Positions 1 through 64,000 of a stretch of DNA of 64,000 nucleotides are shown one piece after another. The DNA is from a virus (Duplodnaviria; Heunggongvirae; Uroviricota; Caudoviricetes), in IMG/VR virus record IMGVR_UViG_3300047323_000428, positions 21,208 through 85,207 of that record, one strand, 5' to 3'. Numbering within the stretch: the stretch's first letter is position 1; each line of letters opens with the position of its first letter. Under the pieces are notes generated by a model. The model did not search any database and had not been told where the DNA came from. It saw only the letters and a list, made by a program, of their open reading frames with translations. The translations under genes were made by a program, and so were the position numbers.

Positions 1-81
1 GCGGTCGATGATTTCGTCGATGACGCCAGCGACCAACTGGTTGTTGCTCAGCAGGTCGGCCGTATCTTTCAAAAGAGGCAT
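1..81 (-). CDS. N-terminal 27 codons of a gene that continues beyond the window start. By synteny (immediately downstream of the scaffold gene) this may be the major capsid protein.
   Basis: ATG at 79-81 on the minus strand, preceded by an AAGGAA ribosome-binding site. The frame stays open to position 1 (MPLLKDTADLLSNNQLVAGVIDEIIDR...). Confidence 0.45.
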   Translation of the reverse strand, partial: MPLLKDTADLLSNNQLVAGVIDEIIDR

Positions 82-180
82 TGCTTTTCCTTTAAGAGAG
101 AGGGAAACAGTTTCGTTTCGGGCCTAGGTCGCTTTAGTCACCGATAGGACGCCACAATACCACAAAATGGCGTCTTTGAA

Positions 181-198
181 CAGTCATCTTTGACTGTT
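181..198 (-). promoter_or_regulatory. Copy of the dispersed phage dyad motif, abbreviated PDM in later entries (CAGTCATCTTTGACTGTT; a perfect AACAGTCA/TGACTGTT palindrome)
   Basis: Matches the PDM consensus TAGTCAGTTTTGACTGTT. Lies between the scaffold stop and the capsid-like gene start. A CCTAGG site is nearby at about 123-128. Confidence 0.7.
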
Positions 199-219
199 CG
201 ACCAGGCCCGGAAACCGGA

Positions 220-1140
220 TCAGTTGAGCTGGATATTCAGCCCCTTCAGACCCGAGGCGATGCGCGAAACGCCCTTCGCTTCCGCGTCGGTCTTCGTCAC
301 ACCTGCCTGCTTGCCGGCGGGCACCGTCGAGGCGGAACCTGCACCAGCCTTCACCTTGCTTTTCAGCAGGAAGTCCTTCTCCGGGTCCGCGTCGATGATC
401 TTCTTGAGCGCTTCGTCAAACGACAGCGTATTGCCCGAGGCGTCGACGATCGGGGTGCGGCTCGCGGCCGACTTCGGCTTGTCGTAGCCGACGACCTTGC
501 CGTCGACCAGTTCGAAGTGCTCGCCGTAGATCACGCGGGCCTTGGCCGGGGTGAGCGCCAGTTCGTTGTTGATGAACTGCGAGGCGGAGAACTGCGTGCC
601 GATCGTGAGTTCGTTGATCTGGCCGTCGCGCGCCGAGAGGGCGCTCTGCAATTCGGCGATGCGGCTTTCGAGCGACTGCTTTTCCGTCGAGTGCTCGGCG
701 GCCATGCGTTCTTTCAGACGGCTCCACTCGCCCTTCGCTTCGAGCGCGGCGGTTTCGGCGTCGGACTTTTCCTTCAGCAGCGCGCGCACCGCTTCCGGGT
801 CGATGCCTTCGAAGCGCTTCAGTTGCTCGCGTGCTTCGGCCAGCGCAGTCTCCGACTCCTGCAGCTTCGCCTTCTTCTGCATCACGTCCTTGAGCAGCTT
901 CGCCTCTTCGTCGGTCGGCTTCTTCTCGCCGGAGGGCTCGCCCTTCTTGGCAGCTTCGGCGGCCGCAGCTTCTTCGGCCTTCTTCGTTTCGGCTTCAGCA
1001 GCGGCAGCCTTGGCTGCAGCGTCTTGCTCAGCCAGTGCGGCTGCGATCTTGTCGGCGCCACCGGACTTCGGGCCATCTTCGGCGGCCGCGTCCATGTAGC
1101 GTTGGGAGATCAGCAGTTTGCGCAGCAGTGCGTTCGGCAT
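220..1140 (-). CDS. Head scaffolding protein (Ala/Glu/Lys-rich coiled coil)
   Basis: 306-aa low-complexity alpha-helical protein located between the portal gene and the capsid-like gene. ATG start with an AAGGAA ribosome-binding site. Confidence 0.6.
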   Translation of the reverse strand: MPNALLRKLLISQRYMDAAAEDGPKSGGADKIAAALAEQDAAAKAAAAEAETKKAEEAAAAEAAKKGEPSGEKKPTDEEAKLLKDVMQKKAKLQESETALAEAREQLKRFEGIDPEAVRALLKEKSDAETAALEAKGEWSRLKERMAAEHSTEKQSLESRIAELQSALSARDGQINELTIGTQFSASQFINNELALTPAKARVIYGEHFELVDGKVVGYDKPKSAASRTPIVDASGNTLSFDEALKKIIDADPEKDFLLKSKVKAGAGSASTVPAGKQAGVTKTDAEAKGVSRIASGLKGLNIQLN

Positions 1141-1218
1141 TTCGTGTGTTCCTTTTCGACCAGTCTCTAGGTCAGTGGGTGTGAAAATGCCGCCCTATTC
1201 TCTTGGGCGGCGGGTTCT

Positions 1219-2856
1219 TTAACCTTCCGATTGGGTCTTGAGCGATTCGGTGCCCACGGCCCGGTCGGAGAGCTTTTGGGTTTGCTGCGCGGCCGTGTTG
1301 TTCGGGTCGAGCAGCGGGTCGATCGGCGGCCAGTCCTTCAAGTCGTTCAGCATCTTCGCCTTGATATCCTTGGCGAGCTGCGGGAAGAGCTTGTCGATGA
1401 CCGCCTTCATCTGTTCCTGACGCATCGAGTCGGGCGCGTCGATGAGCATCAGGCGCGCGGCGATATCGAATTCGTCGTAGAGGCCGCGCACATCGAAGTT
1501 GTCCGGGTAGGAAACAAGCGCGTCGGAACCGTCTGCCACCGTCTCGCCGTTCCAGAGCGCGACGAGCCGGGCAATCCTGTTCTCGATCACCTGCAACGAA
1601 TCAGCCTTGGCTGCCAACAGAGCGTTCACTCGCTCGAAGTCGTAGGCCTTGGCGACACCCGAAGAGTTGTCGATGCCGAGCGAGTTGTCCTGTTTGGTTC
1701 GCTCGCCTGCGAGGCCGCAGGTGTGGTAAATCTCGTTGATGATCTTGTGGATCACGTCGAGAATCATTTGGGCCTGTTTAGGGTCCGGGGAAATGTAGGC
1801 CGGCGCGCTGCCGCCCTCGCCGTCGTAGAGAAAGACTCGCTTGGTGCCCATCTCCAGCATCTTCGTGTAGTTGTCCTCGCCCGGCAGCATGTTCTGTGCG
1901 GGCATCGCCAACTGCGAAAACGTCTGGTCCTGGATGATCGCGTCGAGGTTCGAGAGGTAGTTCGCCACCGCCCGGTCCAGATAGGCAATGTCGTCGATCA
2001 TCGACGGCGCCACATACAGCTCGTCGTTGATGACGTGATCGCCCAGCACCACCGGCACTTCGCCCAGGTTGTGAGCGCCCTGGCCGATGCGCACGACCTT
2101 CTGCTTCTTGCCCTTGCCTTGCAGCTCGAACAATTGCCAGTCCGTCTTCGTCCAGAGCCGGAAGCGCTGCAGGATTTCGCCGGAGGAGTTCAGCGGATCG
2201 GCGTCATCGCGCGCGCTTTCCTGCAGGAGAATCCAGTTCAGGCCGCCCTTGTCGTCGTAGCTGTAGTCGAGCACCTGATCGGGGCCGACGATGTAGGCAT
2301 ACGTCTGCACGCCGAGCGCCTTCTCTTCGGCGCGGTTGGCGGGCAGCGTCTCGGCCGGCGGGTTGTCGACCACGATAGCGACACGGCCGGCGCGGGAGGT
2401 GCGCGAGGCAATCTGACGCGAGAGGTCGTTGATCGACAGACCGTTGCGCGTGGCCTTCGTCCAGAACTGCTTGACCGACTCGGGCGCGTCATCGAGGTTG
2501 CGCGTGATAGCCTGCTTGAAGAGGTATTTCGTCAGCAGGTCGACCACTTCCTTCGTGTGATTGAAGCGGTAGGCGCGCGCAAGCCGGTCGGAGAACTCGC
2601 GGTCGCCTTCCTTGATGTAGCGAAACACGTTCGTTGCAAACCACTCGCGGCCGCCCTCGTAGGTTTCCTCGATGAACTGCCAGTGGTTGATCGTGTTTTC
2701 GTATTCCGGGTGACGGCGCTCCACCAACGCGCGCAGCTTCTTCTGCTCGTCGTCAGCGGGCGTGAGTCCCATCGCGGAGGCGGAATCGACCTGTTTGGGG
2801 TCGAGCGTGGCCTGCTCTCCGGTCTGAAACTGCTTGGTGTTGAGGTTCGTTGGCAT
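1219..2856 (-). CDS. Portal (head-to-tail connector) protein
   Basis: 545 aa, positioned between the terminase large subunit and the scaffold gene. This size and position are typical of a portal protein. Confidence 0.6.
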   Translation of the reverse strand: MPTNLNTKQFQTGEQATLDPKQVDSASAMGLTPADDEQKKLRALVERRHPEYENTINHWQFIEETYEGGREWFATNVFRYIKEGDREFSDRLARAYRFNHTKEVVDLLTKYLFKQAITRNLDDAPESVKQFWTKATRNGLSINDLSRQIASRTSRAGRVAIVVDNPPAETLPANRAEEKALGVQTYAYIVGPDQVLDYSYDDKGGLNWILLQESARDDADPLNSSGEILQRFRLWTKTDWQLFELQGKGKKQKVVRIGQGAHNLGEVPVVLGDHVINDELYVAPSMIDDIAYLDRAVANYLSNLDAIIQDQTFSQLAMPAQNMLPGEDNYTKMLEMGTKRVFLYDGEGGSAPAYISPDPKQAQMILDVIHKIINEIYHTCGLAGERTKQDNSLGIDNSSGVAKAYDFERVNALLAAKADSLQVIENRIARLVALWNGETVADGSDALVSYPDNFDVRGLYDEFDIAARLMLIDAPDSMRQEQMKAVIDKLFPQLAKDIKAKMLNDLKDWPPIDPLLDPNNTAAQQTQKLSDRAVGTESLKTQSEG

Positions 2857-2868
2857 AGTGGCGATTAT

Positions 2869-2886
2869 TAGTCAATATTGACTGTT
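2869..2886 (-). promoter_or_regulatory. PDM copy (TAGTCAATATTGACTGTT)
   Basis: Lies 12 nt upstream of the portal ATG. On the minus strand it reads AACAGTCAATATTGACTA followed by ATAAT. Confidence 0.8.
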
Positions 2887-2893
2887 ATGCAAG

Positions 2894-4162
2894 TTAGACA
2901 GAGAGCCCGCCAAGTTCCAGACGGCGAACCGGGAATTCGAGGTCGATGCAGTAGCCCGCGGCGTCAGCCGAGTGCTCGGTGCCGGCGGCCTTGTCTACAT
3001 CCCGGCTGCCCGGCTTGTAGATGGTCTGCTCCAGCGACTTGATGAAGTGCTTGCACGAGGCGTCGATGCGAAGCCGCACCTGCCCGTCGGCCGAGCGCAG
3101 CATCCGGTTCACCGCATTCACCCGGTCGGCAACGAGCGGGCTCTTCCTGCGGAACTTGATGCGCTTGAAGCCCTTCTCGCGCAGAATGTCCAGATCGGTT
3201 TCGCCACGCGCGTGCTGGCGCTGCCCACCCGCCGGGTCGGGGTAGATCACCATCTGCTTCTGGTGGCGCCAGTATTTCTTCTCCAGCGCGTCGGCCGTCT
3301 CTTCGGTGTTGGATCCGAACTGCACGATTTCGTCGACCGCCCACAGCTCGCCGTTCTCCTGAAGCTGGAAAATGACGGTGGACATGGGATCGATGTTGAA
3401 GTCCATCCCCACCCAGATCGGCAGGCGCGGATTGAAGGCGTAGGTGCCCACGTGCGTCGCCCGATCGAACGGGTAATAGACGCGCCCGCTCATGGTCTCG
3501 AACGATGCTTCGAACTCCTGTTTATATGACTTGTCATCCATGTCCCGCTTTGCCGCTTCCAACTCCTGCAGCGGAATGAAGGGTGACGTGAATGTCGGGA
3601 ACTGCCAGCTCGCCCACTCGTTCATGCGCGGGCGGCCGTTCGCGTCGAGATACTGCTCGCCGCGCTGGCCCATCATGTAGACGGTGTGCAGGTAGTTGTA
3701 GGCCTTGGGCGTGCCGATGAACATCGCGTGGCCGCCGGTGTCGGCAAGCGTCGGTCGCAGCACCTTGGTCCACGTCTCTTCGCTCATGTCCTGGAACTCG
3801 TCCAGCACGAGGAAGTGGATACCCACGCCTCGCAGCGAGTCTGCCTTGTCGGCGCCCTTCAGTTCGATCCGGCTGCCATTACGCAGGTAGATCGTGAGGC
3901 TCGTCTCGTTGACCTTCTTGACCCACTTCTTCGGGATCGCCTCCAGCAGATCGGTCCACATGATCTGCTTAGCCATCTTGTAGGTCGGGGCCACATACCA
4001 AATCTTGCGCCGCTTGATCTGGGCGAACTTGATGAGCAAAACCTTAGACAATTGAGTTTTGCCCCAACGTCGCCCCGCGACGACCACCCGAAAGCGATGC
4101 CGGTCCTGATAGACCATCATCTGCTTCGGGTGCAGCGAGAGGTTCGCGGACTTGGCGGCCAT
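2894..4162 (-). CDS. Terminase large subunit
   Basis: Walker A box VVAGRRWGKT in an N-terminal ATPase domain and a C-terminal nuclease-like domain. Its start overlaps the terminase small subunit stop (ATGA). Confidence 0.8.
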   Translation of the reverse strand: MAAKSANLSLHPKQMMVYQDRHRFRVVVAGRRWGKTQLSKVLLIKFAQIKRRKIWYVAPTYKMAKQIMWTDLLEAIPKKWVKKVNETSLTIYLRNGSRIELKGADKADSLRGVGIHFLVLDEFQDMSEETWTKVLRPTLADTGGHAMFIGTPKAYNYLHTVYMMGQRGEQYLDANGRPRMNEWASWQFPTFTSPFIPLQELEAAKRDMDDKSYKQEFEASFETMSGRVYYPFDRATHVGTYAFNPRLPIWVGMDFNIDPMSTVIFQLQENGELWAVDEIVQFGSNTEETADALEKKYWRHQKQMVIYPDPAGGQRQHARGETDLDILREKGFKRIKFRRKSPLVADRVNAVNRMLRSADGQVRLRIDASCKHFIKSLEQTIYKPGSRDVDKAAGTEHSADAAGYCIDLEFPVRRLELGGLSV

Positions 4163-4818
4163 CAGTCGCCCTCGCCTTCGTCGACGATCTCGTCGTCATC
4201 GAGCGCGGCGAGTTCCGCCTCGAGCTCGGCCTGGTCGGTGCCCGGCAACTTCAGATCGTCGTCCTCGTCGCGCTCCCGCAGCGCCTCAATCTGCTCGGCG
4301 GTGAGTTCGGAAATCACGAGGTCCGGCAGCCCGTCTTCGTCCATCGCGTCGTCGCGGTCCAGACCCAGCACGGCCCAGCGCTCTTCGCGTGCCTTCTTGA
4401 GCACGGTCATTGCCGCATCGAGCGCCTTCAAGTTGTTCAGCGCGGTCGAGACAGCCCGACCCTCGCTCTTTGCCAGCAGAATTTCGTTCCAGGAGAGCTT
4501 CGCGAGGCCGGCGGCCATCTTGTAGTGCTCTTCCTTGGTTTCCTTGATGCGCGCAGCGAGCACGGTCGCGTCGTCGATCGCCGCCTTGGTGACTTCTTCC
4601 TTCACCGCGGCCTTGTGCTCCTCTTTCTTCTTGCCCTTCTCGATGCCTTTGGCCTTGAAGTGCGCGGAGAAGGCCGAGCGGTGCTTGCCAAAGCGCGCGG
4701 CCAGATCCTCGAGGGTGACTTCACCCGACTCCCAAAGCGCTTCAGCCTCGGCCCATTGCTTGGGCGTGAGGCGCGCGTGCTTGGTCTTCGGTGCCGCTAC
4801 AGCAGTTGCTTTCGTCAC
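4162..4818 (-). CDS. Terminase small subunit (helix-turn-helix DNA-binding)
   Basis: Sits immediately upstream of, and is translationally coupled to, the terminase large subunit. Has an N-terminal helix-turn-helix-like segment (LTPKQWAEAEALWESGEVTLEDLAARFG) and an acidic C-terminal tail. GTG start with an AAGGA ribosome-binding site. Confidence 0.55.
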   Translation of the reverse strand: MTKATAVAAPKTKHARLTPKQWAEAEALWESGEVTLEDLAARFGKHRSAFSAHFKAKGIEKGKKKEEHKAAVKEEVTKAAIDDATVLAARIKETKEEHYKMAAGLAKLSWNEILLAKSEGRAVSTALNNLKALDAAMTVLKKAREERWAVLGLDRDDAMDEDGLPDLVISELTAEQIEALRERDEDDDLKLPGTDQAELEAELAALDDDEIVDEGEGD

Positions 4819-4845
4819 TACCAGATCCTTCTCGTTTCAAAATCC

Positions 4846-4874
4846 AAAAAAAAAGGGCGCGTGAGGTGGCGCCC
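4846..4874 (-). terminator. Rho-independent terminator (GGGCGC-N8-GCGCCC followed by a T9 run on the minus strand)
   Basis: Stem-loop at 4855-4874, preceded on the plus strand by a 9-A run (which is the T run on the minus strand). Lies between hypothetical gene 4941-5336 and the terminase small subunit gene. Confidence 0.75.
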
Positions 4875-4937
4875 ATTTCGGAGAGAGAAACTTGCTTCGT
4901 AGGGCTCCACTGTAGCGGCCGCTTTAGCCGTTGTCAA

Positions 4938-4955
4938 CAGTCAATCTTGACTATT
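4938..4955 (-). promoter_or_regulatory. PDM copy (CAGTCAATCTTGACTATT)
   Basis: Overlaps the stop codon of gene 4941-5336. It lies upstream of the terminator and of the terminase small subunit gene. Confidence 0.65.
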
Positions 4956-5336
4956 GGCCTCCGCGAGCAAATGCAGCAGCCCCAGTGCGAGCGCGCAGCC
5001 TTCGTCGTCTTGCTCAAACGTGCGCACAAGCTCGCCATTGAGCTCGAACACGCAAACCCACACCCCGCCCGGTTCGGGGAGCAAGAAGAACGGTTTCCCG
5101 CGCTTCTGAAACGCTTCTGCGGTGAGGGATTGATTGAGCGCGAAATCGACCGCGGGAACCCAGTTCTGTTCGGTGGGCGTGCCGGCTTGTCGGTCCCAGC
5201 ACTTCACGATGCCGTCCTGGATCTCGACGAAGAAGCCGAGGGTCATCGCAATCTGGGCGTTGACCATCTGGGGCGACACCGGACCCGTGCCCAGCACCCG
5301 CGCCGCCGAGCATTGATCTATGTGTTCTTCATTCAT
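4941..5336 (-). CDS. Hypothetical protein (131 aa)
   Basis: ATG at 5334-5336, preceded by an unusually AT-rich approximately 60-bp island (5337-5400). The longer ORF 4941-5771 in the table is rejected as an out-of-frame N-terminal extension. Confidence 0.5.
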   Translation of the reverse strand: MNEEHIDQCSAARVLGTGPVSPQMVNAQIAMTLGFFVEIQDGIVKCWDRQAGTPTEQNWVPAVDFALNQSLTAEAFQKRGKPFFLLPEPGGVWVCVFELNGELVRTFEQDDEGCALALGLLHLLAEANSQD

Positions 5337-5446
5337 TACTTCTTTCTTCTTTGTATAAGTTATATGTTTTATATACGGGAGCGGTATGGGAGCCCAAGTC
5401 ATACCCGTGTGAGGTTGCGGACCCTGAAAACACGCTCCCGTCGTCA

Positions 5447-5758
5447 TTACACCGGCACCAGGAGCGCGTCTTCTTCGACACTGGTGACATACGCCGGCGC
5501 CTTCTTGCCCACGCTCACGTAACCGGCCCCTTCCGAGGTGATGCCGATCAGCACGTGGCGGCGGCCGCGCCGCTTTTCGCTGCCCACCTTCTCGATGAGC
5601 CCATGCTTGATGAGCGCGCGGATCGAAAACTGGATCGACGCCTTGGTCGTCTCGTAGTTGATGCGCTCGATGATCTGGTCGAGGTCGCACGCGGTTCCGT
5701 CCGGGTTGGCGGCGGCAATCACGTGCAAAAGCTCGATCTGCTTGACTGTCAGGTGCAT
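5447..5758 (-). CDS. MarR/winged-helix family transcriptional regulator
   Basis: Winged helix-turn-helix-like segment (LDQIIERINYETTKASIQFSIRALIKHGLIEKV...RRGRRHVLIGITSEG). Its ATG overlaps the stop of the upstream gene. Confidence 0.55.
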   Translation of the reverse strand: MHLTVKQIELLHVIAAANPDGTACDLDQIIERINYETTKASIQFSIRALIKHGLIEKVGSEKRRGRRHVLIGITSEGAGYVSVGKKAPAYVTSVEEDALLVPV

Positions 5759-6666
5759 CAGGCGGCTCCAACCGTGCGGTAGAGGGTCAAGGGTGCATCG
5801 ACCGGCTGGACGTCGAATTCGAGCAGGCTGATGCGCTCCGGCAGCTCACGGCCAAAGTCAGGGTTCTGGTAGACGCCGTAGAGCGGGCTTGCAAACACCA
5901 ACTGCTGGATTTGCTTGAGCAGCCACCCCGTGGCATACCCGTCGATGCGCTCCCGTGCGTCAAAGCGCTTGTTGCCCGACTTCTCGCGGCTGGAATTGCG
6001 GAAATAGAAGTCGCGCATCTCCTTCACGCACTTTTCCCGCACGGACGCCGGCATGGCCTCGAGCTCTTCCATCACGCCCACGTAGTCCGAGGGGATCGAA
6101 TCGAACCAGCGCCGGAAGAACACCAGGCCCGCCTCATACTTCTGCGACGGCTCGGGCTTCACAAAGCGCACGCCGGCCTTCCCTGCGAACGGGTTGAACT
6201 TGCTCATCGAGGACTGGAACTCCACGATGCGCGCGCCGCTCATGCGCATCATGAGGTTCTGCATCCGATACGCGATCCCGGCGCCGCGATACATGGTGTC
6301 GAGCACCAGGCGGCTGTTCGTGGTCGCGTTGTCGTTGATCCAGTTCAGGCGGTATTTGTTGATGAGCTTGGTGTCCATGCCGCCCTGGTTGGGACGTAGG
6401 TGCGTGAACGCCTTGTTGCGCCCGGAGGAGATCGCCGAAGACACCGTCATCACCCCGACGCCGATCGTCTGTCCGCGCAGCACGCAGCGGTAGAACTTGG
6501 GGCCAAACGGCAGGTTCTCCGCCTTGTAGTGGAGCTCGTGCAGCAGATCCCAGTCCGCCTTCGTGCCGCGCTCCACGTAAATCTCGGGCAGAAGCGACAG
6601 TGTGTGGTTGGTGGGCGCCGGCGTGCGCTCGATCAGCACATCGGCGTTGTCAGTGATGATGGTCAT
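5758..6666 (-). CDS. Putative GNAT-family acetyltransferase-like protein with a C-terminal extension
   Basis: GNAT motif-A-like segment LVLDTMYRGAGIAYRM. 302-aa ORF with a clean ATG. Confidence 0.35.
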   Translation of the reverse strand: MTIITDNADVLIERTPAPTNHTLSLLPEIYVERGTKADWDLLHELHYKAENLPFGPKFYRCVLRGQTIGVGVMTVSSAISSGRNKAFTHLRPNQGGMDTKLINKYRLNWINDNATTNSRLVLDTMYRGAGIAYRMQNLMMRMSGARIVEFQSSMSKFNPFAGKAGVRFVKPEPSQKYEAGLVFFRRWFDSIPSDYVGVMEELEAMPASVREKCVKEMRDFYFRNSSREKSGNKRFDARERIDGYATGWLLKQIQQLVFASPLYGVYQNPDFGRELPERISLLEFDVQPVDAPLTLYRTVGAA

Positions 6667-6669
6667 GAC

Positions 6670-7014
6670 TCAGTGCGCCTCCGAGCTCGAGCCGACGTTG
6701 GCCGTGTTGACGCACATGGTCGTCATGGTCGGGTCATAGCCGACGCCGACTGTGCCGCCAAGCGAGACGCCGGCCGGATTGGTGAGAAAGCCGCCCCGTG
6801 CGAGCCCGCCGCTAATGAGCGCATCGACGCTGACGCCGCGAAAGCCGTCATCTCGATCGACCGTCTTCGGCTTGTCGTTCTTCGGCTGAGCCTTGGCTGG
6901 CGCCTGACCGACGGACGCCAGCTTCAACTGCAGCTTTTCCTTGAGGTCGGCATCCATCAGCTCGTTGCCGTCGAGGAAGCCCTCGAGCCACATGCAGAAT
7001 TGTTCGGGCGTCAT
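6670..7014 (-). CDS. Hypothetical protein (114 aa, Gly-rich C-terminal half)
   Basis: ORF with an ATG at 7012-7014. Co-oriented with its neighbours. Confidence 0.45.
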   Translation of the reverse strand: MTPEQFCMWLEGFLDGNELMDADLKEKLQLKLASVGQAPAKAQPKNDKPKTVDRDDGFRGVSVDALISGGLARGGFLTNPAGVSLGGTVGVGYDPTMTTMCVNTANVGSSSEAH

Positions 7015-7157
7015 GCGGCCACCCCTCCCGTCGGCGGAAGGTCGTCGTCATCGAGCCGCTTGTGCCGCTTTTGCCACGAGCGTTCGAACACCGCGGCCGC
7101 CGCCAGCACGATCACGAGGATCGTGGGCAGCGCCACAACAAACGAGAGCGCGTCCAT
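7011..7157 (-). CDS. Small membrane protein (48 aa, one transmembrane helix)
   Basis: ATG at 7155-7157 immediately after the thioredoxin stop. Hydrophobic core FVVALPTILVIVLAAAAVF followed by a basic segment (not separately listed in the ORF table). Confidence 0.4.
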   Translation of the reverse strand: MDALSFVVALPTILVIVLAAAAVFERSWQKRHKRLDDDDLPPTGGVAA

Positions 7158-7158
7158 G

Positions 7159-7509
7159 TCAGAACTCCAGCTTGAGAGCGGATTCGGCCATCCCCAGGTC
7201 GCGGAAATACTCGCGCAGGGCTTCTTCGGTGCGATCGCCGTTGAAGCGCCCCTTGGGCACGCCCGCCTCGATCGTGATGACCGTGGGCACCGCACGCACG
7301 CCGAAAAGCGCTGCCAGCTCGCGCTCCTCGCCTGCGTCGACGATGGCGACCGTGAAGCCGTATTCGTCGGCGATCTTCGAGAGCTTGGGCTTGAGCAGCT
7401 TGCAGGGACCGCACCAGGATGCGGTGAAAGCGACCACGACCGCATCGTCGAGCGACTTCTCGGTCACGGCGATATCGAAGGTGTCGCGGGTCGGGTTAAT
7501 GGTCGGCAT
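7159..7509 (-). CDS. Thioredoxin
   Basis: WCGPCK active-site motif in a 116-aa thioredoxin fold. Confidence 0.85.
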   Translation of the reverse strand: MPTINPTRDTFDIAVTEKSLDDAVVVAFTASWCGPCKLLKPKLSKIADEYGFTVAIVDAGEERELAALFGVRAVPTVITIEAGVPKGRFNGDRTEEALREYFRDLGMAESALKLEF

Positions 7510-8155
7510 TTTTGAATCCTTCAGGTGCGTAGGCGATCTCGATCTTTTCCCGATATCGCTTGTTGATGAAGACGTCCGGCGCCAGGTCGTCGCGCAGATC
7601 GTCGTGTGTGGTTGCCACGATGAGCGTTGCGCCGACCTTTCGGGCGATGCGGCTCATGTTGTAGGCGATGACCTTGGCCGTCGTCCGGTCGACCACCGCC
7701 AGGAATTCGTCCGCAACCCAGACCTGAGCCTTCGACTCGATGAGCTTGGCAAGACGGAAGCGGTAGCGCTGGCCGTCCGACAGTTCACTGGGCTTGCGAA
7801 TGAAGAGGTAGGCGTCGTTCAGGCCGGCGATCGACAGCAGCCGCAGCGCGTCGTTGGTGTCGACACCGATCTGGTCGATGAGCGGGCAGTCGCGGAACTC
7901 GATGGCGTCGATATCGGCGACAACGAATCCGGCGTCAGCCATCATCGGCTTCAGTTCGCGCAGCACGGTTGACTTGCCCGAGCCGGACTGGCCCGTCACG
8001 TAGACGACGTCGCCTTGGTGGATATCGAGCGGCTGGTTGTCGAAGACGACGAACTCCTTGTCGTCCAGACCGAGCCCGAAGGCTTCGGCGACTTCCAGCA
8101 CGCGGTCGGAGCGCTCAACCGAGGCGGTGTAGCGCTTGTTGATGATGTAGGTCAT
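7496..8155 (-). CDS. Standalone ABC-type ATPase (no membrane domain)
   Basis: Walker A GQSGSGKST, signature LSDGQRYRFRLA, Walker B VWVADEF and H-loop TTHD. The true start is the ATG at 8153-8155 (M12 of the listed ORF). Confidence 0.6.
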   Translation of the reverse strand: MTYIINKRYTASVERSDRVLEVAEAFGLGLDDKEFVVFDNQPLDIHQGDVVYVTGQSGSGKSTVLRELKPMMADAGFVVADIDAIEFRDCPLIDQIGVDTNDALRLLSIAGLNDAYLFIRKPSELSDGQRYRFRLAKLIESKAQVWVADEFLAVVDRTTAKVIAYNMSRIARKVGATLIVATTHDDLRDDLAPDVFINKRYREKIEIAYAPEGFKNADH

Positions 8156-8157
8156 GC

Positions 8158-8676
8158 TCAGGCCGCCTGCTTGTTGATGCCGACCCACCAGGCCATCGCA
8201 GCCGGGTTGTCCTGCCAGAGCTGGCAGAGCCCGTGCGCGGTGCGCGTGGTGAAGTCCTCTTCGTCCACGTTCTCGCCCATCAGCTCGAAGTGCCAGTGAA
8301 TGGCGTGCAGCACCTCGTGGATGAAGGTGTCGGCGAGGTTCTGCGCGTTCTGGTCCGGGGCGAGCCGGATCGACTGGGAGATCGGGTTCATGTGGCCGAA
8401 AGCCATCATGGCCTGGCTGTCACCGCTCTCCTGCACCGACACGGAAAAGCGGAAGTTGCCGATCTTGAGCGACTTCGGGATGCCGTGATACGGGTCGAAG
8501 GGCTTGGCCTTCACTCCGCGTCGAGTAGCACCACCAGCAGCGCGAGCGCCAGGAGCTCGTCGTCGTTCAGACACACCAGCCTGTTCGGCTTCGCTGAAAG
8601 CCACGCCGCGAGGGCGATCGACGCTCCCACCAGCATCGCCACGATGATCGTCACTGTGTTCATTTCGCATAGTCAT
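8158..8676 (-). CDS. HExxH zinc-metallopeptidase-like protein
   Basis: FIHEVLHAIHWHFE motif (HExxH followed by an extra His). 172 aa. Confidence 0.4.
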   Translation of the reverse strand: MTMRNEHSDDHRGDAGGSVDRPRGVAFSEAEQAGVSERRRAPGARAAGGATRRGVKAKPFDPYHGIPKSLKIGNFRFSVSVQESGDSQAMMAFGHMNPISQSIRLAPDQNAQNLADTFIHEVLHAIHWHFELMGENVDEEDFTTRTAHGLCQLWQDNPAAMAWWVGINKQAA

Positions 8677-8687
8677 TTTTGAGTGTT
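8670..8687 (-). promoter_or_regulatory. Degenerate PDM copy (TAGTCATTTTTGAGTGTT) overlapping the start codon of 8158-8676
   Basis: Two mismatches to the consensus. The intergenic gap here is only 18 nt. Confidence 0.45.
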
Positions 8688-8694
8688 GGCCTGG

Positions 8695-9336
8695 TTACGC
8701 GCAGACGGCTTTGGCGTGAGCCACAAACGCGTCCGCACCCGTGAGTCCGGTTTGCTCTTCGATCAGCGCCATGAAGCGCGCCAGGTGCTTTTCATCTCGG
8801 CCGGCAACGGCTTTGAAGCCCAGCGCCTTCTCGAGCTTCACCTCACGCGCATCGGTCTTCTCGACGGTTTTGGCCGTCTCTGCCGCCTGCTCGCGCACTT
8901 CTGCGTCCAGATCCTCCACGAACGGAGCGTCGTTGATGATCGACAGGTCCGCGGTCATGAAGTCGAGCTCCTTCGGGTCGAAGATGCCTTCGAGGTCGAA
9001 GTCGAGGCTGGCAAGCTCTTCCTGCAGGATGCGCGCGTCGATCTCCGACAGGGCAACCCGGTTGTCCGCCAGGCGCAGCGCGCGTGCTTCCTCTTTGGAG
9101 AGGTCATCGCGCACGACCACCGGCACGTGGGTTTGTCCGAGCGAGAGTGCAGCCAGGCGCCGGCCGTGACCCGCGATGATGGTGCCGTCGGCTTCGGTGA
9201 CGATCGCCGTGTTCCAGCCGAAGGCCTTGATCGACTCGGCGATCTTCTTCACCTGTGCGTCGTCGTGGGTCTTCGCGTTCAGTTCGTAGGGCTTGAGCCA
9301 CTCGACGGGCTTGAGCACCGGTTTGAATTCGTTCAT
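8695..9336 (-). CDS. ParB-like nuclease domain protein (ParB/Srx fold)
   Basis: IVTEADGTIIAGHGRRLAA matches the ParB N-terminal GxxRxxA motif. ATG at 9334-9336 overlaps the upstream stop (ATGA). Confidence 0.6.
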   Translation of the reverse strand: MNEFKPVLKPVEWLKPYELNAKTHDDAQVKKIAESIKAFGWNTAIVTEADGTIIAGHGRRLAALSLGQTHVPVVVRDDLSKEEARALRLADNRVALSEIDARILQEELASLDFDLEGIFDPKELDFMTADLSIINDAPFVEDLDAEVREQAAETAKTVEKTDAREVKLEKALGFKAVAGRDEKHLARFMALIEEQTGLTGADAFVAHAKAVCA

Positions 9337-9551
9337 GCTTTTTCCTGATTCAGATAGGCGACCCACTGGCCTTTCGTCCAGCGACCCCAGTGCTTGGGCG
9401 TGAAAATCATTGCCTCGTAAGACGGCAGGCGCTTGAATTCGGTCGGCCAGAGCGTGCTGTCGTTGATGAAGGCGACTGACACGGTGTAGGCCATGTGGTT
9501 TCTAGCCAGCATGAGCATCACCAGGCCCATCAAAACCAAGCAGACGGTCAT
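9333..9551 (-). CDS. Small membrane protein (72 aa)
   Basis: N-terminal transmembrane helix MTVCLVLMGLVMLMLA. ATG at 9549-9551; the listed first codon is a GTG. Confidence 0.45.
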   Translation of the reverse strand: MTVCLVLMGLVMLMLARNHMAYTVSVAFINDSTLWPTEFKRLPSYEAMIFTPKHWGRWTKGQWVAYLNQEKA

Positions 9552-9745
9552 CACGCAGCCTCCAGTTCCAGCCAGATCGGTTCGTGTTCGTCGGCGCTCT
9601 TGTCGAGCGCCTGCAGCTTGCGCAGGTCTTCGTCGTAGCCGTCGTCGTCGCCGTTGTGCTCGTATTCCGAGCCCTCGTCACAGGAGCGGCAGGCGAACGG
9701 GTCGTATTCGAGGTTCACGCAGGTGCGGCAGAAGGGGTATTTCAT
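9551..9745 (-). CDS. Small Cys-rich zinc-ribbon protein (64 aa)
   Basis: CRTC...CRSC pairs followed by an acidic C-terminus. Confidence 0.45.
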   Translation of the reverse strand: MKYPFCRTCVNLEYDPFACRSCDEGSEYEHNGDDDGYDEDLRKLQALDKSADEHEPIWLELEAA

Positions 9746-9750
9746 GGCTT

Positions 9751-10161
9751 TCAGCAGGTGATCCAGTCGGTTGCCAGCAATTCCGCGTGCGTCGGCAGGA
9801 ACGTGCGCGGCTCGTCACCGTCGCGGAAGAGCACAAGCATTTCGCGGTGCAAGCTCACAGTGCTGAAGGTCCAGCCCACGCGCTTGATCGTCAGACCGCT
9901 CAGAACCGCGCGCAGCGCCATGCTGAAGTCCATCCCCACCGCAACCCTGTAGGAGCGCTCGAAGACGTCCTTGGGGCTCCACGAGACGTATCCCGCGCGC
10001 CCTTCGACGTTCGGTGCGCCGCCGTCAGCGTATTCAACGAGGTAGCCTTCGGTCGTGGCGGCTTCGTTCTCCGGCAACGCCCAGCCGCGCAGTTGGTTGT
10101 AGGCGCCGAGCGTCATGGGCTCTCCATAGACGACCTTGGTGCCGATGTAGCGTTGATTCAT
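9751..10161 (-). CDS. Hypothetical protein (136 aa)
   Basis: Clean ATG ORF co-oriented with its neighbours. Confidence 0.5.
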   Translation of the reverse strand: MNQRYIGTKVVYGEPMTLGAYNQLRGWALPENEAATTEGYLVEYADGGAPNVEGRAGYVSWSPKDVFERSYRVAVGMDFSMALRAVLSGLTIKRVGWTFSTVSLHREMLVLFRDGDEPRTFLPTHAELLATDWITC

Positions 10162-10163
10162 GG

Positions 10164-10811
10164 TTATTTCGTGAGGAGGTGAACGAGTGCGGCGCCGGCG
10201 TTCGAGAGCGAGTCGTCCTCGGTGAAGCGCTGGGCCTTCATGGTCTTTTCGATGAGGTCCGTGATGGTGCCGACGTCCTCGACGGGCACCTTGAACCGCA
10301 TGATCTGATGGGTCTGCACGACCGCTTCCTTGGGCAACGGGGTTGGGGCCGCGTCGTCATCCGGTATATCTAAATCATCCAGTTCTATATTTACGGATGA
10401 AAAGATTGAAGCGAAGTCCGCGTCCGTGTAGGGCAAGAACGTTGCGAGGTCTTCGGGCGCTCCCAGACCGTCAAGCAGTTCCGCCAGGCGTAGCGTGTCG
10501 TCGTTGCCGTAGCGGGCGTTGTCGACGAGGCCAATCTCCTTCGCTTTCTGGTCGTCGATGGCACCCACGTTCATCACGGGCACGCGGTCGAAGCCCAGAC
10601 GCATCGCAGCGTCGCGCCGATGAGCGCCACCGAGGATCTGATAGCTGCCGTCGGCAAGGGTGCGCACGATGATCGGCTTGAACATGCCGAGGCGCTTCAG
10701 AGACGCCTCGATCTTGGCCTCCTCTTCCGGGCTGCACACGTTGGTGTTCCAGGGATTGGGCTTGAGCGCGGAAGGCGCCAGTTCGAGCGTTTCGATGTGG
10801 GGCTTACCCAT
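10164..10811 (-). CDS. Second ParB-like nuclease domain protein
   Basis: ILGGAHRRDAAMRLG motif. The likely ATG at 10809-10811 is M4 of the listed ORF, which begins with a TTG. Confidence 0.55.
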   Translation of the reverse strand: MGKPHIETLELAPSALKPNPWNTNVCSPEEEAKIEASLKRLGMFKPIIVRTLADGSYQILGGAHRRDAAMRLGFDRVPVMNVGAIDDQKAKEIGLVDNARYGNDDTLRLAELLDGLGAPEDLATFLPYTDADFASIFSSVNIELDDLDIPDDDAAPTPLPKEAVVQTHQIMRFKVPVEDVGTITDLIEKTMKAQRFTEDDSLSNAGAALVHLLTK

Positions 10812-10833
10812 AGGTTTCAATGGCTTAGTTGGA

Positions 10834-10851
10834 TAGTCAGTTTTGACTGTT
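10834..10851 (-). promoter_or_regulatory. PDM consensus copy (TAGTCAGTTTTGACTGTT) in a divergent intergenic region
   Basis: 22 nt upstream of the ParB-like ATG on the minus strand and 30 nt upstream of the plus-strand helicase ATG. Confidence 0.85.
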
Positions 10852-10880
10852 GGCGCTTATACTACGCCTTACACAACAGG

Positions 10881-12452
10881 ATGGCAACTCAGGACATGGC
10901 AACGATCACGCTGGCATACAACGCAACCACCGCGAAGCTCGTGGAAACCGACCGCGCGCTCAAGCTGGAGGTGCAAAAGCTCGTTTCCTACCGGGTGAGC
11001 GGCGCGGAGAACACGCTGCCCTTCAAAACCGGTGGCTGGGACGGCCGCAGCTCCTTCTTCGACTTTCGCAAGGGCACCTTCCCCGCCGGCTTCGTGCATT
11101 TCGTGGCAGCGGGCCTGCGTCGGGCCGGTCACACGGTGCGCTTCGTGGCAAAGGAAGCCCCGGAGCCGCTCGGACCGCTCAACCCCAAGATCGACAGCTT
11201 CCCGGAAGACGCGCGCTACGACTACCAGATGGAGACGGTCAACCGGCTCGTGAAACACCGCCAGATCATCGCCCAGCTCGCCACGGGCGCGGGCAAGAGC
11301 CGGGTCGCACGCCTTGCCTTCGCGCGTATCCGCCGGCCGACGCTTTTTCTCACCACGCGCTCGATCCTCATGTATCAGATGAAGGACGCGTTCGAAGAGT
11401 TGGGCGTGAAGTGCTCGGTGCTGGGCGACGGACAGTTCGGAACGGTCACAGTCGGCGCCGACGGTGAAGAACGACACTCGGTGAAGATGATGAGCGTTGG
11501 CATGGTTCAGACGCTTGTTTCGCGTCTTGCTGAACCGTGTCCGGACGATGACGTCGACAAGCAAAACGAGCAAGTGCGAATCCGCAACAAGACGATCGCG
11601 CTCTTGGAGAAGTTCGAGTTCGTGATCGGTGAGGAGGCGCACGAGGCGTCGGGCAACAGCTACTACGAGATCCTGCGCCACTGCAAGAACGCGCACTACC
11701 GGCTCGCACTGACAGCCACGCCCTTCATGAAGGACGATGAAGAGTCGAACATGCGCTTGATGGCCGCGTTCGGTCCGATCGGCATCAAGGTCAGCGAGAA
11801 GATGCTGATCGAGCGCGGCATCTACGCCCGCCCCTTCTTCAAATACGTGGCGCTCAAGACCAAGCCGCCCAAGCTCTTTCGGGGCACCACGTGGCAGGCC
11901 GCCTACCGCCTGGGGATTGTCGACAATGCCGAGCGCAATGCCCATATCGTCTTCGAGGCCCGCCGCGGCGTCGCATTGAAGCAGCCGGTGATGATCCTCG
12001 TGCAGCAGACACGCCACGGTGAGCTTTTGCGGGAGATGCTGGCTGCGAAGGGCGTGAAGGTGGAGTTCCTGCAGGGCGAGAACAACGCGAAGGAGCGCAA
12101 AGCGGCGCTCGGGCGTCTTCGGGAGCGGGAAACCGAGGTGCTGATCGGCACGACCATCATGGACGTTGGGGTCGACGTGCCGGCCATCGGGCTGGTGATC
12201 CTCGCCGGTGGTGGGAAGGCGCAGGTGGCGCTGCGTCAGCGGATCGGCCGCGGTGCGCGCGAGAAGAAGAAAGGCCCGAACTGCTTTTTCGTGGTCGACT
12301 TCGATGACCCCTGGAACAGCCACACGAAGGAGCACGCTCTGGCTCGCCGTGCGATCGTGGAGTCGACGCCGGGCTTCGTCGAAAACATCCTCCCGCCGGG
12401 CCGCGACTTCGATTTCGTGGGGCTGGGTTTTGCGACTCGCAAGGCAGCGTGA
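10881..12452 (+). CDS. SF2 DEAD/DEAH-box (type III restriction Res-like / UvsW-like) DNA helicase
   Basis: Walker A QLATGAGKS, DEAH-like VIGEEAHE, motif III LTATP and motif VI QRIGRGAR. ATG at 10881; the listed N-terminal extension overlaps the ParB gene. Confidence 0.75.
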   Translation: MATQDMATITLAYNATTAKLVETDRALKLEVQKLVSYRVSGAENTLPFKTGGWDGRSSFFDFRKGTFPAGFVHFVAAGLRRAGHTVRFVAKEAPEPLGPLNPKIDSFPEDARYDYQMETVNRLVKHRQIIAQLATGAGKSRVARLAFARIRRPTLFLTTRSILMYQMKDAFEELGVKCSVLGDGQFGTVTVGADGEERHSVKMMSVGMVQTLVSRLAEPCPDDDVDKQNEQVRIRNKTIALLEKFEFVIGEEAHEASGNSYYEILRHCKNAHYRLALTATPFMKDDEESNMRLMAAFGPIGIKVSEKMLIERGIYARPFFKYVALKTKPPKLFRGTTWQAAYRLGIVDNAERNAHIVFEARRGVALKQPVMILVQQTRHGELLREMLAAKGVKVEFLQGENNAKERKAALGRLRERETEVLIGTTIMDVGVDVPAIGLVILAGGGKAQVALRQRIGRGAREKKKGPNCFFVVDFDDPWNSHTKEHALARRAIVESTPGFVENILPPGRDFDFVGLGFATRKAA

Positions 12453-12493
12453 ATCGTGGTATTTTCACACTCACTATTGACTATGGAGCGCAA

Positions 12494-12679
12494 ATGAAGC
12501 ACGCCCTGTTTCTGAACCTCATGATCCTCGCGCTCATCCTCGCCGCTCTCTGGATCACTGGCCGCGGAGAAGTGCTGATTGCGCTTGTTATGCTGCGCGA
12601 TATGCCTTTCGGGTTGCTCATGCAGCAGCCGCCCGAAGAGGATGGTGATCCGAAGATCGGCTTCACCGCCGAAGTCTGA
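12494..12679 (+). CDS. Small membrane protein (61 aa)
   Basis: ATG with a GGAG ribosome-binding site; the transmembrane segment is LFLNLMILALILAALWITG. Confidence 0.45.
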   Translation: MKHALFLNLMILALILAALWITGRGEVLIALVMLRDMPFGLLMQQPPEEDGDPKIGFTAEV

Positions 12680-12757
12680 TTTCCGACTGAAAAAGCCGAG
12701 ATTGAGGCGTTCCGGTCGCCAACCACACAGGCGCCTCTTCCCGGTTGCGGAACTTTA

Positions 12758-12789
12758 GCCCCGAGCTAACCACTCGGGGCTTTTTCTTT
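12758..12789 (+). terminator. Rho-independent terminator (GCCCCGAG-N7-CTCGGGGC followed by TTTTTCTTT)
   Basis: 8-bp GC-rich stem followed by a T-rich run on the plus strand, immediately after the helicase and small-membrane-protein unit. Confidence 0.8.
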
Positions 12790-12819
12790 GCACGTGAGTC
12801 TCCTGGACACACTATAATG
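12788..12819 (+). promoter_or_regulatory. Sigma70-like promoter (TTGCAC/CACGTG ... TATAAT)
   Basis: Perfect TATAAT at 12814-12819. TTGCAC sits 20 bp upstream; alternatively CACGTG sits 17 bp upstream. An AAGGAA ribosome-binding site precedes the ATG at 12855. The word TTTTTCTTTGCACGTG recurs at 16031-16046. Confidence 0.55.
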
Positions 12820-12854
12820 CGTGCAGTTATTATTTTTCACGTAAGGAATACAAC

Positions 12855-13124
12855 ATGACCACGGAACGGAAACGCTACACCATCATTATCGGTGCGGAGC
12901 ATCAGGAAAAGCTCGCACGCATGGCGACCGACAACACCATCAGCCAGGCCGACGTGATCGAGGTGCTGGTCGAGCAAGCCGACGAGGCGAAGCTCAAGAA
13001 GGTGTTCGCCGCCAAGAAGGAATCGAAGGTCGAGACGCGCGGGCGCAAGAAGGATCTGGTCAAGGCGATCAACGCGCTCACGCCGGAGGAGAAAGCTGCC
13101 ATTCTCGAGCAGTTGCAGGCGTGA
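12855..13124 (+). CDS. Small DNA-binding-like protein (ribbon-helix-helix/CopG-like, 89 aa)
   Basis: N-terminal KRYTIIIGAEHQEKLARMA...ISQADVIEVLV pattern typical of ribbon-helix-helix regulators, with a Lys-rich C-terminus. Confidence 0.4.
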   Translation: MTTERKRYTIIIGAEHQEKLARMATDNTISQADVIEVLVEQADEAKLKKVFAAKKESKVETRGRKKDLVKAINALTPEEKAAILEQLQA

Positions 13125-13501
13125 TGCGGCTGCTCGTCTGTGGTGGGCGAGACTTTGAAGATCAGCAGTTCACGGATTGGGCGCTCGATGCGATACATGC
13201 ACGGCGCCCAATTTCATTGCTGATCGAAGGAGGCGCTCGAGGAGGAGATCGGTGCGCTCGCAACTGGGCGAAAAGCCGCGGTGTGCCGTTTCGAACGTTC
13301 GACGCTGACTGGACGCGCTATCGTCACCGCGCCGGCCCGATCCGAAACCAGCAGATGCTCGATGAAGGGTGCCCGGACCTCGTAGCAGCCCTTCCAGGCG
13401 GCAAGGGCACGACGGATATGGTGATGAAGTCCAGAGCCGCGGGTGTGCGCGTCATCACGCTCTGGAGCCACTACGATCGTTACAGATTGGCACTCAGGTA
13501 G
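13121..13501 (+). CDS. SLOG-fold (DUF2493/DprA-LOG-like Rossmann) protein
   Basis: LLVCGGRDFEDQ...LLIEGGARGGDRCARNWA...PGGKGTTDM pattern. Its start overlaps the upstream stop (ATGA). Confidence 0.4.
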   Translation: MMRLLVCGGRDFEDQQFTDWALDAIHARRPISLLIEGGARGGDRCARNWAKSRGVPFRTFDADWTRYRHRAGPIRNQQMLDEGCPDLVAALPGGKGTTDMVMKSRAAGVRVITLWSHYDRYRLALR

Positions 13502-13932
13502 TCGCGGAATTTGCGCTGCGGGATGCCAATCTTCTTCGCGCATTCGTCATAGACCGGTCCCGGCTGTCCGTTGCTCTGATACATGCCTCGGCACACTCCG
13601 TCGAGCGCAATCACCATCCCACCACCCGCTGCAGGGGTGCGACGCGCATAGAAGCTCACGTATCCGGTGTGGATCGGCGTATAGGTGTCGATCGCTCCCA
13701 CGTCCATCACCCTCACCCGCATGTCGGAATTCGCTTCGACGTAGGCTCGCGTGAGCAACCACATGCGGTCGCACTCCGACTGGCTTGAGCACGACACCTG
13801 TGCGGCCTGTCGGACGGTGGCAAGCGCCTGTTCGATATCTTGGATGTTCTTCGCCTGCTCGGGCGTGTATTGAGTCGCGCAGCCAGTGAGTGCGAGCGCA
13901 GCGAGCCCGAAGGCGATGGTGGTTTTGAGCAT
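13480..13932 (-). CDS. Lipoprotein (150 aa)
   Basis: Signal peptide with lipobox MLKTTIAFGLAALALTGC. ATG at 13930-13932 with a GGGAGG ribosome-binding site. It converges on the plus-strand cassette. Confidence 0.6.
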   Translation of the reverse strand: MLKTTIAFGLAALALTGCATQYTPEQAKNIQDIEQALATVRQAAQVSCSSQSECDRMWLLTRAYVEANSDMRVRVMDVGAIDTYTPIHTGYVSFYARRTPAAGGGMVIALDGVCRGMYQSNGQPGPVYDECAKKIGIPQRKFRDYLSANL

Positions 13933-13963
13933 GTTGTGGGCCTCCCTCGAAATTGTCGGAGGG

Positions 13964-13969
13964 ATTATA
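13964..13969 (-). promoter_or_regulatory. Candidate -10 hexamer TATAAT for the lipoprotein gene
   Basis: On the minus strand, TATAAT lies 20 nt upstream of the GGGAGG ribosome-binding site. No convincing -35 element is present. Confidence 0.3.
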
Positions 13970-14216
13970 GATGCGGCACTCGCCGCCGGACCCAAACTAT
14001 AAGAACCCCGCTTACCCGTCCCCACTCCCAAGTTCCCAAGAACCCAGTCCCAAGGTGGAAGTGTGCGGTGGTGCGGTTGGTGTGTGGAAGTATAAGGAGC
14101 CGAGGCCTAGGCCTACCGGGAAATATAAGGGAGCGCTTTTGGCGGTCTGGAACGAGGAAGGGAGGGCCATCGCACCGCGCGAGATTTTCTAGGACTTCGC
14201 TCTCTCGCGGTTTCGA

Positions 14217-14402
14217 CTACTGCACGCGTCGCACGTTGACGCTTGCAATCGCGCGGTGCGTCGCATTGTCTTCAGCAAGCTTGCGAATCGCTGCGAGACG
14301 CTTTGCATAGTGACGTTCGTTCGATTCGATGAACGCTGCGAGCAAACCGAACATAACGACAGCGCTGATGATTGCGAAGAGTGAGAACGGTTCGAAGTGC
14401 AT
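14217..14402 (-). CDS. Small membrane protein (61 aa) inside the compositional island
   Basis: Transmembrane segment FSLFAIISAVVMFGLLAAFI. ATG with an AAGGGA ribosome-binding site. Codon usage is GCA/GAA/CGT-rich, unlike the rest of the window. Confidence 0.5.
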   Translation of the reverse strand: MHFEPFSLFAIISAVVMFGLLAAFIESNERHYAKRLAAIRKLAEDNATHRAIASVNVRRVQ

Positions 14403-14412
14403 GCTAGTCCCT

Positions 14413-14445
14413 TAGTCAGTTTTGAGTGTTTCACGTGAAACACTC
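14413..14445 (-). promoter_or_regulatory. PDM variant (TAGTCAGTTTTGAGTGTT) fused to a 22-bp perfect palindrome GAGTGTTTCACGTGAAACACTC
   Basis: The palindrome spans 14424-14445 around a CACGTG core, 10 nt upstream of the 14402 start codon. An identical palindrome occurs at 15104-15125. Confidence 0.8.
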
Positions 14446-14604
14446 GTTGCGGTGTGTAGCAACGTGCTACAGAAAGAATACTAACACGCGATTAAATCAG
14501 CGTGCAAGTATTTTGTGTCACGTATGCAAAAACTTTCTGTTCAAACGTGAAACCGGAACCGTGAACCGTGCGAGTAATGACGATATACATAGCTGAGAAG
14601 CGAT

Positions 14605-14619
14605 TAGAGACGTTTTGAG
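14605..14619. repeat. Direct repeat TAGAGACGTTTTGAG (second copy at 18886-18900)
   Basis: Exact 15-mer shared by two non-coding regions. A partial third copy lies near 14671. Confidence 0.6.
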
Positions 14620-14682
14620 ACGTTCGCACGGTGCGCTAGTGTGTTGACTAGCATTGAACCGTGCGAACGCGCTAGAGACGGT

Positions 14683-15075
14683 TTAAACGAGTGTGAGCGC
14701 AAACGGATAAAACGCTTTGAGCGCTTCGTCAAACTCAAGTTCGAGCGCAGACAATTCGACTTGATACGCTGCACGCATGCGCTCTTTCGAGAAAACGACG
14801 TCAGATTCATGCACGATGCACGCGGTATGCTCTGCGTTGTCATACGTGACAACGATCGCGTATTCATACGCACCGTTAGCAACGTAGAGCAATTCGACGC
14901 TCTGCGAGTAGTTGACGATACGAACGCGTTCGCTGAGTTCGTCTGCGTTGTCTAGCAAGTCATTTGCTGCGCTGAGTGCGAGCGGTGCAAAGACAACCGG
15001 TTTAACCGCTTGCGCTTCGTTGCGCGCGTCGCGTGCATCTGCGAGTTCTGCGAGTGCTTTTACGAGAGTGTTCAT
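14683..15075 (-). CDS. Hypothetical protein (130 aa) in the compositional island
   Basis: ATG at 15073-15075. The listed N-terminus MFHVKHS is merely the translation of the upstream palindrome. Codon usage is atypical. Confidence 0.5.
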   Translation of the reverse strand: MNTLVKALAELADARDARNEAQAVKPVVFAPLALSAANDLLDNADELSERVRIVNYSQSVELLYVANGAYEYAIVVTYDNAEHTACIVHESDVVFSKERMRAAYQVELSALELEFDEALKAFYPFALTLV

Positions 15076-15103
15076 TCTGTGCGTCTCTGAGTGTTGAGAA
15101 AAT

Positions 15104-15138
15104 GAGTGTTTCACGTGAAACACTCATCATTGACTGTT
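15104..15138 (-). promoter_or_regulatory. Second copy of the palindrome GAGTGTTTCACGTGAAACACTC plus a half-PDM (CATCATTGACTGTT)
   Basis: Perfect 22-bp palindrome at 15104-15125, about 30 nt upstream of the 15075 start codon. Confidence 0.8.
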
Positions 15139-15143
15139 ACGCG

Positions 15144-15989
15144 TTACGCGTTAAACATCGCTTGCAGCTTTTGCGCTGCTTTCGATTCCGTAAACGTCAT
15201 TGCATCGTCTTTTTTCGACTTCGCAACGTTGCAGACATTCAGAAAGCGCATTGCTTGTCGCGTGCTGCTTGCTTGCGTGCTTGCGGTTGACGGTGCGCAA
15301 TCTTTGTATGCGCGCACCGCTTCGGTTTGCATCGCTTCGTCAAACACGATTGCACGCGAGAGCGCACGTTGTGAACCGCGGTTCGAGAGCGAATGCAGCG
15401 AAACAAGATTCTGCATGATCGAGCGCGTGTAACCGTCAAAAACCGAAGTCATACCGGTTGCGAGTGCGAAAAGCGACTTGCGGATTTTTTGCGCTGCGTA
15501 AATCGCAACGTAATCGTGCGCTTTGTCGTCTGCGATTGCGTAAGCGGTTGCAAGCGATTCAAAATCAACTTCGAGTTCTACGCACTTTTCAATTGCGATC
15601 AGCGCATTGCGACCGCTCAGCGCGTTGAGTTCTGCGAGCATGTTCTTTGCGAAGTTCGCAGACGGTGCGTTGTCAATGCGCACTTGAACCGATTCGAGCA
15701 AGAGCGCTTGCGCTGCTTCTGCTTTTGCGCGCAACTCTTCTGCGCTCAGCACAACCGGTTGCGCTTCGTCTGCTTGCGCTTCGTTCGCTTCGGTTTCGAC
15801 TGCAAGCGTTTCGACTGCTTGCGCTTCGTCTGCGCTGAGCGCTTCGTCTGCTTGCGCTGCGAGTTCAGCGTTTTGCGCTGCGATCATTGCTGCTTCTGCT
15901 TGCGCTGCTTTCTCTGCTTTCGTGAGTCGCTTCGTCATTTTCGTTTCTCGCTTAGTGTGTTGTTTTGTTTTCGTCGCTGCACCGTGCAT
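15144..15989 (-). CDS. Hypothetical protein (about 280 aa; Ala/Glu/Gln-rich coiled-coil N-terminal part and a C-terminal domain) in the compositional island
   Basis: First ATG at 15987-15989; an alternative ATG lies at 15938. Strong GCA/GAA/CAA/AAA codon bias unlike the surrounding genome. Confidence 0.5.
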   Translation of the reverse strand: MHGAATKTKQHTKRETKMTKRLTKAEKAAQAEAAMIAAQNAELAAQADEALSADEAQAVETLAVETEANEAQADEAQPVVLSAEELRAKAEAAQALLLESVQVRIDNAPSANFAKNMLAELNALSGRNALIAIEKCVELEVDFESLATAYAIADDKAHDYVAIYAAQKIRKSLFALATGMTSVFDGYTRSIMQNLVSLHSLSNRGSQRALSRAIVFDEAMQTEAVRAYKDCAPSTASTQASSTRQAMRFLNVCNVAKSKKDDAMTFTESKAAQKLQAMFNA

Positions 15990-16000
15990 CGACAAGACGA

Positions 16001-16029
16001 ATTATGCACGTATCTTTTGCGACGTGCAA
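16001..16029 (-). promoter_or_regulatory. Sigma70-like promoter TTGCAC-N17-CATAAT driving gene 15144-15989
   Basis: On the minus strand the -35 element is TTGCAC (16024-16029), the spacer is 17 bp, and the -10 element is CATAAT (16001-06). This leaves a leader of about 10 nt. Confidence 0.6.
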
Positions 16030-16075
16030 CCTTTTTCTTGCACGTGTTTTAGAGTGCGTTCTCTAAAAATAATTG

Positions 16076-16105
16076 TTGCACGTTAGAAAAACGACGTGCT
16101 ATAGT
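16076..16105 (+). promoter_or_regulatory. Sigma70-like promoter TTGCAC-N18-TATAGT pointing into the T-depleted region
   Basis: The -35 element is at 16076-16081 and the -10 element at 16100-16105. A weaker upstream element (TTGCACGTG ... TAAAAAT, 16038-16070) repeats the TTTTTCTTGCACGTG word seen at the 12788 promoter. Confidence 0.55.
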
Positions 16106-16112
16106 TCTATCA

Positions 16113-16360
16113 CTGCAACGCGAAACGGAGTGACGAACGAAACGAACGAAAGCGAGAATCGACCGAAGACTGAAACCGAGCGACGCGAGACGCGACGCGA
16201 CGAACCGAAAAACGGTGCGCTCGAACCGAGCGACGGAAAAACGGAACGCGCGACGCGACGAAGCGAAAAACGGATCGCACGCAGTGAGACTGCGCGACAC
16301 GTGACGCTCGAACCGCGCGAGATGCGCGACGCACGCGCTGCGCCGGCGGCCGGCGCATGA
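16113..16360 (+). ncRNA. Candidate non-coding transcript with an extreme T-depleted composition
   Basis: About 250 nt with very few T on the plus strand (CGA/ACG/GAA-type repeats), directly downstream of the 16076-16105 promoter. It ends at the GCGCCGGCGGCCGGCGC palindrome (16340-16356). It contains no convincing ORF. Confidence 0.3.
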
Positions 16361-16396
16361 GGGAGACGGCCTAGGAGGTTTGCCTGCCGCCTTGGT

Positions 16397-16469
16397 CAAA
16401 ACTCCCTATCAGTGTCGGGCGAGGCTCCCGTTCAAATTCCCTATCAGTGTCGGCGACGGCTCCCGTTCC
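16397..16469. repeat. Two tandem iteron-like units (U1 16397-16433, U2 16434-16469)
   Basis: CAAAACTCCCTATCAGTGTCGGGCGAGGCTCCCGTTC and AAATTCCCTATCAGTGTCGGCGACGGCTCCCGTTCC. The conserved core is GTGTCGG-N6-GCTCCCGTTYC. Confidence 0.75.
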
Positions 16470-16554
16470 TTTCCATTCCACTCCACACCCCTAGGCCGAT
16501 CCCCTAGGCCGTGAGCAACAGCACCAAAAGGCGCCACACGGGCGCCCTTCTCCC

Positions 16555-16743
16555 TCAATACAGCTCCATCACACCCACACGGCCGTTGGTGCGCACTTGG
16601 CGACGCAGGTGCAGGATCTCCGCCTCTTCCTGCTGCTCCTCGAGCCAGTCGATAAGTTCGTGCGGCTTGGCGGCGCGGTGCTGGTGGTCGATGGGCTCAG
16701 CAGCGGTGATGGTCGATTCGAAGGCGCGGTGCGTGGTGTTCAT
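16555..16743 (-). CDS. Small hypothetical protein (62 aa)
   Basis: ATG at 16741-16743 (M60 of the listed ORF) and an acidic C-terminal half. The support is weak. Confidence 0.3.
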   Translation of the reverse strand: MNTTHRAFESTITAAEPIDHQHRAAKPHELIDWLEEQQEEAEILHLRRQVRTNGRVGVMELY

Positions 16744-16751
16744 GGCAGTAA

Positions 16752-16892
16752 TCAGGTTTGAGTATTGGAGCGGATACGACGGGAAAGAAACAGGATGAGG
16801 TCGACGAACTTCATCCAGGCAAAGGTGATGCCGGCGCCCGTGAGGGCGATCAGCAACACCGCGAGAATCAGTTGGGCGGTGTCTTGGGTCAT
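16752..16892 (-). CDS. Small hydrophobic membrane protein (46 aa), not in the ORF table
   Basis: ATG at 16890-16892. The sequence is MTQDTAQLILAVLLIALTGAGITFAWMKFVDLILFLSRRIRSNTQT. It abuts the stop of 16896-17180. Confidence 0.35.
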   Translation of the reverse strand: MTQDTAQLILAVLLIALTGAGITFAWMKFVDLILFLSRRIRSNTQT

Positions 16893-16895
16893 GGC

Positions 16896-17180
16896 TTATC
16901 CGACGAGCATCGGGGAGCACTCGGGATCGACTTCAGGGTTCAAGTCGAAATACAGGGCGCGCTGACAGGCGCGGTTGCAGGCGTCGATGTGATCGGCTCG
17001 GGCAATCTCGTAGACGGCGAAATCGCAACCGTGGGTTTCTTGTTGGAGCGCGACGAACTCGTCACCGTCGGAGGTGATGAGGAACTGGGAGAACGTCGAG
17101 TCGAGGAACAAGAACACGTCGGTCTTCGTGTTGTAGAAAGCGCGCAAGTCAGTGATCGGCAGCGTCGTCGGTGTTTTCAT
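16896..17180 (-). CDS. Hypothetical protein (94 aa)
   Basis: ATG at 17178-17180 (M23 of the listed ORF), downstream of an approximately 600-bp non-coding repeat region. Confidence 0.4.
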   Translation of the reverse strand: MKTPTTLPITDLRAFYNTKTDVFLFLDSTFSQFLITSDGDEFVALQQETHGCDFAVYEIARADHIDACNRACQRALYFDLNPEVDPECSPMLVG

Positions 17181-17408
17181 CGCGTTTCTCGCGTTGTTTG
17201 AAAGTGATGCTATTGTCTCGACCCGCGAGAGGGACAACTGTGGCAATCGTTCGAGGCGGCTCGGGAGCTGGTCAGGCTCTCTCCCTACCGCGGCCTAGGC
17301 GTTTTCCCAAGGCCTTCCCCTGCTCTCCTCTCTCCTACCGGCCTAGGCCGTCTCCCATAGGCGGCTACCCAAGGGGATCGGCCTAAAAGGGGCCGAGGAC
17401 AATCCAAT

Positions 17409-17446
17409 CAAAACTCCGTAGGGTGTCGGCCGCGGCTCCCGTTTCC
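17409..17446. repeat. Iteron-like unit U3 (CAAAACTCCGTAGGGTGTCGGCCGCGGCTCCCGTTTCC)
   Basis: Same GTGTCGG...GCTCCCGTTTCC core as U1 and U2. Confidence 0.75.
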
Positions 17447-17483
17447 ACGGGGATCGGCCTAGGCCTCGCAGGTGCGCGGGGCG

Positions 17484-17522
17484 AAAAATTTGGAATGGGT
17501 GTCGGCACCGGCTGCCGTTTCC
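17484..17522. repeat. Iteron-like unit U4 (AAAAATTTGGAATGGGTGTCGGCACCGGCTGCCGTTTCC)
   Basis: Core conserved. Its hairpin is CGGCA-N5-TGCCG. Confidence 0.7.
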
Positions 17523-17548
17523 TCGACGCTCTCCCCACGCACGCGCAC

Positions 17549-17590
17549 GGGGTTTGGGTTGGTTTGGTTTTAGGGGTTGGTTTTGGGTTT
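17549..17590 (+). repeat. Telomere-like G/T tract with G-quadruplex potential (GGGGTTTGGGTTGGTTTGGTTTTAGGGGTTGGTTTTGGGTTTT)
   Basis: Runs of GGGG/GGG separated by T-rich loops. It is followed at about 17633-17646 by CCCCCCCTCCCCCC. Confidence 0.6.
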
Positions 17591-17809
17591 TAAACTGCAT
17601 CCGATGAGGAACCCTACGGTGAAGAACCAAGTCCCCCCCTCCCCCCACAGACCTATAATCAGTGAGAGCAGGGGAGAACTCGATCCCACCAAGGGCACAC
17701 ATCGGAGGCTATCCGCGTATGGCAACCCAACAGGCAAGAACCAAGTCCCCCAGAAGAAGAAGCGACTCCCGACGCCAAGTGCTCGTCGGCAAACAATGTG
17801 CGGGAATCA

Positions 17810-17827
17810 TAGTCAATGGTGACTGTT
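17810..17827 (-). promoter_or_regulatory. PDM copy (TAGTCAATGGTGACTGTT) about 600 nt upstream of the nearest minus-strand CDS
   Basis: The motif matches, but the long non-coding stretch downstream of it contains iteron units U3 and U4 and the G-tract. Confidence 0.65.
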
Positions 17828-18010
17828 GGGTCAAGCGGCAATGTTGCGTGCGGGTAACGTGGGAGGGATCGGTTGGCAGGTGGGAAGTGTAAGAGTTGGG
17901 CGGCGCGGAACATTTTTCGTCGCTCCATAGCCATCCCCTCTTCCACCCGCGCTACTCCCCTTCCACGCAGCCCCTCTCCTCTGTTCCCCACACCTACCGC
18001 CCCTCTCTCT

Positions 18011-18253
18011 CTACCAGCTCCCATACTCTCCATACGCCTCCCGTGCGGGATCGTATAGGTCTTCCTCCGTCACTCCCGAGAACGTCGCGTTCATCATCCA
18101 TTCCAGATCCACGTGGTCGAACTCCGAGAGCCTGAATCTCCTACAAAGCGTCTCGTCCAGCACCATCACCTCTCTGCCTGTCTTGGTGTCGTGGGCGGTG
18201 TAGTAGCGGCTGCCGTCCTTTGTGTGCCCGCTGTCGTCGAGCTTGAGCTCCAT
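18011..18253 (-). CDS. Small protein (80 aa), paralog-array member with a C-terminal YGEYGSW
   Basis: The ATG overlaps the upstream stop (TGGTAGATGG junction). The C-terminal tail is ...EAYGEYGSW. Confidence 0.55.
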   Translation of the reverse strand: MELKLDDSGHTKDGSRYYTAHDTKTGREVMVLDETLCRRFRLSEFDHVDLEWMMNATFSGVTEEDLYDPAREAYGEYGSW

Positions 18254-18556
18254 CTACCATACCTCTCCATACCCCTGTGCTCGATCCCCTCTCCCCTTGA
18301 GCACCGTCGTCTTCACCTTCTTCCCGATGTTGTTGAACTGGAACTGTAGGTCGTAGATGTTGAGCTCCATGAAGCCGGGGAACTGCATTCCGACGATGGA
18401 TTCGCCTGCGTCGAGTGCGTCACGAACTGCCGCGTAGACCGTGAGTTGGTTTTCGTAGACCGAGCCGGTGCCTATGTCGCCGGTGCTGTCGCTCACTACG
18501 GTGACAGGGTAACGGCCGGCTGCGCTTTTCTTGTCTGTGATCTTGATGGTTGCCAT
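18254..18556 (-). CDS. Small protein (100 aa), paralog-array member with a C-terminal GYGEVW
   Basis: The ATG overlaps the upstream stop (TGGTAATGG). The C-terminus is ...RAQGYGEVW. Confidence 0.55.
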   Translation of the reverse strand: MATIKITDKKSAAGRYPVTVVSDSTGDIGTGSVYENQLTVYAAVRDALDAGESIVGMQFPGFMELNIYDLQFQFNNIGKKVKTTVLKGRGDRAQGYGEVW

Positions 18557-18798
18557 TACCAGACCTCTCCATACCCGGTTACTTCGTCCTTCTCGGTGTA
18601 GGGCGTGTCGTCCGGGTCGGTCAGGGCAAACCTAAGCCATTTGGTGTCGAAGCTGCCGAGCTTCTGGCCTACCTGGATTGGTGCTGGGTATTTGCTCTGG
18701 AGCAGGGTCGTCGGCATGGTGTAGTCCTCGAACGTCTTGGAGATGTGAATCTCGGTCCAGGTGTCGTTGTGTGCCAGGACGCTCACGTCGATTAGCAT
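18556..18798 (-). CDS. Small protein (80 aa), paralog-array member with a C-terminal GYGEVW
   Basis: The C-terminus is ...VTGYGEVW. It is the first gene after the 18.8-19.2 kb non-coding region. Confidence 0.55.
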   Translation of the reverse strand: MLIDVSVLAHNDTWTEIHISKTFEDYTMPTTLLQSKYPAPIQVGQKLGSFDTKWLRFALTDPDDTPYTEKDEVTGYGEVW

Positions 18799-19146
18799 AG
18801 GCCTTCTCTCTGCGGTTTCATTGCTTGATTGTCTCGTCTGCGGTGTGGGGTTGCTGCGGGAATCGTCGATTGGCTCTGAGCGCTTTAGAGACGTTTTGAG
18901 CGATCGGGGCGCGCGCTGCTGTCTGCGTGCGTCTTGAGCTTGGTGGCGCGCTTGTAGCGCGTTTTGACGCGTCCCTGAAGCGGTTGTGTCGCTCGGTTCG
19001 TCTGCGCTCGGTGCGCTTAGTCGGGTGTCAGAGTTGGCTTATACTTCTGTCGCAGATACGGCCAACTATAAGAGTGGAAATTCCCTTATAGATCAATGGC
19101 TTAGGAGTGATGGCCAAGGATCTCGGCCTAGGGCCGGTAACTCGAC

Positions 19147-19174
19147 AAGAAAAGGGGCTCCGAAGAGCCCTTTT
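19147..19174 (-). terminator. Rho-independent terminator after mazF (GGGGCTC-cgaa-GAGCCC flanked by an A-run and a T-run; bidirectional)
   Basis: Stem-loop at 19154-19170, with AAGAAAA upstream and TTTT downstream. Confidence 0.75.
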
Positions 19175-19177
19175 GCC

Positions 19178-19516
19178 TCACAGTTGGAGAAATGCGCGGA
19201 TCGCATATTTGGCGGCCGCGAGCTCGTCCTCTGTCGCCTGCTCGCCCTTGAAATCCACCTTTCGCTCGGTGTAACTCCAGGTGCTTATCTGATCGACCTG
19301 GGCCACACCTGGGCGAGCCAGGCTGTCGATCGGGATTTCCGTCTCCCACCCTCTCACGGTGGAGGTGATGGGCAGCCCAGTGAAGCGGCTGGTGATCTGA
19401 TTTACAACAAAGCTGGAGATCACCAACACCGCACGATAGCCGTCCTGCTCGTTACCTTTGGACGGGCCGATGTGCAGTCTCACGATATCGCCCGCTTCCG
19501 GAATGCCGTTCTTCAT
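19178..19516 (-). CDS. mazF: MazF/PemK-family endoribonuclease toxin
   Basis: PEAGDIVRL...GNEQDGYRAVLVISS...LPITS profile typical of Kid/PemK/MazF. Lies 3 nt downstream of the antitoxin. Confidence 0.8.
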   Translation of the reverse strand: MKNGIPEAGDIVRLHIGPSKGNEQDGYRAVLVISSFVVNQITSRFTGLPITSTVRGWETEIPIDSLARPGVAQVDQISTWSYTERKVDFKGEQATEDELAAAKYAIRAFLQL

Positions 19517-19519
19517 GTG

Positions 19520-19807
19520 TCACCAATTGTCGTTTCGGTCAGGATCGTCGGGGCCGCCCGTTTCGTTGCCGACGGGATCGCCCCAGTCGATTGTTTCGTG
19601 CGGAACGAGCTTGCCCTCCTCATGCTGCTGAATCAGGCGCTCAAGCGAGAATCGCCTGATCGCGGTGTGCGGCCGCACCTGTAGGCGCCCGTCTTCGACC
19701 ACCACATCCACTTCTTGGCCCTCTTGCAGAGCCACCTCGTCGGCCAAGCTGGCCGGAATACGCACTGCGAGGCTGTTGCCCCAGCGCTTTACTGTCTGAA
19801 TGGCCAT
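19520..19807 (-). CDS. mazE: MazE/AbrB-type (SpoVT/AbrB domain) antitoxin
   Basis: VKRWGNSLAVRIPASLADEVALQEGQEVDVVVEDGRLQVRP is a SpoVT/AbrB swapped-hairpin domain. Sits upstream of mazF. Confidence 0.8.
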   Translation of the reverse strand: MAIQTVKRWGNSLAVRIPASLADEVALQEGQEVDVVVEDGRLQVRPHTAIRRFSLERLIQQHEEGKLVPHETIDWGDPVGNETGGPDDPDRNDNW

Positions 19808-19853
19808 TTCCGCACTCCATTGCGTTGCTGCGTTGAAACACTACTCCGTGAGG

Positions 19854-19919
19854 CGTATAAACACGTTGCTACGTTTCTATCGTAGCGCTCGACTCTTGGA
19901 GTGTCAACGCGTTTATACG
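19854..19919. promoter_or_regulatory. Candidate mazEF operator: a 15-bp inverted repeat CGTATAAACACGTTG / CAACGCGTTTATACG flanking an inner palindrome GCTACGtttctatCGTAGC
   Basis: The inverted-repeat arms lie at 19854-19868 and 19905-19919, with the inner palindrome at 19868-19886, immediately upstream of mazE. Confidence 0.5.
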
Positions 19920-19922
19920 TTC

Positions 19923-20153
19923 CTACCAGGTGCCCATGTCCGCGTAGGCCGGCTCGGGTCTCAGGATGGGCACCTGGTAGTCCGACAACAGGCTATAGGC
20001 CACGTTGTCGACGAACTGGAAGCTCTCGCCGGGCAACAACTGCATCTGGGCGTAGATGCGCGCGGTTTGCATGTTGGGCGTGCGGCAGGTGTTCTCCAAC
20101 CACGCCCGGTAGCCGCCCTTCATGCTTCGGGCGATTTCGTCGCATTCGGTCAT
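19923..20153 (-). CDS. Hypothetical protein (76 aa; C-terminus ...ADMGTW)
   Basis: ORF coupled (ATGA) with the next gene. Confidence 0.45.
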   Translation of the reverse strand: MTECDEIARSMKGGYRAWLENTCRTPNMQTARIYAQMQLLPGESFQFVDNVAYSLLSDYQVPILRPEPAYADMGTW

Positions 20154-20515
20154 CGCGGCATCTCCGGCATTGGGCCGATCCGATGCACGACGCTCGTTGG
20201 CAGCTCGGCCATCGTGGTCGGCGTCTTCTTGGGGCGGCCGCGCTTCTTGGCTGGCTCTGCGGGAGTCTCCACCTGCGGCATCGCAATACTTGCGGCCACC
20301 CGCCTTTCGAGGCCGAGCGCCGTGAAATGCGCCTTCGCCTCGTCCTTGTCGTTCGGGAACAGGGTATAGAGCGTGTTCGGGTCCGGCAGCAAGGCGACGT
20401 CGAGCACCAGGGTCATCGAGCCGTTCTCATTGCACCAAAGTGCGCCGATCTTGCCCGAGCGGTGCTCCGTCACCTTGTTGAGCGCCTTTAGGATGAAGTC
20501 AGGGCTGCGGCTCAT
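20150..20515 (-). CDS. Hypothetical protein with an AT-hook-like KKRGRPKK segment (121 aa)
   Basis: ATG at 20513-20515 (M57 of the listed ORF). Confidence 0.4.
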   Translation of the reverse strand: MSRSPDFILKALNKVTEHRSGKIGALWCNENGSMTLVLDVALLPDPNTLYTLFPNDKDEAKAHFTALGLERRVAASIAMPQVETPAEPAKKRGRPKKTPTTMAELPTSVVHRIGPMPEMPR

Positions 20516-20870
20516 TTTCTCCCTCCGCCCGATCCGCGCAGTTTCCGCACAGGCCGTCAAAGCCATCGCCGTTGTCGTTGGGCTCGCCGCACTCCCGGCA
20601 GGTGTCTTGGTCGTGCGGCAGCCACACCCACGCCTGCACCCACGTTCCCTCGTCGCCTGCCGATGTGAGCGCGCCGTCGTCAATCTCCACGTCGTCGTTG
20701 CTGCCGAGCGCGTATTTGTCGCGGGCGCGGGCGATTTCCTTGTCGTCGGCGAAGGTCGTCTCTTGCCGGGCCTTCCTGAGCAGGTTCAGGGTATGGCCCA
20801 CTTCGCCGTCGGTGCCGTTGTCCAGCTTTTCCAGGTAGGCGTCGAGCGCCTCAATGACTGCCAGCGTCAT
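20499..20870 (-). CDS. Hypothetical acidic protein with a C-terminal CxxC...CxxC zinc ribbon
   Basis: Motif CRECGEPNDNGDGFDGLCGNC. Confidence 0.45.
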   Translation of the reverse strand: MTLAVIEALDAYLEKLDNGTDGEVGHTLNLLRKARQETTFADDKEIARARDKYALGSNDDVEIDDGALTSAGDEGTWVQAWVWLPHDQDTCRECGEPNDNGDGFDGLCGNCADRAEGENEPQP

Positions 20871-21222
20871 CCTTCTTCTCCCGTGCTTGCATCATGGCGT
20901 CGGCGAACTTGTAGGCAAGGCAGGAGGTGTGATCGGCATAGGCCGAGAGGTCGTCGCGTCCGGCCAACAATCCCTCGAGCGCGGCCATTGCGAACTTGTC
21001 GCGCAGCATTTGGCGCGAGTTTTCCCTGTCACGCGCGAGGCGCACCCGGTCGCGCACCACTTCCACCGCCTCCGGCATGGAAAGACCGCCCGCGACCAAG
21101 ACCTCGCGCAGTCGTTCGTTGGTGATTGGCTTTGCCACTTTCTTTCTCCTATAAGAGCCGTTGTTCTCAAGGTTGGCGCCTCCGCGCTTTCCCCCGATTA
21201 CGCGCCCGTCCGATTCAGGCAA
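20851..21222 (-). CDS. Hypothetical protein (123 aa)
   Basis: ORF overlapping the neighbouring gene by 20 nt. Confidence 0.4.
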   Translation of the reverse strand: MPESDGRVIGGKRGGANLENNGSYRRKKVAKPITNERLREVLVAGGLSMPEAVEVVRDRVRLARDRENSRQMLRDKFAMAALEGLLAGRDDLSAYADHTSCLAYKFADAMMQAREKKDDAGSH

Positions 21223-21360
21223 CTCCGACGATTAGGAGCATGGACAACCGCCCATCACAGCGGTCTGCCTTTATTGAGCGCGCCAACCTTGAGAACCCAC
21301 CTATTGGTAGGTCAGCTTTGGCAAGAAATTGCGGGGTTGGCGCAACTTCTTGCAGGGTGT

Positions 21361-21789
21361 TCAGTGGGCGGCGGGCGGCTGCTTGCCGAAGATGCCGCCG
21401 AGAAGCGAAGCGACTTGCGCCTGGATCTCTTCCTGAGAGCCGCGCATCACAAACACGCCTTCGGGCAGACGCGCGGGCTGCTCGCTCATCTCCTTCAGTT
21501 CGGCGATGCCCGCGTGGTCGGGCTTTTCGGTCCAGGACTTGAGGTATTGCTCGCGGCTCATCGAGGGCTTCGGCTGGGCCTTCTTCGGCAGCTCGACGAC
21601 GATGGTGCCGGACGGCAGCAGGTGGGTCATGTCCTGATCGGCGACCTGGCCGAGCGTCTCGGCCACCGCACGGCGGGTGTCCAGGCCCAGCGTGCAGCCG
21701 TCGGCCAGCGCGTTGACGAGTTTATGCACGTGGTGCTGGATGCGATCGAGTGTTTCCATCTTGGCAAGCGTGGTGAGAATCTGATTCAT
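21361..21789 (-). CDS. Hypothetical protein (142 aa)
   Basis: Clean ATG ORF. Confidence 0.45.
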   Translation of the reverse strand: MNQILTTLAKMETLDRIQHHVHKLVNALADGCTLGLDTRRAVAETLGQVADQDMTHLLPSGTIVVELPKKAQPKPSMSREQYLKSWTEKPDHAGIAELKEMSEQPARLPEGVFVMRGSQEEIQAQVASLLGGIFGKQPPAAH

Positions 21790-21894
21790 AGTGTGTTGCT
21801 CCTTGTCTTGTGCGCTTCGTTGTGCGCGTTGTTTCGATGAATGAATTGTCGCAACCGGTGCGCGGGGTTTGTGCGCCGCCGGTGCGGTTCCCGG

Positions 21895-22215
21895 TTAGTT
21901 ACCCGCTTCGGCCGTAAAGACCCACCAGTTGCCCTCTTCCTTCACCGAGCCGTAGGCGACCGCGTCCTGCATGTTGGTGAAGGGGCCGATCACCTCGAAG
22001 CCTTCGAGGATCGGGTCGCCGCGGACCAAGAAGGTGTGGCCGTCGGGATCTTGGATGCCGCCTTCGGGCACCATGACCTCGACGATCTCGGAGGGCTTCA
22101 GGCTCACCTGCGCCATGTAGGCGTCGAGGGCGTCGCCGTGCTCCATCGGCGCGCTGAATCGGAATCCGTCCGTGAAACGGCCCGTCACCACCACAAACAA
22201 TCCGCCTTTACTCAT
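21895..22215 (-). CDS. Hypothetical protein (106 aa)
   Basis: ATG at 22213-22215 with a GAGGAA ribosome-binding site. This choice overlaps the upstream gene by only 8 nt, whereas the longer listed N-terminus overlaps it by about 100 nt. Confidence 0.45.
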   Translation of the reverse strand: MSKGGLFVVVTGRFTDGFRFSAPMEHGDALDAYMAQVSLKPSEIVEVMVPEGGIQDPDGHTFLVRGDPILEGFEVIGPFTNMQDAVAYGSVKEEGNWWVFTAEAGN

Positions 22216-22474
22216 TGCCGTCTTCCTCTTCCTCGTCAACCACCTTGCACTCGGACTGCTTCCAATGATTGCCGCCCTCGTCCGCAACCATGATGGTGTC
22301 GCCACCTTGCACGTCCTCCGCCTGAATGGGGCGCTGGTTGTCCCAATCGACTTTCGTGGTGCCGGCGTAAATGGGCGAGCCGTCGTCCTCGAACCCGTCG
22401 ATGAGAGCGATCGCCGGAAGGACGTCGGCCGTGCCGATGACCTTCAGCCCATTGGGCGCGTAAAGCTGCTTCAT
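22208..22474 (-). CDS. Hypothetical acidic protein (88 aa)
   Basis: ATG at 22472-22474, coupled (ATGA) to the upstream gene. Confidence 0.45.
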   Translation of the reverse strand: MKQLYAPNGLKVIGTADVLPAIALIDGFEDDGSPIYAGTTKVDWDNQRPIQAEDVQGGDTIMVADEGGNHWKQSECKVVDEEEEDGNE

Positions 22475-22719
22475 GACGTCTCTCCTTGATCCAAAAGGTT
22501 GCGTTCGAGGTTGATCCACTCACACAGGTGGAATTCACGAAGCCAGGCGGGGTGCTCCGCCCAATCGTCGCCCGCCGGGCCGCTGAAATAGATCCCGGCG
22601 CCGCCGCCATCGGTAATGCCCGCGATGGTCTGCAAATGCAGGCACGCCGCGTCCAGATCAGCCATCGTTGCGGCCGCGCTGATCGCGTCTTCGGTGATTG
22701 CGCAAAGGTTGGTAGTCAC
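22471..22719 (-). CDS. Hypothetical protein (82 aa, GTG start)
   Basis: The ORF starts at a GTG. A PDM-like word TAGTCACTTGAC overlaps that start. Confidence 0.35.
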   Translation of the reverse strand: MTTNLCAITEDAISAAATMADLDAACLHLQTIAGITDGGGAGIYFSGPAGDDWAEHPAWLREFHLCEWINLERNLLDQGETS

Positions 22720-22789
22720 TTGACCGTCTCTCGGTTCGTTTCGACACAGAAATTGTCGCGTAACGATGCAGGAATGTATGCGGCTATCG

Positions 22790-22807
22790 TAATCAGTTTT
22801 GACTGTT
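22790..22807 (-). promoter_or_regulatory. PDM copy (TAATCAGTTTTGACTGTT)
   Basis: Lies 70 nt upstream of the 22719 start in a 340-bp non-coding gap. Confidence 0.75.
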
Positions 22808-22976
22808 GCCGCAAGCCCAATTTTGCATCGTTGTTCGCACGAAACACGCGCATTTAGGCCGCGCTATGCGAGCGTTTTAGCGCGTTGGTGTGCGATAGGT
22901 ATGCTGCGCACGTATCTCAGCATTGACTAACGCAAGATGCGCACACCTCGCTTCTGGCCTAGGCCGCGAGCAGACG

Positions 22977-23003
22977 AAAAAAGAGGCGCCACTAGGGCGC
23001 CTC
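22977..23003 (-). terminator. Rho-independent terminator (GAGGCGCC-actag-GGCGCCTC with an A6/T6 run)
   Basis: 8-bp GC stem. The A-run at 22977-22982 is the T-run on the minus strand. Located downstream of gene 23062-23439. Confidence 0.75.
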
Positions 23004-23061
23004 GAAGCTACAACACACTATGGAGCAAAGGGTTTGGGCCTGCTCCGCGCCCGTCAAAATT

Positions 23062-23439
23062 CTACCAAGCGGCCCCTGGCGTGACTGGCTTATCCGAGCG
23101 CGAGGCAGGCAGTGCGGGCTTGATGCCCATCGCCTTCACGGTAGCCCGCATCTCCTCGTCCGATCGCAGCAGGCTCGGGGCGACGCGCCAAGTCTTGGGC
23201 AGGCGCTTGCCGCTCACGTCCACCTCCGTGCAGTTGATGCTCTTGGTGTTGATCTTGTCGATCACCACGTTCACGAGGTGGCCGTATTTCGACACGAACA
23301 TCGCCCGCTGGCCGACACGGAACTTCGAGCCCGCCATCACCTGCTTTTGCGTCTGGCGTTGGCGCAAGATGCCGACGATCGCGTTGTTGAGCTCCATCAG
23401 CGTTTCGGTCGAGAGGACGTTGAGCTTGGCGTGATCCAT
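23062..23439 (-). CDS. Hypothetical protein (125 aa; C-terminus ...TPGAAW)
   Basis: ATG at 23437-23439 (M32 of the listed ORF). Confidence 0.45.
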   Translation of the reverse strand: MDHAKLNVLSTETLMELNNAIVGILRQRQTQKQVMAGSKFRVGQRAMFVSKYGHLVNVVIDKINTKSINCTEVDVSGKRLPKTWRVAPSLLRSDEEMRATVKAMGIKPALPASRSDKPVTPGAAW

Positions 23440-23539
23440 GATTCTTTCCTGAAAAATGAATGGTGGTTCAATCGGGGGAGCGCTCGCGCGGTGCGAACGC
23501 TCACCGGATTGGAGGGGCGCGCAGCCCCTCACACCCGAA

Positions 23540-24472
23540 TTACAGGCCGAGCACCGAGTTCACCTTCGCCAAGAGCAGCGAGTCCGGGTTCGGGATCAGC
23601 TTGCCCTTCTCCTTGATTGCGATCTTCAAGGCCGGGAACAGCATGAAAATCTGATTGCCTTGCGACGCTGCGGTGGGTCCGCTGTAAGGCTTCGCAAGGA
23701 GCGTTGCGTGCAGATTCCCCTGCTTGCCCGACGTGAGATAACCGTCCTTCGCCATCTCGACGAACGCCCGACGCATCACTTCGTTGAGGGTGCCGCCGTT
23801 CTTCAACCAACCGAACAACTGACGGGCCTTGTCGCCGACCTTGATCGCGGTGGCGTCGATCGAGGCGAGAATCTGCTCTTGGCGCGCCTTCAGCTCGGCC
23901 TCCTCCAGCTCCGCATCGGAGATTTCGAGCAGCAGGAATTCACCCGCCTTGTCACCGAGCTTGGCGACGAGCTTCTGCGACTTCGTCATCGGCGCAACCG
24001 GTGCGCTCTTGGGCTTACCCTTCGACTTGCCCTTGTCAGCCCCCGCGACCGACTCGTCGGCCGGCTTGTCGGCGTCGCTCACCGCTTCGTCGGCCGCGCC
24101 CGCTTCTGCGTAGGCGGCTTGCGTGGCTTCGACGAGTTCGGCAGCAGCAGCGACTTCTTCCAGCACCGCGTCGTCGTGCGCTTCGGCTTCGACGGCAGCT
24201 TCGTCGGCAGCGTCAGCGGCTTCGACAACCGGCTCGGCAGCTTCGGCTTCGGGTGCGACCGCCGCTTCGACTTCGACTTCGATGGCCGACTCCTCGACGA
24301 TTTCGTCGGGCTCGATCACGGCGTGGGCGGAGGCGATCGACTCTTCGACCGTTTCGACGCCCAGCTCGGCCATCAGATCGTTCAGCACGGCGTTCTCGTC
24401 AACGGTGTTGGCGGAAGCGAGTTCGACTTGGGCGGTCATGTTGATTTTCTTTGCCATGATTTCTTTCTCCAA
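23540..24472 (-). CDS. Protein with a highly acidic Ala/Glu/Val-rich N-terminal low-complexity region and a C-terminal globular domain (310 aa)
   Basis: About 150 aa composed only of A, E, V and D, followed by a Lys-rich linker and a conserved-looking C-terminal domain. Confidence 0.55.
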   Translation of the reverse strand: MEKEIMAKKINMTAQVELASANTVDENAVLNDLMAELGVETVEESIASAHAVIEPDEIVEESAIEVEVEAAVAPEAEAAEPVVEAADAADEAAVEAEAHDDAVLEEVAAAAELVEATQAAYAEAGAADEAVSDADKPADESVAGADKGKSKGKPKSAPVAPMTKSQKLVAKLGDKAGEFLLLEISDAELEEAELKARQEQILASIDATAIKVGDKARQLFGWLKNGGTLNEVMRRAFVEMAKDGYLTSGKQGNLHATLLAKPYSGPTAASQGNQIFMLFPALKIAIKEKGKLIPNPDSLLLAKVNSVLGL

Positions 24473-24907
24473 AGGTTAGTGTGTATCGCAGCAAGTGTTA
24501 GTCTGACGTGCGATTCGAGGACAGTGAACAGTCACCGCTGAGTCCCCCGAACCGCTTCGTTTCTTGCTGTATCGCGTTGTTTGCTGCGATGAGTGAATAT
24601 TAAAGACTGACTGTTGGAGTGTGGTCGGGCACCGGCGAGGAGTTGCCAGGCGGAAAACGCTGTATGAATGTGCATGCCGGCGTGCGCGAATAGCACGTGG
24701 CGCCAGGGGTGTCTGCGGGTATCGGCTAGGCCGGTGGCGGTGGACGTTGGGAGAGATGGAGAGGCCTAGGGGCTCGGCCTAGGCCACTCACCTAGGCCGT
24801 GGCGCCAGGGCGCGCGAGGAAGTGGCGAGGCGTTGGCTTGGGAGTGGCGAGGGACATGGCATGGCAGCGCCGTGGGGTAACGCCAACAGGTAAAGCGCCC
24901 GCACACC

Positions 24908-24948
24908 TTAAAAGTCCCAGTATGTGTCGGGCGCCGCTCCCGTTTCAG
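24908..24948. repeat. Iteron-like unit U5 (TTAAAAGTCCCAGTATGTGTCGGGCGCCGCTCCCGTTTCAG)
   Basis: Same core as U1-U4. It sits at the edge of a 470-bp non-coding gap that also holds three CCTAGG and one GCTAGG site, and two short direct repeats (GTGGCGCCAGGG twice, AGTGGCGAGG twice). Confidence 0.7.
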
Positions 24949-25130
24949 TCACAGGGCTTGTAGAGGCCGTTGATGGCGTTGTCGATCGCCTCGCGCCAGT
25001 CTTTGCCGTAGGCCACGCATCGACCGACTTCGGGCACGTGAAACGTGACCCAGTGCCGGTTTCGGTCGCGGTCGAATTCGGGGAAGCTGTGGAGCACGAA
25101 GTCCAGGCGCGGGGTGTCGTAGAGATTCAT
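24945..25130 (-). CDS. HicB-like (UPF0150) antitoxin-fold small protein
   Basis: HVPEVGRCVAYGKDWREAIDNAINGL resembles the HicB/UPF0150 core. The ATG at 25128-25130 overlaps the upstream stop. Confidence 0.35.
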   Translation of the reverse strand: MNLYDTPRLDFVLHSFPEFDRDRNRHWVTFHVPEVGRCVAYGKDWREAIDNAINGLYKPCD

Positions 25131-25591
25131 CACCACGCCCCGACGTCGTCGTCCACGTCAGTCGTGGGCTTATTCGGATCGGGCGGCTTGGGCGGCTCTA
25201 CCGGCGCGAGAGTGTTGCCTACCTCGTGCAGCACCTCCTCGCCCGTCTCCAGATCCACCTCCAGCTCGCTCTCGGTCCACTTGGCGATGAACGCGGTGTA
25301 GAAGTCGAGGGCATCCTTCTCGTTGGAGAAGGTCTTGCCGTCATCGACCGGGTCCGTGCGCAGCCGGCCATCGCTCGCGTAGTTGCCGACGGTCAAGATG
25401 AAAAGTGGCCACGTGTCCGAAAAGCTGCTGTCGGCGTTGGGCACGCGACCATTCCACTCGAGGATCACCCGGACCTTGCCGTTGTCGAACTGCTTGAGCG
25501 TCGTGTAGGACTCGTCCGCCTGCTTTTCCTTCCAGGCCGCGAGGCTGATCTTCTCGCCGTCGCGGTCGTAAAAACTGATCTTGGGCATCAC
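25130..25591 (-). CDS. Hypothetical protein (153 aa; C-terminus ...DDDVGAW)
   Basis: ORF coupled to its neighbours. Confidence 0.5.
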   Translation of the reverse strand: MMPKISFYDRDGEKISLAAWKEKQADESYTTLKQFDNGKVRVILEWNGRVPNADSSFSDTWPLFILTVGNYASDGRLRTDPVDDGKTFSNEKDALDFYTAFIAKWTESELEVDLETGEEVLHEVGNTLAPVEPPKPPDPNKPTTDVDDDVGAW

Positions 25592-26076
25592 TGCTCCTTC
25601 TTTTCGTAGGCGGCGAGCTTTGCCTGGAGCTCACCGATGAGTTCGTAGGCGTCCACACGCTCATACGGCATATCCAGACGCTCTTTCAGAATCCGCGCAC
25701 GATTGACCTCGTTCGCGTGATTGGCCTTCCAGTGGTCGCGCTCCTTCTCGGCCGCCTTCGCACGGTGAAGAGCCGTGTTCAGCAATTGCGCGTAGCTAGG
25801 CGGCTCGCTGACGTTGGCGGTGCCGTTGGCGATAATGCACGCCATCTCGTTCCAAATGCCGTGCTGCTTGCCCAGATCACGCAGCCGCTCAAACCGCACG
25901 GCATACCACTCCTGAGTGAATGCCATCTGCCGGCGCAGCCGAGTCGCCTCCTTCTGCAAATTCTCGATCTCATCCATCGCCGTTGCCAGCAGCCGGCGAG
26001 AGGTGGCCTCGACGCTGTTACGACCGATATGGCGCTTGATAAGCTGCCGCAAGGCTGCCTGCTCATGCTCGTTCAT
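25588..26076 (-). CDS. Hypothetical protein (162 aa)
   Basis: Clean ATG ORF. Confidence 0.5.
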   Translation of the reverse strand: MNEHEQAALRQLIKRHIGRNSVEATSRRLLATAMDEIENLQKEATRLRRQMAFTQEWYAVRFERLRDLGKQHGIWNEMACIIANGTANVSEPPSYAQLLNTALHRAKAAEKERDHWKANHANEVNRARILKERLDMPYERVDAYELIGELQAKLAAYEKKEQ

Positions 26077-26381
26077 GCCTGCTCCTTAAATCCGGTTGGA
26101 TATCGCTTCGCCAACCACTCGTTGTATTCCTGATTCTCTTTCCAGCCGAGCCACCCTTGCCGATAGCCGCGCTCCTGACACCAATCCCTGAGCGTGTGCG
26201 CATTCCAGGCGATGAAGCCCGCCATCGGCGCGCCTCGATGCTTCTTTCTGTCGCGTGCCATCATTTCAGCCGGACTCTTCGCGCCATGTGCGATGCAGTA
26301 GGCGACGTAGCGTGGCTGTTGATGGCGCCAGGGATTGACGCCGTTGGTGCCGATCTTCATCGGGCGCTCCAACACCTTCAC
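26073..26381 (-). CDS. Hypothetical protein (102 aa, GTG start)
   Basis: ORF overlapping both neighbours. Confidence 0.4.
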   Translation of the reverse strand: MKVLERPMKIGTNGVNPWRHQQPRYVAYCIAHGAKSPAEMMARDRKKHRGAPMAGFIAWNAHTLRDWCQERGYRQGWLGWKENQEYNEWLAKRYPTGFKEQA

Positions 26382-26626
26382 GCCTTGATCTCTGCGGGGC
26401 GCGTGCGCTCGATCACGGCCACACGCAGCGTTTGGCGGTAGTAGCCAAGCGGGAGCTTGCCGATCAGCTCCTCGACCGCGGGGATTGGGGCCGTCTGGGC
26501 GGCCGCGAGCACCGGGTCCATGATCGTGTCCATCTGCGCGTAGAGCGCGGGCTGGACGGCTGCTGATACCTTCAGCGTCTCGGCGGTGAGGTTGTGCAGG
26601 CGCTTAAGCTGCGAGGCGTTCAACAT
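26378..26626 (-). CDS. Hypothetical protein (82 aa)
   Basis: ATG ORF. Confidence 0.45.
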   Translation of the reverse strand: MLNASQLKRLHNLTAETLKVSAAVQPALYAQMDTIMDPVLAAAQTAPIPAVEELIGKLPLGYYRQTLRVAVIERTRPAEIKA

Positions 26627-26840
26627 CGACGATCTCCTTCATCAAGCGCACCGCCTCATCGAACGACGGCGCATCGGTTTTGTGGGGGCCGAGCACGACT
26701 TCGAACGTGCGGCCCTTGCAGGCGTAGCGGATTTGGCGCTCTTCCACCATGTCGGCGAACCAGCGCCAGAGGTCGGCGTCGGCCTTGTTGGCGTTCGCGC
26801 GGGCGTTGAGGCGAATGTTGTCGAAGTGGGCGGCGGTCAC
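26604..26840 (-). CDS. Hypothetical protein (about 78 aa)
   Basis: GTG at 26838-26840 overlapping the upstream stop (GTGA). The Arg-rich N-terminus of the listed ORF is rejected. Confidence 0.4.
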   Translation of the reverse strand: MTAAHFDNIRLNARANANKADADLWRWFADMVEERQIRYACKGRTFEVVLGPHKTDAPSFDEAVRLMKEIVDVERLAA

Positions 26841-27103
26841 CAGATCACCTCCGCGGTTTCGACGGCATCGGCCTCGACGTAGACCTTGCGGTCGGTGGCT
26901 TGAAAGTGTTCGGACGGACCGGCTGACGGGCTCATGCAAGTCACCTTCTCCCAGACCTGAAGAATCACGACCAGGCCGTCGACTTTGACCACCGCCCCGT
27001 GAATCTCCTGACCGGAGCGCGTGACGATGTGAATCGTGTAGGGATTGCCCTCGTCCCGTGAGCCGTGCTCGGCGTCCGCAATGGCGTAACGAAGCGCGCT
27101 CAT
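26837..27103 (-). CDS. Hypothetical protein (88 aa; C-terminus ...AEVIW)
   Basis: ATG at 27101-27103 (M9 of the listed ORF), coupled (ATGA) to the upstream gene. Confidence 0.45.
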   Translation of the reverse strand: MSALRYAIADAEHGSRDEGNPYTIHIVTRSGQEIHGAVVKVDGLVVILQVWEKVTCMSPSAGPSEHFQATDRKVYVEADAVETAEVIW

Positions 27104-27564
27104 TGGCCGCTCACCGGGAAGTGCCACGCGCCGGTGTGAGCGGTGGCGGGGTTGGGGTAGTTGGGCTTCTCATCCAGGTAGCGGAGTAGGCGCACCTCGA
27201 AGGCGGGAAGTGCGTCGTCTTCGGCGTAGCTGTCAAAATTCGCCTGCAGCCAGCAGGAATCCCACGACGTCATGGCCGTCATCGCCTCGATGTTGCGCGC
27301 GCCGAACCAAGTCGCAAGGCGAGAAAGCCCCTTGCCGTTCATTCCCTCATCGAGGATTTCAGCCAACTGTTCCCGCGTCAGCAGCGCGCCGATGGCGCAC
27401 ATGCAGGTGTCGCCTGCGAGGTTGACTTGCTTGACATAGCGGCGCGCGGCTTTTGCCGTGACCTGCCCTTCCTTGATGGCGACGAGGAGCTTTTTGATGG
27501 CGTCATTGCGCGTCGCCGGCACGATGTGGCCGTTGATGTTGATGACGTTGTAGGCGCGCGGCAT
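27100..27564 (-). CDS. Hypothetical protein (154 aa)
   Basis: Clean ATG. Confidence 0.5.
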   Translation of the reverse strand: MPRAYNVININGHIVPATRNDAIKKLLVAIKEGQVTAKAARRYVKQVNLAGDTCMCAIGALLTREQLAEILDEGMNGKGLSRLATWFGARNIEAMTAMTSWDSCWLQANFDSYAEDDALPAFEVRLLRYLDEKPNYPNPATAHTGAWHFPVSGQ

Positions 27565-27595
27565 TTTTCTTCTCTCCGTGTTGTGTGTTGCGAAT

Positions 27596-27613
27596 GAGTC
27601 AATTTTGACTGTT
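27596..27613 (-). promoter_or_regulatory. PDM copy (GAGTCAATTTTGACTGTT)
   Basis: 32 nt upstream of the 27564 start. Confidence 0.8.
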
Positions 27614-27638
27614 TATCGCAGGGAACGTGTTGGGCGTT

Positions 27639-28283
27639 TCAGTGGAGTGCAGCGTGCGCTCGGGCGGCGCGGTCGTATCGGATGGCGGTCAGCGTGTCGC
27701 GCGTGGCGATGTCGGCAAGCGGGTCGGAAATCACCAGCGCGCCATCGGCGGGCCGCACCATCAGGTTCTTGGAGTGCAGATCCAGCCCCCAGCCGTCCTC
27801 GACGTTGCTGGCGAACTTGTGCAGATCGGCAAATGCCTCTTGTAGCGACTCGGGCAGCGCCTCATCCATCGACAGTTCTTGAAGGGCGAGCGTGAGCCCT
27901 TCGCGCCGCTTGTGAAAGCGCAGGTGCGTATTGGCATGGGTCGTCGCCTGCGTGCAGATACGGCGGGCCAGGGCGCGGTTCTCGCCACCCTTCGGCAGCG
28001 GCTCCAGCTTTTCGCACTCGAAGAGGTAGACGGCGTGACCGTCCACCTCGCCCACGTCGCCGTAGTTGTAGGAAACCTCAGTGAAGTGTCGGCCCTGGCA
28101 GCCGATCACCTGATCGGTGCCAAGCATGTAGGCGTATTGGTCGAGCGTGAGCTTCAAAACCGTGTCGCCATTGTCGAATACGGCGGAAAACGCTCCGCGC
28201 GCCATGATCTTCTTGCCGGCGATCGCCGGGTGCATCCTCGCCTTCTTGATTCCTGCGTCGCTCGTGCGCAAAGCCTTCCACAT
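27639..28283 (-). CDS. Protein-kinase-like fold protein (putative Ser/Thr kinase)
   Basis: Gly-rich loop-like segment ARGAFSAVFD, a VLKL segment (VAIK-like), a catalytic-loop-like segment GLDLHSKNLMV (D...N), and ISDP (DFG-like). ATG at 28281-28283 with a GGAGGTG ribosome-binding site (M5 of the listed ORF). Confidence 0.4.
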   Translation of the reverse strand: MWKALRTSDAGIKKARMHPAIAGKKIMARGAFSAVFDNGDTVLKLTLDQYAYMLGTDQVIGCQGRHFTEVSYNYGDVGEVDGHAVYLFECEKLEPLPKGGENRALARRICTQATTHANTHLRFHKRREGLTLALQELSMDEALPESLQEAFADLHKFASNVEDGWGLDLHSKNLMVRPADGALVISDPLADIATRDTLTAIRYDRAARAHAALH

Positions 28284-28310
28284 AAACACCTCCAAAACGT
28301 CTTCTTTCGA

Positions 28311-28361
28311 TAGTCAATTGTGACAAACGAAGCGTGGATGATAAAGTCAGTTTTGACTGTT
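28311..28361 (-). promoter_or_regulatory. Tandem PDM pair: a degenerate copy TAGTCAATTGTGACAAAC (28311-28328) and a consensus-like copy AAGTCAGTTTTGACTGTT (28344-28361)
   Basis: Both lie upstream of the 28283 start. Confidence 0.7.
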
Positions 28362-28498
28362 ATGCAAGGGTTGTTTTGTTGCGTTTTAGCGACCGTCTGA
28401 GCGCGCCATTCGTGTTTCTTGAGCGCTGACACACCGCACGCGCAGTGGTCGTCTCTGATAGCTTGGTATCAAGCTACCAAGATAGCAACGTAGCAGCG

Positions 28499-28525
28499 AA
28501 AAAGCAGCGCATAGCGCTGCCTTTT
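28499..28525 (-). terminator. Rho-independent terminator (GCAGCGC-ata-GCGCTGC flanked by A5 and T4 runs; bidirectional)
   Basis: Perfect 7-bp stem located immediately 3' of gene 28525-28740. Confidence 0.7.
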
Positions 28526-28740
28526 CAGTTTGAGGATTGAGGGAGACAGAGCGCGTGAACGCGCGGCCTGGGGCTGTTTGGCGGGCTGCTGGCGTATATC
28601 TGGTGACGCGCGGCATCTGCCGCTTCAGCGCAGGAACGGAAGTCCGCGAACTGGGCGGTTGCGACTTGCGCACCCACCTGGTCCTGTCCGCGCGCCGGCA
28701 GCAGAAACGTGATGGAGATGAGCAGGACGTAGCCGTTCAT
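28525..28740 (-). CDS. Small protein with an N-terminal signal-peptide-like segment (71 aa)
   Basis: MNGYVLLISITFLLPARG hydrophobic N-terminus and high GC at third codon positions. The support is weak. Confidence 0.3.
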   Translation of the reverse strand: MNGYVLLISITFLLPARGQDQVGAQVATAQFADFRSCAEAADAARHQIYASSPPNSPRPRVHALCLPQSSN

Positions 28741-29072
28741 GCGCCCTTCCCCAATGCCTTTTGCACCTGCGCGACTAGCTTTTCCGCTTCGGATGACAGA
28801 CAGCCAAGCTCGCTGCGTCGCAGGGCGAAAAAGTCATCGACTTCCTTCAAGGCCTTCGCCAACCCCGTGACGTAGTTGCCGTAGCCATCGGTCACGTGCT
28901 GGCACTCGGGGTTCGTGCAAATGAAATCGGCCGTCTCCCACAGCACGCCCTTGAGCTCCACGTCCTTGCGTCGGTAGGCGGCTTTGGGGAGGTTCCGAAA
29001 GAGATCGCCTGGCGCCGTGATGACCGTCTGCACCATCATGCGCGTGTCGGAGCCGCACTTGAGGCACTTCAT
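28737..29072 (-). CDS. Zinc-ribbon protein (CxxC...CxxC, 111 aa)
   Basis: MKCLKCG...CTNPEC. Confidence 0.5.
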   Translation of the reverse strand: MKCLKCGSDTRMMVQTVITAPGDLFRNLPKAAYRRKDVELKGVLWETADFICTNPECQHVTDGYGNYVTGLAKALKEVDDFFALRRSELGCLSSEAEKLVAQVQKALGKGA

Positions 29073-29434
29073 GTGCTCTCCGTTGGCTTCTTGCCGAGCA
29101 CAGCCAACACGTCCTTGAGCGCGTCGTTGTATCCGAGCTTGCGCGCCAATGTCGGATTGTTGGCCGGGTTGCCGAGAAAGTCGCCGGGGATCTTCTTGGA
29201 CATGCCCTTGATTTCTGAGAGCCCTGCCTCGACGCGCGAGCGGTGGAAGCCCTCCGCGTAGTCGCGCATCTGATCCATCGTGTAGAGGGCGTCGCTCGGC
29301 GTGGCGAAGCTCCGCAGGTCATCGACCGTAAGCGTCACTACAGTGCCAGGTCCGTCCTGCACCGTGGCAACCGTCTTGCCGACGCCGTTCATCTCCCAGG
29401 CGTCGAGGAAGTATTTGATCTTGTTCATAGCCAA
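29069..29434 (-). CDS. Hypothetical protein (121 aa)
   Basis: ATG ORF coupled to its neighbours. Confidence 0.5.
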   Translation of the reverse strand: MAMNKIKYFLDAWEMNGVGKTVATVQDGPGTVVTLTVDDLRSFATPSDALYTMDQMRDYAEGFHRSRVEAGLSEIKGMSKKIPGDFLGNPANNPTLARKLGYNDALKDVLAVLGKKPTEST

Positions 29435-29790
29435 TACACCTTGCCTTCGGCCACAAACTCCTTGTAGGCGCGGATCGTTTCCTTGAAGGTGTAGCCGCCG
29501 GTCTGATGCTCGCGCGAGAGCATGGCCTGGTCGACATTCAGCAGATCGCGGCCATATGCCGCCTCGAACTCGCGTTGCGTCGGCGTGCGAGCTGGCAAAC
29601 CCTGGCGCCAGGCCTGCGGATCATCGTGCGGGCATTCCTTCGTGGTCGCTTCGAGCTTGCGCTGCTCCAGATAGCCTGCCGCGAGCAGATCGTCGGCCGC
29701 CGCATAAACGTAGTCCTTGAGGTCGGTCTGCCCTTCCTTCACGGTGAAGCCATTCTTCAGGAAGATGGCGCGAATTTGCTCTTTGTTCAT
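29425..29790 (-). CDS. Hypothetical protein (121 aa; C-terminus ...GKVYWL)
   Basis: ATG at 29788-29790 (M128 of the listed ORF). The listed Arg/Ser-rich N-terminus is an out-of-frame overlap. Confidence 0.45.
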   Translation of the reverse strand: MNKEQIRAIFLKNGFTVKEGQTDLKDYVYAAADDLLAAGYLEQRKLEATTKECPHDDPQAWRQGLPARTPTQREFEAAYGRDLLNVDQAMLSREHQTGGYTFKETIRAYKEFVAEGKVYWL

Positions 29791-29791
29791 T

Positions 29792-30202
29792 TCACTGTTC
29801 CTCGAATCGTTGCCAGTTGGTGATTGCCACTTCCTTGAAGCCCTTCTCGGCGAGCACCAAGTCCCTGATGAACTCCAGGTCGGCCGTGCCGCGGATCGGC
29901 TTCTTGAGATCCACTTCGACCCAGCCGTTGCCGAACGAGCCGTCGCGCCCCGAGTAGCTGTAGGAGACGAAGTAACGGCGCGTCTTGGGCTCGCTCCCGC
30001 CGGCCGGACCAGGCAGAGCGGCGTCCGGCAGCGTGCGCTTGAAAAAGTCCACCGACTCCTGCGTCTTTTGCAGGTCGGTTGCGTCCTTGAACGCCTCATA
30101 GGCGAAGGTTCGCTCGTAATCGGTGCCGCCTGCGCGCAGGTATTGACCCTTCTGTTCCCACCAACGGTCAAAGGCGGGAATGTCAGTCTTGACCCAACTC
30201 AT
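29792..30202 (-). CDS. Hypothetical protein (136 aa)
   Basis: ATG at 30200-30202 (M44 of the listed ORF), coupled (ATGA) with the upstream gene. Confidence 0.45.
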   Translation of the reverse strand: MSWVKTDIPAFDRWWEQKGQYLRAGGTDYERTFAYEAFKDATDLQKTQESVDFFKRTLPDAALPGPAGGSEPKTRRYFVSYSYSGRDGSFGNGWVEVDLKKPIRGTADLEFIRDLVLAEKGFKEVAITNWQRFEEQ

Positions 30203-30417
30203 GCCTGCACCTCGCCTTTCACGAACACGCCCATGTCTTCCACGCGCGCATCGGTCCAATAAACCCGGTTCACGTCGGTGCCGTGAATGTCGCCGGGGTC
30301 CGGGCTGTAATGGGTGCCCCACTCGTGCCACTCGACTTGCAGCACGAGCACGGGCGATCGGAACAGCCTGCGTTGCGCACGGAACCGCGTGCGCCCGGTG
30401 AGCCTGATATTGGTCAT
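30199..30417 (-). CDS. Hypothetical protein (72 aa)
   Basis: ATG ORF overlapping the exonuclease stop. Confidence 0.4.
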   Translation of the reverse strand: MTNIRLTGRTRFRAQRRLFRSPVLVLQVEWHEWGTHYSPDPGDIHGTDVNRVYWTDARVEDMGVFVKGEVQA

Positions 30418-30986
30418 GCCGCCACCTTCAGCTTCTCAGTGAAGTCGGCCGGCAGCACCCACGTGCCGCGCTTCACGCCTTCGAAGAACGCGGCCATCAT
30501 GCGCTCCACGTCGTATTCCGCTGCGTGGGCAGCAGCAGCGTCGAATGGCACGTTCAGGGCGAAGCACAGTTCTTCCAGACGCGGTAGCTTTCCGTCCGGG
30601 CAGGCCCAGCGCGATTCCGAGCACGTGTCCCAGCCATCGACGTCGGGCAGCGTCATGCCGCACGCCTTGAACTCCTCGTAGAGAAAGCTCAGGTCGAAGA
30701 AGATGTTGTGGGCGATTACGAGGTCGCTCTTGGCAAAGCGGTCACGCACCTCGCCTGCGATATCGGCGAACTTCGGGCAGCCCACGAGGTCGCTGTAGGC
30801 GATGCCGTGAACTTCCTGCGCCTTCGCGGTAATCGGCCGCTCGGGATCCATGCGCTGGACGTATTTGTCGACCAGCTTGCGCGTGTGGAAGTCATACGTG
30901 AGCAAGGCGACTTCGATGATCTTGTCGCCCTTCTCGGCGTCGAGGCCGGTGGTTTCGGTGTCGAAACCGGTGACGAGGAGACTCAT
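30414..30986 (-). CDS. DnaQ-like DEDDh 3'-5' exonuclease
   Basis: Exo I GFDTETTG, Exo II AHNIFFDLSFL and Exo III HAAEYDVERM. Confidence 0.8.
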   Translation of the reverse strand: MSLLVTGFDTETTGLDAEKGDKIIEVALLTYDFHTRKLVDKYVQRMDPERPITAKAQEVHGIAYSDLVGCPKFADIAGEVRDRFAKSDLVIAHNIFFDLSFLYEEFKACGMTLPDVDGWDTCSESRWACPDGKLPRLEELCFALNVPFDAAAAHAAEYDVERMMAAFFEGVKRGTWVLPADFTEKLKVAA

Positions 30987-31372
30987 GCCGGCACCGCTCC
31001 CTTCGCCTTCAGTTCGGCTTCGAGGCGCTTGACGTAATCCTTCACGTCGCCCGGCACGAACTCAGGCTTCTTGCCGTAGTTGATGAGGTAATGGGCTTCA
31101 GGCAGCTCGCCGAGATTGACGAGATCCTGCAACCACAGCTCGGCCGTCATGAACGGGGTGATCGCCTTGAGCTCCTCGTTGAATGCGGCACGCACGCTCG
31201 GCTCGAATGCCTTCTTTTCGACGCGGCCCATATCCACGAGCATTTCAGCGCGCGGCAGTTGACGTTGAATGTAGGCTTCGGTCCGGTAGGCCGCCTTCAC
31301 GAGTGCTGCCAGGTCGTCGAATTGCACCACCAGGGCGCGCACTTCTTTGGTTTCGATCAGCAACGTTGCCAT
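30983..31372 (-). CDS. Hypothetical protein (129 aa)
   Basis: ATG ORF. Confidence 0.5.
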   Translation of the reverse strand: MATLLIETKEVRALVVQFDDLAALVKAAYRTEAYIQRQLPRAEMLVDMGRVEKKAFEPSVRAAFNEELKAITPFMTAELWLQDLVNLGELPEAHYLINYGKKPEFVPGDVKDYVKRLEAELKAKGAVPA

Positions 31373-31417
31373 CGATCTCTCCTCTAACGAATTGTTGAAC
31401 GCTTATTCTAGCGTCAG

Positions 31418-31435
31418 ACAGTCAGTTTTGACTGT
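31418..31435 (-). promoter_or_regulatory. PDM copy (CAGTCAGTTTTGACTGTT)
   Basis: 45 nt upstream of the 31372 start. Confidence 0.8.
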
Positions 31436-31474
31436 TGACGCTATGATAAGCACTCAGCTTAGGGGTTGCAACGA

Positions 31475-32311
31475 TCAGCGCGCATTGATGAGCGTGTTGC
31501 CGTTCTGCCCGATAATCATCGTGCAGTGTTCGTTGGTCGCACAGGCTTGCAGCGCTTGGTTGTATTCGTGCTGCAGGAACGCCGGCGTCAACGATTTCTG
31601 GAGCTGGTCGTTGGCGTTGCTCTGCCCTTCCGCACGAATCTTGGCGATCTCAGCATCCTTCTTCGCCACTTCCGCCTGATTGGCCTTTTGCGTCAGTTGT
31701 TGCTGAGCCAAAACAGTCTGTTGGATCGCCTGATCGATGGTCGGATCGGTCTGGATCTTTCGCACGACCACGCGCGTCACCGCGAAGGTGCCCTTTACCG
31801 ACGTGTCGGCATCGAGCAAGGCCTGCGTCTGCGCTTTGATCTTGCCCTCCAGTTCCGAGCGGTTCTGGTTCAGGGCCAGGCTGTCGAACTCGGTCACGCT
31901 GTCATAGACGGCGCCTTTGGCGAGGTTGGCGACGAGGTAGTAGCCGGGACGCAGGAACCCCTCGTGCTCGAACTTGGCGCTCTGGCCGGCGTGAGTCGAG
32001 ACGAACTTGGCGATGGTGCCGGGCATGCCGCGGTAGTAGATCGTGACTTCCAGATCCTTGACCGTGAGCTTGTCTTTGGCGCGCGGGGTGAGGTCGTTCA
32101 GGTCGATCGACGTCTCCTTGACCGTGTATTCGTCCACGTGCGAGAAGAACGCGCCATAGATGCCCTGCCCTTCTTCCTGCTGCGAAATGTCGCCCATCGT
32201 CGTGCGCACGCCGACCGAGCCCGTTTCGATGATGCCGCCACAACCGGACAGGCCGATGCTGAGTGCGAGCGCCGCGAAGGCGCCGAAGATGAAGCGTTTG
32301 GTGCGTTGCAT
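31475..32311 (-). CDS. Lipoprotein with an SPFH/band-7 (prohibitin/HflC-like) domain
   Basis: Signal peptide with lipobox LSGCGG and an SPFH-like core followed by a Gln/Ala-rich coiled-coil tail. Confidence 0.4.
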   Translation of the reverse strand: MQRTKRFIFGAFAALALSIGLSGCGGIIETGSVGVRTTMGDISQQEEGQGIYGAFFSHVDEYTVKETSIDLNDLTPRAKDKLTVKDLEVTIYYRGMPGTIAKFVSTHAGQSAKFEHEGFLRPGYYLVANLAKGAVYDSVTEFDSLALNQNRSELEGKIKAQTQALLDADTSVKGTFAVTRVVVRKIQTDPTIDQAIQQTVLAQQQLTQKANQAEVAKKDAEIAKIRAEGQSNANDQLQKSLTPAFLQHEYNQALQACATNEHCTMIIGQNGNTLINAR

Positions 32312-32325
32312 GAGGGTGTTGCTCC

Positions 32326-32523
32326 TTAGTGTCGTTCGACCGTTATGATCGTCGCCAAAGTCGCTACGGTCACAGCGACAGAGACGGTAATGAGGAAACT
32401 GCGGCGAAGGATGCGGCGCACTCGGGCGCGGTCTTTGAAGTAAGGCGTGGAGCTGGCAAGCCAGAGCACGCCATACAGACCGAACGAGAGCAGCGCCACC
32501 ATCAGGTAGGCGCGTGCGAGCAT
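32326..32523 (-). CDS. Small membrane protein with two transmembrane helices (65 aa)
   Basis: Two hydrophobic helices separated by a basic loop (KDRARVRRILRR). Holin-like topology. Confidence 0.45.
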   Translation of the reverse strand: MLARAYLMVALLSFGLYGVLWLASSTPYFKDRARVRRILRRSFLITVSVAVTVATLATIITVERH

Positions 32524-32524
32524 G

Positions 32525-33115
32525 TCAGGCGTGCTCCTCCAGACTTTTGCGCAGACCGTTCACCCAGTCGGCGCGGCCGGCGTTGCGTTCTGCCTCCTGC
32601 CGTGCGCCTTCCGCCATTTGCTTCAGCCAGCGCTGCCGATATTCGAGTTCTTCGGCCTTGTATTCCTCGACGCTGACGGGCTCCGGGCGCGGCGCGTCCC
32701 AGCAGTCGTGTTGCATCGACTCCACGATCTGCCTGCGCATGAAGTCCTTCAGTTCGACGTGTTCCGCCGACGGCGGCACCCAGGCGCTCACCTGAGCGAG
32801 CATCGCCTGATACTTCTCACGCAGCGCAGCGTGGCGCACGCAGGACTCTTCCCAATACTTCAGGCTGTCCGCGTTGGCCTCCTGCACCTTCGCTTCCAAT
32901 TGCTCGGGTGTGAGCGCGAGGAATTCCGCGAGATTGGCCTCCGCCTTCACGACCTGCTCGGCGTAGTAGGCGTCGACCGGCAACTGCTCGGGGATCGGTG
33001 CGTCGATCGGCAGATCGCGCATGAACATCAGCGGACCAAAGCCGCGCGCACAGAGCAGGGCGAATTGCTTGAAGGAGATGCCGTCGGCAATGTCGGCGGT
33101 GTATCCGTTTGCCAT
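32525..33115 (-). CDS. Hypothetical protein (196 aa)
   Basis: ATG at 33113-33115 with an AAGGAGAA ribosome-binding site (M83 of the listed ORF). The listed extension overlaps the upstream gene. Confidence 0.5.
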   Translation of the reverse strand: MANGYTADIADGISFKQFALLCARGFGPLMFMRDLPIDAPIPEQLPVDAYYAEQVVKAEANLAEFLALTPEQLEAKVQEANADSLKYWEESCVRHAALREKYQAMLAQVSAWVPPSAEHVELKDFMRRQIVESMQHDCWDAPRPEPVSVEEYKAEELEYRQRWLKQMAEGARQEAERNAGRADWVNGLRKSLEEHA

Positions 33116-33125
33116 GTGGTTCTCC

Positions 33126-33494
33126 TTATGCTTCAGCGAGTTCTTCGACCTGGATGCCAGCGCCTTCTTGCGAGGACTGATCGACTTCGCCCGAACCCGG
33201 CAGTGTCGGCTCGTCGGCGATCGTCTTGGCGGCGCGCTGCGGGAGCAATTCGCGGATCGCGTCGGCGTTGTTAGCGATGAAGTAAGCCAACTCGCCGTAT
33301 GTGATTTCGAGGAGGTTCTCGCGGGTGTGCTCGCCGGGACTCGAAAGCGTGCCGTAGACACTCGCCTTGTCGTCGATCAAGGCGATCAGGGATTCGATGC
33401 GGTCCAGCTTCTTTTGATGCGCCTGAGCGTCTTTCTTCTCGGCGAAGGTCAGGCCGTCCGAAGTCTGGTATTGGGCGACGCGCTTGATTTTCAT
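33126..33494 (-). CDS. Hypothetical acidic protein (122 aa)
   Basis: ATG ORF. Confidence 0.5.
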   Translation of the reverse strand: MKIKRVAQYQTSDGLTFAEKKDAQAHQKKLDRIESLIALIDDKASVYGTLSSPGEHTRENLLEITYGELAYFIANNADAIRELLPQRAAKTIADEPTLPGSGEVDQSSQEGAGIQVEELAEA

Positions 33495-33521
33495 GTGTGT
33501 TGTCCTCGTGTTACGGTAAGT

Positions 33522-33539
33522 TAGTCAGTTTTGACTGTT
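33522..33539 (-). promoter_or_regulatory. PDM consensus copy (TAGTCAGTTTTGACTGTT)
   Basis: 27 nt upstream of the 33494 start. Confidence 0.85.
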
Positions 33540-33558
33540 GATATTGTTGCAGCAAAAG

Positions 33559-33972
33559 TCAGGGGTTTTGTTGGGAATCGTCGCTCCCGCTCATGCTTGC
33601 CAGATACTTGCCGTGATCGAACGCCTTCTTCATGGCGCGCAACTGGGCGAGCGTGGGCTTGTCCTTCGAGTCGTGCCAGGAGATGGCCGACAGCCACGAA
33701 CGCAGGCGAGCCTCATCGCGCGAATCCTTCACCTTCTGCGTGATCGGGTCGATACAACCAGAGGCGGCGCCGATAAAGTAGCCCGTCTCCCGGTTGGCGC
33801 GATGTTCGTTTCCCTTCGCATCTTTCAGGACGAACTGCGTGCGCGTCAGGCGATCGATCGTGAACAGCACATAACCGTGGTGGCGCGTTCGGTGCGCGAC
33901 TTCCTGACCGGGTCGAAGCGACTTCAGCCACTCGGCGCGTTCTTCTCTTTCATCCATCACCAGCTCCCCCAT
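33559..33972 (-). CDS. Hypothetical protein (137 aa)
   Basis: The ATG lies 16 nt inside the end of the upstream gene. Confidence 0.5.
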   Translation of the reverse strand: MGELVMDEREERAEWLKSLRPGQEVAHRTRHHGYVLFTIDRLTRTQFVLKDAKGNEHRANRETGYFIGAASGCIDPITQKVKDSRDEARLRSWLSAISWHDSKDKPTLAQLRAMKKAFDHGKYLASMSGSDDSQQNP

Positions 33973-34607
33973 TGTTCGTGTGCGACAGTTGCGCCGCTTC
34001 GCTTGGCGTATTCGTCGGCCGATAGCGACCGTGCCTGTGCCTTCAGGTTCTCACGCAACTGCCGATCACCTTCCGGCTCGTTGAGCACCATGTTCGCGGG
34101 CGTGAAGCAACCAACGAAGCCAGGGTAATAGTCGTCGGTGTTGCACGTGCCGAACTCGATCACAACCTTGCCCGTCTCAACGTCGACCAGCTCCACGACG
34201 TCATGATTTTTATTGGCGCACTTCCGGCCAATCACCTTCACGGGCGCGAAGGTGTTCTTGATCGTGGTGTCGCGCGTCACCCAAACGGCGCTCAACGAGG
34301 ACCGGTAGCCGTCGTTGGGATCTTCCATCGCCGTGTAGCACTGGTTGTTCAGGACGAAGGAGAACGCGGTTGCGTGCTCGGCGCCCCAGCCCTTGCTGCA
34401 AGCGACGTTCTCCGAGCCGACGCCGGTGAGCACAAAGCTCTTGCCGATGAAGAAGTCGAAGTCCACTTCCTTGACGTTGCGGCCCGAGAACTCGCCGGCG
34501 GGCTTGCCATCGTCTTCAGGCAGCTCCTCCGGGAGTTTGACCTCGCTGTTATAGCCGGCAAGCTCCATAAACTCGTCGGCAAGCTCGTCCAGGTTCAGCT
34601 TGGGCAC
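33957..34607 (-). CDS. Hypothetical protein (216 aa; C-terminus ...HEQWGSW)
   Basis: ATG ORF. Confidence 0.5.
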   Translation of the reverse strand: MPKLNLDELADEFMELAGYNSEVKLPEELPEDDGKPAGEFSGRNVKEVDFDFFIGKSFVLTGVGSENVACSKGWGAEHATAFSFVLNNQCYTAMEDPNDGYRSSLSAVWVTRDTTIKNTFAPVKVIGRKCANKNHDVVELVDVETGKVVIEFGTCNTDDYYPGFVGCFTPANMVLNEPEGDRQLRENLKAQARSLSADEYAKRSGATVAHEQWGSW

Positions 34608-34608
34608 C

Positions 34609-35808
34609 TTAGTTCCCCTTCACGCAGAGAATCGCCTTGAGCGTATGCACGACCTCGACCAGATCGGCCTGATTCGCCATCACGACGTCCAAGTTCTTGT
34701 AGGCACCCGGAATCTCGTCGATCACATCGGCGTCCTTGCGGCACTCCACACCCTCGGTCTGAGCCTTGAGGTCGTCGATGTTAAAGAAGCGCTTGGCAGC
34801 GGCCCGGCTCATCTTCCGACCGGCACCGTGCGAGCACGAGCAATAGGACTCGAGATTGCCCTTGCCGCGCACGATGTAAGAGCGCTGACCCATCGAGCCC
34901 GGAATGATGCCGAGATCGCCTTCACGCGCACGGATGGCGCCCTTGCGCGTCACCCACAAGTTCTTGCCGAAGTGGTTCTCACGGGCGATGTAGTTGTGGT
35001 GACAGTTGATTGCCTCCTGCGTAATCGTGAAGTCGAGCGCGATGCGCCGGCGAAGCGCCGCGATCACGACTTCCATCATCAGCTTGCGGTTCTCCAGCGC
35101 GTAGGCTTGCGCCCATTCGACAGCCGCCACATATGAGGCGAAGTCTTCGGTGTCGTCCGGGATATACGCCAGGTCTTCGTCGGGCAGGTTGATGAAGTAG
35201 CCACGCATGGCCTTCTTCGCCTTCTCGATGAAATACGTGCCGATCATGTTGCCGATGCCACGCGAGCCGGAGTGCAGCATCACCCACACGTCCTGGTTTT
35301 CGTCGATGCAAAGCTCGATGAAGTGGTTGCCCGAGCCGAGACTTCCAAGCTGTGGCGCTGCCTTCTCCAACAAAATGCGCGCCCCACCCACCTTGCTCAA
35401 GGCATCCGTCACCTGAAGCGTCATGAACGGTAGGCGATCGAGGTTGGCCTCGCGGTCCTCGTTGCGTCGGTGTGCTCCACCAGCGCCGAGCGGCACGTCA
35501 CGCTCGATCTGGTGGCGAATCTCGGTGAGGCTGTCGGGCAGGTCGCTCGCCTTCAACGAAAGGCGCACCGCGTTCATTCCACAGCCTATGTCAACACCGA
35601 CGGCCGCCGGGATGATCGCCTTCTCGGTAGCGATGACCGAACCTACCGTTGCGCCCTTCCCCGCATGGACGTCGGGCATGAGCGCGACGCCATTGCCTGC
35701 GATGAACGGCAGCCGAGCGATGTTCTTCGCCTGCTGAAGCGCCGCATCCTCGATTTCGTCGGTCCACGCCTTGATCGGGCGCGCGCCGTCTTCCTTGATT
35801 ACCTGCAT
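34609..35808 (-). CDS. rtcB: RtcB-family RNA 3'-phosphate ligase
   Basis: Conserved metal-site and catalytic motifs: MPDVHAGKGATVGSV, DIGCGM, and an NHAGRK-like segment. Confidence 0.85.
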   Translation of the reverse strand: MQVIKEDGARPIKAWTDEIEDAALQQAKNIARLPFIAGNGVALMPDVHAGKGATVGSVIATEKAIIPAAVGVDIGCGMNAVRLSLKASDLPDSLTEIRHQIERDVPLGAGGAHRRNEDREANLDRLPFMTLQVTDALSKVGGARILLEKAAPQLGSLGSGNHFIELCIDENQDVWVMLHSGSRGIGNMIGTYFIEKAKKAMRGYFINLPDEDLAYIPDDTEDFASYVAAVEWAQAYALENRKLMMEVVIAALRRRIALDFTITQEAINCHHNYIARENHFGKNLWVTRKGAIRAREGDLGIIPGSMGQRSYIVRGKGNLESYCSCSHGAGRKMSRAAAKRFFNIDDLKAQTEGVECRKDADVIDEIPGAYKNLDVVMANQADLVEVVHTLKAILCVKGN

Positions 35809-35818
35809 GTTCTTCTCC

Positions 35819-36241
35819 TCAAAACGGAATCAGATCGTCTTCGTCCTTCACGAACCGACTGTTGGCCGCATAGACAACCTTGTATGCACGCTTGGCAGCG
35901 CCACACGCCCGGAAGAATCTGCTTGCGCGCGAGTGGACTGCCACGCGCAGCGCATACCACCGCTGCCGGAACCACTGCACGCTGCCAAAGCACAACAATT
36001 CGTTGTTCACCCACTCGATCGCCGCTTCGTAGTCGTAGCGGTTGATATCGGATGGGAGCCGCCCTTGCCACACAATCTCGACCGGGCGGCTTTCCTTCGT
36101 GTGGTGGCAAGTGAGCACGCCATCCTTGAGCGTGAAGCTCCACTCGCCGTTGATGACCATGCCCTCGATTGCGCCATCTACCGGCGCGCTGCACTCGCAG
36201 AACAGATCCACCTTCCGGTCGCGACCAATGGCAATCAGCAT
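35819..36241 (-). CDS. Hypothetical protein (140 aa)
   Basis: ATG ORF overlapping the upstream gene by 7 nt. Confidence 0.5.
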   Translation of the reverse strand: MLIAIGRDRKVDLFCECSAPVDGAIEGMVINGEWSFTLKDGVLTCHHTKESRPVEIVWQGRLPSDINRYDYEAAIEWVNNELLCFGSVQWFRQRWYALRVAVHSRASRFFRACGAAKRAYKVVYAANSRFVKDEDDLIPF

Positions 36242-36690
36242 GGCGTCACCATTTCAACCTTGTTGACGTCGTCCAACTTGGCCCAGAAGCGCACGCTTTT
36301 CTTCAACTCCCGCTTATTCAGCGTGACGGGCACCTGCTTGCCCTTGAGCCAAAACGAAACGCTGTTAAAGTCCTCGACGCCCTTTCGAATGTAGATTCGG
36401 TCGATCGTGAGGAGCGCGCCGGCCGGAATCGTCAACGGATGAGCCAAGCGCGAATACTGGTAGTCCGTATCCGGTAGCGTCCCGTCAGCCATGCGCCATT
36501 TCGTGCGGCTGACGATGTTGATGCGCTCCTCGCGCGGGCGCTGCCAGAAGCCCTCGACGCCGTCCGAGTAGTGCTTCAGACCGGCCGCCTTGATGAGTCC
36601 GTCGTTGCGGTGCTCGTAGAACAGGCGAAACGACCAGTCTTTGGCGAGGACAATTTCGGTGCCGAGCGTGGGAATGTGCAGGCGGGTCAC
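36235..36690 (-). CDS. Hypothetical protein (about 151 aa, GTG start)
   Basis: GTG at 36688-36690 overlapping the upstream stop (GTGA). The listed Arg-rich extension is rejected. Confidence 0.4.
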   Translation of the reverse strand: MTRLHIPTLGTEIVLAKDWSFRLFYEHRNDGLIKAAGLKHYSDGVEGFWQRPREERINIVSRTKWRMADGTLPDTDYQYSRLAHPLTIPAGALLTIDRIYIRKGVEDFNSVSFWLKGKQVPVTLNKRELKKSVRFWAKLDDVNKVEMVTPC

Positions 36691-37175
36691 GCTTTCCCCC
36701 GCACCTTCAGCATCAGGCCGCGACCAACCTTCGGATCGAACGGCTCGTTGTATTCCTGGAACAGACGCAGCACGCGGCGCTTCCAGAGGCGCTTGCCGGA
36801 CATGCGCTCGATTTGAGCGTCGGCCAGCTCGTGATCCTTGTAGCCGAAGCCATGCGCCTCGAACAGATTGACTTCGCCGCTGCCATGAAGGCCGAAGACC
36901 TCCTGAAGTGCGCCGAAGCCCCAACGCAGCGGCCAGTCGCTAAACGGCTTCGTAGCCGTTGTCACTGGTGTGCCTTCCGCATCGGCTCTGAGGCCCGCCT
37001 GGTTCATCGTCGGATGCATGGCAAGCCAGCCGCCGGCGCATGCAATCGTGCCGCAGGCTGGGCCATCACCATTTTCCCGCCAGGAATCGAGCTTGAACGC
37101 CTTGTTCGGAATGCCGTCGATGATGGCAAACGCATCGCGCAGCAGTTCGAAGTTGGGTCGAGTGGTCGTATTCAT
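36687..37175 (-). CDS. Hypothetical protein; a paralog of 59928-60383 that shares the motif ACGT(I/A)ACA(G/C)G
   Basis: Contains DGPACGTIACAGGWLAMHP. Confidence 0.5.
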   Translation of the reverse strand: MNTTTRPNFELLRDAFAIIDGIPNKAFKLDSWRENGDGPACGTIACAGGWLAMHPTMNQAGLRADAEGTPVTTATKPFSDWPLRWGFGALQEVFGLHGSGEVNLFEAHGFGYKDHELADAQIERMSGKRLWKRRVLRLFQEYNEPFDPKVGRGLMLKVRGKA

Positions 37176-37178
37176 CGT

Positions 37179-37616
37179 TCAAACCTCCTTGTAGCCTTTG
37201 GGCGCCAACTTCTCACCGACGCCGTTGAAAAAATCCCGCGCCTCTCGCGCGGTGTCGAAATTCATGTAACGCGGGGTGCCGTGCGCCTCGCCCATCAACA
37301 CGCGGTCCTCGCCCACAGTCCACGTCACGCGCAGCAAGCTCGCATTCCGAAAACCGGGCGCGCGGCTGAACACCCGCTTCAATTCGAGCGGCGCATCGGG
37401 GCACAACGCCTGCGCCTCCGATATCAATTCGATGAAATCCTTCCTGAGCAGCCCCGACACGGTCATAAACAGCACATCTACGCCCGTCGAGAATTGGTGC
37501 GCGCTAATGCGCCCCTGTGCGACCGAGTGCGTGAGCCATTCGAGCGTCTCGAACGCTTTTCGATCGACTTCTTCCTGCAGTGTTGGCAACTCACTTCTGA
37601 CTGGCGACGAGCCCAT
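37179..37616 (-). CDS. Hypothetical protein (145 aa)
   Basis: ATG ORF. Confidence 0.5.
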   Translation of the reverse strand: MGSSPVRSELPTLQEEVDRKAFETLEWLTHSVAQGRISAHQFSTGVDVLFMTVSGLLRKDFIELISEAQALCPDAPLELKRVFSRAPGFRNASLLRVTWTVGEDRVLMGEAHGTPRYMNFDTAREARDFFNGVGEKLAPKGYKEV

Positions 37617-37677
37617 ATTTTCGTTCTCTCGCTAAATCGCGCAACGTTGCGCACAAACAGAATCTTATAGTTTGCAG

Positions 37678-37711
37678 CTAGGGAACACAATCACTTTTGA
37701 CTGTTCCCTAG
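37678..37711 (-). promoter_or_regulatory. PDM copy (AATCACTTTTGACTGTT) embedded in a 10-bp perfect inverted repeat CTAGGGAACA ... TGTTCCCTAG
   Basis: The inverted-repeat arms are at 37678-37687 and 37702-37711, about 70 nt upstream of the 37616 start. The same architecture occurs at 63162-63198. Confidence 0.8.
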
Positions 37712-37726
37712 CGCAAACCCAACACT

Positions 37727-38365
37727 TCAGTGGATCAGGATCGCCCCGCTCTCGCGCGACTCCTTCACCGTTTGCAGCGTTTTCTCAGCCACCCGACCGA
37801 CCGAGAACTCCAGCGCCTCGACCCGCTGATTGAGCGTCATCAGGCGGCGCGGCAGATAGAAGTGGGCGCACTTCACCCGCTCATCCACCGTCAGGCCCAG
37901 CATGAGGCTATTCAGGTGCTCGATATACGCCCGGTTCGCCGCGGCCTTGCCCTCCTCCGCGACAATCGGGATGCCCGGCTGCACCAGCACCACCACCCCG
38001 AGCCGGCGGTTAGTGACGTCGATGCAGTCTTGCACGTAGCGCGCAAGGCGCTCCTGGTCTTCTTCGGCCACCCGGTCGTTGATCGCTTCTGCCACCGTGT
38101 AGGCGATCAGATCGAGCGGGGTTCGGTCGGTGATGTAGTCCACCCCGACGTGCGCCTCATAGACCGCGTCCAGACGCACGAGGATCTTCTCCTGATGATC
38201 CAGGCGCTCGGCGAAGCTGTGCTCCTTCGTGCAGTCGAAGCCCAACTCGCGGTTGATGGCACTGACCGACGTTTCGAGGAACTTGGCGCCGGTCTTGAGC
38301 GCATAGGCCTTCGCAAGCGAGGTCTTCCCGGTGCGGTGGGCACCCACCAAACCAACTCCCATCAC
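37727..38365 (-). CDS. P-loop NTPase; putative deoxynucleoside monophosphate kinase
   Basis: Walker A GAHRTGKTS in a protein of about 210 aa, within the nucleotide-metabolism cluster. Confidence 0.45.
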   Translation of the reverse strand: MMGVGLVGAHRTGKTSLAKAYALKTGAKFLETSVSAINRELGFDCTKEHSFAERLDHQEKILVRLDAVYEAHVGVDYITDRTPLDLIAYTVAEAINDRVAEEDQERLARYVQDCIDVTNRRLGVVVLVQPGIPIVAEEGKAAANRAYIEHLNSLMLGLTVDERVKCAHFYLPRRLMTLNQRVEALEFSVGRVAEKTLQTVKESRESGAILIH

Positions 38366-39051
38366 GCCGCCTTCGCGTCAGCGTCGTTGGCTGCTGCTTC
38401 CAGCAAGGCGCGCTCGGCATCGACGTCGCGGTTCACTGCGGCGTTCGGGTCGAAGGCGCCCTTGTAGCGGCCGTTCTTCTTGTCGGTGAGCTTCTTGATG
38501 TTGGCAAACTGCGCCTGCTCGCGGGTGTAGCCGAGCGCGTCGAGGCCGATCTCGTCATACCAGCCGCCATCGCCCAGTTCTTCGAGCGCGTTGACCTTGT
38601 CGAAGCCACCGCCGACGAGCATCTTGGCGACCGGAGCGATGAATTCGCCTGCTTCGGTGAAGCGGCCGATCGCCGCGTGCAGGATGCGCAGGTCGAGGTG
38701 AGCGGCGTTCAGGCCTTGTGCGACTTCCGGCGCCAACTGCTGCGTGAAGAAGTCCACGTCGCGCGGATCGCGGTAGCGCTCCGTTGCCACCGGAAAGGCG
38801 AGCGCCTGAGCGATGCCAGCCACGCCCTGCAGCGCGCCGAGCATCTTCTGCTGGTCGATATCCTTGCCGTAGTAGATGGCGCGCTTGACTTGATCGAGCA
38901 CGTCGCTCGCGGCAACGGCCAGATTCAGAGCCATCAGGAGCGTGGCCGGGCCGAAGTTCAGTTCGGTCGGCTTCGATTCGGTCTTGAGGACTTCGGCGCG
39001 GTATTCGGCGTTGTTCAGAGTGGTCATGCTGTGTTTCTCCTTTGTTTGCAA
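38362..39051 (-). CDS. Putative MazG-like all-alpha NTP pyrophosphohydrolase
   Basis: All-helical protein of 229 aa with acidic EExxE/D-type clusters, located between the kinase-like gene and ThyX. The assignment is tentative. Confidence 0.3.
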   Translation of the reverse strand: MQTKEKHSMTTLNNAEYRAEVLKTESKPTELNFGPATLLMALNLAVAASDVLDQVKRAIYYGKDIDQQKMLGALQGVAGIAQALAFPVATERYRDPRDVDFFTQQLAPEVAQGLNAAHLDLRILHAAIGRFTEAGEFIAPVAKMLVGGGFDKVNALEELGDGGWYDEIGLDALGYTREQAQFANIKKLTDKKNGRYKGAFDPNAAVNRDVDAERALLEAAANDADAKAA

Positions 39052-39065
39052 AAATGGATGTGTGG

Positions 39066-39749
39066 TTAAGCGAGGCGGTGCTTGCGATATGCCTTGACTG
39101 CTTCGGGGACGATCGGCTCGATCAGCTCCAGCATGGCTTCGGCATACACGCGGATTTCCTTCTGAGCGTGCGAGTGCATGCGCAGGCCCAGGAAGTGCAT
39201 GAGGTTGTGCAGCGAGACGGTGCAGAACATATGGCTGTAGGTGCCAAGCGGCAGCACCGTGCGCGCGAGTTCACGCGGGCAGCCGTTTTCGATCAGGTAG
39301 TGGTATTGCCTGAAGGCTTGCTCACAGGTTGACCGAATAATGTCGGCAAACTCTTGCGCCATCGGGTGCTGCGTATCCGTGCGCATCTGCTTGTTGGACG
39401 ACGACTGCTCGGTGATATCGGCCAGAATCGGCACGTAGAACTCTTCCGGCAGCTCGGCGTAGCGGCCCGAGATTTCGTTGTAGGCCGCCGTGCGATGGCG
39501 GTGCCACTGGCGGAACACGAAGATCGGCGCCTTCACGTCGAAGGTGAACGTCACGGCCTCGAACGGGCTCGTGTGGCGGTTCTTGACGAGGTAGTCGATC
39601 AGCTTCGCGTCCTTGCCGGCGTCCTCACCCGAGCGCCATTCCGCGTCGTAGGAGACGCGTGCGTTGCGCACGATGGACAGGTCCGAGCCCATCGACTCGA
39701 CCAGGCGGATATGGCCGTGATCGAGCAGCTTGATTGCGTTGTCTTGCAT
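39066..39749 (-). CDS. thyX: Flavin-dependent thymidylate synthase ThyX
   Basis: ThyX signature RHRxxxxxxxSxRY (QWHRHRTAAYNEISGRY). Confidence 0.85.
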   Translation of the reverse strand: MQDNAIKLLDHGHIRLVESMGSDLSIVRNARVSYDAEWRSGEDAGKDAKLIDYLVKNRHTSPFEAVTFTFDVKAPIFVFRQWHRHRTAAYNEISGRYAELPEEFYVPILADITEQSSSNKQMRTDTQHPMAQEFADIIRSTCEQAFRQYHYLIENGCPRELARTVLPLGTYSHMFCTVSLHNLMHFLGLRMHSHAQKEIRVYAEAMLELIEPIVPEAVKAYRKHRLA

Positions 39750-39825
39750 GTATTCCTCAACGTGGAGTCTGAAAAGCCCCGATCTGTGCGACCGGGGCGG
39801 TGCTGCTTAACTGATACGTGAATTA

Positions 39826-39843
39826 TAGTCAGTTTTGACTATT
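39826..39843 (-). promoter_or_regulatory. PDM copy (TAGTCAGTTTTGACTATT), with TATAAT immediately downstream on the minus strand
   Basis: On the minus strand it reads AATAGTCAAAACTGACTATAAT. Lies 77 nt upstream of thyX. Confidence 0.8.
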
Positions 39844-39865
39844 ACTCGACCGGCAAGATGAGAGG

Positions 39866-40858
39866 TTAGTCCCAGTCACCGAGCGTGCCGACGGCATAGT
39901 CCCCGACCTTTGCCTCGAAGAAGTTCGACTCTTCGCCTTCGCTGAACTTCTTGAACCACGGCACCGGGTTCTTTGCACCCGGATAGAGGTCGGACAGGCC
40001 GATTTCCCGCGCGTGTTCGTTCGCCGTGAATTCGAGAAAGCCACGCACGATCGGCTCGGTAATGCCCAGCACGCCCTTGCTGACGATGTAGCCGCCCCAC
40101 TTCGCCTCCAGATCCACCGCGCCGCGCAGGATCGCTTCCGCATCGCTCCAGAACTTGGCGTCGTAAAGCTCCGGGCGCTCCTGAATGTTCGTCTGGTGCA
40201 TCAGCTTGAACAGCTTCAGGTGGTTTCGCTCGTCGCGGTGAATCAATTTCACGCTGTCAGCGCTGCCAGTCATCTTTCCGTTACGTGCGAGCGCGTAGAA
40301 CGTCAGAAAAGCCGAGTAAAAATACAGGCCTTCTAAAGCGATGTTGGCGACGATCGAGCGTGCGAACTGCGCCGGCGTCTTGTCGCCTTCGAGCAAGCGC
40401 ACCTGTTCGAGAATGTGATCGTTCTTGGCCGCCAGCATCCCATCCTGCTCGAAGCGCATGTAGACCGCCATCGGATCGGCCGACACCGTCTCGACCATTT
40501 CGCTGTAGGCGTCCACGTGCAGCGCCTCTTCATACATTTGGCGCTTGATGCACATTTCGACCTCGGGGCTCGTGATGCACGCCTCGACGTTCGACAGACT
40601 GTGGAGCTGGAAGCCATCGAGGTTCGAGGCGAAGGCAAGCGCGCTGTCATAGGCGAAGCGCTCACCTTCCGTCAGGCGGTTGCGATAGCACGGGCCGTCC
40701 TCGGTTAAATCGGTTTCGTGCAAATCCCAGTTCGCGGCCTTCATGGTCTTCCACATATCGCGCGCCCACTTGTGCTTGGCAGGCGAGATCGCCATCAGGT
40801 CCGATTTCGGGCCGAAGGCGAGACGGCGATCATTGATGATTTTGGCGTGGTTGCTCAT
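39866..40858 (-). CDS. nrdB: Ribonucleotide reductase small subunit NrdB (class I)
   Basis: Ferritin-like di-iron motifs (LEGLYFYSAFLTFY, ERNHLKLF). ATG at 40856-40858 (M107 of the listed ORF). Confidence 0.8.
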   Translation of the reverse strand: MSNHAKIINDRRLAFGPKSDLMAISPAKHKWARDMWKTMKAANWDLHETDLTEDGPCYRNRLTEGERFAYDSALAFASNLDGFQLHSLSNVEACITSPEVEMCIKRQMYEEALHVDAYSEMVETVSADPMAVYMRFEQDGMLAAKNDHILEQVRLLEGDKTPAQFARSIVANIALEGLYFYSAFLTFYALARNGKMTGSADSVKLIHRDERNHLKLFKLMHQTNIQERPELYDAKFWSDAEAILRGAVDLEAKWGGYIVSKGVLGITEPIVRGFLEFTANEHAREIGLSDLYPGAKNPVPWFKKFSEGEESNFFEAKVGDYAVGTLGDWD

Positions 40859-41127
40859 GCAACTGCTCCAGGTGTGGGGTTCTGAACGAAGGGAAAGAGC
40901 GCGCGCTGCGCCTTCACCCCATGATCGAAGCCTGCGCGGCTGTAGAAAATGAGCGCGTCGCACATTTCGTCCAGCACGGATATCGGCAGCGTCGCCACGA
41001 GATCGGTCGGATCGCGCACGACAGGCGGCTGCGGCACCGGCATGATCGGCATGGCCGGAATCGGCACCGGCTGAACGGGTGCAGGCGCGCTCGCTTGCTG
41101 GCGCGGCTTGAATTCGAGGACTGTCAT
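40855..41127 (-). CDS. Small proline-rich protein encoded between nrdA and nrdB (90 aa)
   Basis: ATG ORF coupled (ATGA) to nrdB. Pro-rich N-terminal segment APAPVQPVPIPAMPIMPVPQPPV. Confidence 0.45.
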   Translation of the reverse strand: MTVLEFKPRQQASAPAPVQPVPIPAMPIMPVPQPPVVRDPTDLVATLPISVLDEMCDALIFYSRAGFDHGVKAQRALFPFVQNPTPGAVA

Positions 41128-41169
41128 TTCGGGTTCTCCAGGGAAAGCTCCCCGCGCGTGGCGGGGAGG

Positions 41170-41187
41170 TAGTCACTTTTGACTGTT
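41170..41187 (-). promoter_or_regulatory. PDM copy (TAGTCACTTTTGACTGTT)
   Basis: Immediately after the nrdA stop and 42 nt upstream of the 41127 start. Confidence 0.8.
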
Positions 41188-41190
41188 ATA

Positions 41191-43467
41191 TCATTGGCAC
41201 GAGGTGCAATCGGGGTTGTCGATCGAGCACAGGTTGATTTCCTGCTCCATGACGTCCACTGCGGCGGCCGCGGCCGAAGCGGAGACGGCCGGCGTCTCGT
41301 CTTCCTTCGCCTTCACCGACTCGGTGCGCAGGTAGTAGGTCGTCTTCAGACCGAGCTTCCACGCCGTCAGGTAAATGTCCGAAAGCACCTTGCCCTTCGT
41401 GCCGGCCTTGATCCAGATATTGGTGCTCTGGGCCTGGTCGATCCACTTCTGGCGGCGCGCGGCAGCCTTAACGATCCACATCGGGTCGATTTCGAAGGCC
41501 GTCTTCACCTTTTGACCGATGCGCTTGGCGTAGCGCAGGCTCGGCGCGATCACGAGGAACTTGCCGCCCATGTTCTTCTTGCTGTGGAACAGTTCGAAGT
41601 TCGGCTCGATGCAGGGCGACACGCCGATGATGTTGCTGATCGTCGCGGTCGGTGCAATCGCCATCGTGTTGCAGTTGCGCATGCCGTAGGTCATGACCTT
41701 GTGGCGCAGTTCGTCCCAGCCGTAATAGCCCGAGGTCGTCTTGTCGCGTGCCGTGTCGATCGGCAGAATGCCTTGCGACCACTTCGATCCTGCGAAAGTC
41801 GAATACGCACCGCGCTCCTTCGCCAGATTGCACGAGGCGTTGATCGCCTCGAACGACAGCGCTTCGAGCAGGTGGTCGTTGAGGTTCAGGCACTCGTCCG
41901 ACTCCCAATCGACGTCCATCTGCGCCATCAGGTCGGAAAGACCCATCAGGCCCAGACCGACCGGGCGGTGACGCAGGTTCGACGCCTTCGCCCGATCCGA
42001 CGGGTAGAAGTTAATGTCGATCACGTTGTCCAGCATGCGCATAGCCGTCTGCACCACGCGAGCAAAGCGCGCTTCGTCGGAGAAGGGATTGACCCGCGCG
42101 ACGTTCACGCTGCCGAGATTGCACACGAACGTCTCGTCCGGGCCATTGTTCAGGGCGATTTCCGTGCAGAGGTTCGAGTTGTGGATCGTGCCGACGTGCG
42201 ACTGCGGATTGCGCCGGTTCATTTCGTCCTTCCACGTCATCCACGGATTGCCCGTCTCGAACAGCGCGGTGAGCATTTCGCGCCAGAGGGTGACGGCTTC
42301 CGTCTCGCCCACATAGGCGCCCGCGGCCTCGAGCTCCTCATAGCGGGCCTTGAAGGCTTCGCCATGCAGCTCGTGCAGTTCCGGGTAGCTGTGCGGGTCG
42401 AAGAAGTGCCACTTGCCCTTCTGCTCGACGCGCTCCATGAAAAGATCGGGGATCCAGTTCGCCGGGAAGATATCGTGGCAGCGCTCGTGGTCATCGCCCG
42501 TGTTCTTGCGCAGCAACAGGAACGCCGGCAGGTCCGGGTGCCAGGTTTCCAGATACGGCGCGAACGAGCCCTTGCGCTTGCCGCCTTGGTTCACGGCGAC
42601 CGCCGTGTCGTTGTAGACCTTTAGGTAAGGCACGACACCGCTCGACTTGCCGTTGGTGCCCTTGATGTAGCTGTTCTTGCCGCGCACCGGGGTCCAGTCC
42701 GTGCCGATGCCGCCCGCGTATTTCGAGAGCAGCGCGCATTCGGTGATGGCGCCATAGATCGAGTCGTAGGGATGCTGGCCCGGATCGGAGACGATGGAGT
42801 CGCCCACCTGATTGCCGTAGCAGGACGACATTTGCTGGTGCAGCGTCGCGGAGTTGAACAGCGTTGGCGTCGAATTGATGAATTCGAAGCTCGACAGGAC
42901 GTTGTAGAACTCGATGGCGCGCAGCGTCGGATTGTCCTCGCGCAGCGCCAGGCCCATTGCGACGCGCATGAAGAAGTGCTGCGGCAGCTCCATGATGCGG
43001 CCTTCCGGCGTCTCACGGATGAAATACCGGTCGGCCAACGTCTGCATGCCGAGATAGTCGAATTGGTCGTCGCGCTCCGGGCGGATTGCGCCTTCGAGCA
43101 TCGTCAGGTCAAAGCGGCCGTCGAGGAGCTGCGGCGTGAGCTTTTCCGCGGCGACAGCGGCGGTCACATACGCCTGCAGCGGCGGATAGTTGATCGAGCC
43201 GACCGCTTCCTTGAAAATCTGCTGGCGCAACAGGCGCGCGGCGACGAACGTGTAGTCGGGCGCTTCGAGGCTGATGAGGCCACCGGCTGCGAGGATCGTG
43301 GCGCGGTGAATGTCGGTGGTGCTCATGCCGTCAAACAGCATGTCGCCCACGCTTGTCTCCAGTTCCGACTGCGAGACGTCCAGACCCGCGCAGGCCCAGG
43401 CCACGCACTTTTGGATCTTTTCGATGTTCAGGGCTTCGCGCGATCCGTCGCGCTTTTTGACTTCCAT
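41191..43467 (-). CDS. nrdA: Ribonucleotide reductase large subunit NrdA (class Ia, with an ATP-cone)
   Basis: ATP-cone at the N-terminus (VKKRDGSREALNIEKI), a catalytic core, and the C-terminal CxxC tail ...DCTSCQ. Confidence 0.85.
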   Translation of the reverse strand: MEVKKRDGSREALNIEKIQKCVAWACAGLDVSQSELETSVGDMLFDGMSTTDIHRATILAAGGLISLEAPDYTFVAARLLRQQIFKEAVGSINYPPLQAYVTAAVAAEKLTPQLLDGRFDLTMLEGAIRPERDDQFDYLGMQTLADRYFIRETPEGRIMELPQHFFMRVAMGLALREDNPTLRAIEFYNVLSSFEFINSTPTLFNSATLHQQMSSCYGNQVGDSIVSDPGQHPYDSIYGAITECALLSKYAGGIGTDWTPVRGKNSYIKGTNGKSSGVVPYLKVYNDTAVAVNQGGKRKGSFAPYLETWHPDLPAFLLLRKNTGDDHERCHDIFPANWIPDLFMERVEQKGKWHFFDPHSYPELHELHGEAFKARYEELEAAGAYVGETEAVTLWREMLTALFETGNPWMTWKDEMNRRNPQSHVGTIHNSNLCTEIALNNGPDETFVCNLGSVNVARVNPFSDEARFARVVQTAMRMLDNVIDINFYPSDRAKASNLRHRPVGLGLMGLSDLMAQMDVDWESDECLNLNDHLLEALSFEAINASCNLAKERGAYSTFAGSKWSQGILPIDTARDKTTSGYYGWDELRHKVMTYGMRNCNTMAIAPTATISNIIGVSPCIEPNFELFHSKKNMGGKFLVIAPSLRYAKRIGQKVKTAFEIDPMWIVKAAARRQKWIDQAQSTNIWIKAGTKGKVLSDIYLTAWKLGLKTTYYLRTESVKAKEDETPAVSASAAAAAVDVMEQEINLCSIDNPDCTSCQ

Positions 43468-43505
43468 GTCTTACCTTTGCTTTGCGTTGGAGGGGTTGGA
43501 ATAAT

Positions 43506-43523
43506 AAGTCAATTTTGACTGTT
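43506..43523 (-). promoter_or_regulatory. PDM copy (AAGTCAATTTTGACTGTT)
   Basis: 38 nt upstream of nrdA. On the minus strand it continues ...GACTTATTATTCC. Confidence 0.8.
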
Positions 43524-43541
43524 GCTCTATAAGCGCCGAAA

Positions 43542-44045
43542 TCACCATGCGTCGTCTGTGGTCATCGGCACGTCACGGCTTGGCCCCATGACCGAGGCCG
43601 CGTAGGCCGCCGCGTCGACCTGGTGGTATCGCCCAAACTCATCGACGCGACCTTTGGCGCTCAGGTCGAGCATGTATTCCTTCTCGAAGTGGCTTTTCAG
43701 GTCTTTATGCACGCCGGCTCTTATGTCGTAGGGGTCCGAGAATCGCGCCTCGAAAGCGGTCGCCGTCAGCTCCTTTGCACAACGGTTCTCATTGGCATGG
43801 CCGCGGTCGCAGTAAAGGCTCAACTTCGCGCCGTTCAGGCCCGAAGGCGACGGAATGAACTCCTGTTCGGCCACCCGGTGGCTGCACCGAGCGCATTTAG
43901 CAGCAACGTTCTCGCTCAGTCGAAGGAAATTCTCCTGGCAGATTTGCTCGGACGTGCGACCGTTGGAGAAGTGAAGCTCCATTTCGGAAATGCGCAAGCT
44001 GATCGGCTTCTCTGCGAGGTTGGGTTTGGTGGCGACGGCGCCCAT
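43542..44045 (-). CDS. Hypothetical Cys-containing protein (167 aa; C-terminus ...TTDDAW)
   Basis: ATG at 44043-44045 with a GGAGAG ribosome-binding site (M7 of the listed ORF). Confidence 0.5.
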   Translation of the reverse strand: MGAVATKPNLAEKPISLRISEMELHFSNGRTSEQICQENFLRLSENVAAKCARCSHRVAEQEFIPSPSGLNGAKLSLYCDRGHANENRCAKELTATAFEARFSDPYDIRAGVHKDLKSHFEKEYMLDLSAKGRVDEFGRYHQVDAAAYAASVMGPSRDVPMTTDDAW

Positions 44046-44058
44046 ATTGCTCTCCGGG

Positions 44059-44101
44059 GTCAAAACTGACTACGTGCAGATTATAGTCAGTTTTGACTGT
44101 T
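44059..44101. promoter_or_regulatory. Inverted pair of PDM copies: GTCAAAACTGACTA (44059-44072, opposite orientation) and TAGTCAGTTTTGACTGTT (44084-44101)
   Basis: This is the only copy in the window in the reverse orientation. The two copies together form a 43-bp palindromic arrangement between the RuvC-like gene and gene 43542-44045. Confidence 0.75.
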
Positions 44102-44116
44102 ACTCAGCAGGAAACT

Positions 44117-44701
44117 TCAGGCAGCTACCCGAAGACCCCGCATAAACGACAGCACGCTCTTGAGTTGGTCGGTCTTGAGGCCCGCCTCGATCGCCCCAAC
44201 CGCGTCGGCCAGGTGCTCGTTGGCCGCCACCGGCACCATCTGGCCTGCGCGCTTCGTGAGCAGCCAGTTGGCCTCCGGGAACTTCGTCATGGCCCACTCG
44301 ATCATTTCGTCCTTCGTGCCCGACTTGTAGCCGGTGCCGGCGAGCTTCACTTCGGTGGGCGTGACCTGAATGAGCGGAATCGGGCATGCCGCCAGGACGC
44401 CGATACAGACGCCATACGACGCCATTGCGCGCGCAGACTGCGAACCCACGGGAACTTCTGCGAACGCAAAGGAGGCGCCGTGACAAGCCTGAATGAGCCC
44501 TTCGTAGAGCTTCCTCGCGCGCTCCAGGTCTTCCGAGTTCTTGCGCACCACCTTCTTCACCTTCTTGTCCTTCTCGTTCTCGGTTTTCACGAGCACGAGG
44601 TCGTCGACGGTGTAGGCGAGCGTCTCGGGGTCGAGCGTCGCGCGTGCGATGCCGAAGTTGGACAGGCTCGGATCGAGCCCGACGATTTTGATGCCGTGCA
44701 T
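44117..44701 (-). CDS. RuvC-like Holliday-junction resolvase
   Basis: IVGLDPSLSNFGIA N-terminal catalytic-Asp motif and EHLADAVGAIEAGL C-terminal motif, characteristic of the RuvC/RNase H fold. Confidence 0.65.
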   Translation of the reverse strand: MHGIKIVGLDPSLSNFGIARATLDPETLAYTVDDLVLVKTENEKDKKVKKVVRKNSEDLERARKLYEGLIQACHGASFAFAEVPVGSQSARAMASYGVCIGVLAACPIPLIQVTPTEVKLAGTGYKSGTKDEMIEWAMTKFPEANWLLTKRAGQMVPVAANEHLADAVGAIEAGLKTDQLKSVLSFMRGLRVAA

Positions 44702-44702
44702 T

Positions 44703-44897
44703 TCAATATCTCCGCTTTTGCTGCTGGGCGTGTTCGCCTGCGATGGCGCCGGCCCAAATTAATAGGATGGCGGTTGCTGTTGCCGCCAGTGCAGCCGCTC
44801 CGCGCGTGGCGCAAATTGCTGCCGCGATCCACGCAAAGAGAAGGCCGCTGAACAGATAGCGCTGCGCCAGCGTGAGCTTGTTCCAGAGTGTTTTCAT
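44703..44897 (-). CDS. Small membrane protein (64 aa)
   Basis: ATG at 44895-44897 (M19 of the listed ORF). Two hydrophobic segments. Confidence 0.4.
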   Translation of the reverse strand: MKTLWNKLTLAQRYLFSGLLFAWIAAAICATRGAAALAATATAILLIWAGAIAGEHAQQQKRRY

Positions 44898-45154
44898 TCC
44901 ATCGCCTTTTGAAGCGCTGCCACAGCAGCAGTGAACAATTCCGCCTGCCAACCGCGGCCTCGGTAAACGTCAACGCCCAACACCGTGCGGCGCGGACGCA
45001 TCACGCCGAGCACGAAGGAGCGCTCCTTTACATTCACCGTAACCGCGCCATGCGGACTTGTGCCAACAGCCGGCTTGTGGATCGTCACGCAATCCGTGTC
45101 GTAGCGTCGAGCCTCCCACCCTTCCGGCAGGTTGATTGGCAGTTCCATCACCAT
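44894..45154 (-). CDS. Hypothetical protein (86 aa)
   Basis: ATG at 45152-45154 (M65 of the listed ORF), overlapping the upstream gene by 7 nt. Confidence 0.4.
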   Translation of the reverse strand: MVMELPINLPEGWEARRYDTDCVTIHKPAVGTSPHGAVTVNVKERSFVLGVMRPRRTVLGVDVYRGRGWQAELFTAAVAALQKAME

Positions 45155-45579
45155 GATCCGAACTCCGCGTATTGGGTCATCTTCTCGGCGTTGGCCTCGA
45201 GCTCGTCCTGGCGCTTCGCCTGCGCGGCGAGCTCCTCCTTCGCCTCCATCACGTCGGCGAGAATTGTGCGCATGTAGACAGGGAAGCCCGCGCCGAACAC
45301 TTCGCGGCATTGCTTCTCCGGCACTTCGAGGAAGTGGAAGTCGCACGGGTCGCGCGGCTTGAACACGATGATCGTGCCGTGCTTCTTGCCCACATACGCG
45401 CGCACCGGCTCGAATTCCTCGCCACCGATGAAGGGCTTGATGCTGAATTGGTCGTTCGTCTTTGTGGTGAGCTTTTGCGGGGCGCTCACCAAAAATCCGC
45501 TAGGCGCCTCCTTGAACGCGTCCGCGTATTGTTCGACCAGCTTGGCGAGTTCGGTTTGCTCGCCGGTTGCTTCTGCCAT
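45148..45579 (-). CDS. Hypothetical protein (143 aa; C-terminus ...YAEFGSW)
   Basis: ATG at 45577-45579 with a strong GAGGAGG ribosome-binding site. The frame stays open a further 300 nt upstream, so an N-terminal extension (GTG at 45885) cannot be excluded. Confidence 0.5.
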   Translation of the reverse strand: MAEATGEQTELAKLVEQYADAFKEAPSGFLVSAPQKLTTKTNDQFSIKPFIGGEEFEPVRAYVGKKHGTIIVFKPRDPCDFHFLEVPEKQCREVFGAGFPVYMRTILADVMEAKEELAAQAKRQDELEANAEKMTQYAEFGSW

Positions 45580-45838
45580 ATCGACCTCCTCGTCGAGTTT
45601 TGCCTTCGGTCGGGGCCGAGGCTTGGTTCCGTTGCGATAGTGGAGCTCTTCCCGGTAGGCATCGGGCCCGCCGGGGAATGAGTCAGCCTCCCGACTGCTG
45701 AAGCCGGGAATGAGGGCGTCGGAGGCTAGAATCGCCCCCGCGCGCTTCGTGGAGACGGTGCGCTCCGAAGCGCGCGACCGTCCAAGAGGATCAGAGGGTT
45801 CGACCATGCTCAGTGACTTGCCAAAGAACGCGTCGCTG

Positions 45839-47791
45839 TTAAACGGAGCCACGTTCGGTTGCTCCTGAGACGGTCGTGACGCCACCGCTCTTTTCTGCCG
45901 TGATGACCGTGTCGACCCAGTCGGCGAGGCTGTTGTGGGAGATCACCAACACCGTGCCGCGCTCGCGTGCTTTCTTCTCCAGCACCGTCATCAGCCGCTC
46001 GAGGCCCGCCTCGTCGAGTGCGTGATCCACTTCGTCGGCGACATAGAGGTTGATCGGCTTCGTTGCGCGCGTCGCCACCATGTCCTGCAGCGCCATCGAC
46101 GCAGCAAGGCGTGCCTTGCGCTTCTCACCGCCCGACAGACCCGCGAACGACTTCGCACCCTTGTCGTTGGTGACTTCGATGTTGAACTTCTCCTTCAACT
46201 CGCCCTTCGCCGTCTTGGCGAGCGTGTTCCAGGTCGCGTGAATGTTGCCGTCGGCCAAGATGCCGAGATAGTCGCTCGTCTGGTCGTTGAGAATCGGCGT
46301 CACGGTGTCGAGAATGTGGGCGCGCACGCCGGCCGGTCCGTAGACCTTCGCCACCGTCTGCGCGATTTCGTTCTCGGTGACGGCCTTCTCCAGCGCCTTC
46401 TCAGCTTCTTCGAGCCGGCGCTTTATGTTTTCTTCCTTCACGCGCGCGGTGGCTTCGACCTTTTGCCAGGGGTTTTCAGCTTCCAGGTGCGCTTTCGCCG
46501 CATCCTTGATCGTGTTGATCTGCAAGCCGAGCGTCGTGCTATGCCGCGTGAGTGCGCGCACTTCGTTGAGGGTGTCGTTCAGATGCTTGTGCTCGCGCGC
46601 CACTTCGCTCACGTCAGTCATCGACGCTTCGAATTTCGTGGCGACGTCTTGCAGCGCTTTGAGTTCTTCCTGCGCGGTGCGAATGGCTTGTGCGATCGGC
46701 AGCAATCCCGCCTTCTGCTCGCTGATCGTTTTGACGCGCGCAGCCTTCGCAGCCTCCAAGTCGTGCTCGCAGTAGGTCTTGCCGCACTCACCGCACGGTT
46801 TGCCAATCTGCGATTCGATTTCGGCGAGCATCTTTTGCTGCGCTTCCAGCCCCTTCTTGCCACCGGCGAGCGAACCCATCGCGGTCGCAATCTCGCGCTC
46901 CTTCCTCGCCACCGCCGCCTTGTGAGCGTCGAGCGTCTTTTGTTCCGCCTTCTGCCCATCAAGCCGCGACTGACAACCTGCCACGCGCTTTTCGAGCGTG
47001 GCTTCGTCGGGCAGCTCGCCGCGCTTCTTGGTGTTTTCAACGATCTGGGCGTTGATCGGTGGGATCTTGGCAAGCTCGGCGCGCGCACGGTCCTTGCGCT
47101 GCGCTTCGAATAGCGCCTTTTGCTCCTCTGCAGCCTTCACTTCATCGCCCGCCACAGTGAGCGCGGCCACCTCACGGTCACGGTCGGCACGCGCAGCCTT
47201 CTCTGCAGCTTCGGCGGTGAGCGCACGCTTTCGCGCCTCCGCATAGGCTTCGGTCAGCACTTCGACGCCGGCCGCTTCCTCGATGAGCGTCTTGAGCGCC
47301 TTGTCGGTCATTCCAGGCAAATCTGGCATCTTCTCCTGGCCCGCATAGACGGCAGCGGCGAACACTTCTTTGGAGGCGCCGACGATCTTCTCGACCACCT
47401 TCTGCGTCTCCTTGTCGGTGCCCTTGCTCAGATCGACAGTCGGGCTGCCGGCGACAAGTTGCTTGACGATCAAGGCGTTCTTGATTTCCTTGCTCTTGCG
47501 ACCGCGCGAGATTTCGTAGGTGTCGTCACCGTCCTCGATCACAATGCTGACGTGGCAGTCCTTGCCGGCCGTGTCGTTGATAACGTCATCGCCCGAGACG
47601 CCACGCGCAGTTTCGCCGTAGAGCACCCAGAACAGCGCGTCGACGATGGACGATTTGCCCGCACCGTTGGACTTGGCTGACGGATCATCGAGGTTCGAGC
47701 CCTGAATGAGCAGCAGACCGCGGTTGTCCAGCTCCAGCTTGGCGGAGCCGATGGTCAGAAAGTTGCGTATGAAAAGCGATTTGACGTCCAT
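45839..47791 (-). CDS. SbcC/Rad50-like (gp46-like) recombination ATPase
   Basis: Walker A GAGKSS, a central coiled coil with a CxxC zinc hook (CGECGKTYC), ABC signature LSGGEKR and a D-loop ADEVD. Confidence 0.85.
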   Translation of the reverse strand: MDVKSLFIRNFLTIGSAKLELDNRGLLLIQGSNLDDPSAKSNGAGKSSIVDALFWVLYGETARGVSGDDVINDTAGKDCHVSIVIEDGDDTYEISRGRKSKEIKNALIVKQLVAGSPTVDLSKGTDKETQKVVEKIVGASKEVFAAAVYAGQEKMPDLPGMTDKALKTLIEEAAGVEVLTEAYAEARKRALTAEAAEKAARADRDREVAALTVAGDEVKAAEEQKALFEAQRKDRARAELAKIPPINAQIVENTKKRGELPDEATLEKRVAGCQSRLDGQKAEQKTLDAHKAAVARKEREIATAMGSLAGGKKGLEAQQKMLAEIESQIGKPCGECGKTYCEHDLEAAKAARVKTISEQKAGLLPIAQAIRTAQEELKALQDVATKFEASMTDVSEVAREHKHLNDTLNEVRALTRHSTTLGLQINTIKDAAKAHLEAENPWQKVEATARVKEENIKRRLEEAEKALEKAVTENEIAQTVAKVYGPAGVRAHILDTVTPILNDQTSDYLGILADGNIHATWNTLAKTAKGELKEKFNIEVTNDKGAKSFAGLSGGEKRKARLAASMALQDMVATRATKPINLYVADEVDHALDEAGLERLMTVLEKKARERGTVLVISHNSLADWVDTVITAEKSGGVTTVSGATERGSV

Positions 47792-48066
47792 TATTCTTGC
47801 CCCTCGATGTATTCCTTGATGACGTCGCCATGACAGGCGAGCGGTTTGCAGAAGCAGCCCAAGCGCTTACCCTTGAGAGCCATCACACGGTCGTGAAAAC
47901 CGGGGTCGGCACGCAGCCTCTCCCTGAAATGCGAGCGATAGCCCTCGATCACCTCGTCGCGCGTGCCATTCGGTCCGATCTGATACGGGTTGCCGAACTC
48001 GGAGCCGCGCCCGATGTAGACGTCGAAGGCGTCGCGGTGCTTGTTCACAACGACGGTTTGGCTCAT
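47791..48066 (-). CDS. DUF4326 family protein (91 aa)
   Basis: ATG at 48064-48066 with a GGAGG ribosome-binding site (M111 of the listed ORF). Conserved NPY/CxC pattern ...GSEFGNPYQ...LGCFCKPLACHGDV. Confidence 0.55.
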   Translation of the reverse strand: MSQTVVVNKHRDAFDVYIGRGSEFGNPYQIGPNGTRDEVIEGYRSHFRERLRADPGFHDRVMALKGKRLGCFCKPLACHGDVIKEYIEGQE

Positions 48067-48434
48067 TCCGACACCTCCATGCCAAATCTCGAAGCGACGA
48101 AGCAGCGCATTGCGGCGATAAGTGGCGTTGGGCCGTCCGCATAGAGAGCCTCTTTGTCCTGCTCGCCAATCAACAAGCTCGCCTGCCAGCCCGCCTTCGT
48201 TCGGGAATAGCGTTCTGCCGGGCTTACCTCGATTCGCTCCCGCTCGAAGATCGGGCCGCCTTCGTTCCAGCGTGTCGACGGCGCATAGCTGTCGAAGTAA
48301 ACGCGCGGCAGCGGGCCGCCAGTCGTTCGGGAGAGAATCGCCGTGTCGCTCGCGGCGCTCAAACGCACCGTCAGTCCTTCGGCCTTCCCGACCCAATAGT
48401 CGAGCAGCGCGCCGGTCATATCCGCGACCTTCAT
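48063..48434 (-). CDS. DUF2591-like phage protein (123 aa)
   Basis: N-terminus MKVADMTGALLDYWVGKAEG is typical of this family. The ATGA junction overlaps the next gene. Confidence 0.5.
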   Translation of the reverse strand: MKVADMTGALLDYWVGKAEGLTVRLSAASDTAILSRTTGGPLPRVYFDSYAPSTRWNEGGPIFERERIEVSPAERYSRTKAGWQASLLIGEQDKEALYADGPTPLIAAMRCFVASRFGMEVSE

Positions 48435-49504
48435 GCTTCTACCGCGCGAACGGAATCGAGCACGTCTTGGCAGGCCTTTGCGACCGCCGCTTCGTGAGGG
48501 CTGCCGATGCTCTTCACATAGTCGAAAACCGAGCCATCGAGCGTCGTGCTTCGAATGGCCGAGCCTGCGGCGCGCGTCACCGCCGTCGCGCTCTTTTGCA
48601 CGTTCAGCACCACGCCGGCCGCGCCCTTCTCGACGAGGAATGCACGCAGCGCTTCGACTTCTTCCATCTTCGCGGTGTGAATGGTCGCGCGCACGTAGTT
48701 GCCATCGACGATCATCGGCACGTCATCGGGGTCGGTAGAAGCGTCGAGCTCCACGAACTCGGGCGCGTGCGACTTCATCCACGTAACCGCCTTCTCTTCG
48801 ACGATGAGGAAGCCCGACTTGGCGCCGACGTCGCTCCAGGTCTGCGGCGTGAGTGAGCCGATGCTGTAGACGCCTTTGCCCAGGTTCTTGTGAGCGTGGT
48901 AGTGGCCTGCAAAGACGCGACGGAAGCCGAGCGAGCCCAAATAGGCGGGGTCGAGTCCGTGATCCGGGATGCCGGGGATGACGCCATCGACCGGTGCGTG
49001 GATCATCAGGTCACAGGCGGCGCGGTCTGCCGGGTCGATGGACTCGATCTGCTTTTTCAGCCCTTCGATCGACGGATTCCAGGGGATCATGGCGACGTCA
49101 TCGCTCGCAGCGAGCCCGCCGAGATTGAAGCCGTTGACGACCTTGCAGCCGATGCCTTCGAGCGCGGTGATGGCGCTGCTGATGCGCGACGCCTCTTTGT
49201 GCTCTAAATCATGATTCCCTGCGAGAATCACAATTTGCACGCCCATGTCCAAGATGGACTTGTAGGTATCGATCGTCGGATTCAAAACGGACGGAGCAAT
49301 GGAACCCCGAACGTGAAACAAATCACCGGCGTGATACATGACGCTTCCGCCAGCTTTCTTGACCTCCTGAGCGCACCGGACAGTCTCATCCAGGATCATT
49401 TGCAAACGACTGTTCACGCCATTAGGCAGCGTTGTCGAAAACGCGTGCCACGAATGATTGTGCGTGTCAGAAATTACGCCATACGGTTTCATAACCACCC
49501 CCAT
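48431..49504 (-). CDS. SbcD/Mre11-like (gp47-like) nuclease
   Basis: Calcineurin-like phosphoesterase motifs DTHNH, GDLFH and GNHD. Confidence 0.85.
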   Translation of the reverse strand: MGVVMKPYGVISDTHNHSWHAFSTTLPNGVNSRLQMILDETVRCAQEVKKAGGSVMYHAGDLFHVRGSIAPSVLNPTIDTYKSILDMGVQIVILAGNHDLEHKEASRISSAITALEGIGCKVVNGFNLGGLAASDDVAMIPWNPSIEGLKKQIESIDPADRAACDLMIHAPVDGVIPGIPDHGLDPAYLGSLGFRRVFAGHYHAHKNLGKGVYSIGSLTPQTWSDVGAKSGFLIVEEKAVTWMKSHAPEFVELDASTDPDDVPMIVDGNYVRATIHTAKMEEVEALRAFLVEKGAAGVVLNVQKSATAVTRAAGSAIRSTTLDGSVFDYVKSIGSPHEAAVAKACQDVLDSVRAVEA

Positions 49505-50040
49505 GCTCTGCCGCTCTTGATTGCGTTAATCAAGCCGCGCGTTACTCCATAAATTGCAGCGATGGCATCTGACGTCTCGCCCTTCGCTACCCTCTCTCGA
49601 ATCTCTAGCACCTGTGCCGGTGTCAGCTTCACTGCACGATTGCGCTCACCTCGATTGCTCCTGCCGTGCGCGATCTTGTCCTCCTCGTTCCCGCTGCGCG
49701 TGTCCCATCGCAAGTTGCCGAGAACGTTGTTAGTCGGATTCCCGTCGCGGTGGCAGCCGTGCCACTCAAGGCAGTCGCCAGGACGTGGCCCCACAAACGC
49801 TTCCAGCACCAGCGTGTGAACCTGATAGGTCTTACTTCTTCCCTCTTTGGCAAGAGAGACGGTCAAGTGACCGGACTCTGCCGGGCCCGGCGCCAAGATT
49901 CGCTCTGGCTGCTCGCGGTAACGGTCGCCAACCGGATGACGAATCAGCAGCATGCGGCGCAGGCTCTTGACTCGACCGAGATTGGAGACTTGATAAAGCC
50001 CCTCATATCCCGCTATGTCTTTCCACTTTTCGCCACTCAT
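49489..50040 (-). CDS. HNH homing endonuclease (NUMOD4 plus HNH)
   Basis: IAGYEGLYQVSNLGRVKS (NUMOD4) and an HNH core ...WHGCHRDGNPTNN. It stands alone between the SleB-like gene and sbcD. Confidence 0.8.
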   Translation of the reverse strand: MSGEKWKDIAGYEGLYQVSNLGRVKSLRRMLLIRHPVGDRYREQPERILAPGPAESGHLTVSLAKEGRSKTYQVHTLVLEAFVGPRPGDCLEWHGCHRDGNPTNNVLGNLRWDTRSGNEEDKIAHGRSNRGERNRAVKLTPAQVLEIRERVAKGETSDAIAAIYGVTRGLINAIKSGRAWGWL

Positions 50041-50050
50041 TTTTGACTGT
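50034..50050 (-). promoter_or_regulatory. Degenerate PDM-like word (ACTCATTTTTGACTGTC) overlapping the HNH start codon
   Basis: The intergenic gap is 14 nt. The motif appears to be interrupted or abutted by the HNH gene. Confidence 0.4.
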
Positions 50051-50054
50051 CAGT

Positions 50055-50456
50055 TCACTTATAGAAGACGTGGTTTCCGGCCGCGTATACGCGCTCCATC
50101 CCACGATCCCAAACCGGATGCACTTCGCGCGTGTGGTAATACGTCGCTCCGTGCGTGAAATCATGGGCTTTTTTGCTCAACGTCACATACGCCACCGCTC
50201 GCGCTGTGCGCCACGCATTCTCGTCACGAGGCAGCGCGCGATTGGTAATCTTCCAACGCCCTTTTTGCCGAATCACAAGCCTGTTGGCCCACGAAAACTG
50301 CTTGGGCTTAAACACGACCTCGCACACTTTTGCGGGATCGCCCTCTGCTCGATTCATCGTTGTCATTGCGACGGCTAACTGCCCCTGAATGGGTTCCCCG
50401 CGTGCTTCGTGGAAGATATTCAGCGCCAGGCATAGAAAAGCACTCGCCAAGATCAT
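50055..50456 (-). CDS. SleB/CwlJ-family cell-wall hydrolase
   Basis: Signal-anchor-like N-terminus plus a FHEARGE motif and a conserved C-terminal region. Confidence 0.65.
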   Translation of the reverse strand: MILASAFLCLALNIFHEARGEPIQGQLAVAMTTMNRAEGDPAKVCEVVFKPKQFSWANRLVIRQKGRWKITNRALPRDENAWRTARAVAYVTLSKKAHDFTHGATYYHTREVHPVWDRGMERVYAAGNHVFYK

Positions 50457-50498
50457 TCAACTCCTCGCTACTCGACTTAAAATTCATTATACACCGAG

Positions 50499-50516
50499 TA
50501 GTCAGGGTTGACTGTT
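50499..50516 (-). promoter_or_regulatory. PDM copy (TAGTCAGGGTTGACTGTT)
   Basis: 42 nt upstream of the SleB-like start. On the minus strand a TATAAT lies 10 nt further downstream (50486-50491). Confidence 0.75.
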
Positions 50517-50880
50517 ATCGCATCGACATTGCCGACGCGATCCCCTTTGCTGTCTTGCCCGGATGATGACGGAACCGGATCAGCGGCAGCCCTCTTTGCC
50601 GCGTCGTGCCCCAATGGGCGAACGAGTGCGGATCGTCAAAGAAGTCTTCCACGAACGTCAGGTAGAGCTTGCCGGCCTTGCCCCTCGTCTTGATGCCGAT
50701 CACCTTAATGCCGCGCGCACGGCACTCCTCGAGCGTCGCCACGTCAATGCACCAGGCGTTGCGCTTTTGGTAGACCTCGCGGCTCTTCCTTGAAGCGATG
50801 TAGCAGGCGCGGCCGCTGTCGAGATAGTGCCACCACCCGTATTTCTTGCCATGCACGGTGTGTATGTAGCGGTTTGCCAT
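50515..50880 (-). CDS. Hypothetical basic protein (121 aa)
   Basis: ATG ORF. Confidence 0.45.
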   Translation of the reverse strand: MANRYIHTVHGKKYGWWHYLDSGRACYIASRKSREVYQKRNAWCIDVATLEECRARGIKVIGIKTRGKAGKLYLTFVEDFFDDPHSFAHWGTTRQRGLPLIRFRHHPGKTAKGIASAMSMR

Positions 50881-51141
50881 TTAGGCCCACTCCGACTCGC
50901 CGTAGTGCTCTGCGCGCTCCAGCGCCTCAAGTTCGCGGTTAAGCTCCTCCATGCGCCGCTGCACCTTCATCGCGCGACGATGGGCCTTGCCGGTCTTACC
51001 AAGCGCCGGTTGCTTCTGCTCGCCGCTCATGATGACTAGCGGCGCTACCTTGCCCTTCGGCACGTAGTCAGGCACGACGTAGCGCAGCGCTTCCCTCTTA
51101 TTCCACCGCTCCTGCTCTCGATACATCAGAAACCTCCCCAA
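50881..51141 (-). CDS. Hypothetical protein (86 aa)
   Basis: ORF overlapping the upstream gene by 16 nt. Confidence 0.4.
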   Translation of the reverse strand: MGRFLMYREQERWNKREALRYVVPDYVPKGKVAPLVIMSGEQKQPALGKTGKAHRRAMKVQRRMEELNRELEALERAEHYGESEWA

Positions 51142-51506
51142 CCCATTTCGTCATAAACCTTCGCCTGCTCGGCCGCCTCGCGTTCAGCCTTGCGCTTCTC
51201 TTCCCGCTTCTCTGCCGTGTATTCGTCAGGCAGGAGGAACGTGTAATTCACGCACTCGGGGTTGTCGATGATTTGATCCAGCACCGCGGTGAGGAGCTCG
51301 TCGCCGAAGCTGACCTTCATTTCTGCATTCGGGTGCGCATCGACCACAAACTTGTCGACCAGCCAGCACATATAGGTAGGGCGCTCGGCAAGCAACACTC
51401 TTGGCGTCTTGCCCGCATATTTGCCGAACGGCAGCGGCGTGTCGAAATCGAGGCTCACGCGCCAGGTCTTGTTCTTGATGTTGACTTCGCTCACCACGAC
51501 CCCCAA
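51126..51506 (-). CDS. DUF3820-like protein (126 aa, TTG start)
   Basis: FGKYAGKTPRVLLAERPTYMCWL matches the DUF3820 FGK(Y/F)KG...Y..WL motif. Confidence 0.5.
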   Translation of the reverse strand: MGVVVSEVNIKNKTWRVSLDFDTPLPFGKYAGKTPRVLLAERPTYMCWLVDKFVVDAHPNAEMKVSFGDELLTAVLDQIIDNPECVNYTFLLPDEYTAEKREEKRKAEREAAEQAKVYDEMGWGGF

Positions 51507-51880
51507 TCAGCAGAAGGCGTGTAGGCGACGACCGGCTCGGGCATCGGCGTGTGGCCGTTGAGAGGCGTGCGGCCGCTGAGGATATCCGCGATGGCTTGCT
51601 CATCCTCGTCGAGCGCGGCGTCGGTGGTGACTTTCACCAGGAACGTCGGCGGATTCTTCGTCCAGTGCCGGAACCGCGCCGCGTCTTTCTTGTGCAGAGC
51701 GATCCACATGTCCAGCTCGTCGTTGACGTCCTGATCGAAGAACGCCTGGCTGCTGTCCTTTGCAACCTTGTCCCGTAGCCAGCAGCAATACTGCGGGTCA
51801 ATCTTCAGGACGTCGGCGATCTTCCTGCCCTTGAACTTGCCAAAATTGAGCGCGTCGCTTTTGCCGTTTCCAGTGCTCAC
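51491..51880 (-). CDS. DUF3820-like protein, tandem paralog (129 aa; C-terminus ...SADWGSW)
   Basis: FGKFKGRKIADVLKIDPQYCCWL. Confidence 0.5.
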   Translation of the reverse strand: MSTGNGKSDALNFGKFKGRKIADVLKIDPQYCCWLRDKVAKDSSQAFFDQDVNDELDMWIALHKKDAARFRHWTKNPPTFLVKVTTDAALDEDEQAIADILSGRTPLNGHTPMPEPVVAYTPSADWGSW

Positions 51881-52227
51881 TCAAGCCTCCTCAAATACAC
51901 CACCGTCGCCTTCTTGGTCGGGGTGGCAATGTGCGGGCCGTTGATCTTCTGCAACAGCCCCATCAAACGTTGCGCGTGATTGCCATCAGGCGCGTCCAAT
52001 TCGGTGTGATTCATGTGGGCGTGCTGCGCGCACAACTCAGCGAGACGCCCCACCTCCACCTTCTCGACAACTGCTTTGCCAAATACCTCGCGGGCCTTCG
52101 AGTCCATCAGAAAGACTTCCTCGCCCTGCTGTAGATGCTTGGCGTAGAAGCCGCCAATGCGAAACGTGTTGAACTGCCCTTCGGTGCCGACGATCGGCGG
52201 AATAAAATCAACTACGCGTGTTTTCAT
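51877..52227 (-). CDS. Hypothetical protein (116 aa, possibly ASCH/PUA-like)
   Basis: ATG ORF. Confidence 0.45.
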   Translation of the reverse strand: MKTRVVDFIPPIVGTEGQFNTFRIGGFYAKHLQQGEEVFLMDSKAREVFGKAVVEKVEVGRLAELCAQHAHMNHTELDAPDGNHAQRLMGLLQKINGPHIATPTKKATVVYLRRLE

Positions 52228-52235
52228 GGGACGCC

Positions 52236-52270
52236 CCTGACTAAGAAGTGATGCTCTAATCTTAGTCAGG
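52236..52270. promoter_or_regulatory. 11-bp perfect inverted repeat CCTGACTAAGA-N13-TCTTAGTCAGG containing the PDM half-sites TGACTA/TAGTCA
   Basis: Lies between the RecA-like gene stop and the 52227 start. No T-run follows the stem. Confidence 0.6.
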
Positions 52271-52285
52271 AGCGACTAATTGCCG

Positions 52286-53323
52286 TTAGGCGGCCGCCGC
52301 AATGGGTGCTGCGGGCAAGAACTTGAGCAGTTCAGCCTGCTGGCCCGTCGCGCGGATATGCTGCGCGAGCGCCTTAACGTGATACTTCTTGCCGTCGATC
52401 CACGTCACATACGGCTTCGAGTAAGGCAGCGCGCCCTTGTCCTTCAAGAAGTCGATGGTCGAGAACTCGCGGTCAAAGCGCGCCACACCCGCCTCGTCGA
52501 ACGTCATGCGCATGTTCGCTTCCTTGAACGGCTTGGTGAGCTTCGACTTCGTGACCTGCGCCGTGATGTTCTGCCCGACGAACTCCTTGCCACCCGCGAC
52601 CGCTTCCATGATCTTCTGGCGACCCAACGCGATACGCGCCGTCGAGTAATACTCCATCGCCTTACCGCCCGGCGTCGTGCGCGGATCACCGTAGACCACG
52701 CCCGGCTTCAGGCGAATCTGGTTCAGGTAGAGGAACGTCGCGTTCATCTCCTCGCAGTGCTGCGCCATCGCTTTGAGCGTGGTCGACGTCACGCGGGCGA
52801 GCGCCGTCGTGTCGTTCATGGTGTATTCGTCGATCTCCTTTTCCGCCTGCGACTTCGGCAGCGCCGCTGCGATCGAGTCGAACACGAACAGGATCGGCGC
52901 GTCGTCTGCGATGGCGCCGCTCTTGCGGATTGCCTGACAGGCCTTCGCCGCAAAGACGTTGCCCTCTTCCCACGTGCGCGGCTTGCCATAGATCCAGTGC
53001 GGGCGCTTGTCGTTGAGGTCAAAGCCTTGCGTCGCCAGATCCACCGAGAACGAACGCTCCCAGTCGACGAAGCCCGCCACACCGCCCGCTTGCTGTGCGC
53101 GGCTCATCCAGTCGGTAGCGAGCGCCGTCTTACCGGAAGACGATTCGCCGAACATTTCACACATGCGCCCGAACGGCAGGCCGCCGTCATACTTGCCGCT
53201 GATGGCGTAGTTCAGCTCGGGAAAGCCCGTGTCGATGAATTGCGTCACCGCCTGGTTGTCAGCGTTCGCGCCGATGGCGGCGTCGAGTGCATCACAGAGG
53301 TCGTCAAGTTTGCTCATTGTCAT
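52286..53323 (-). CDS. RecA/UvsX-like recombinase
   Basis: Walker A FGESSSGKTALA. The L2-region QIRLKPGVVYGDPRTTPGGKAMEYYSTARIALGRQ aligns with RecA [30 protein letters not shown]. Confidence 0.75.
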   Translation of the reverse strand: MTMSKLDDLCDALDAAIGANADNQAVTQFIDTGFPELNYAISGKYDGGLPFGRMCEMFGESSSGKTALATDWMSRAQQAGGVAGFVDWERSFSVDLATQGFDLNDKRPHWIYGKPRTWEEGNVFAAKACQAIRKSGAIADDAPILFVFDSIAAALPKSQAEKEIDEYTMNDTTALARVTSTTLKAMAQHCEEMNATFLYLNQIRLKPGVVYGDPRTTPGGKAMEYYSTARIALGRQKIMEAVAGGKEFVGQNITAQVTKSKLTKPFKEANMRMTFDEAGVARFDREFSTIDFLKDKGALPYSKPYVTWIDGKKYHVKALAQHIRATGQQAELLKFLPAAPIAAAA

Positions 53324-53341
53324 TACTCAATTTTGACTGTT
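53324..53341 (-). promoter_or_regulatory. PDM copy (TACTCAATTTTGACTGTT) directly abutting the RecA-like ATG
   Basis: Zero spacing to the start codon. It also overlaps the last codon of the FEN gene. Confidence 0.7.
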
Positions 53342-54359
53342 ACAGAGAGGGATTGAAAGCGCGGGCCCAGGCTTTCGCGTCTTTGGTGATCGAGCGGAAG
53401 GCCAACTCCTCGCAGACTGCGGTGAACTTCTCCAGGTCGAACTTGCCCATCACGACCCGCATATCCTCCTTCTGCGGCTTCTCGACCTTCAAAAGCTGCA
53501 TCAGGCGCAGATTGCGCGGGAAGATCAGGCGGCCCTGACCGGGGTAGGCGTCCATGTGCTTCTTGAGCGCCTTGTCGGCCGTCTTTGCGTCGGCTCCGGG
53601 CGGTGCCAGAAAGCGAGCCTTCCATTCGTCCTTCGTGAATTCGCTTCGACCGCAATAAAGCGAGCGCAACGCTTTTGACTTGGGGACGTATTCACCGCTC
53701 TCACAGCGTCGCCAAAACTCGCGCACCGATCCGAACTCAGCGATGAACTCTGGCGCTCCGCCCTCACCGATCCCACCGACGCCGCCAATGACGTCAGAGC
53801 CGTCGCCTTGCAGCGCTTTGCCTTCGAGAAAGGCATACGGAGTCGGGAAGCCCGTCATGTCCATGAAGTTCGCAAGCGTGATGCGCTTGTCCTGATCCCG
53901 ATGGTCTTGCCACGTCACGTTGCGTCGAACGAGTTGCGCCCAATCTTCATCGCCGGTGATAAGCAGGATCTCGTTCTCGGGCTTCTTGGTCAGTTCCGCC
54001 ACGAAGTAACCGGCCATGTCGTCGGCTTCGTGTTTCATCGCCGTGACCTGACGGATGCCCAGATGCTCCAGCGCGCGAGAGATATAAGGGCGCTGCTGCT
54101 TGTAGGACTCGCGCTCGGCTTTCTTCTTGGCGTCGTTGTCGCGGTTCGACTTATACGGCGGGTGCATGTCGAAGCGCCACTGTGCGCGACCGTCCCACAG
54201 CCAGAGCAGCGTCGCGCCCGGATGGGTGCGGCGAATGTCGCGCGCCGTGTGGATCGTGCCGTAGATCGCCTGAGTTTCGAGATCGCCGGAGCGCAGCTTC
54301 GTGCCGCGGTGTGCCGCGTGCCCAACGCTGTTGCCGTCGATGATGATGGTCTTGCTCAA
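53340..54359 (-). CDS. 5'-3' exonuclease / flap endonuclease (PIN-like; RNase H / Pol I 5'-exonuclease family)
   Basis: IIIDGNSVGHAAHR, LITGDEDWAQLV and a helix-3-turn-helix region GDGSDVIGGVGGIG. TTG start at 54357-54359 with a GGAGAA ribosome-binding site. Confidence 0.8.
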   Translation of the reverse strand: MSKTIIIDGNSVGHAAHRGTKLRSGDLETQAIYGTIHTARDIRRTHPGATLLWLWDGRAQWRFDMHPPYKSNRDNDAKKKAERESYKQQRPYISRALEHLGIRQVTAMKHEADDMAGYFVAELTKKPENEILLITGDEDWAQLVRRNVTWQDHRDQDKRITLANFMDMTGFPTPYAFLEGKALQGDGSDVIGGVGGIGEGGAPEFIAEFGSVREFWRRCESGEYVPKSKALRSLYCGRSEFTKDEWKARFLAPPGADAKTADKALKKHMDAYPGQGRLIFPRNLRLMQLLKVEKPQKEDMRVVMGKFDLEKFTAVCEELAFRSITKDAKAWARAFNPSL

Positions 54360-54380
54360 TTCGTTCTCCACGTGGACGAG

Positions 54381-54410
54381 AAAAAGGACTGGCACCCGAA
54401 AGTGCCAGCC
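54381..54410 (-). terminator. Rho-independent terminator (CTGGCAC-ccgaaa-GTGCCAG followed by a T5 run on the minus strand)
   Basis: Perfect 7-bp stem. The A5 run at 54381-54385 is the T run on the minus strand. Lies between the SSB and FEN genes. Confidence 0.75.
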
Positions 54411-54435
54411 CTCTAAGGCTGGGCCGGCTTGAGGC

Positions 54436-55275
54436 TTACGCCGCTGCTTCCAGATCGCCCAGCAGATCGTCCAGCTCGCTGTCGAGCGCAACGCTTGCCG
54501 CCGACGGACCCGCTTCGACCTTCGTGCCGCGCATTTCCAGCTCGCGCAACTCGTCGTCGCCATCGAGCTCGGGTGCTGCCAGCGCCTTCGTCTTCGGCAC
54601 GTCGCGGTTCTCGGCGGCCGGCAGAAGACCTGCGACCGACGAAATTGCCGTCAGTGCGCGGCGCGTCTGCTCTTCGTTTTCCTGCGCGACGTATTCGTCC
54701 AGGTTGTGCAGCTTTGCCTGGATGCCCGCCGGCAGCGTGTGCTTCTTCGGCGAAATCTGAACGGAATACTTGGTGTTCAGACCCTTGCCGTCGCGCTGGA
54801 TCACGACGATTTGCGGGGTGGAGGCGTCGAACATCTGCGGACCCCACTCTTCGATCGTGTCGACCAGTTGCGTGAACGCCGACTTGCCGAGTTCGTAGAT
54901 CACCGGCTCTTCCTTCGTCGGGCCGTCGAGGTCGAGCACGTTCAGGACGAAGCCCTGCTTGCTCTTGGCGCCCTTGAGCGCTTCCACGGTTTCGTCGTCG
55001 GTCGTCACACGCATGGCCTTATTCAGACCGTCGCACGCGGCGCACGGCTTGCCGAAGGTGGCGTCCGCACACGGGATCACTGCCTGGATTTCACCTGCTG
55101 CGTTCTTGATGAAGTGCTGACCCCACTCGTGGAAGAACGTCTCGCGGTCTTCCTCGCGCCAGCCACCGAGAATCACGAGGCGGTTTGCGCCCGGACGGGG
55201 CTTGACGGTCTTTTCCTTCGGCTTGAGCGCGGCCTTCTTTTGCTTCATCAGGGCCATCAGCTTGCTCGTATCCAT
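54436..55275 (-). CDS. gp32-like single-stranded DNA-binding protein
   Basis: Zinc-site pattern H-x14-C-x8-C-x2-C (HFIKNAAGEIQAVIPCADATFGKPCAAC) resembling T4 gp32 His64/Cys77/Cys87/Cys90, plus an acidic C-terminal tail. ATG at 55273-55275 with an AGGAA ribosome-binding site. Confidence 0.6.
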   Translation of the reverse strand: MDTSKLMALMKQKKAALKPKEKTVKPRPGANRLVILGGWREEDRETFFHEWGQHFIKNAAGEIQAVIPCADATFGKPCAACDGLNKAMRVTTDDETVEALKGAKSKQGFVLNVLDLDGPTKEEPVIYELGKSAFTQLVDTIEEWGPQMFDASTPQIVVIQRDGKGLNTKYSVQISPKKHTLPAGIQAKLHNLDEYVAQENEEQTRRALTAISSVAGLLPAAENRDVPKTKALAAPELDGDDELRELEMRGTKVEAGPSAASVALDSELDDLLGDLEAAA

Positions 55276-55365
55276 CTTTGTTCCTTTTTCAGTTTGGTAG
55301 TAGAAAGTTGCCTTTTGGACTTCGCGGTGGAATATCACCGCTTCATCGTTTCAGCATGCTAATTA

Positions 55366-55383
55366 TAGTCAGCTTTGACTATT
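55366..55383 (-). promoter_or_regulatory. PDM copy (TAGTCAGCTTTGACTATT), with TATAAT immediately downstream on the minus strand
   Basis: 87 nt upstream of the SSB gene. Confidence 0.8.
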
Positions 55384-55399
55384 ACCCGTAGGCAATTTG

Positions 55400-56470
55400 T
55401 TACCCGTTTGCGACCCGTGCGGCAGACGTTGCGCGGTCCCGCAGGCTCTCGCGTTCCATGTCGCGCGCCATCGTGCGCACTTGCCCCTTCGAGTCTTCAC
55501 GGCGATCGGCGCCGAGTTGAATCACCATGTCGCGGCGATCCGCGAGCGCACCGACGCAGGCCTTCGCAACGGCCGCAATCGACTCGGCCTCGATGACCAT
55601 GACCTTGAGCGCAATCCACTTCGGATCGAGCTTCACCGCGTTTTCGATGGCCTTCTCGGTCGCCTTCTCGCCCGCTTCGACGAACGCCTTGCGGTGGTTG
55701 GCGTAGAGCTGTGCTTCCTTGACCTCGAAGCGCGCCTTGATCGACGCAGCTTGCGCTTCTGCGCGCGCGGCCATCGCACCATGATAGGCACGCAGCGCGG
55801 CCTGGCTCATCATGCAGTTGTCGAGGTTGGTTTCCGTCACCTGCATTTCGCGCTTGAAGTCGTCCACGTCGATGTAGAAGTCGAGCGAGGCCTTCGCCTT
55901 TTTCTTGACCGCTTCGGCAAGGGCTTCTTCTTCCTCTGCCGAGATCGGCGTCGGTGCGGGCTTTGGGGCGACCTTCATACCTTCCTCGCGCTTGCCAGCG
56001 GGCGGCGTCGGCACGGTGAGGTCAACGGGGTCGGGCGTGTGGACTTGTCCGAGCGTATCGACCGCCTTCTCTTCCTCCCAGGGCGGCGTCTCGGGCGGCG
56101 CAACGGTGCCCGATGCAATCTCAGCTTCGAGCGCGGCGAGGTCGTCGTCGACGCTGGTGTCGGCCGGTGCCGAGAGCGATGCAGGCAGCACGAACGTCGA
56201 GCCGCTTTCGTCTTCCATCACCACCGAGCCTTCGTCGGTCGCTTCGGGCGTCGGCACGGGGGCGACAGGGGTCGGCGCGGCCGGCTCGTCGTCGAGCTCC
56301 AGGCCGTCCAGTTCTTCGTCGCTCACCTCATCTGCGGTGGGCGGCGTGGGCGTTGCAGGTGCTTTCGGTGCGGGCGGTTTGGTGGCGACGGCAGACACGC
56401 CGGTCGACTCTTCCAGTTCGGCCATCAACGCATCCAGTTCCTCGTCCGATGCCGGAATCTCGTTTGCCAT
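55400..56470 (-). CDS. Replisome-associated hypothetical protein: acidic Pro/Ala/Glu-rich disordered N-terminal half and an alpha-helical C-terminal domain
   Basis: 356 aa. Located between the DnaE-like and SSB genes. A GAGGAG ribosome-binding site precedes the ATG. Confidence 0.55.
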   Translation of the reverse strand: MANEIPASDEELDALMAELEESTGVSAVATKPPAPKAPATPTPPTADEVSDEELDGLELDDEPAAPTPVAPVPTPEATDEGSVVMEDESGSTFVLPASLSAPADTSVDDDLAALEAEIASGTVAPPETPPWEEEKAVDTLGQVHTPDPVDLTVPTPPAGKREEGMKVAPKPAPTPISAEEEEALAEAVKKKAKASLDFYIDVDDFKREMQVTETNLDNCMMSQAALRAYHGAMAARAEAQAASIKARFEVKEAQLYANHRKAFVEAGEKATEKAIENAVKLDPKWIALKVMVIEAESIAAVAKACVGALADRRDMVIQLGADRREDSKGQVRTMARDMERESLRDRATSAARVANG

Positions 56471-56505
56471 GTTGTTTGCTCCTCGATTTGTGAGACGTTC
56501 TCTAA

Positions 56506-56534
56506 CTGACGCACATTTTAGCGATGTGCGTCAG
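56506..56534 (-). other. Perfect 11-bp stem hairpin in the 5' leader (CTGACGCACAT-tttagcg-ATGTGCGTCAG)
   Basis: Lies between the PDM copy at 56542 and the ribosome-binding site and ATG of gene 55400-56470. No T-run follows it. Confidence 0.6.
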
Positions 56535-56541
56535 GGTTGCA

Positions 56542-56559
56542 TACTCAATTTTGACTGTT
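56542..56559 (-). promoter_or_regulatory. PDM copy (TACTCAATTTTGACTGTT)
   Basis: Immediately after the DnaE stop and 70 nt upstream of the 56470 start. Confidence 0.75.
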
Positions 56560-56565
56560 GCCTAG

Positions 56566-59500
56566 TTACGACAGAATCTCCGCCGTCTTCTCGAACACCG
56601 CCGCGAGCACGTCAGCCTTCGCCGGGTCAAAGAGGACTTGCTGCGCGTTGATACCGCACACAACGCTGGCGTCCAGCGTCTTGTCGAAGATCACCTTGCC
56701 AGCAAGCTCGGCCGTGCCGCCCTTGATGCCCGGCACAAAGTGCTTGATCGTGGCCGAGCCGAGCGCGACGATCACCGCCGGCTTAATGAGCTCCAACTCG
56801 CGCTGCAGGAAGCCCTTGCAGTTGTTGATCTGGCCGTTGGAGAGGAACTTGTCGTTCTTCTTCGCCTTGACGAGCGACGTGTAGTAGCCCTCTGCCGGAT
56901 TCAGCCCCGCCGCCTTGATCGCTTCCTTGATGAAATCCGCGGCGTCGCCTTCGAGCATCTTGTCGGCCTTCTCCTCCTGCCAGCTTGGGCAGTCGGACAC
57001 CACCATGAACTTCACCGTGTGCTTGGCGCGCACCGTCGGGTGAGGCTGTCCCGCGAGGTCGCAGCTTTCGCAGCCCTTGTATTCCTGCACGAGCGAAATC
57101 ACCTTCGCCCGCAAGAACTTCTCCTTCAGGTCGGTCGTGCGATCGGCCTTCACCGCGTCGATAATCAGCCCGCCCATGAGTTCGGTCTGGTCACGCCGGC
57201 GGTCCAGGTGTCGCGCGGGCAACGATCCGGGTTTAATCGGCACGAGCGCACCGACCTTGTCCAGCACATCACGCACCTTCGAATTGACTTTCGAGCCCTT
57301 CGCCTCTGTGATCTTGAGGAAGTGCTCCTCGTCACGGAAGGCGCCGCCCTCGAGATTGCGCAGCTCCACCATCCGCTTGGCCGTGTTCTCGGAGATCCCC
57401 TTCACTGCCGAGAATGGCGCGAGCAGGTGGTTGTCGTCGGGGATGGTGAAGCGCTCGCGCGAGAGGTTGATATCGGGCGGCAGCACCTCGATCCCGTATT
57501 CACGCGCTTCCTCGACGAGCTTGGGCAACTTGTCCTCGTCCACGATCGACATACAGGCAGCGAAGTATTCCGCCGGGTAGCGCACCCGCACCCAGAGCGA
57601 CCAGTAGCTAATGATCGAATACTCGACCGCGTGGCTCTTGTTAAAACCGTAGCCTGCAAAGGCCTCGATCTTGTCGAAGATGCGACCCGCGACCTCTTCG
57701 TTCATGCCGGACGTGGAGTGACAGCCATCGACCCACTTCTGTCGCATTTCGGCCATCTTGTCCTTGTCCTTCTTGCCCATCGCTTTCCGCAGGTGGTCCG
57801 CTTCCGCCTTCGTGAAACCTGCGAGGTCGACCGCGACCTGCATGACCTGTTCCTGGTAGACGATGACGCCATAGGTGTCCTTGAGCGCCGCCTCCATGTT
57901 CGGGTGGTCGTAGCTGATCGACTTCACGCCCTGCTTGATCTGGATGAAGTCGTCCATCAGGCCCGAGTCCATTGGGCCCGGTCGATAGAGCGCGGTGGCC
58001 GCTGTCACGTCATCGAACGTAAGCGGCCCACCCATCGCCAGATTCCTGAGCAGCGCCTTCATGCCGCCTGAGTCGAACTGGAACACACCCGTCGTGTCGC
58101 CCGCGCCAAATGCCTGCATGACGTCCGATTCACCCAGCGGAATGTCGAGGTAGTTGACCTTCACCCCGTGCCGCTCTTCGATGTAGCTCTTGGCGATCTC
58201 CAGCACATCGAGCGTGGAGAGCCCCAGAATGTCCATCTTGACCAAGCCCCAGTCCTCGACGACCCGCTTGTCCCAGTTCACCACCGGCGACTCGCCACGC
58301 GTTTCAACGACCGCACGGTTCACAAGCGGCTCGCCCGCGACCACGATACCCGCTGCGTGCTGGCCGAAGTTGCGCATGGCGCCTTCGAGCTTCAGGGCGT
58401 GGCCCCACACCTCCGGGTGCTCGTCGCGGAACTTCTCCAGCTCGGGCACGGCTTTGGCCGATTCCGTGAGCGTGAGGGAATTGCCGTGCTCTTTGGGCAC
58501 GAGCTTGGTAGCGGTCAGTTCGAGCGGCTGCATGCCATGCACGCGGCCGGTGTCGCGTAGCGCGGAGGCAGAAGCGAGCGTCGAATAGTTGGAGATGCCG
58601 GCGACGCGATCCTTGCCGTATTTGGCGGTCAGGTATTCGATCACCAGATGGCGCTTGCTTGACATGAAATCGAGGTCGGCGTCGGGCAAGTCCAGACGCT
58701 CGGGGTTGATGAAGCGCTCGAACAGGAGATTGAACCGGATTGGATCCACATCGGTGATGCCAAGCAGGTAAGCGACGAGCGAGCCGCCCACCGATCCGCG
58801 GCCTGGGCCGACGATGATGCCGTTTTCCTTCGCCCACATCACGAGGTCTTCCACGAGCAGGAAGTAGCCCGCGAAGCCCATTTTCTTGAGCACCGACAAC
58901 TCGTATTGGAGTCGCTCCTTGTAGACGGGCATGTCGGCCGCCGTCGGCATGTAACCGAGCACGGCCACCGAGAAGCGCCGCTTCCAGCCTTCGAGACACT
59001 TCTTGCCGAGCGCCATGAACTCGTTTTCGGCCATCTGCGGCAGCGACACCGGCTGCTTCTTGAACTCGTAGCCACAGGCGGCCGCGATCTTCTCGACGTT
59101 CTGCAGGCCGGCGAGCCAGAGCTTCGGTTCGTTCACGCCATAGAACTTGACCGCGCGAGCGTGCGCGGCCTTCATCTTGTCGACCAGGTGCTTCGGTTCG
59201 TGAAAGCCGAAGTCCTTCACGTGCTGAATCGAGCGGAACTTCGTGTCCATCTTGTCGCCGTCGGCGATCACCTTCAGCACCGCGAGCGTGTCAGCGTCCT
59301 CGTTCTCCCGATAGTAGGTCGGGAACGTGATGATCGGCTGAATGTCGAGGATGCGCGCAATCGTCAGCGCCTTTGCGTTGAGCGTGTCGTAGAGCGGCGT
59401 GTCGATCGGCACGAGCTCCACGAAGAAGTCGTCGGCGAAGAAGTCCTTGAGCTTTCGCGCGTGCGCTTCGGCTTGCGGGTGATGGAACAGGCCGTTGTAG

Positions 59501-59931
59501 TCGCCGGTCGTGACGACCACGCCCTCGAGCTCCAGCACGTCGTTCAGGCCCACGCGCGAGACATAGTAGAAATACTCGGGCGAATTGGCCTTCGACAGCA
59601 GCTTGATAAGGCTCGACACCCCGCGCTCGTCCTTCGCGTAGACCTTGAGCGTCACCATCGGGTTCGGCTTGTCTGCGTGCGTGTCGCCCTTCTTGGGCTT
59701 GCGGTGCGTCGGATCGTCGACCACGCGCAACTCGCAGCCGATGATCGCCTTGATGCCGACTTTCTTCGCACGATTGGCGAAGTCGACCATCGCGTGCAGG
59801 CTCATCGCGTCGGTGAGCGCAACCGACTCGTAGCCCAGCTCCTTCGCCTTTGTGACGAGTTGGTCGACCTGAAGCATCGAGCGGCCGATGGAGAAGTCGC
59901 TCCTTACGCCGAGCGCGTGCCCGAGATTCAT
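56566..59931 (-). CDS. dnaE: DnaE-type (Pol III alpha-like, PHP domain) DNA polymerase with a C-terminal UDG-like (family 4/5 fold) domain
   Basis: PHP domain at the N-terminus, polymerase core, and a (HhH)2 motif GISENTAKRMVELR. The last ~200 aa align with the family-4 uracil-DNA glycosylase fold (…CKGFLQRELELIKPAVIVALGSATIKHF…), but the GEAPG and GrPFvG motifs are replaced by SDCPSW and DKMLEG. Confidence 0.8.
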   Translation of the reverse strand: MNLGHALGVRSDFSIGRSMLQVDQLVTKAKELGYESVALTDAMSLHAMVDFANRAKKVGIKAIIGCELRVVDDPTHRKPKKGDTHADKPNPMVTLKVYAKDERGVSSLIKLLSKANSPEYFYYVSRVGLNDVLELEGVVVTTGDYNGLFHHPQAEAHARKLKDFFADDFFVELVPIDTPLYDTLNAKALTIARILDIQPIITFPTYYRENEDADTLAVLKVIADGDKMDTKFRSIQHVKDFGFHEPKHLVDKMKAAHARAVKFYGVNEPKLWLAGLQNVEKIAAACGYEFKKQPVSLPQMAENEFMALGKKCLEGWKRRFSVAVLGYMPTAADMPVYKERLQYELSVLKKMGFAGYFLLVEDLVMWAKENGIIVGPGRGSVGGSLVAYLLGITDVDPIRFNLLFERFINPERLDLPDADLDFMSSKRHLVIEYLTAKYGKDRVAGISNYSTLASASALRDTGRVHGMQPLELTATKLVPKEHGNSLTLTESAKAVPELEKFRDEHPEVWGHALKLEGAMRNFGQHAAGIVVAGEPLVNRAVVETRGESPVVNWDKRVVEDWGLVKMDILGLSTLDVLEIAKSYIEERHGVKVNYLDIPLGESDVMQAFGAGDTTGVFQFDSGGMKALLRNLAMGGPLTFDDVTAATALYRPGPMDSGLMDDFIQIKQGVKSISYDHPNMEAALKDTYGVIVYQEQVMQVAVDLAGFTKAEADHLRKAMGKKDKDKMAEMRQKWVDGCHSTSGMNEEVAGRIFDKIEAFAGYGFNKSHAVEYSIISYWSLWVRVRYPAEYFAACMSIVDEDKLPKLVEEAREYGIEVLPPDINLSRERFTIPDDNHLLAPFSAVKGISENTAKRMVELRNLEGGAFRDEEHFLKITEAKGSKVNSKVRDVLDKVGALVPIKPGSLPARHLDRRRDQTELMGGLIIDAVKADRTTDLKEKFLRAKVISLVQEYKGCESCDLAGQPHPTVRAKHTVKFMVVSDCPSWQEEKADKMLEGDAADFIKEAIKAAGLNPAEGYYTSLVKAKKNDKFLSNGQINNCKGFLQRELELIKPAVIVALGSATIKHFVPGIKGGTAELAGKVIFDKTLDASVVCGINAQQVLFDPAKADVLAAVFEKTAEILS

Positions 59932-60383
59932 GCCTGCTCCTTGATGAAGTCACGGATGCGTTTCGCCACGTCGGCAGCCTCGCCAGCTTGGTCGCTGAAC
60001 ACGTAGGCACTCTTCGTGAACAGTTCAGTCGCTTCGTGGTCTTCCAGGTCGAAAAACTTCTGCACCGCGAGCCAGCCCGTCAAGCCATCGAAATAAGGCA
60101 CGGCCTGGTTGTCGCAGCAGTCGGCGAGGAGCTTGAGGCCTTCGGCCTGAAATTCCGGCATCATCGCTGCGTGTCCGCAGGCGCACGCAGCGGTGCCACA
60201 TGCGATCGAGGTCGGGTCGACCTGCCACATTTCGCCTTCGTTCGTCTCAATGGCTTCGCCGAAGATCTTGAAGTTCTCGTGGCTGTCGGCTTCGAACCAC
60301 TCGTCCAGCTTGAACTCGGCCTTCGCCACGAACTTCTGCGCTTCGAGCACTTCGGCCAGGCGCGTCAAACGCTCCACGTTCAT
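59928..60383 (-). CDS. Hypothetical Cys-rich protein; a paralog of 36687-37175
   Basis: Shares the motif IACGTAACACGHAAMMPEF with 36687-37175. Confidence 0.5.
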   Translation of the reverse strand: MNVERLTRLAEVLEAQKFVAKAEFKLDEWFEADSHENFKIFGEAIETNEGEMWQVDPTSIACGTAACACGHAAMMPEFQAEGLKLLADCCDNQAVPYFDGLTGWLAVQKFFDLEDHEATELFTKSAYVFSDQAGEAADVAKRIRDFIKEQA

Positions 60384-60425
60384 TTCGTTCTCCAGTGTTT
60401 GTGTGTTTCGCGTGCTGCTATTGTT

Positions 60426-61184
60426 TCAAGCGCGCGCAGGGGTTAGTTCGAGGCGACCGTCGTTTTCGACGGCAATGTGAAAGCGCGTCATCAGCGGGAA
60501 CACCTGCGAGACGTGCGACGAGGCGGCCGAGTCGCCCCAACCCAATTCGTCGGTGAATCGCTGCTTTAGAGCGCTTCTCGTCGCGCCACCGCTAATGAGT
60601 GCGTCGCAGACAATGCGCATGAATTCTGGCTTCGCTGTAGCGAACGGATTCGAGCCGGCCGACAAGTCTTTGCGCATTGCATCGATCAATCCGGCTTTGA
60701 TGAAGCGCGCCGCGTGCTCGGCGGCTTTCTTGGGCAACGCGGCGAGAATGGCTGCGTCGTCGTCGGTGACGGGCATCTCCACCTTCTCCACCTTCGTCGT
60801 GCGGGCGACGGGCTTTTTCGGCAGCTCGGCCTGCGTGACCGGCACGGCCGCAACCACTTCGTCCTCTTCCTGCTCCAGCATGGCGCGCGCAACGTCCGAC
60901 ACGACCGGCGCTTGACGCTCGACCTGCATCGCCTGAGCCTGTGCAAGCAGTGCCGGGCCCGGCATCGGTCCCCGCACCTTCTTCCTTGCCGCTTCGTGAC
61001 GCGCCAGCAAGTCGCGCACGTTGACCGTGCTTTGGATGGCCTCCAGCGTTTTCACCGCCTCGCCCGCGCACTGGTCGAACACACCGCACTGGCGGCACAC
61101 CTGCGAGTCGTGGCTGAAAACGCTCGCTGCGGCAAAGCACCCCGGCGCCATCGCAGGTGCCGCAACTTGAATGGACTGCTCCAT
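60426..61184 (-). CDS. Hypothetical protein with an N-terminal Cys4 cluster, encoded immediately downstream of the sigma-factor gene
   Basis: Contains CFAA...CRQCGVFDQC. Confidence 0.5.
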   Translation of the reverse strand: MEQSIQVAAPAMAPGCFAAASVFSHDSQVCRQCGVFDQCAGEAVKTLEAIQSTVNVRDLLARHEAARKKVRGPMPGPALLAQAQAMQVERQAPVVSDVARAMLEQEEDEVVAAVPVTQAELPKKPVARTTKVEKVEMPVTDDDAAILAALPKKAAEHAARFIKAGLIDAMRKDLSAGSNPFATAKPEFMRIVCDALISGGATRSALKQRFTDELGWGDSAASSHVSQVFPLMTRFHIAVENDGRLELTPARA

Positions 61185-61197
61185 GCTGGATATTCCC

Positions 61198-61845
61198 TTA
61201 CAGTGTGTCGATCAATTCACGCACTTCCCTGCCGGCTGCCGTGATCTCTTTGGCGCGTTCGGGCATGGTCATGCGCAAAAACTTGCAGATGAAGGAGACG
61301 TTCACGCCCGCGAAGCTCCTCATGTTCTCGCCGACGCTGCGTGCGTATTCGGCGTGAGCCTGATGCTTGGCGATTTCCTCGAGCAGCGCCTTCGGCGGCT
61401 GTGCGATCCACTCGACGATGAGCCCGGCGATCGGCGACAGGCGCTCGACGACCCGCTCCATTGCGTCGGCGGCCTCGCGCTGCTCCATCCACTGCTCCGG
61501 CGTGATCGCCTGGCAGGCAATGCGCTCGACCGCGTGCATGTCGTCATCGGTGGTCAGCTCCTCGAAGCTGCGCACGCCGTTGGTGATGCGCTCCTCCTCG
61601 ACGTCGCCCGCAACACGGTTCAGCTTGTTGTAGGCGCTGCGCGCGAAGTAGGTATTGAATTCGAACCCTTTTGTCGGGTCGAATTTCTGGTGGGCTTCGA
61701 GAAAGGCGATGCGAACATCGCCAAACACGTCGTCATAGTCCAATGCGGCACCCATCCCCTGGAGTCGTCCGTAGCACTTGCGTGCGATCGTGTGGACGAA
61801 CCCCAGGTTGCCCGCATAGCACTCGGAAACGTCGGCGCTATACAT
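61198..61845 (-). CDS. Phage-encoded sigma-70-family protein (recognisable region 2 only)
   Basis: YDDVFGDVRIAFLEAHQKFDPTKGFEFNTYFARSAYNKL aligns with sigma70 region 2.1-2.3 ([37 protein letters not shown]). No obvious region 4 is present. Confidence 0.6.
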   Translation of the reverse strand: MYSADVSECYAGNLGFVHTIARKCYGRLQGMGAALDYDDVFGDVRIAFLEAHQKFDPTKGFEFNTYFARSAYNKLNRVAGDVEEERITNGVRSFEELTTDDDMHAVERIACQAITPEQWMEQREAADAMERVVERLSPIAGLIVEWIAQPPKALLEEIAKHQAHAEYARSVGENMRSFAGVNVSFICKFLRMTMPERAKEITAAGREVRELIDTL

Positions 61846-61857
61846 TTGGCTCCTCTC

Positions 61858-61875
61858 TAGTCAACTTTGACTGTT
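61858..61875 (-). promoter_or_regulatory. PDM copy (TAGTCAACTTTGACTGTT), 13 nt upstream of the sigma-factor ATG
   Basis: On the minus strand it reads AACAGTCAAAGTTGACTA, followed by GAGAGGAGCCAA and then ATG. Only the ribosome-binding site fits between the motif and the start codon. Confidence 0.8.
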
Positions 61876-61882
61876 ACGCCGA

Positions 61883-63085
61883 TTAGCCGAAGATGCGCTG
61901 AGCCAAGCCGTCGACAACCTCCCGGTCGACTTTGGAGAGCTTGTTGATGAAGGAGAGTTGAATCCCCTGGCGCCACGAACCGCGCTTCACGCCGATCTTT
62001 GCCGCGTAAATCAGCGTGCGAGGCGAAATGACGTCGCTGATCTTGGCGCCGTCATACGATTCACGAACAAGCGCGGCGAAGTCCACGAGCTTGTCGGCGT
62101 CGTCAGCGCGCAGCCCGCAGCGCTTTTGCAGAATCAGGCTCTCGAACTTCTTCGCCATGTATTGCTTGTGAACCACCATGCCGAAGCGGTCGTAGTTGGC
62201 GCTGTTCTGAAGCGACGTGCCCTGATACAGACCGGTTTCGTCGCCCGAGCCGTTCGTGTTGCCCGTTGCGGCGAAGCGGAAGTTCGGGTGCGGCTTGATG
62301 ATGCGGTTTTCGGCGTCCGCTTCCTTGATGACGAGCGGCTTGCCTTCGAGCACGGCCTGATAGACCGACAGCACGCTCGGCAGCGCAAAGTCGTATTCGT
62401 CAGCGGCGTAGACCCAGCCGTTTTTCATGGCGAGCGGCAACGGTCCCAGCTCGAACTCGGTTTGGCCGTTCTTCACAACCCACTGGCCCACGATGTGGCT
62501 TTCTTCCGTGTTGACCGTATGCTGCACGCGGATCATGGCGCGGCCGGTGCGAGCGCAGATTTGCTCGTAAAGCTCCGACTTGCCCGAGCCCTTGTGGCCC
62601 CACACGTAAGTCGGAATGTTGAGCTCCAGCGCCAAGATGACGTTCTTGAGTTCGTCCACGTCGTAGACATAATCGTCCGAGACGGTCGGCACCAGGTCCG
62701 GGTTTTCCGGGTTGGTGATGACGCTGATGGGGATCGCTTCGCCCTTAGCCGAGAGCGCAGCCTTAATCTTGCCCAGGTTGAAGGTTTCGTGGAAGGCGGC
62801 GCGGGTTGGCGTGCCCTTCGGAATCAGTGCCGACACGCTTGCGAGCGCAGCACCCGTGCCCGCCATCTCGACGGCGGCCGGCGCAGGCGCTTCGGCTTCA
62901 GCGGCCTTTGCCGCGCGCTTCTTGTCCAGTTGCTCTTGCGCCAGCGCCGAGAGAATCGACGCACCGGGGAACTTCGTCTGATACTCGCTGATGGACAGTT
63001 CCGGGTGGTCTTGCTTGAGGTGCGACTGGATCACGTGGACTTGCGCGCCGCAGATTTTGCATTCGATCTTGTTCGTGTCGGCCAT
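61883..63085 (-). CDS. MoxR-family AAA+ ATPase (CobS/CbbQ/NorQ-like) with an N-terminal zinc-finger-like segment
   Basis: Walker A WGHKGSGKSE and Walker B AADEYDF. The N-terminus carries CKICGAQVHVIQSHLKQDH. Confidence 0.75.
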   Translation of the reverse strand: MADTNKIECKICGAQVHVIQSHLKQDHPELSISEYQTKFPGASILSALAQEQLDKKRAAKAAEAEAPAPAAVEMAGTGAALASVSALIPKGTPTRAAFHETFNLGKIKAALSAKGEAIPISVITNPENPDLVPTVSDDYVYDVDELKNVILALELNIPTYVWGHKGSGKSELYEQICARTGRAMIRVQHTVNTEESHIVGQWVVKNGQTEFELGPLPLAMKNGWVYAADEYDFALPSVLSVYQAVLEGKPLVIKEADAENRIIKPHPNFRFAATGNTNGSGDETGLYQGTSLQNSANYDRFGMVVHKQYMAKKFESLILQKRCGLRADDADKLVDFAALVRESYDGAKISDVISPRTLIYAAKIGVKRGSWRQGIQLSFINKLSKVDREVVDGLAQRIFG

Positions 63086-63161
63086 TTTTCTTCTCCAAGA
63101 GTGTGTGAGTCGTTACTGATTGCAGCAACGTTGCTGCGATAAGTGAATGATAAAGATGAGC

Positions 63162-63198
63162 GGTAGGGAACGCTAGTCACTTTTGACTGTTCCCTACC
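63162..63198 (-). promoter_or_regulatory. PDM copy (TAGTCACTTTTGACTGTT) embedded in a 10-bp perfect inverted repeat GGTAGGGAAC ... GTTCCCTACC
   Basis: Same architecture as 37678-37711. Lies between the vWA gene and the MoxR gene start. Confidence 0.8.
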
Positions 63199-63209
63199 GA
63201 AAACAACAA

Positions 63210-64000
63210 TCACCCGATCAACAGGTGGCGCAGCTCCTTCATCACGCGCGCTGGCAGTTCGGTCACGTCATTGAGGACCATGTTGCGCTTGTAGAAGTGG
63301 GTCACTTCGCTGGACTCGATGCCGATGCCTACGACGCGCACACCCGCCTTCTCGATCTGCTCCACCGTCTTTTTAAGGTGGTGGCGAAGCGCGGAACCGC
63401 CGTAGTAGGCAGCGGGTGCGCCATCGGACAGGACGATCATGATCTTGCCCGCTTCACGCCGAGCCAAGAGGCGGCGCGCGGCCACTTCGATCGACTCGCC
63501 ATCGACGTTGTTGGCGAGCGACGACGAATGCGGCAGCCAGGCGAAGCGGTTGCGCGTTTCCGTGCTGGTCATGCGGTCGTTGAAGCCTTTCAGAATCGGC
63601 ATGTAGAGGCTTTCCACCCGCGAGAAGCTCTTGCCCTTGCCAAGCAAGGCGAGCTCCTTCTCCATGCGCTCCCGATCTTCGATCGGACCAGTGGTGAAGC
63701 ACACCACTTCGCACTTGATGTTGAGGCGATCGAGCACCGATGCGAGCGCATACGCTGCCTTCGCTGCAGTGTGGATCTTCGAGCCGGACATTGAGCCCGA
63801 CATATCGACCACGAGTTCGACGGCCACGTCCTTGCTCGTCGATTCGTGCTTTTTACGGAACACGCGCGAGTCGCCCACCGCCAGGCGCGAGAGATTGCCC
63901 GCATGCAGCCGACCGGAGCGACGGCCGTTCTCCCACACCGACAGCGATCGGGCGGAAATGGCGCGCTCCAGATCCTTTTGCAGCGGCCCGACCATGTGGT
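63210..64000 (-). CDS. von Willebrand factor A domain protein (CobT-like partner of the MoxR ATPase); probably 5'-truncated by the window end
   Basis: MIDAS motif VVDMSGSMSG and IMIVLSDGAP. The ORF reaches the window edge. Confidence 0.7.
   Translation of the reverse strand, partial: HMVGPLQKDLERAISARSLSVWENGRRSGRLHAGNLSRLAVGDSRVFRKKHESTSKDVAVELVVDMSGSMSGSKIHTAAKAAYALASVLDRLNIKCEVVCFTTGPIEDRERMEKELALLGKGKSFSRVESLYMPILKGFNDRMTSTETRNRFAWLPHSSSLANNVDGESIEVAARRLLARREAGKIMIVLSDGAPAAYYGGSALRHHLKKTVEQIEKAGVRVVGIGIESSEVTHFYKRNMVLNDVTELPARVMKELRHLLIG

What the first reader, a model, noticed from the sequence alone, without database searches (positions are those of the whole stretch)
19147..19919. Complete mazE-mazF toxin-antitoxin module with its own operator-like palindromes and terminator inside a phage replication/early region
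A SpoVT/AbrB-type antitoxin (19520-19807) and a MazF/PemK toxin (19178-19516) lie in canonical order with a 3-nt gap.
- A 15-bp inverted repeat plus an inner 6-bp palindrome lies immediately upstream (19854-19919).
- A bidirectional terminator follows (19147-19174).
- Phage-borne mazEF modules are uncommon.
- It may serve as anti-abortive-infection (neutralising a host MazF-like toxin via the antitoxin), as addiction or plasmid-like maintenance, or as a controlled host RNA-degradation tool.
- It has no copy of the dispersed phage motif, so it probably has its own promoter.
Basis: partly seen in the sequence, partly recalled or inferred. Interest (0 to 1): 0.6.

Follow-up and report, generated by a model that had tools for sequence, protein, structure and literature searches.

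The report
MazEF toxin-antitoxin cassette in temperate phage
A temperate phage of Burkholderia-family bacteria carries an intact, self-regulated MazE/MazF toxin-antitoxin cassette that has been exchanged with its hosts; this is an ordinary kind of module, but its insertion site is unusually well defined.

Summary
The two genes are real. ORF 19520-19807 is a MazE/AbrB antitoxin and ORF 19178-19516 is a MazF/PemK RNase with the catalytic Glu/Arg/Thr conserved. Both are most similar to E. coli MazE/MazF among solved structures.

The 15-nt inverted repeat is non-random. Its arms bracket a sigma-70-type promoter. The same layout of GTATnnAC half-sites flanking the promoter occurs in 26 of 32 homologous loci, so it is the family's operator.

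The terminator is not the cassette's own. A cassette-less relative has the same hairpin directly after the upstream phage gene. This defines a 745-bp insertion (19178-19922) between that gene's stop codon and its terminator.

Nearest homologs (60-88%) are chromosomal MazEF of Caballeronia, Paraburkholderia and Burkholderia. Sister phages carry the cassette at the same locus but with alleles from different bacterial clades, so it has been exchanged more than once. dN/dS is about 0.1 for both genes.

Cassette-bearing relatives are integrative temperate phages (integrase, CI-like repressor, integration beside tRNA-Cys).

Most likely role: a module expressed in the lysogen for prophage stabilisation and/or exclusion of other phages. 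A host-MazF decoy role is not excluded.

Verdict: new member of a known kind, moderate interest.

The parts
19178..19922 (-). Whole inserted cassette (745 bp): operator/promoter, mazE and mazF up to the mazF stop codon
   Evidence: Relative L069 is collinear on both sides but lacks this segment. There the upstream gene's stop codon is followed directly by the hairpin. Nucleotide homology to bacterial copies runs from the mazE ATG to 5 nt past the mazF stop.
19520..19807 (-). mazE antitoxin, 95 aa (N-terminal AbrB/SpoVT swapped-hairpin domain, C-terminal toxin-binding tail)
   Evidence: Pfam PF04014 E 3.8e-13. PDB matches: MazE 7d2n_E at 4.9e-12 and E. coli MazE 1mvf/1ub4_C at 2e-11, aligned over residues 4-82. 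E. coli K7/R8, R16 and W73 correspond to K7/R8, R16 and W75 here. dN/dS 0.07-0.12.
19178..19516 (-). mazF toxin, 112 aa (PemK/MazF endoribonuclease family)
   Evidence: Pfam PF02452 E 1.2e-13. Matches E. coli MazF 1ub4_A/5ck9 at E 5e-13 over residues 4-103. E. coli E24/R29/T52 correspond to E23/R28/T51 here. R28 and T51 are invariant and E23 is at least 90% conserved in 28 homologs. dN/dS 0.09-0.18.
19808..19922 (-). 115-nt promoter/operator region of the cassette
   Evidence: Holds the only sigma-70-like promoter hit in 18800-20200. GTATNNAC sites reach 14.5 per kb in 32 homologous upstream regions, against 0.40 per kb across all loci and 0.17 per kb in the window.
19879..19907 (-). Sigma-70-type core promoter: -35 TTGACA (19902-19907), 17-nt spacer, -10 TACGAT (19879-19884)
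   Evidence: 10 of 12 consensus positions match. An equivalent promoter was found in 27 of 32 homologous loci.
19905..19919 (-). Upstream operator arm CGTATAAACGCGTTG, overlapping the -35 box; contains the half-site GTATAAAC and the 8-bp palindrome AACGCGTT
   Evidence: A half-site abuts the -35 box in 26 of 32 family promoters.
19854..19868 (-). Downstream operator arm CAACGTGTTTATACG (inverted copy), 10 nt after the -10 box
   Evidence: The arm sequence differs in sister phage L001 (TTGATACAA / TTGTATCAA) but the geometry is kept.
19823..19875 (-). Further operator-like repeats: AACG[T/C]AGCAACG at 19864-19875 and 19823-19834, and GTGTTTCAACGC at 19830-19841
   Evidence: the repeat finder families D8 and D11. 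'GTAGCAAC' is listed as a downstream half-site in several homologs.
19815..19818 (-). Shine-Dalgarno GGAG, 7 nt before the mazE ATG
   Evidence: Read directly from the sequence.
19147..19174 (-). Intrinsic terminator hairpin (GGGCTC-TTCG-GAGCCC plus CTTTTCTT). It is phage backbone shared with the upstream gene, not part of the cassette.
   Evidence: It is present in the cassette-less L069. The stem sequence differs between phages while pairing is kept (alignment A2).
19127..19146 (-). About 20-nt tail after the hairpin (GTCGAGTTACCGGCCCTAGG). It is shared by all phage relatives and by a subset of bacterial mazEF loci; possibly a recombination anchor.
19923..20153 (-). Upstream phage gene (76 aa, ends ...DMGTW). 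Its stop codon forms the left junction of the insertion.
   Evidence: Homologs in L069, L001 and L040.

Best explanation
This is a canonical, self-regulated type II MazE-MazF cassette that has been exchanged between Burkholderiaceae chromosomes and a lineage of integrative temperate ~110-kb phages. It sits as a moron-like insertion between an early phage gene and that gene's terminator.

Mechanism, with each step marked as shown or inferred:
1. (Inferred from sequence) Host sigma-70 RNA polymerase transcribes mazE-mazF from TTGACA-17-TACGAT, independently of the phage-specific promoter motif. The cassette can therefore be expressed in the lysogen. Read-through from upstream phage genes adds expression during lytic growth.
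2. (Inferred from family-wide conservation) MazE, alone or with MazF, binds the GTATnnAC half-sites that flank the -35 and -10 boxes and represses its own promoter.
3. (Inferred from conserved catalytic residues and homology to solved MazF) MazF is a sequence-specific endoribonuclease that is held inactive by the C-terminal tail of MazE.
4. (Inferred biological role) When MazE synthesis stops, free MazF arrests the cell. Synthesis would stop after prophage loss, or after transcription shut-off by a superinfecting phage. The cassette would thereby stabilise the prophage and/or give the lysogen abortive-infection-type exclusion of competing phages.
For: Identity of the module:
- Pfam, PHROG and PDB matches.
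- Catalytic and binding residues conserved.

Operator and promoter:
- The inverted repeat is non-random, 0 of 2000 shuffles.
- GTATNNAC is about 36-fold enriched upstream of mazE homologs.
- 26 of 32 loci share the layout of half-sites flanking the promoter.
- The arm sequence changes between loci while the geometry is kept.

Insertion:
- Empty site in L069, with junctions at the upstream stop codon and the hairpin.

Retention and selection:
- The same locus is occupied in the window, L003, L004, L040, L001 and L104.
- dN/dS is 0.09 for mazF and 0.12 for mazE between two phage copies at dS of about 0.9-1.0.

Temperate, integrative lifestyle:
- A CI-like HTH gene is conserved in four relatives.
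- L044 and L001's own contig carry a tyrosine recombinase.
- Paraburkholderia sp. genome contig L102 reads efp-earP-uvrC-pgsA-tRNA-Gly-Gly-Cys, then integrase, HTH_17, HTH_3, then CobT-CobS-sigma-DnaE-gp32-exonuclease-RecA. This is collinear with the window, with DnaE 82%, CobS 87% and RecA 85% identical.
- One 83-kb contig (L103/L104) holds the host flank, the integrase and mazEF at the syntenic locus.

Independence from the phage transcription programme:
- No phage motif lies near the cassette.
Against: - No experiment: toxicity, neutralisation, operator binding and expression in lysogens are all untested.
- The window stops before the integrase/repressor region, so this phage's own lysogeny module was not seen.
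- Most relatives in IMG/VR lack this cassette, so it is dispensable (L069).
- PADLOC has no matching defence model.
- Cassette alleles resemble host-clade chromosomal alleles. Host MazE might therefore cross-neutralise the phage toxin and blunt any addiction effect (anti-addiction argument from general TA knowledge).
Confidence: 0.55

Rival explanations
1. Counter-defence decoy. The phage keeps a mazEF allele matched to its host clade so that phage-made MazE neutralises the host's own chromosomal MazF when infection shuts off host MazE synthesis. This would prevent MazF-mediated abortive infection. The toxin gene is retained only because it is coupled to mazE or needed as co-repressor.
For: - The host family carries chromosomal homologs at 60-89% identity.
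- The phage cassettes are polyphyletic and match different bacterial clades. L001 and L104 are 88-91% identical to Paraburkholderia copies, the window and L040 group with Caballeronia-type copies, and phage monophyly appears in 0 of 200 bootstraps.
- L104 lies on a contig with the same host flank (efp-earP-uvrC-pgsA-tRNA) as the Paraburkholderia sp. genome contig L102, and carries a Paraburkholderia-type allele.
- Read-through from early phage genes would supply MazE during lytic growth.
- Precedents: PhiTE-F captured host ToxI by recombination (PMC3475682); phi3T AimX and YosL inhibit host MazF (PMC10769878); orphan antitoxins occur in T4-like phages (PMC11825919).
Against: - The toxin is intact, keeps its catalytic residues, and is under purifying selection as strong as the antitoxin's in a phage-to-phage comparison (dN/dS 0.086 against 0.119). 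Known decoys are antitoxin-only.
- Cross-neutralisation at 70-90% identity is untested.
- The actual host and its mazEF content are unknown.
Confidence: 0.2
2. Selfish passenger. The cassette is a small mobile TA element that spreads and persists through its own addictive property and recombination, with no net benefit to the phage or the lysogen.
For: - The same cassette occurs alone in unrelated chromosomal contexts, on Burkholderia plasmids and in unrelated prophages L002 and L038.
- Most relatives of the phage lack it (L069).
- A common 3' hairpin plus a tail of about 22 nt travels with it.
Against: - In a phage, loss of the toxin gene should be neutral or favourable. Yet mazF has stayed under purifying selection across substantial phage divergence.
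- The same locus has been filled at least twice.
Confidence: 0.15
3. Plasmid-prophage addiction. The phage is maintained as a low-copy plasmid, like SSU5 or P1, and mazEF kills cells that lose it (post-segregational killing, as with P1 phd-doc).
For: - The portal's best matches are ~105-114-kb Acinetobacter plasmids at 61.6% identity, and 966 plasmid records match in all.
- The window has two ParB-like genes and recA, as described for the AB and SSU5 phage-plasmids (PMC7969092).
- Relative L041 encodes a Rep_3 initiator.
- The shell genome of SSU5-type elements includes TA systems (PMC7969092).
Against: - The Rep_3-bearing relative (the contig of L041 and L069) is exactly the one that lacks the cassette.
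- Cassette-bearing relatives have a tyrosine recombinase, and one is seen joined to chromosomal flank at a tRNA cluster.
- No ParA or Rep was found in the 64 kb that hold nearly all non-structural genes.
Confidence: 0.07
4. Lytic-cycle weapon. MazF is released during infection to degrade host mRNA as a host shut-off tool, with phage transcripts spared.
For: Read-through transcription from early genes is plausible. The phage also encodes RtcB, which can in principle reseal 2',3'-cyclic-phosphate/5'-OH RNA ends.
Against: - The antitoxin is co-expressed upstream and translationally coupled, so there is no evident way to free the toxin.
- The cleavage specificity is unknown, so depletion of target sites in phage genes could not be tested.
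- RtcB is common in phages that have no TA module (457 records).
Confidence: 0.03

Closest known systems
E. coli chromosomal MazE-MazF (chpA), PDB 1ub4, 5ck9, 1mvf
   Same: - It is the best solved-structure match for the toxin, and for the antitoxin it scores nearly equal to the top hit, MazE 7d2n_E.
- Same gene order and similar sizes.
- Catalytic E/R/T and MazE K7/R8, R16 and the toxin-binding Trp are conserved.
- Autoregulation through palindromic operators at the promoter is expected.
   Different: - Only 31% (MazF) and 37% (MazE) identity.
- Below the NCBIfam equivalog cutoffs: 67 against 120 bits and 52 against 113 bits. ACA specificity therefore cannot be assumed.
- MazE has a C-terminal extension of about 11 residues.
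- The operator is built from GTATnnAC half-sites flanking the promoter.
- The module lies in a phage.
Chromosomal and plasmid MazEF of Caballeronia, Paraburkholderia, Burkholderia and Trinickia
   Same: - True orthologous family: 60-88% identity to the window's MazF and up to 91% between other phage and bacterial copies.
- Same promoter/operator architecture.
- Some copies share the 3' hairpin and tail.
   Different: Those copies sit among ordinary chromosomal genes or on plasmids. Here the cassette is inserted in a phage early region, between a phage gene and its terminator.
P1 phd-doc and other TA modules of temperate phages and phage-plasmids (SSU5 shell genome)
   Same: A type II TA module carried by a temperate phage, autoregulated, and presumed to act in the lysogenic state (PMC7969092).
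   Different: - Different toxin family (MazF RNase rather than the Doc kinase).
- The cassette-bearing relatives here are integrative, not plasmid prophages.
MazF-like genes in sequenced phages (PHROG 1936; Paenibacillus phages API480 and SV21, Pantoea phage G19)
   Same: Phage-borne MazF/PemK toxin, with an adjacent antitoxin in the Paenibacillus phages.
   Different: Only 31-34% identity, with unrelated phages and hosts. These are independent acquisitions.
Phage anti-TA strategies: PhiTE pseudo-ToxI and captured ToxI, phi3T AimX/YosL, T4-like orphan DarG-like antitoxins
   Same: Phages acquire or mimic host antitoxins, and capture by recombination with a host TA locus is documented (PMC3475682, PMC10769878, PMC11825919). 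Here the phage alleles match host-clade alleles.
   Different: Those systems carry only the antitoxic component. Here the toxin is intact and under selection.

Membership tests
MazF/PemK toxin family (Pfam PF02452) | Profile match above the curated threshold over the full domain | tested here: met
   51.7 bits against a cutoff of 23.1, covering residues 8-110 of 112 and profile positions 2-109 of 109.
MazF/PemK toxin family (Pfam PF02452) | Catalytic residues equivalent to E. coli MazF R29 and T52 (and E24). Their roles are taken from the published MazF literature and are my own knowledge. | tested here: met
   R28, T51 and E23 align to them. R28 and T51 are invariant in 28 homologs.
MazF/PemK toxin family (Pfam PF02452) | CcdB/MazF SH3-like barrel fold | not tested
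   No structure was predicted. There is only a full-length sequence alignment to solved MazF chains at E 5e-13.
MazF/PemK toxin family (Pfam PF02452) | Ribosome-independent, sequence-specific endoribonuclease activity and toxicity | not testable with these tools
   Needs expression and RNA cleavage assays.
E. coli MazF / MazE equivalogs (NCBIfam NF007386 / NF007312) | Score above the equivalog cutoff | tested here: not met
   MazF scores 67.4 bits against 120 and MazE 52.2 against 113. They are family members, not equivalogs, so ACA specificity is not implied.
MazE / AbrB-SpoVT antitoxin (Pfam PF04014) | N-terminal swapped-hairpin DNA-binding domain above threshold, with the conserved basic DNA-contact residues | tested here: met
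   49.6 bits against 24.7 over residues 6-48. K7/R8 and R16 are conserved.
MazE / AbrB-SpoVT antitoxin (Pfam PF04014) | C-terminal toxin-binding segment with the conserved Trp (E. coli W73, motif IDWG[ED]P) | tested here: met
   The motif reads 'ETIDWGDP' with W75, aligned to E. coli 'ENIDWGEP'.
Type II toxin-antitoxin operon | Antitoxin-first bicistron with tight coupling, and a promoter overlapped by palindromic or repeated operators | tested here: met
   3-nt gap. The promoter is flanked by inverted half-sites and the layout is conserved in 26 of 32 homologs. Actual binding is untested.
Type II toxin-antitoxin operon | Labile antitoxin, stable toxin, and neutralisation by complex formation | not testable with these tools
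   Needs biochemistry and genetics.
Phage moron (autonomous insertion between phage genes) | Present or absent between otherwise collinear relatives (an empty site) | tested here: met
   L069 lacks the 745 bp while both flanks are conserved.
Phage moron (autonomous insertion between phage genes) | Own promoter and own terminator | tested here: inconclusive
   It has its own sigma-70-like promoter. The terminator is the pre-existing backbone hairpin, although some bacterial copies carry a similar hairpin and tail.
Phage-plasmid (SSU5 / AB-type) | Phage structural genes together with plasmid replication and partition genes in one replicon | tested here: inconclusive
   - The portal is closest to phage-plasmids, and two ParB-like genes are present.
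- Rep_3 is found only in the cassette-less relative L041.
- No Rep or ParA in the window.
- Cassette-bearing relatives are integrase-type and one is seen integrated.
Orphan-antitoxin counter-defence (Dmd, captured ToxI, DarG-like) | Antitoxin carried without a functional cognate toxin | tested here: not met
   The toxin ORF is intact, its catalytic residues are conserved, and dN/dS is about 0.09.

The most novel reading that the evidence does not exclude
The site between the 76-aa early gene and its terminator is a swap locus. At it, temperate Burkholderiaceae phages repeatedly install the mazEF allele of their current host clade. Phage MazE then cross-neutralises the host's chromosomal MazF (counter-abortive infection), while the intact toxin addicts or protects the lysogen. 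On this reading it is a dual-use, host-tracking TA cassette. The shared hairpin and tail of about 22 nt, found in both phage and bacterial copies, would be the recombination anchor for the exchange.
Probability: 0.15. Interest if true: 0.65.

Novelty: new member of a known kind. Interest (0 to 1): 0.4.

Why it matters
TA modules on temperate phages and prophages are well known, so the module itself is ordinary. The anatomy is the useful part.
- There is an exact 745-bp insertion with an empty-site relative.
- The operator architecture is conserved across the family.
- Two different host-clade alleles occupy the same phage locus.
- Both genes are under purifying selection.

This gives a clean natural system for asking whether a phage-borne MazEF works for the phage (anti-host-MazF), for the lysogen (exclusion of other phages) or only for itself. 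It also documents gene flow of a complete TA cassette between Burkholderiaceae chromosomes and their temperate phages.

Tried and rejected
- Megablast of 17-23 kb against 50,697 phage records gave no match, so the lineage has no close cultured relative.
- Rfam at gathering thresholds found nothing in the whole window, and no tRNAs were found.
- PADLOC models gave no hit for the TA proteins or their neighbours.
- I considered that bacterial loci sharing the 3' tail might be prophage remnants. Rejected: outside the cassette only short compositional tblastx noise was found, and the neighbours are ordinary chromosomal genes.
- I first favoured plasmid-prophage addiction. I demoted it after finding an integrase in cassette-bearing relatives, integrated copies, and Rep_3 only in the cassette-less relative.
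- Attempts to see this phage's own lysogeny module beyond position 64000 failed.
- Isolate-derived relatives L050 and L068 have no close match in PLSDB.
- Scans with neighbour genes to sample the locus in more relatives returned few loci.
- A specific RtcB-MazF link was considered and not supported, because RtcB is widespread in phages.
- No structure prediction was run, because the sequence matches to solved MazE and MazF are full-length.
Full report
1. THE OBSERVATION

On the minus strand, ORF 19520-19807 (95 aa) and ORF 19178-19516 (112 aa) lie 3 nt apart. They match Pfam MazE_antitoxin (PF04014, E 3.8e-13) and PemK_toxin (PF02452, E 1.2e-13), both well above the gathering scores. They also match PHROG 4324 and PHROG 1936, the latter annotated 'MazF-like growth inhibitor'.

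Among solved structures the best toxin match is E. coli MazF (1ub4_A, 5ck9; E 5e-13 over residues 4-103). The antitoxin matches MazE 7d2n_E and E. coli MazE 1mvf/1ub4_C (E 5e-12 to 2e-11 over residues 4-82).

E. coli MazF E24, R29 and T52 correspond to E23, R28 and T51 here. MazE K7/R8, R16 and the toxin-binding W73 (IDWG[ED]P) are also conserved. R28 and T51 are invariant in 28 homologs. NCBIfam places both proteins nearest the E. coli MazF and MazE equivalog models but far below their cutoffs. They are family members, and the cleavage motif cannot be assumed.

2. PROMOTER AND OPERATOR

The 15-nt inverted repeat (19854-19868 and 19905-19919, 14 of 15 matches) is real. None of 2000 dinucleotide-preserving shuffles of the 115-nt intergenic region reaches it. 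Between its arms lies the only sigma-70-like promoter hit of the neighbourhood: TTGACA (19907-19902), a 17-nt spacer, then TACGAT (19884-19879).

I collected 33 homologous loci from Burkholderiaceae genomes, plus viral and metagenomic ones, and compared 32 mazE-upstream regions.
- 27 have an equivalent promoter.
- 26 have a GTA[T/G]nnAC half-site abutting the -35 box and at least one more within 50 nt after the -10 box.
- GTATNNAC density is 14.5 per kb in these regions, against 0.40 per kb over all loci and 0.17 per kb in the window. The only two strict copies in window 19000-20100 are the two arms.
- Arm sequence and orientation vary between loci. For example, L001 has TTGATACAA / TTGTATCAA around TTGACA-17-TATGAT. 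The geometry is kept.

This is what an autoregulatory operator should look like. Binding itself is inferred, not shown.

3. THE WINDOW AND THE PHAGE MOTIF

The window is a large phage genome. It encodes portal, large terminase, class I RNR, ThyX, SbcCD, a DnaE-type polymerase, a gp32-like SSB, RecA and RtcB.

AGTCANNTTTGACTGTT occurs 27 times against 0.08 expected, nearly all in one orientation and in intergenic gaps. The nearest copies are at 17811 and 22791, and there is none at the cassette. A 215-aa ORF at 61198-61845 has a weak Sigma70_r2 match, which suggests a phage sigma factor for that motif. The cassette's host-type promoter is therefore a separate regulatory regime.

4. THE TERMINATOR AND THE EMPTY SITE

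The hairpin at 19147-19174 with its T-run is there (dG -16.4 kcal/mol, z -1.84), but it is not the cassette's own.

Relative L069 (IMG/VR UViG_3300046500_000231, 113 kb) is collinear with window 30000-15100. It goes straight from the stop codon of the 76-aa gene's homolog ('...TGGTAA') into 'GGCACAAAGGGGCATCCATGCCCCTTCTTTTCGTCGAGTTACCGGCCCTAGG'. In the window the same backbone reads '...TGGTAG', then the 745-bp cassette ending '...CTGTGA', then 'GGCAAAAGGGCTCTTCGGAGCCCCTTTTCTTGTCGAGTTACCGGCCCTAGG'.

So the cassette (19178-19922) lies exactly between a phage gene's stop codon and that gene's intrinsic terminator. The stems differ between phages while pairing is kept (alignment A2), which supports a real terminator. 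I found no convincing minus-strand terminator between 22596 and 19922, so read-through from early phage genes into mazEF is expected. 'Bidirectional' is unsupported: only four T follow the stem on the + strand.

5. ORIGIN AND EVOLUTION

The closest proteins are a 99% twin on a 110.8-kb metagenome contig (L003) and then 60-88% homologs. All the named ones come from Caballeronia, Paraburkholderia, Burkholderia or Trinickia. The family also occurs on Burkholderia glumae plasmids. In bacteria the cassette sits alone among unrelated chromosomal genes.

Within the phage lineage the same locus is occupied in L003 and L004 (near-identical), L040 (MazF 88%), L001 (69%) and L104 (69%). The phage copies are not each other's closest relatives.
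- L001 and L104 are 88-91% identical to Paraburkholderia chromosomal copies. L001 is 84% identical in nucleotides to P. bryophila over exactly mazE-mazF.
- The window and L040 group with Caballeronia-type copies.
- In 200 bootstrap replicates, L001 groups with three Paraburkholderia copies in 193, the window groups with L040 in 200, and the phage copies are monophyletic in 0.

At least two independent exchanges between phage and bacterium have therefore filled this locus. The direction is unresolved. In L001, L104 and Paraburkholderia sp. MPAMCS5 (L012) a small gene of about 90 aa lies divergently just upstream of mazE. A hairpin plus a tail of about 22 nt is shared by the phages, including the empty-site one, and by a subset of bacterial copies. 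That points either to phage-to-bacterium transfer or to a recombination anchor.

Both genes are under purifying selection. Between the window and L040, dN/dS is 0.119 for mazE and 0.086 for mazF at dS of about 0.9-1.0. Between L001 and P. bryophila it is 0.07 and 0.10.

6. LIFESTYLE

The portal's best matches anywhere are ~105-114-kb Acinetobacter plasmids at 61.6% identity, and 966 plasmid records of the SSU5/AB phage-plasmid supergroup match in all. The best cultured phages reach 56.5%. The window has two ParB-like genes and recA, as described for those elements (PMC7969092). This first suggested plasmid addiction.

The region just beyond the window's right edge, seen in relatives, tells a different story.
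- A Cro/CI-type HTH gene is conserved in four relatives.
- Next to it, L041 has a Rep_3 initiator. L044 and L001's own contig instead have a tyrosine recombinase.
- In a Paraburkholderia sp. genome (L102) the lineage is an integrated prophage. The order is efp-earP-uvrC-pgsA-tRNA-Gly-Gly-Cys, then integrase, HTH_17, HTH_3, then CobT-CobS-sigma-DnaE-gp32-exonuclease-RecA. It is collinear with the window, with DnaE 82%, CobS 87% and RecA 85% identical.
- CobT relatives also lie on megabase-scale contigs of Ralstonia and Duganella.
- One 83-kb contig (L103/L104) carries that host flank, the integrase and mazEF at the syntenic locus.
- The Rep_3 relative is the one that lacks the cassette.

The window's own lysogeny module could not be retrieved.

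7. INTERPRETATION

What is shown:
- It is a complete MazEF-family cassette with intact catalytic and binding residues.
- It has a host-type promoter embedded in conserved operator repeats.
- It is precisely inserted in the early region of a temperate phage lineage.
- It has been exchanged with host-family chromosomes more than once.
- It is kept under purifying selection.

What is inferred: autorepression by MazE or MazE-MazF, RNase toxicity of MazF, expression in the lysogen, and release of MazF when MazE synthesis stops.

My favoured biological role (confidence 0.55) is a lysogenic-state module that stabilises the prophage and/or aborts infection by competing phages.

The main rival (0.2) is that phage MazE acts as a decoy against the host's own MazF. 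The match between phage alleles and host-clade alleles supports it, and so do published precedents (PMC3475682, PMC10769878, PMC11825919). The selected, intact toxin weakens it as the sole role.

The other rivals are a purely selfish passenger (0.15), plasmid-prophage addiction (0.07) and a lytic host shut-off weapon (0.03).

8. COMPARISON WITH WHAT IS KNOWN, AND VERDICT

It works like E. coli MazEF and is a member of the MazF/PemK and MazE/AbrB families, but it is not an equivalog of the E. coli proteins. Temperate phages and phage-plasmids are known to carry TA modules, for example P1 phd-doc and the SSU5 shell genome (PMC7969092). MazF-like genes already form a PHROG family. This subfamily, however, is found in only 5 of 50,697 phage records, all distant.

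Verdict: new member of a known kind. Interest is moderate (0.4). It rests on the clean empty site, the conserved operator and the allele replacement matched to host clade, not on the module itself.

Noticed in passing
window, 27 sites, e.g. 2870-2886, 10835-10851, 17811-17827, 22791-22807, 44085-44101: The dispersed near-palindromic motif AGTCANNTTTGACTGTT (+ strand) occurs 27 times against 0.08 expected. Almost all copies share one orientation and lie in short gaps just upstream of minus-strand genes. It is probably a phage-specific promoter or regulatory site.
   Followed up: partly
window 61198-61845 (-): A 215-aa ORF next to CobS/CobT has a weak Sigma70_r2 Pfam match in identical or related contigs. 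It may be a phage-encoded sigma factor that reads the dispersed motif.
   Followed up: no
window 16100-17900: A gene-poor stretch of about 1.8 kb holds tandem repeats (29 nt x 3 at 16191-16278, 35 nt x 2 at 16399-16468). It also holds clustered GGCCTAGG/CCTAGGCC palindromes, which number 10 and 8 in the whole window against about 1.8 expected. No Rfam family matches. It could be an origin, an iteron array or a partition site.
   Followed up: partly
window 18011-18253, 18254-18556, 18556-18798, 19923-20153 and eight others, e.g. 25130-25591, 33957-34607, 51491-51880: 12 of 93 minus-strand ORFs end in Trp, mostly as '...G-x-W' (GYGEVW, GEYGSW, DMGTW, WGSW, VGAW). The small genes on both sides of the cassette belong to this set, and MazE itself ends in W. 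It may be a shared C-terminal docking motif; unexplained.
   Followed up: no
L041:4260-5042 versus L044:5069-6421 and L084:1-1224: At the same position next to a conserved CI-like HTH gene, relatives carry either a plasmid Rep_3 initiator or a tyrosine recombinase. One phage lineage seems to switch between plasmid and integrative lysogeny modules.
   Followed up: partly
L102:5717-7616 and L103:5763-7620: Prophages of this lineage are integrated beside a tRNA-Gly, tRNA-Gly, tRNA-Cys cluster downstream of uvrC-pgsA, in a Paraburkholderia sp. genome (L102) and in a metagenome contig with the same host flank (L103). The attachment site is probably the 3' end of tRNA-Cys.
   Followed up: partly
window 34609-35808 (-): The phage encodes an RtcB RNA ligase. 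The closest copies are in Bordetella phage PHB04 (74.6%) and Burkholderia phage FLC9 (71.4%). RtcB could reseal MazF-type RNA ends, but it is common in phages without TA modules (457 records).
   Followed up: partly
L001:5205-5480 (-), L104:5231-5503 (-), L012:3282-3504 (-): A small gene of about 90 aa and unknown function lies divergently just upstream of mazE in two sister phages and in Paraburkholderia sp. MPAMCS5. L001's copy is 54% identical to that of L012 but only 35% identical to that of L104. It has no Pfam, NCBIfam or PADLOC hit.
   Followed up: partly
L040:5968-6594 (-): In phage relative L040 an ion-channel gene (Ion_trans / Ion_trans_2, 208 aa) directly follows the cassette on the opposite strand, where the window has small '...GxW' ORFs.
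   Followed up: no
L003:19764-20174 (roughly window 9750-10160, -) and window 8695-9366, 10164-10820: Two ParB-like genes (PHROG 930 and 723) flank a 136-aa gene with a faint Tad2-like (anti-Thoeris) Pfam hint. A DEAD/ResIII helicase lies on the opposite strand at 10620-12452.
   Followed up: no
window 49489-50040 (-): A NUMOD4 + HNH_3 homing-endonuclease-like gene sits immediately upstream of the SbcD-like gene (48431-49504).
   Followed up: no
L044:156-1133 (+): A 325-aa ORF in a relative carries a TacA1-like antitoxin domain (E 1e-5), so other TA-related genes occur in the lineage's lysogeny region.
   Followed up: no

What the first reader, a model, noticed from the sequence alone, without database searches (positions are those of the whole stretch)
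37678..37711. Two motif copies are nested inside longer perfect inverted repeats with an AGGGAAC...GTTCCCT core (also at 63162-63198)
At 37678-37711 the motif sits inside CTAGGGAACA ... TGTTCCCTAG, and at 63162-63198 inside GGTAGGGAAC ... GTTCCCTACC. Each has 10-bp perfect arms that overlap the motif's TGTT end. An extra layer of dyad symmetry suggests these two promoters are additionally controlled by an operator. The copy at 63162 sits upstream of the MoxR ATPase gene.
Basis: seen in the sequence. Interest (0 to 1): 0.5.

Follow-up and report, generated by a model that had tools for sequence, protein, structure and literature searches.

The report
Conserved hairpins enclosing phage promoter motif
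Two (in fact three) copies of this phage's repeated promoter-like motif sit at the tip of long stem-loops that related phages keep intact through compensatory mutations, which suggests a structural signal between operons, most likely in RNA, rather than a plain repressor-binding site.

Summary
Both inverted repeats are at the stated coordinates and are longer than reported: 11-bp arms at 63161-63199, and 17/18-nt arms at 37669-37719. Only 2 of 24 motif copies have such arms (random-position p about 0.001 each).

The window is a roughly 111-kb Burkholderiales phage related to the SSU5/nickie/RHEph10 group. Genes run on the minus strand. The motif reads AACAGTCAAAAnTGACTA in gene direction.

The two sites are paralogous modules of about 100 nt: arm, motif, arm, conserved TAnnAT hexamer, palindrome GC(A)GCAACGTTGC(T)GC, SD, ATG. 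Orthologous modules occur in 9 (site 1) and 7-8 (site 2) related genomes.

- Arm sequences change but stay complementary. Six of 9 outer pairs show changes on both sides.
- Left-side insertions of 8-10 nt are tolerated.
- One lineage replaced the arms by extending the motif's own dyad.
- A third nested copy (31396-31456) has unrelated arms that also covary.
- The hairpins have 16-26 bp, lack a U-tract, and are more stable on the sense strand in 19 of 23 cases.

A fixed-geometry dsDNA operator therefore fits poorly. I favour a sense-strand RNA stem-loop in read-through transcripts, acting in processing, 3'-end stability or insulation, and overlapping a separately controlled promoter. The function is untested. 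The downstream palindrome is the better operator candidate.

The parts
37669..37719 (-). Site 1 full hairpin-forming inverted repeat. It contains the reported 37678-37711 core. The arms are GTTTGCAGCTAGGGAACA / TGTTCCCTAGCGCAAAC on the + strand.
   Evidence: Sequence. Sense-strand RNA fold gives 22 pairs and -29.6 kcal/mol. The whole spacer folds at -41.8 with z = -4.6. Orthologues in 8 other genomes keep a hairpin with compensatory arm changes.
37688..37705 (-). Motif copy at site 1, AACAGTCAAAAGTGATTG. The TGATTG variant replaces the consensus TGACTA.
   Evidence: The TGATTG variant is kept in the eight site-1 orthologues that retain this motif type; L263, whose motif has diverged (…GTTACTTG), is the exception.
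37662..37690 (-). Candidate sigma-70-type promoter at site 1: -35 TTGTGT (37685-37690), 17-bp spacer that contains the right arm, -10 TAAGAT (37662-37667).
   Evidence: TTGTnT-17 bp-TA(A)nAT with unchanged spacing in all 9 site-1 sequences (read). T, A and T of the hexamer are invariant columns of alignment A1. The strict consensus scan does not call it, so this is an inference.
37639..37652 (.). Second palindrome GCGCAACGTTGCGC, starting 2-4 nt after the predicted start of the candidate promoter.
   Evidence: Conserved in the site-1 orthologues, with only the central bases varying (GCGCAGCGTTGCGC, GCGCAGTGTTGCGC).
37179..37616 (-). Downstream gene, 145 aa, no family assignment.
   Evidence: 12 homologues, all in related phage contigs.
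63161..63199 (-). Site 2 hairpin-forming inverted repeat with 11-bp perfect arms CGGTAGGGAAC / GTTCCCTACCG. The motif dyad forms the apex, with a 3-nt bulge.
   Evidence: Sense-strand RNA fold of the 39-nt element is -23.2 kcal/mol. Orthologues L001, L002, L003, L004, L005, L006, L007 and L246 are shown.
63174..63191 (-). Motif copy at site 2, AACAGTCAAAAGTGACTA.
63147..63152 (-). Conserved TATCAT hexamer (TAnnAT) at site 2, aligned with the site-1 -10 hexamer. No TTG -35 lies upstream of it.
   Evidence: Invariant T70, A71 and T75 of alignment A1.
63122..63137 (.). Second palindrome GCAGCAACGTTGCTGC.
   Evidence: I7. Identical in L001-L004 and L246. Its outer pairs covary with the site-1 version (CG/GC, AU/CG).
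61883..63085 (-). CobS/MoxR-type AAA+ gene served by site 2. It is followed by a sigma-70-family gene (61198-61845) that has its own plain motif copy at 61858-61875.
31396..31456 (-). Third motif copy (31419-31436) nested in a long hairpin with unrelated arms: TAGCGTCA/TGACGCTA plus a lower stem.
   Evidence: (I2). Six genomes show compensatory changes: TAGCGTAACA/TGTTACGCTA, TTGCGTCA/TGACGCAA, TTGCGCCA/TGGCGCAA, TAGATACA/TGTATCTA.
31360..31369 (.). GCAACGTTGC core directly after the start codon of gene 30983-31372, 49 nt after the third nested motif.
   Evidence: The first 23 nt of the gene are identical in 6 genomes while later codons diverge.

Best explanation
The arms form the lower stem of a long stem-loop (16-26 bp, about 40-60 nt). 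Its apex is the partial palindrome of the motif itself (AGTCA-N4-TGACT). I propose that it folds in sense-strand RNA. That requires transcripts that read through from the upstream operon (thyX-mazG-kinase-like for site 1, cobT for site 2), because transcripts starting at or after the motif lack the left arm. The stem-loop starts 11-13 nt after the upstream stop codon (the motif follows at 18-21 nt) and has no U-tract. The likely role is therefore an intercistronic processing, 3'-end-protecting or insulating element, of the RNase III-site or protective stem-loop kind. It would uncouple the upstream operon from a downstream unit with its own start signals. Those signals are the motif, a conserved TAnnAT hexamer (with a TTG -35 at site 1), and a GC-rich palindrome placed to be the 5'-terminal stem-loop or a +1 operator.

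Shown here: the repeats; their conservation and covariation; tolerance of asymmetric insertions; the sense-strand bias; and the absence of terminator or sigma-70 consensus features.

Inferred: that the fold acts in RNA, that it is processed or protects a 3' end, and that the motif is a promoter.
For: - **Conservation with compensation.** In alignment A1 (11 sequences), 87% of cells are paired, against 23-46% when partners are slid. Six of 9 outer pairs have changes on both sides. 0 of 500 shuffles reach the observed values.
- **More orthologues.** Added site-1 and site-3 orthologues all keep perfect or near-perfect arms of different sequence. One shows a compensated 1-bp deletion on each side (GGAA/TTCC in L258).
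- **Asymmetry tolerated.** L071 and L254 carry 8-10 nt between the left arm and the motif.
- **Arms replaceable.** L246 has no left arm but carries a 10-bp AAAACAGTCA/TGACTGTTTT stem. L006 and L007 have unrelated 8-bp arms. Phage nickie has an 8-bp hairpin in the same cobT-cobS spacer.
- **Third site.** A third nested copy in the same genome has different arms that also covary.
- **Fold stability.** Folds are -22 to -34 kcal/mol in most orthologues. The spacer z-scores are -3.7 and -4.6.
- **Strand bias.** The sense strand is more stable than the antisense strand in 19 of 23 hairpins. For the first 20 the mean difference is -3.2 kcal/mol, Wilcoxon p = 0.004.
- **No competing signal.** There is no U-tract terminator and no full sigma-70 consensus at either site. 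Exact TAGGGAAC occurs nowhere else in the window.
Against: - No transcript data exist, so read-through across these spacers is assumed.
- The strand bias rests on a few G.U pairs shared by descent. Site 2 is mixed: L002, L003 and L004 have an A.C mismatch in the sense strand.
- The inner core GGGAA/TTCCC is conserved in sequence across many genomes. CCC persists even where the left arm is lost (L246).
- The arms of sites 1 and 2 resemble each other more within a genome than between genomes. Both facts hint at sequence-specific recognition or at gene conversion.
- L006 and L007 stems (8 bp) are too short for RNase III.
- It is unclear why the promoter-like motif should sit inside the loop rather than after the hairpin.
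Confidence: 0.4

Rival explanations
1. Operator: a dimeric or tetrameric regulator binds the two GGGAAC/GTTCCC half-sites on duplex DNA and occludes the motif or promoter.
For: Sites 1 and 2 share exact TAGGGAAC half-sites. The GGGAA/TTCCC core recurs in most relatives, and CCC is invariant in A1. The arms of the two sites resemble each other within each genome.
Against: The outer arm positions change with compensation rather than being conserved. Insertions of 8-10 nt on one side only occur in L071 and L254. The left arm is lost in L246. L006, L007 and the third site have unrelated arms. The half-site centres are about 27 bp apart (2.5 helical turns), which is atypical for a dimer. No extra half-sites occur elsewhere. 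No DNA-binding protein was identified next to the sites.
Confidence: 0.15
2. DNA-level switch: under negative supercoiling the quasi-palindrome extrudes as a cruciform. This hides or exposes the motif and the overlapping -35, making these promoters sensitive to supercoiling.
For: The repeats are long quasi-palindromes centred on an A-rich 4-nt centre. Some orthologues are perfect over 14-15 bp (L076, L266). From memory, not checked here: cruciform-regulated promoters and N4 hairpin promoters are precedents.
Against: Bulges, 3x3 internal loops and one-sided inserts of 8-10 nt strongly disfavour extrusion but are harmless in RNA. The sense/antisense asymmetry is not expected for a cruciform, where both strands must fold. 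The phage encodes SbcCD and a RuvC-like resolvase, which would attack extruded structures.
Confidence: 0.12
3. Mobile or recombining regulatory cassette without a role for pairing as such. The symmetry would be kept by gene conversion between paralogous cassettes and by template-switch correction of quasi-palindromes, as a by-product of extending the motif's own dyad.
For: Sites 1 and 2 are paralogues with an identical 20-mer. Within-genome similarity of the arms fits conversion. The cassette is absent where an extra gene is inserted (L259-L261), as seen at PeSL-flanked indels (PMC4122927).
Against: Hairpins persist at the same three positions in genomes whose proteins are down to about 48-56% identical, with entirely different arm sequences. 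That needs selection on pairing and is not explained by conversion alone.
Confidence: 0.1
4. Alternative promoter readings. Either an N4-like hairpin-form promoter used by a special polymerase at three early sites, or an ECF-type promoter with GGAAC as -35 and GTT as -10.
For: There are exactly three nested copies per genome in four genomes, and site 2 precedes the sigma gene. GGGAAC-N16/17-GTT resembles the ECF consensus (from memory).
Against: The stems have 16-26 bp with 4-nt loops, whereas N4 has 5-7 bp and 3 nt (from memory). No virion RNA polymerase was seen in the window, although the structural region lies outside it. The GTT is not conserved (TTT, ATT or TGT in relatives) and the spacing changes by 8-10 nt in L071 and L254.
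Confidence: 0.05

Closest known systems
PeSL (promoter-early stem-loop) cassettes of T4-type phages (PMC2839356, PMC4122927)
   Same: Both are small repeated intergenic cassettes that combine a stem-loop with a sigma-70-like promoter, then SD and start codon. Both are present in several copies per genome. The stem sequence varies between phage pairs. Both are associated with gene gain and loss; here the module is missing where an extra gene sits in L259-L261.
   Different: In PeSLs the stem-loop lies just upstream of the -35. Here the stem encloses a separate 18-nt phage-specific motif and the -35, and its right arm lies in the promoter spacer. There are only 2-3 copies per genome. The stems are much longer. 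A second conserved palindrome follows.
RNase III processing sites of T7-group phages (own knowledge, not checked in a paper here)
   Same: Both are intergenic imperfect hairpins of about 50-60 nt with upper stem, internal loop and lower stem, on the transcribed strand. Both lack a U-tract and sit close to phage promoters. The site-3 fold (9 bp, 3x3 loop, 14-15 bp) has this shape.
   Different: In T7 the promoter precedes the site, so all transcripts carry it. Here the promoter-like motif is inside the loop. Cleavage is untested. Some orthologues have only 8-10 bp.
Dyad-symmetric operators overlapping promoters
   Same: Both have inverted half-sites flanking or overlapping promoter elements. 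The GGGAA/TTCCC core is conserved.
   Different: The outer half-site positions covary instead of being conserved. The spacing is not fixed. The centres are about 27 bp apart.
N4 early hairpin promoters (own knowledge)
   Same: In both, a promoter element is presented in a hairpin, with three sites per genome.
   Different: Stem and loop sizes differ. Here the same motif also works as 20 or more plain copies. No virion RNA polymerase is known for this phage group.

Membership tests
Dyad-symmetric DNA operator | Half-site sequence conserved across orthologous sites | tested here: not met
   Only the GGGAA/TTCCC core is kept. Six of 9 outer pairs change on both sides. L006 and L007 have unrelated arms.
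Dyad-symmetric DNA operator | Fixed spacing and a common symmetry axis of the half-sites | tested here: not met
   The core spacing is 16 versus 17 bp at the two sites. One-sided inserts of 8-10 nt occur in L071 and L254. The left arm is lost in L246.
Dyad-symmetric DNA operator | A cognate DNA-binding protein | tested here: inconclusive
   No HTH or other DNA-binding family was found in the neighbouring genes. Many ORFs have no assignment.
Intrinsic (Rho-independent) terminator | G+C-rich stem-loop followed directly by a U-tract | tested here: not met
   The stem is present but no T-run follows on either strand. The scans call nothing at the hairpins. Terminator-like sites are at chance level over 24-64 kb.
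Conserved structured single-strand element (RNA hairpin) | Base pairs maintained by compensatory substitutions across relatives | tested here: met
   (0 of 500 shuffles; slid controls 23-46% against 87% paired). add sites and genomes.
Conserved structured single-strand element (RNA hairpin) | Strand specificity (G.U tolerated on the functional strand) | tested here: inconclusive
   The sense strand is more stable in 19 of 23 hairpins, p = 0.004 for the first 20. The cases are phylogenetically dependent and site 2 is mixed.
RNase III processing site | About 20 bp or more of imperfect duplex on a transcript, cleaved by RNase III | not testable with these tools
   The duplex length is met in most orthologues (16-26 bp) but not in L006 and L007 (8-10 bp). 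Cleavage and transcription through the site are unknown.
PeSL-type stem-loop/promoter cassette | Stem-loop adjoining a sigma-70-like -35/-10 pair with about 17-bp spacing, then SD and ATG, repeated in the genome | tested here: inconclusive
   Site 1 has TTGTnT-17-TA(A)nAT in 9 genomes. Site 2 has only the TAnnAT hexamer. The strict scan finds no promoter. The stem overlaps the promoter instead of preceding it.
Known RNA families (Rfam 15) | Match at gathering score | tested here: not met
   0 matches in the whole window. No tRNA or tmRNA.
N4-type hairpin promoter | 5-7-bp stem with 3-nt loop, recognised by a virion RNA polymerase | tested here: not met
   The stems have 16-26 bp and the loop 4 nt. 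The polymerase could not be checked, because the structural genes lie outside the window.

The most novel reading that the evidence does not exclude
The three nested copies per genome could be structure-dependent start or switch signals. In this reading the promoter motif is presented at the tip of an extruded or transcribed hairpin and is read differently from the 20 or more plain copies. One example would be an entry-phase promoter class that bootstraps the phage sigma gene downstream of site 2. That would be a second, independent case of hairpin-presented promoters outside the N4 group.
Probability: 0.06. Interest if true: 0.8.

Novelty: new variant of a known kind. Interest (0 to 1): 0.4.

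Why it matters
The result defines a conserved, three-member regulatory cassette in a clade of roughly 110-kb Burkholderiales phages that has no close match in the phage collection searched and is related to the SSU5/nickie/RHEph10 group. It separates what is structural (the arms) from what is sequence-specific (the motif, the TAnnAT hexamer and the GCAACGTTGC palindrome). This gives concrete, cheap experiments on how a one-strand, promoter-dense phage genome uncouples neighbouring operons. It also warns against reading every dyad around a promoter as an operator. It is not a new principle. Composite stem-loop/promoter cassettes and intercistronic hairpins are already known in T4- and T7-type phages.

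Tried and rejected
- **Chance symmetry.** Rejected by shuffles, a random-position control and conservation.
- **Intrinsic terminator, either strand.** No U-tract.
- **Full sigma-70 promoter at the motif.** There is no -35 or -10 information outside the 18-19-nt motif, and the scans are at chance level.
- **ECF-type GGAAC-N17-GTT promoter.** The GTT and the spacing are not conserved.
- **Anti-SD switch**, with the right arm pairing to the SD when the left arm is absent. No consistent alternative fold appears in six sequences.
- **Known RNA family or tRNA-like element.** None found.
- **The inner motif stem as an RNA hairpin.** Variants G4->C and C15->G are not compensatory. Both give the same half-site ACTCA, which fits recognition of duplex DNA.
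- **Stoperator or repressor reading of the motif.** No lysogeny genes turned up in about 50 ORFs scanned. This is not excluded, because relatives include phage-plasmids.
- **A wasted scan.** The 14-base viral-contig scan for the plain motif returned mostly chance hits.
- **Literature.** Searches on the relatives gave nothing on these motifs. The P1 late-promoter consensus could not be retrieved.
- **Phage GenBank collection.** No close relative; the best DnaE match is 45% identical.

Full report
**What the window is.** The 64-kb window is phage DNA of about 60% G+C. It encodes:
- portal and large terminase;
- RtcB, ThyX, and both ribonucleotide reductase subunits;
- SbcC- and SbcD-like proteins, a RuvC-like resolvase, RecA and a flap endonuclease;
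- a DnaE-type polymerase with a C-terminal UDG domain;
- a divergent sigma-70-family protein;
- CobS-like (AAA_5 + CbbQ_C) and CobT/VWA proteins.

Codon-position G+C shows that nearly all genes lie on the minus strand. The nearest deposited phages share only about 42-47% protein identity: Rhizobium RHEph10 and RHph_X66, Stenotrophomonas BUCTxx99, Pseudomonas nickie, and the SSU5 phage-plasmids. Closer relatives exist only as metagenomic viral contigs and in a Paraburkholderia MAG (81% CobS identity). The host is therefore probably a member of the Burkholderiales. The source contig is 111,080 bp long.

**The motif.** There are 24 copies within three mismatches on the gene strand. Only copies that are themselves palindromic also match the other strand.
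- The information is confined to 18-19 nt. No -35 or -10 signal lies outside it.
- The motif lies -2 to about 25 nt after the upstream stop codon in most cases, and 0-90 nt before the next start codon.
- Its core is a dyad, AGTCA-N4-TGACT. The recurrent variants G4->C and C15->G are not compensatory. Both create the same half-site ACTCA. This argues for recognition of duplex DNA by something with two-fold symmetry, not for an RNA stem.
- Relatives keep the motif, and more distant ones have cognate versions such as AAGTAAGCnnTTACTATAA.
- That it is a promoter, perhaps for the phage sigma factor, is a reasonable inference. It is not shown.

**The observation.**
- AGGGAAC-N(10-24)-GTTCCCT occurs twice, against 0.01 expected by chance.
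- Site 2 pairs over 11 bp (63161-63199). Site 1 extends to 17/18-nt arms with one bulge (37669-37719).
- For each of the 24 motif copies I measured the best enclosing repeat. Only these two reach 11 bp, and 0.13% of 3000 random positions do so.
- A third copy at 31419-31436 has an 8-bp perfect arm inside a 21-nt, 81% repeat (31396-31456).

**The two sites are one module, duplicated.** In gene direction both read: left arm, motif, right arm, A/T-rich stretch, palindrome, 20-35 nt with the SD, then ATG. They align over about 100 nt and share the 20-mer TAGGGAACAGTCAAAAGTGA.
- **A TAnnAT hexamer.** It is TAAGAT at 37662-37667 and TATCAT at 63147-63152. Its T, A and T are invariant columns of the alignment.
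- **A palindrome with a GCAACGTTGC core.** It is GCGCAACGTTGCGC at 37639-37652 and GCAGCAACGTTGCTGC at 63122-63137.

Exact GCAACGTTGC occurs four times in the window. Three of these lie 40-50 nt downstream of the three nested motif copies. The third lies directly after the start codon of gene 30983-31372, where the first 23 nt are identical in six genomes. A pattern scan for the motif followed 35-50 nt later by GCAACGTTGC found related genomes only, with two or three such sites each. Allowing for variant bases, these are the same three positions in each genome.

**Comparative test of the arms.** I collected the orthologous spacers.
- Site 2 lies upstream of the cobS homologue in L001, L002, L003 (partial), L004, L005, L006, L007 and L246.
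- Site 1 lies upstream of the 145-aa homologue in L070, L071, L079, L254, L256, L258, L263 and L265.
- Site 3 is present in L072, L073, L076, L265 and L266.

Every one except L259-L261 has a hairpin at that place. In L259-L261 an extra gene replaces the module. The arm sequence is free while the pairing is kept:
- Site 2: GGTAGGGAAC/GTTCCCTACC, GCTCGGGAAC/GTTCCCGAGC, CCGCTTGAGAAC/ATTCCCGAGCGG, GGGATAG/CTATCCC plus GCGACC/GGTCGC, CAGGGCGC/GCGCCCTG, ATTTGGAG/CTCCAAAT.
- Site 1: CTAGGGAACA, TGCTTGGGAAC, TTGCTCGGG, CGTCAGGGAA, TGCTCGGGGA, CGTCAGGAA (one base lost on each side), GCGGTAGGGAA and AGCTAGGGAA, each with its complement.

On an 11-sequence alignment, 87% of cells are paired, against 23-46% for slid partners. 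Six of 9 outer pairs have changes on both sides, and no shuffle out of 500 reaches the observed values. Three further facts bear on the mechanism.
- L071 and L254 carry 8-10 extra bases between the left arm and the motif.
- L246 has lost the left arm but has extended the motif's own dyad to a 10-bp stem.
- Site 3 has unrelated arms, which covary in the same way (TAGCGTCA, TAGCGTAACA, TTGCGTCA, TTGCGCCA, TAGATACA).

Phage nickie also has an 8-bp hairpin in its cobT-cobS spacer. BUCTxx99 has no spacer there.

**What this implies.** A protein that reads two half-sites on duplex DNA would need conserved half-sites at a fixed distance. Neither condition holds, and the half-site centres are about 27 bp apart. 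The data fit a folded single strand.
- The folds comprise 16-26 bp, with the motif dyad at the apex. Most orthologues fold at -22 to -34 kcal/mol. The spacer z-scores are -3.7 and -4.6.
- The sense strand folds better than the antisense strand in 19 of 23 cases. The mean difference is -3.2 kcal/mol and p = 0.004 for the first 20, because most non-Watson-Crick pairs are G.U in the sense strand.
- This, together with the asymmetric inserts and internal loops, favours RNA (or the same strand as ssDNA) over a cruciform.
- The bias is not phylogenetically independent. Site 2 is mixed, with a shared A.C mismatch in L002, L003 and L004.

**How it most likely works.** A transcript that starts at or after the motif lacks the left arm. 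The full hairpin can therefore form only in RNA that reads through from the upstream operon. Each of the three hairpins follows a short operon headed by a plain motif copy or by cobT. There is no U-tract, so it is not an intrinsic terminator. I therefore propose an intercistronic stem-loop that is processed, protects the upstream 3' end, or insulates. The site-3 fold, with a 9-bp lower stem, a 3x3 loop and a 14-15-bp upper stem, has the shape of T7 RNase III sites (own knowledge). It would separate the upstream operon from a unit with its own control.

At site 1, the eight genomes that retain this motif type carry the variant TGATTG (L263 reads TTACTTG), and all nine genomes thereby have TTGTnT exactly 17 bp upstream of TA(A)nAT. 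This is a candidate sigma-70-type promoter whose spacer is the right arm. Its predicted start lies 2-4 nt before the GC-rich palindrome. The palindrome would then be a 5'-terminal stem-loop or a +1 operator. Its stem covaries between sites 1 and 2, while the central bases vary in L005, L071, L263 and L265. Site 2 has the hexamer but no TTG. These promoter assignments are inferences, and the strict scan does not call them. I put about 0.4 on the RNA stem-loop model.

**What speaks for the rival readings.** The GGGAA/TTCCC core is conserved in sequence, and CCC survives even without a partner in L246. The arms of sites 1 and 2 are more alike within a genome than between genomes. This may reflect a factor that reads the base of the stem, or gene conversion between the paralogous cassettes. 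Exact TAGGGAAC occurs nowhere else in the window. A cruciform switch, a pure recombination cassette, an N4-like hairpin promoter and an ECF-type GGAAC...GTT promoter were all considered. They rank lower for the reasons given under the rival explanations.

**Comparison with known systems.** The closest described kind is the PeSL cassette of T4-type phages. This is a small repeated stem-loop plus early promoter, SD and start codon, with stems that differ between phage pairs, and it is linked to gene gain and loss (PMC2839356; PMC4122927). Here the stem encloses a phage-specific motif and overlaps the promoter instead of preceding it. The stems are longer, there are only three copies, and a second palindrome follows. 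No Rfam family matches. I class it as a new variant of a known kind. It is of moderate interest, mainly as a clean, testable case in a phage clade with no close match in the phage collection searched.

Noticed in passing
window 31396-31456 (motif 31419-31436), upstream of gene 30983-31372: A third motif copy is nested in a long hairpin (26 pairs, -33.4 kcal/mol) whose arms are unrelated to GGGAAC. The arms covary in six genomes. A sigma-70-like TTGCAA-17-TATCAT (31471-31443, minus strand) ends in its left arm.
   Followed up: yes
window 37639-37652, 63122-63137, 31360-31369: A GCAACGTTGC-core palindrome follows all three nested motif copies by 40-50 nt. The fourth exact copy in the window (15223-15232) lies inside an ORF. 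At 31360 the palindrome directly follows the start codon, and the first 23 nt of that gene are identical in six genomes.
   Followed up: partly
window 37662-37690 (minus strand): TTGTGT-17 bp-TAAGAT is kept with identical spacing in nine genomes. The TTG comes from the TGATTG motif variant, which is specific to site 1 (L263 has a diverged motif but keeps TTGTGT).
   Followed up: partly
window, all motif copies (e.g. 8670-8687, 14413-14430, 53324-53341, 56542-56559, 50034-50051): The motif variants G4->C and C15->G both produce the half-site ACTCA. This symmetric degeneracy suggests that a two-fold symmetric factor binds the motif on duplex DNA.
   Followed up: partly
window 61845, 2856, 50456-50488, 14402, 10820 region (starts after motifs 61858, 2869, 50499, 14413, 10834): In five copies the start codon lies 10-13 nt after the motif end. 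This is about where a start site would fall if the terminal TA of the motif were the first bases of a -10 element, so the mRNAs could be leaderless or have very short leaders. The RecA-like gene (53323) starts directly at the motif end.
   Followed up: no
window 44059-44097: A perfect 14-bp inverted repeat is formed by a motif copy and an inverted partial copy 11 nt away (GTCAAAACTGACTA / TAGTCAGTTTTGAC).
   Followed up: no
window 14424-14445 and 15102-15127: There are two copies of the perfect palindrome (A)TGAGTGTTTCACGTGAAACACTC(AT). Each overlaps an AACACTC-variant motif, in the only low-G+C stretch of the window (52% at 14-16 kb).
   Followed up: no
window 39760-39800 (after motif 39826-39843, upstream of thyX): A G+C-rich hairpin (GCCCCG...CGGGGC) sits in the thyX leader. 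L070, L071 and L170 keep it with different loop and stem lengths. Similar hairpins follow the motif at 41170 and 56542.
   Followed up: partly
window 19923-19980: A 15-bp perfect inverted repeat, CTACCAGGTGCCCAT / ATGGGCACCTGGTAG, has a 28-nt spacer. It is the longest perfect inverted repeat in the window that is unrelated to the motif.
   Followed up: no
window 56566-59931: The DnaE-type polymerase III alpha carries a C-terminal uracil-DNA glycosylase superfamily domain (residues 972-1070).
   Followed up: no
window 27639-28295 and 33559-33972: Two weak family hits. The first is to the PHROG of the T7 gp0.7-type kinase, annotated as regulating RNase III and RNase E (E = 8e-7). The second is to Phage_ProQ_C_like (22 bits, below the cut-off of 27). 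Both would bear on RNA-level control if real.
   Followed up: no
window 10620-12452 (+) versus 10869-12335 (-): A 610-aa plus-strand ORF with high third-position G+C overlaps a 488-aa minus-strand ORF. A short plus-strand gene block (about 10.6-13.5 kb), with a plus-strand motif-like copy at 12466-12483, may interrupt the otherwise one-strand layout.
   Followed up: no
L259-L261 (loci): In one lineage the site-1 module is absent. An extra 216-aa gene abuts the 140-aa homologue instead, so there is gene turnover exactly at the cassette.
   Followed up: partly
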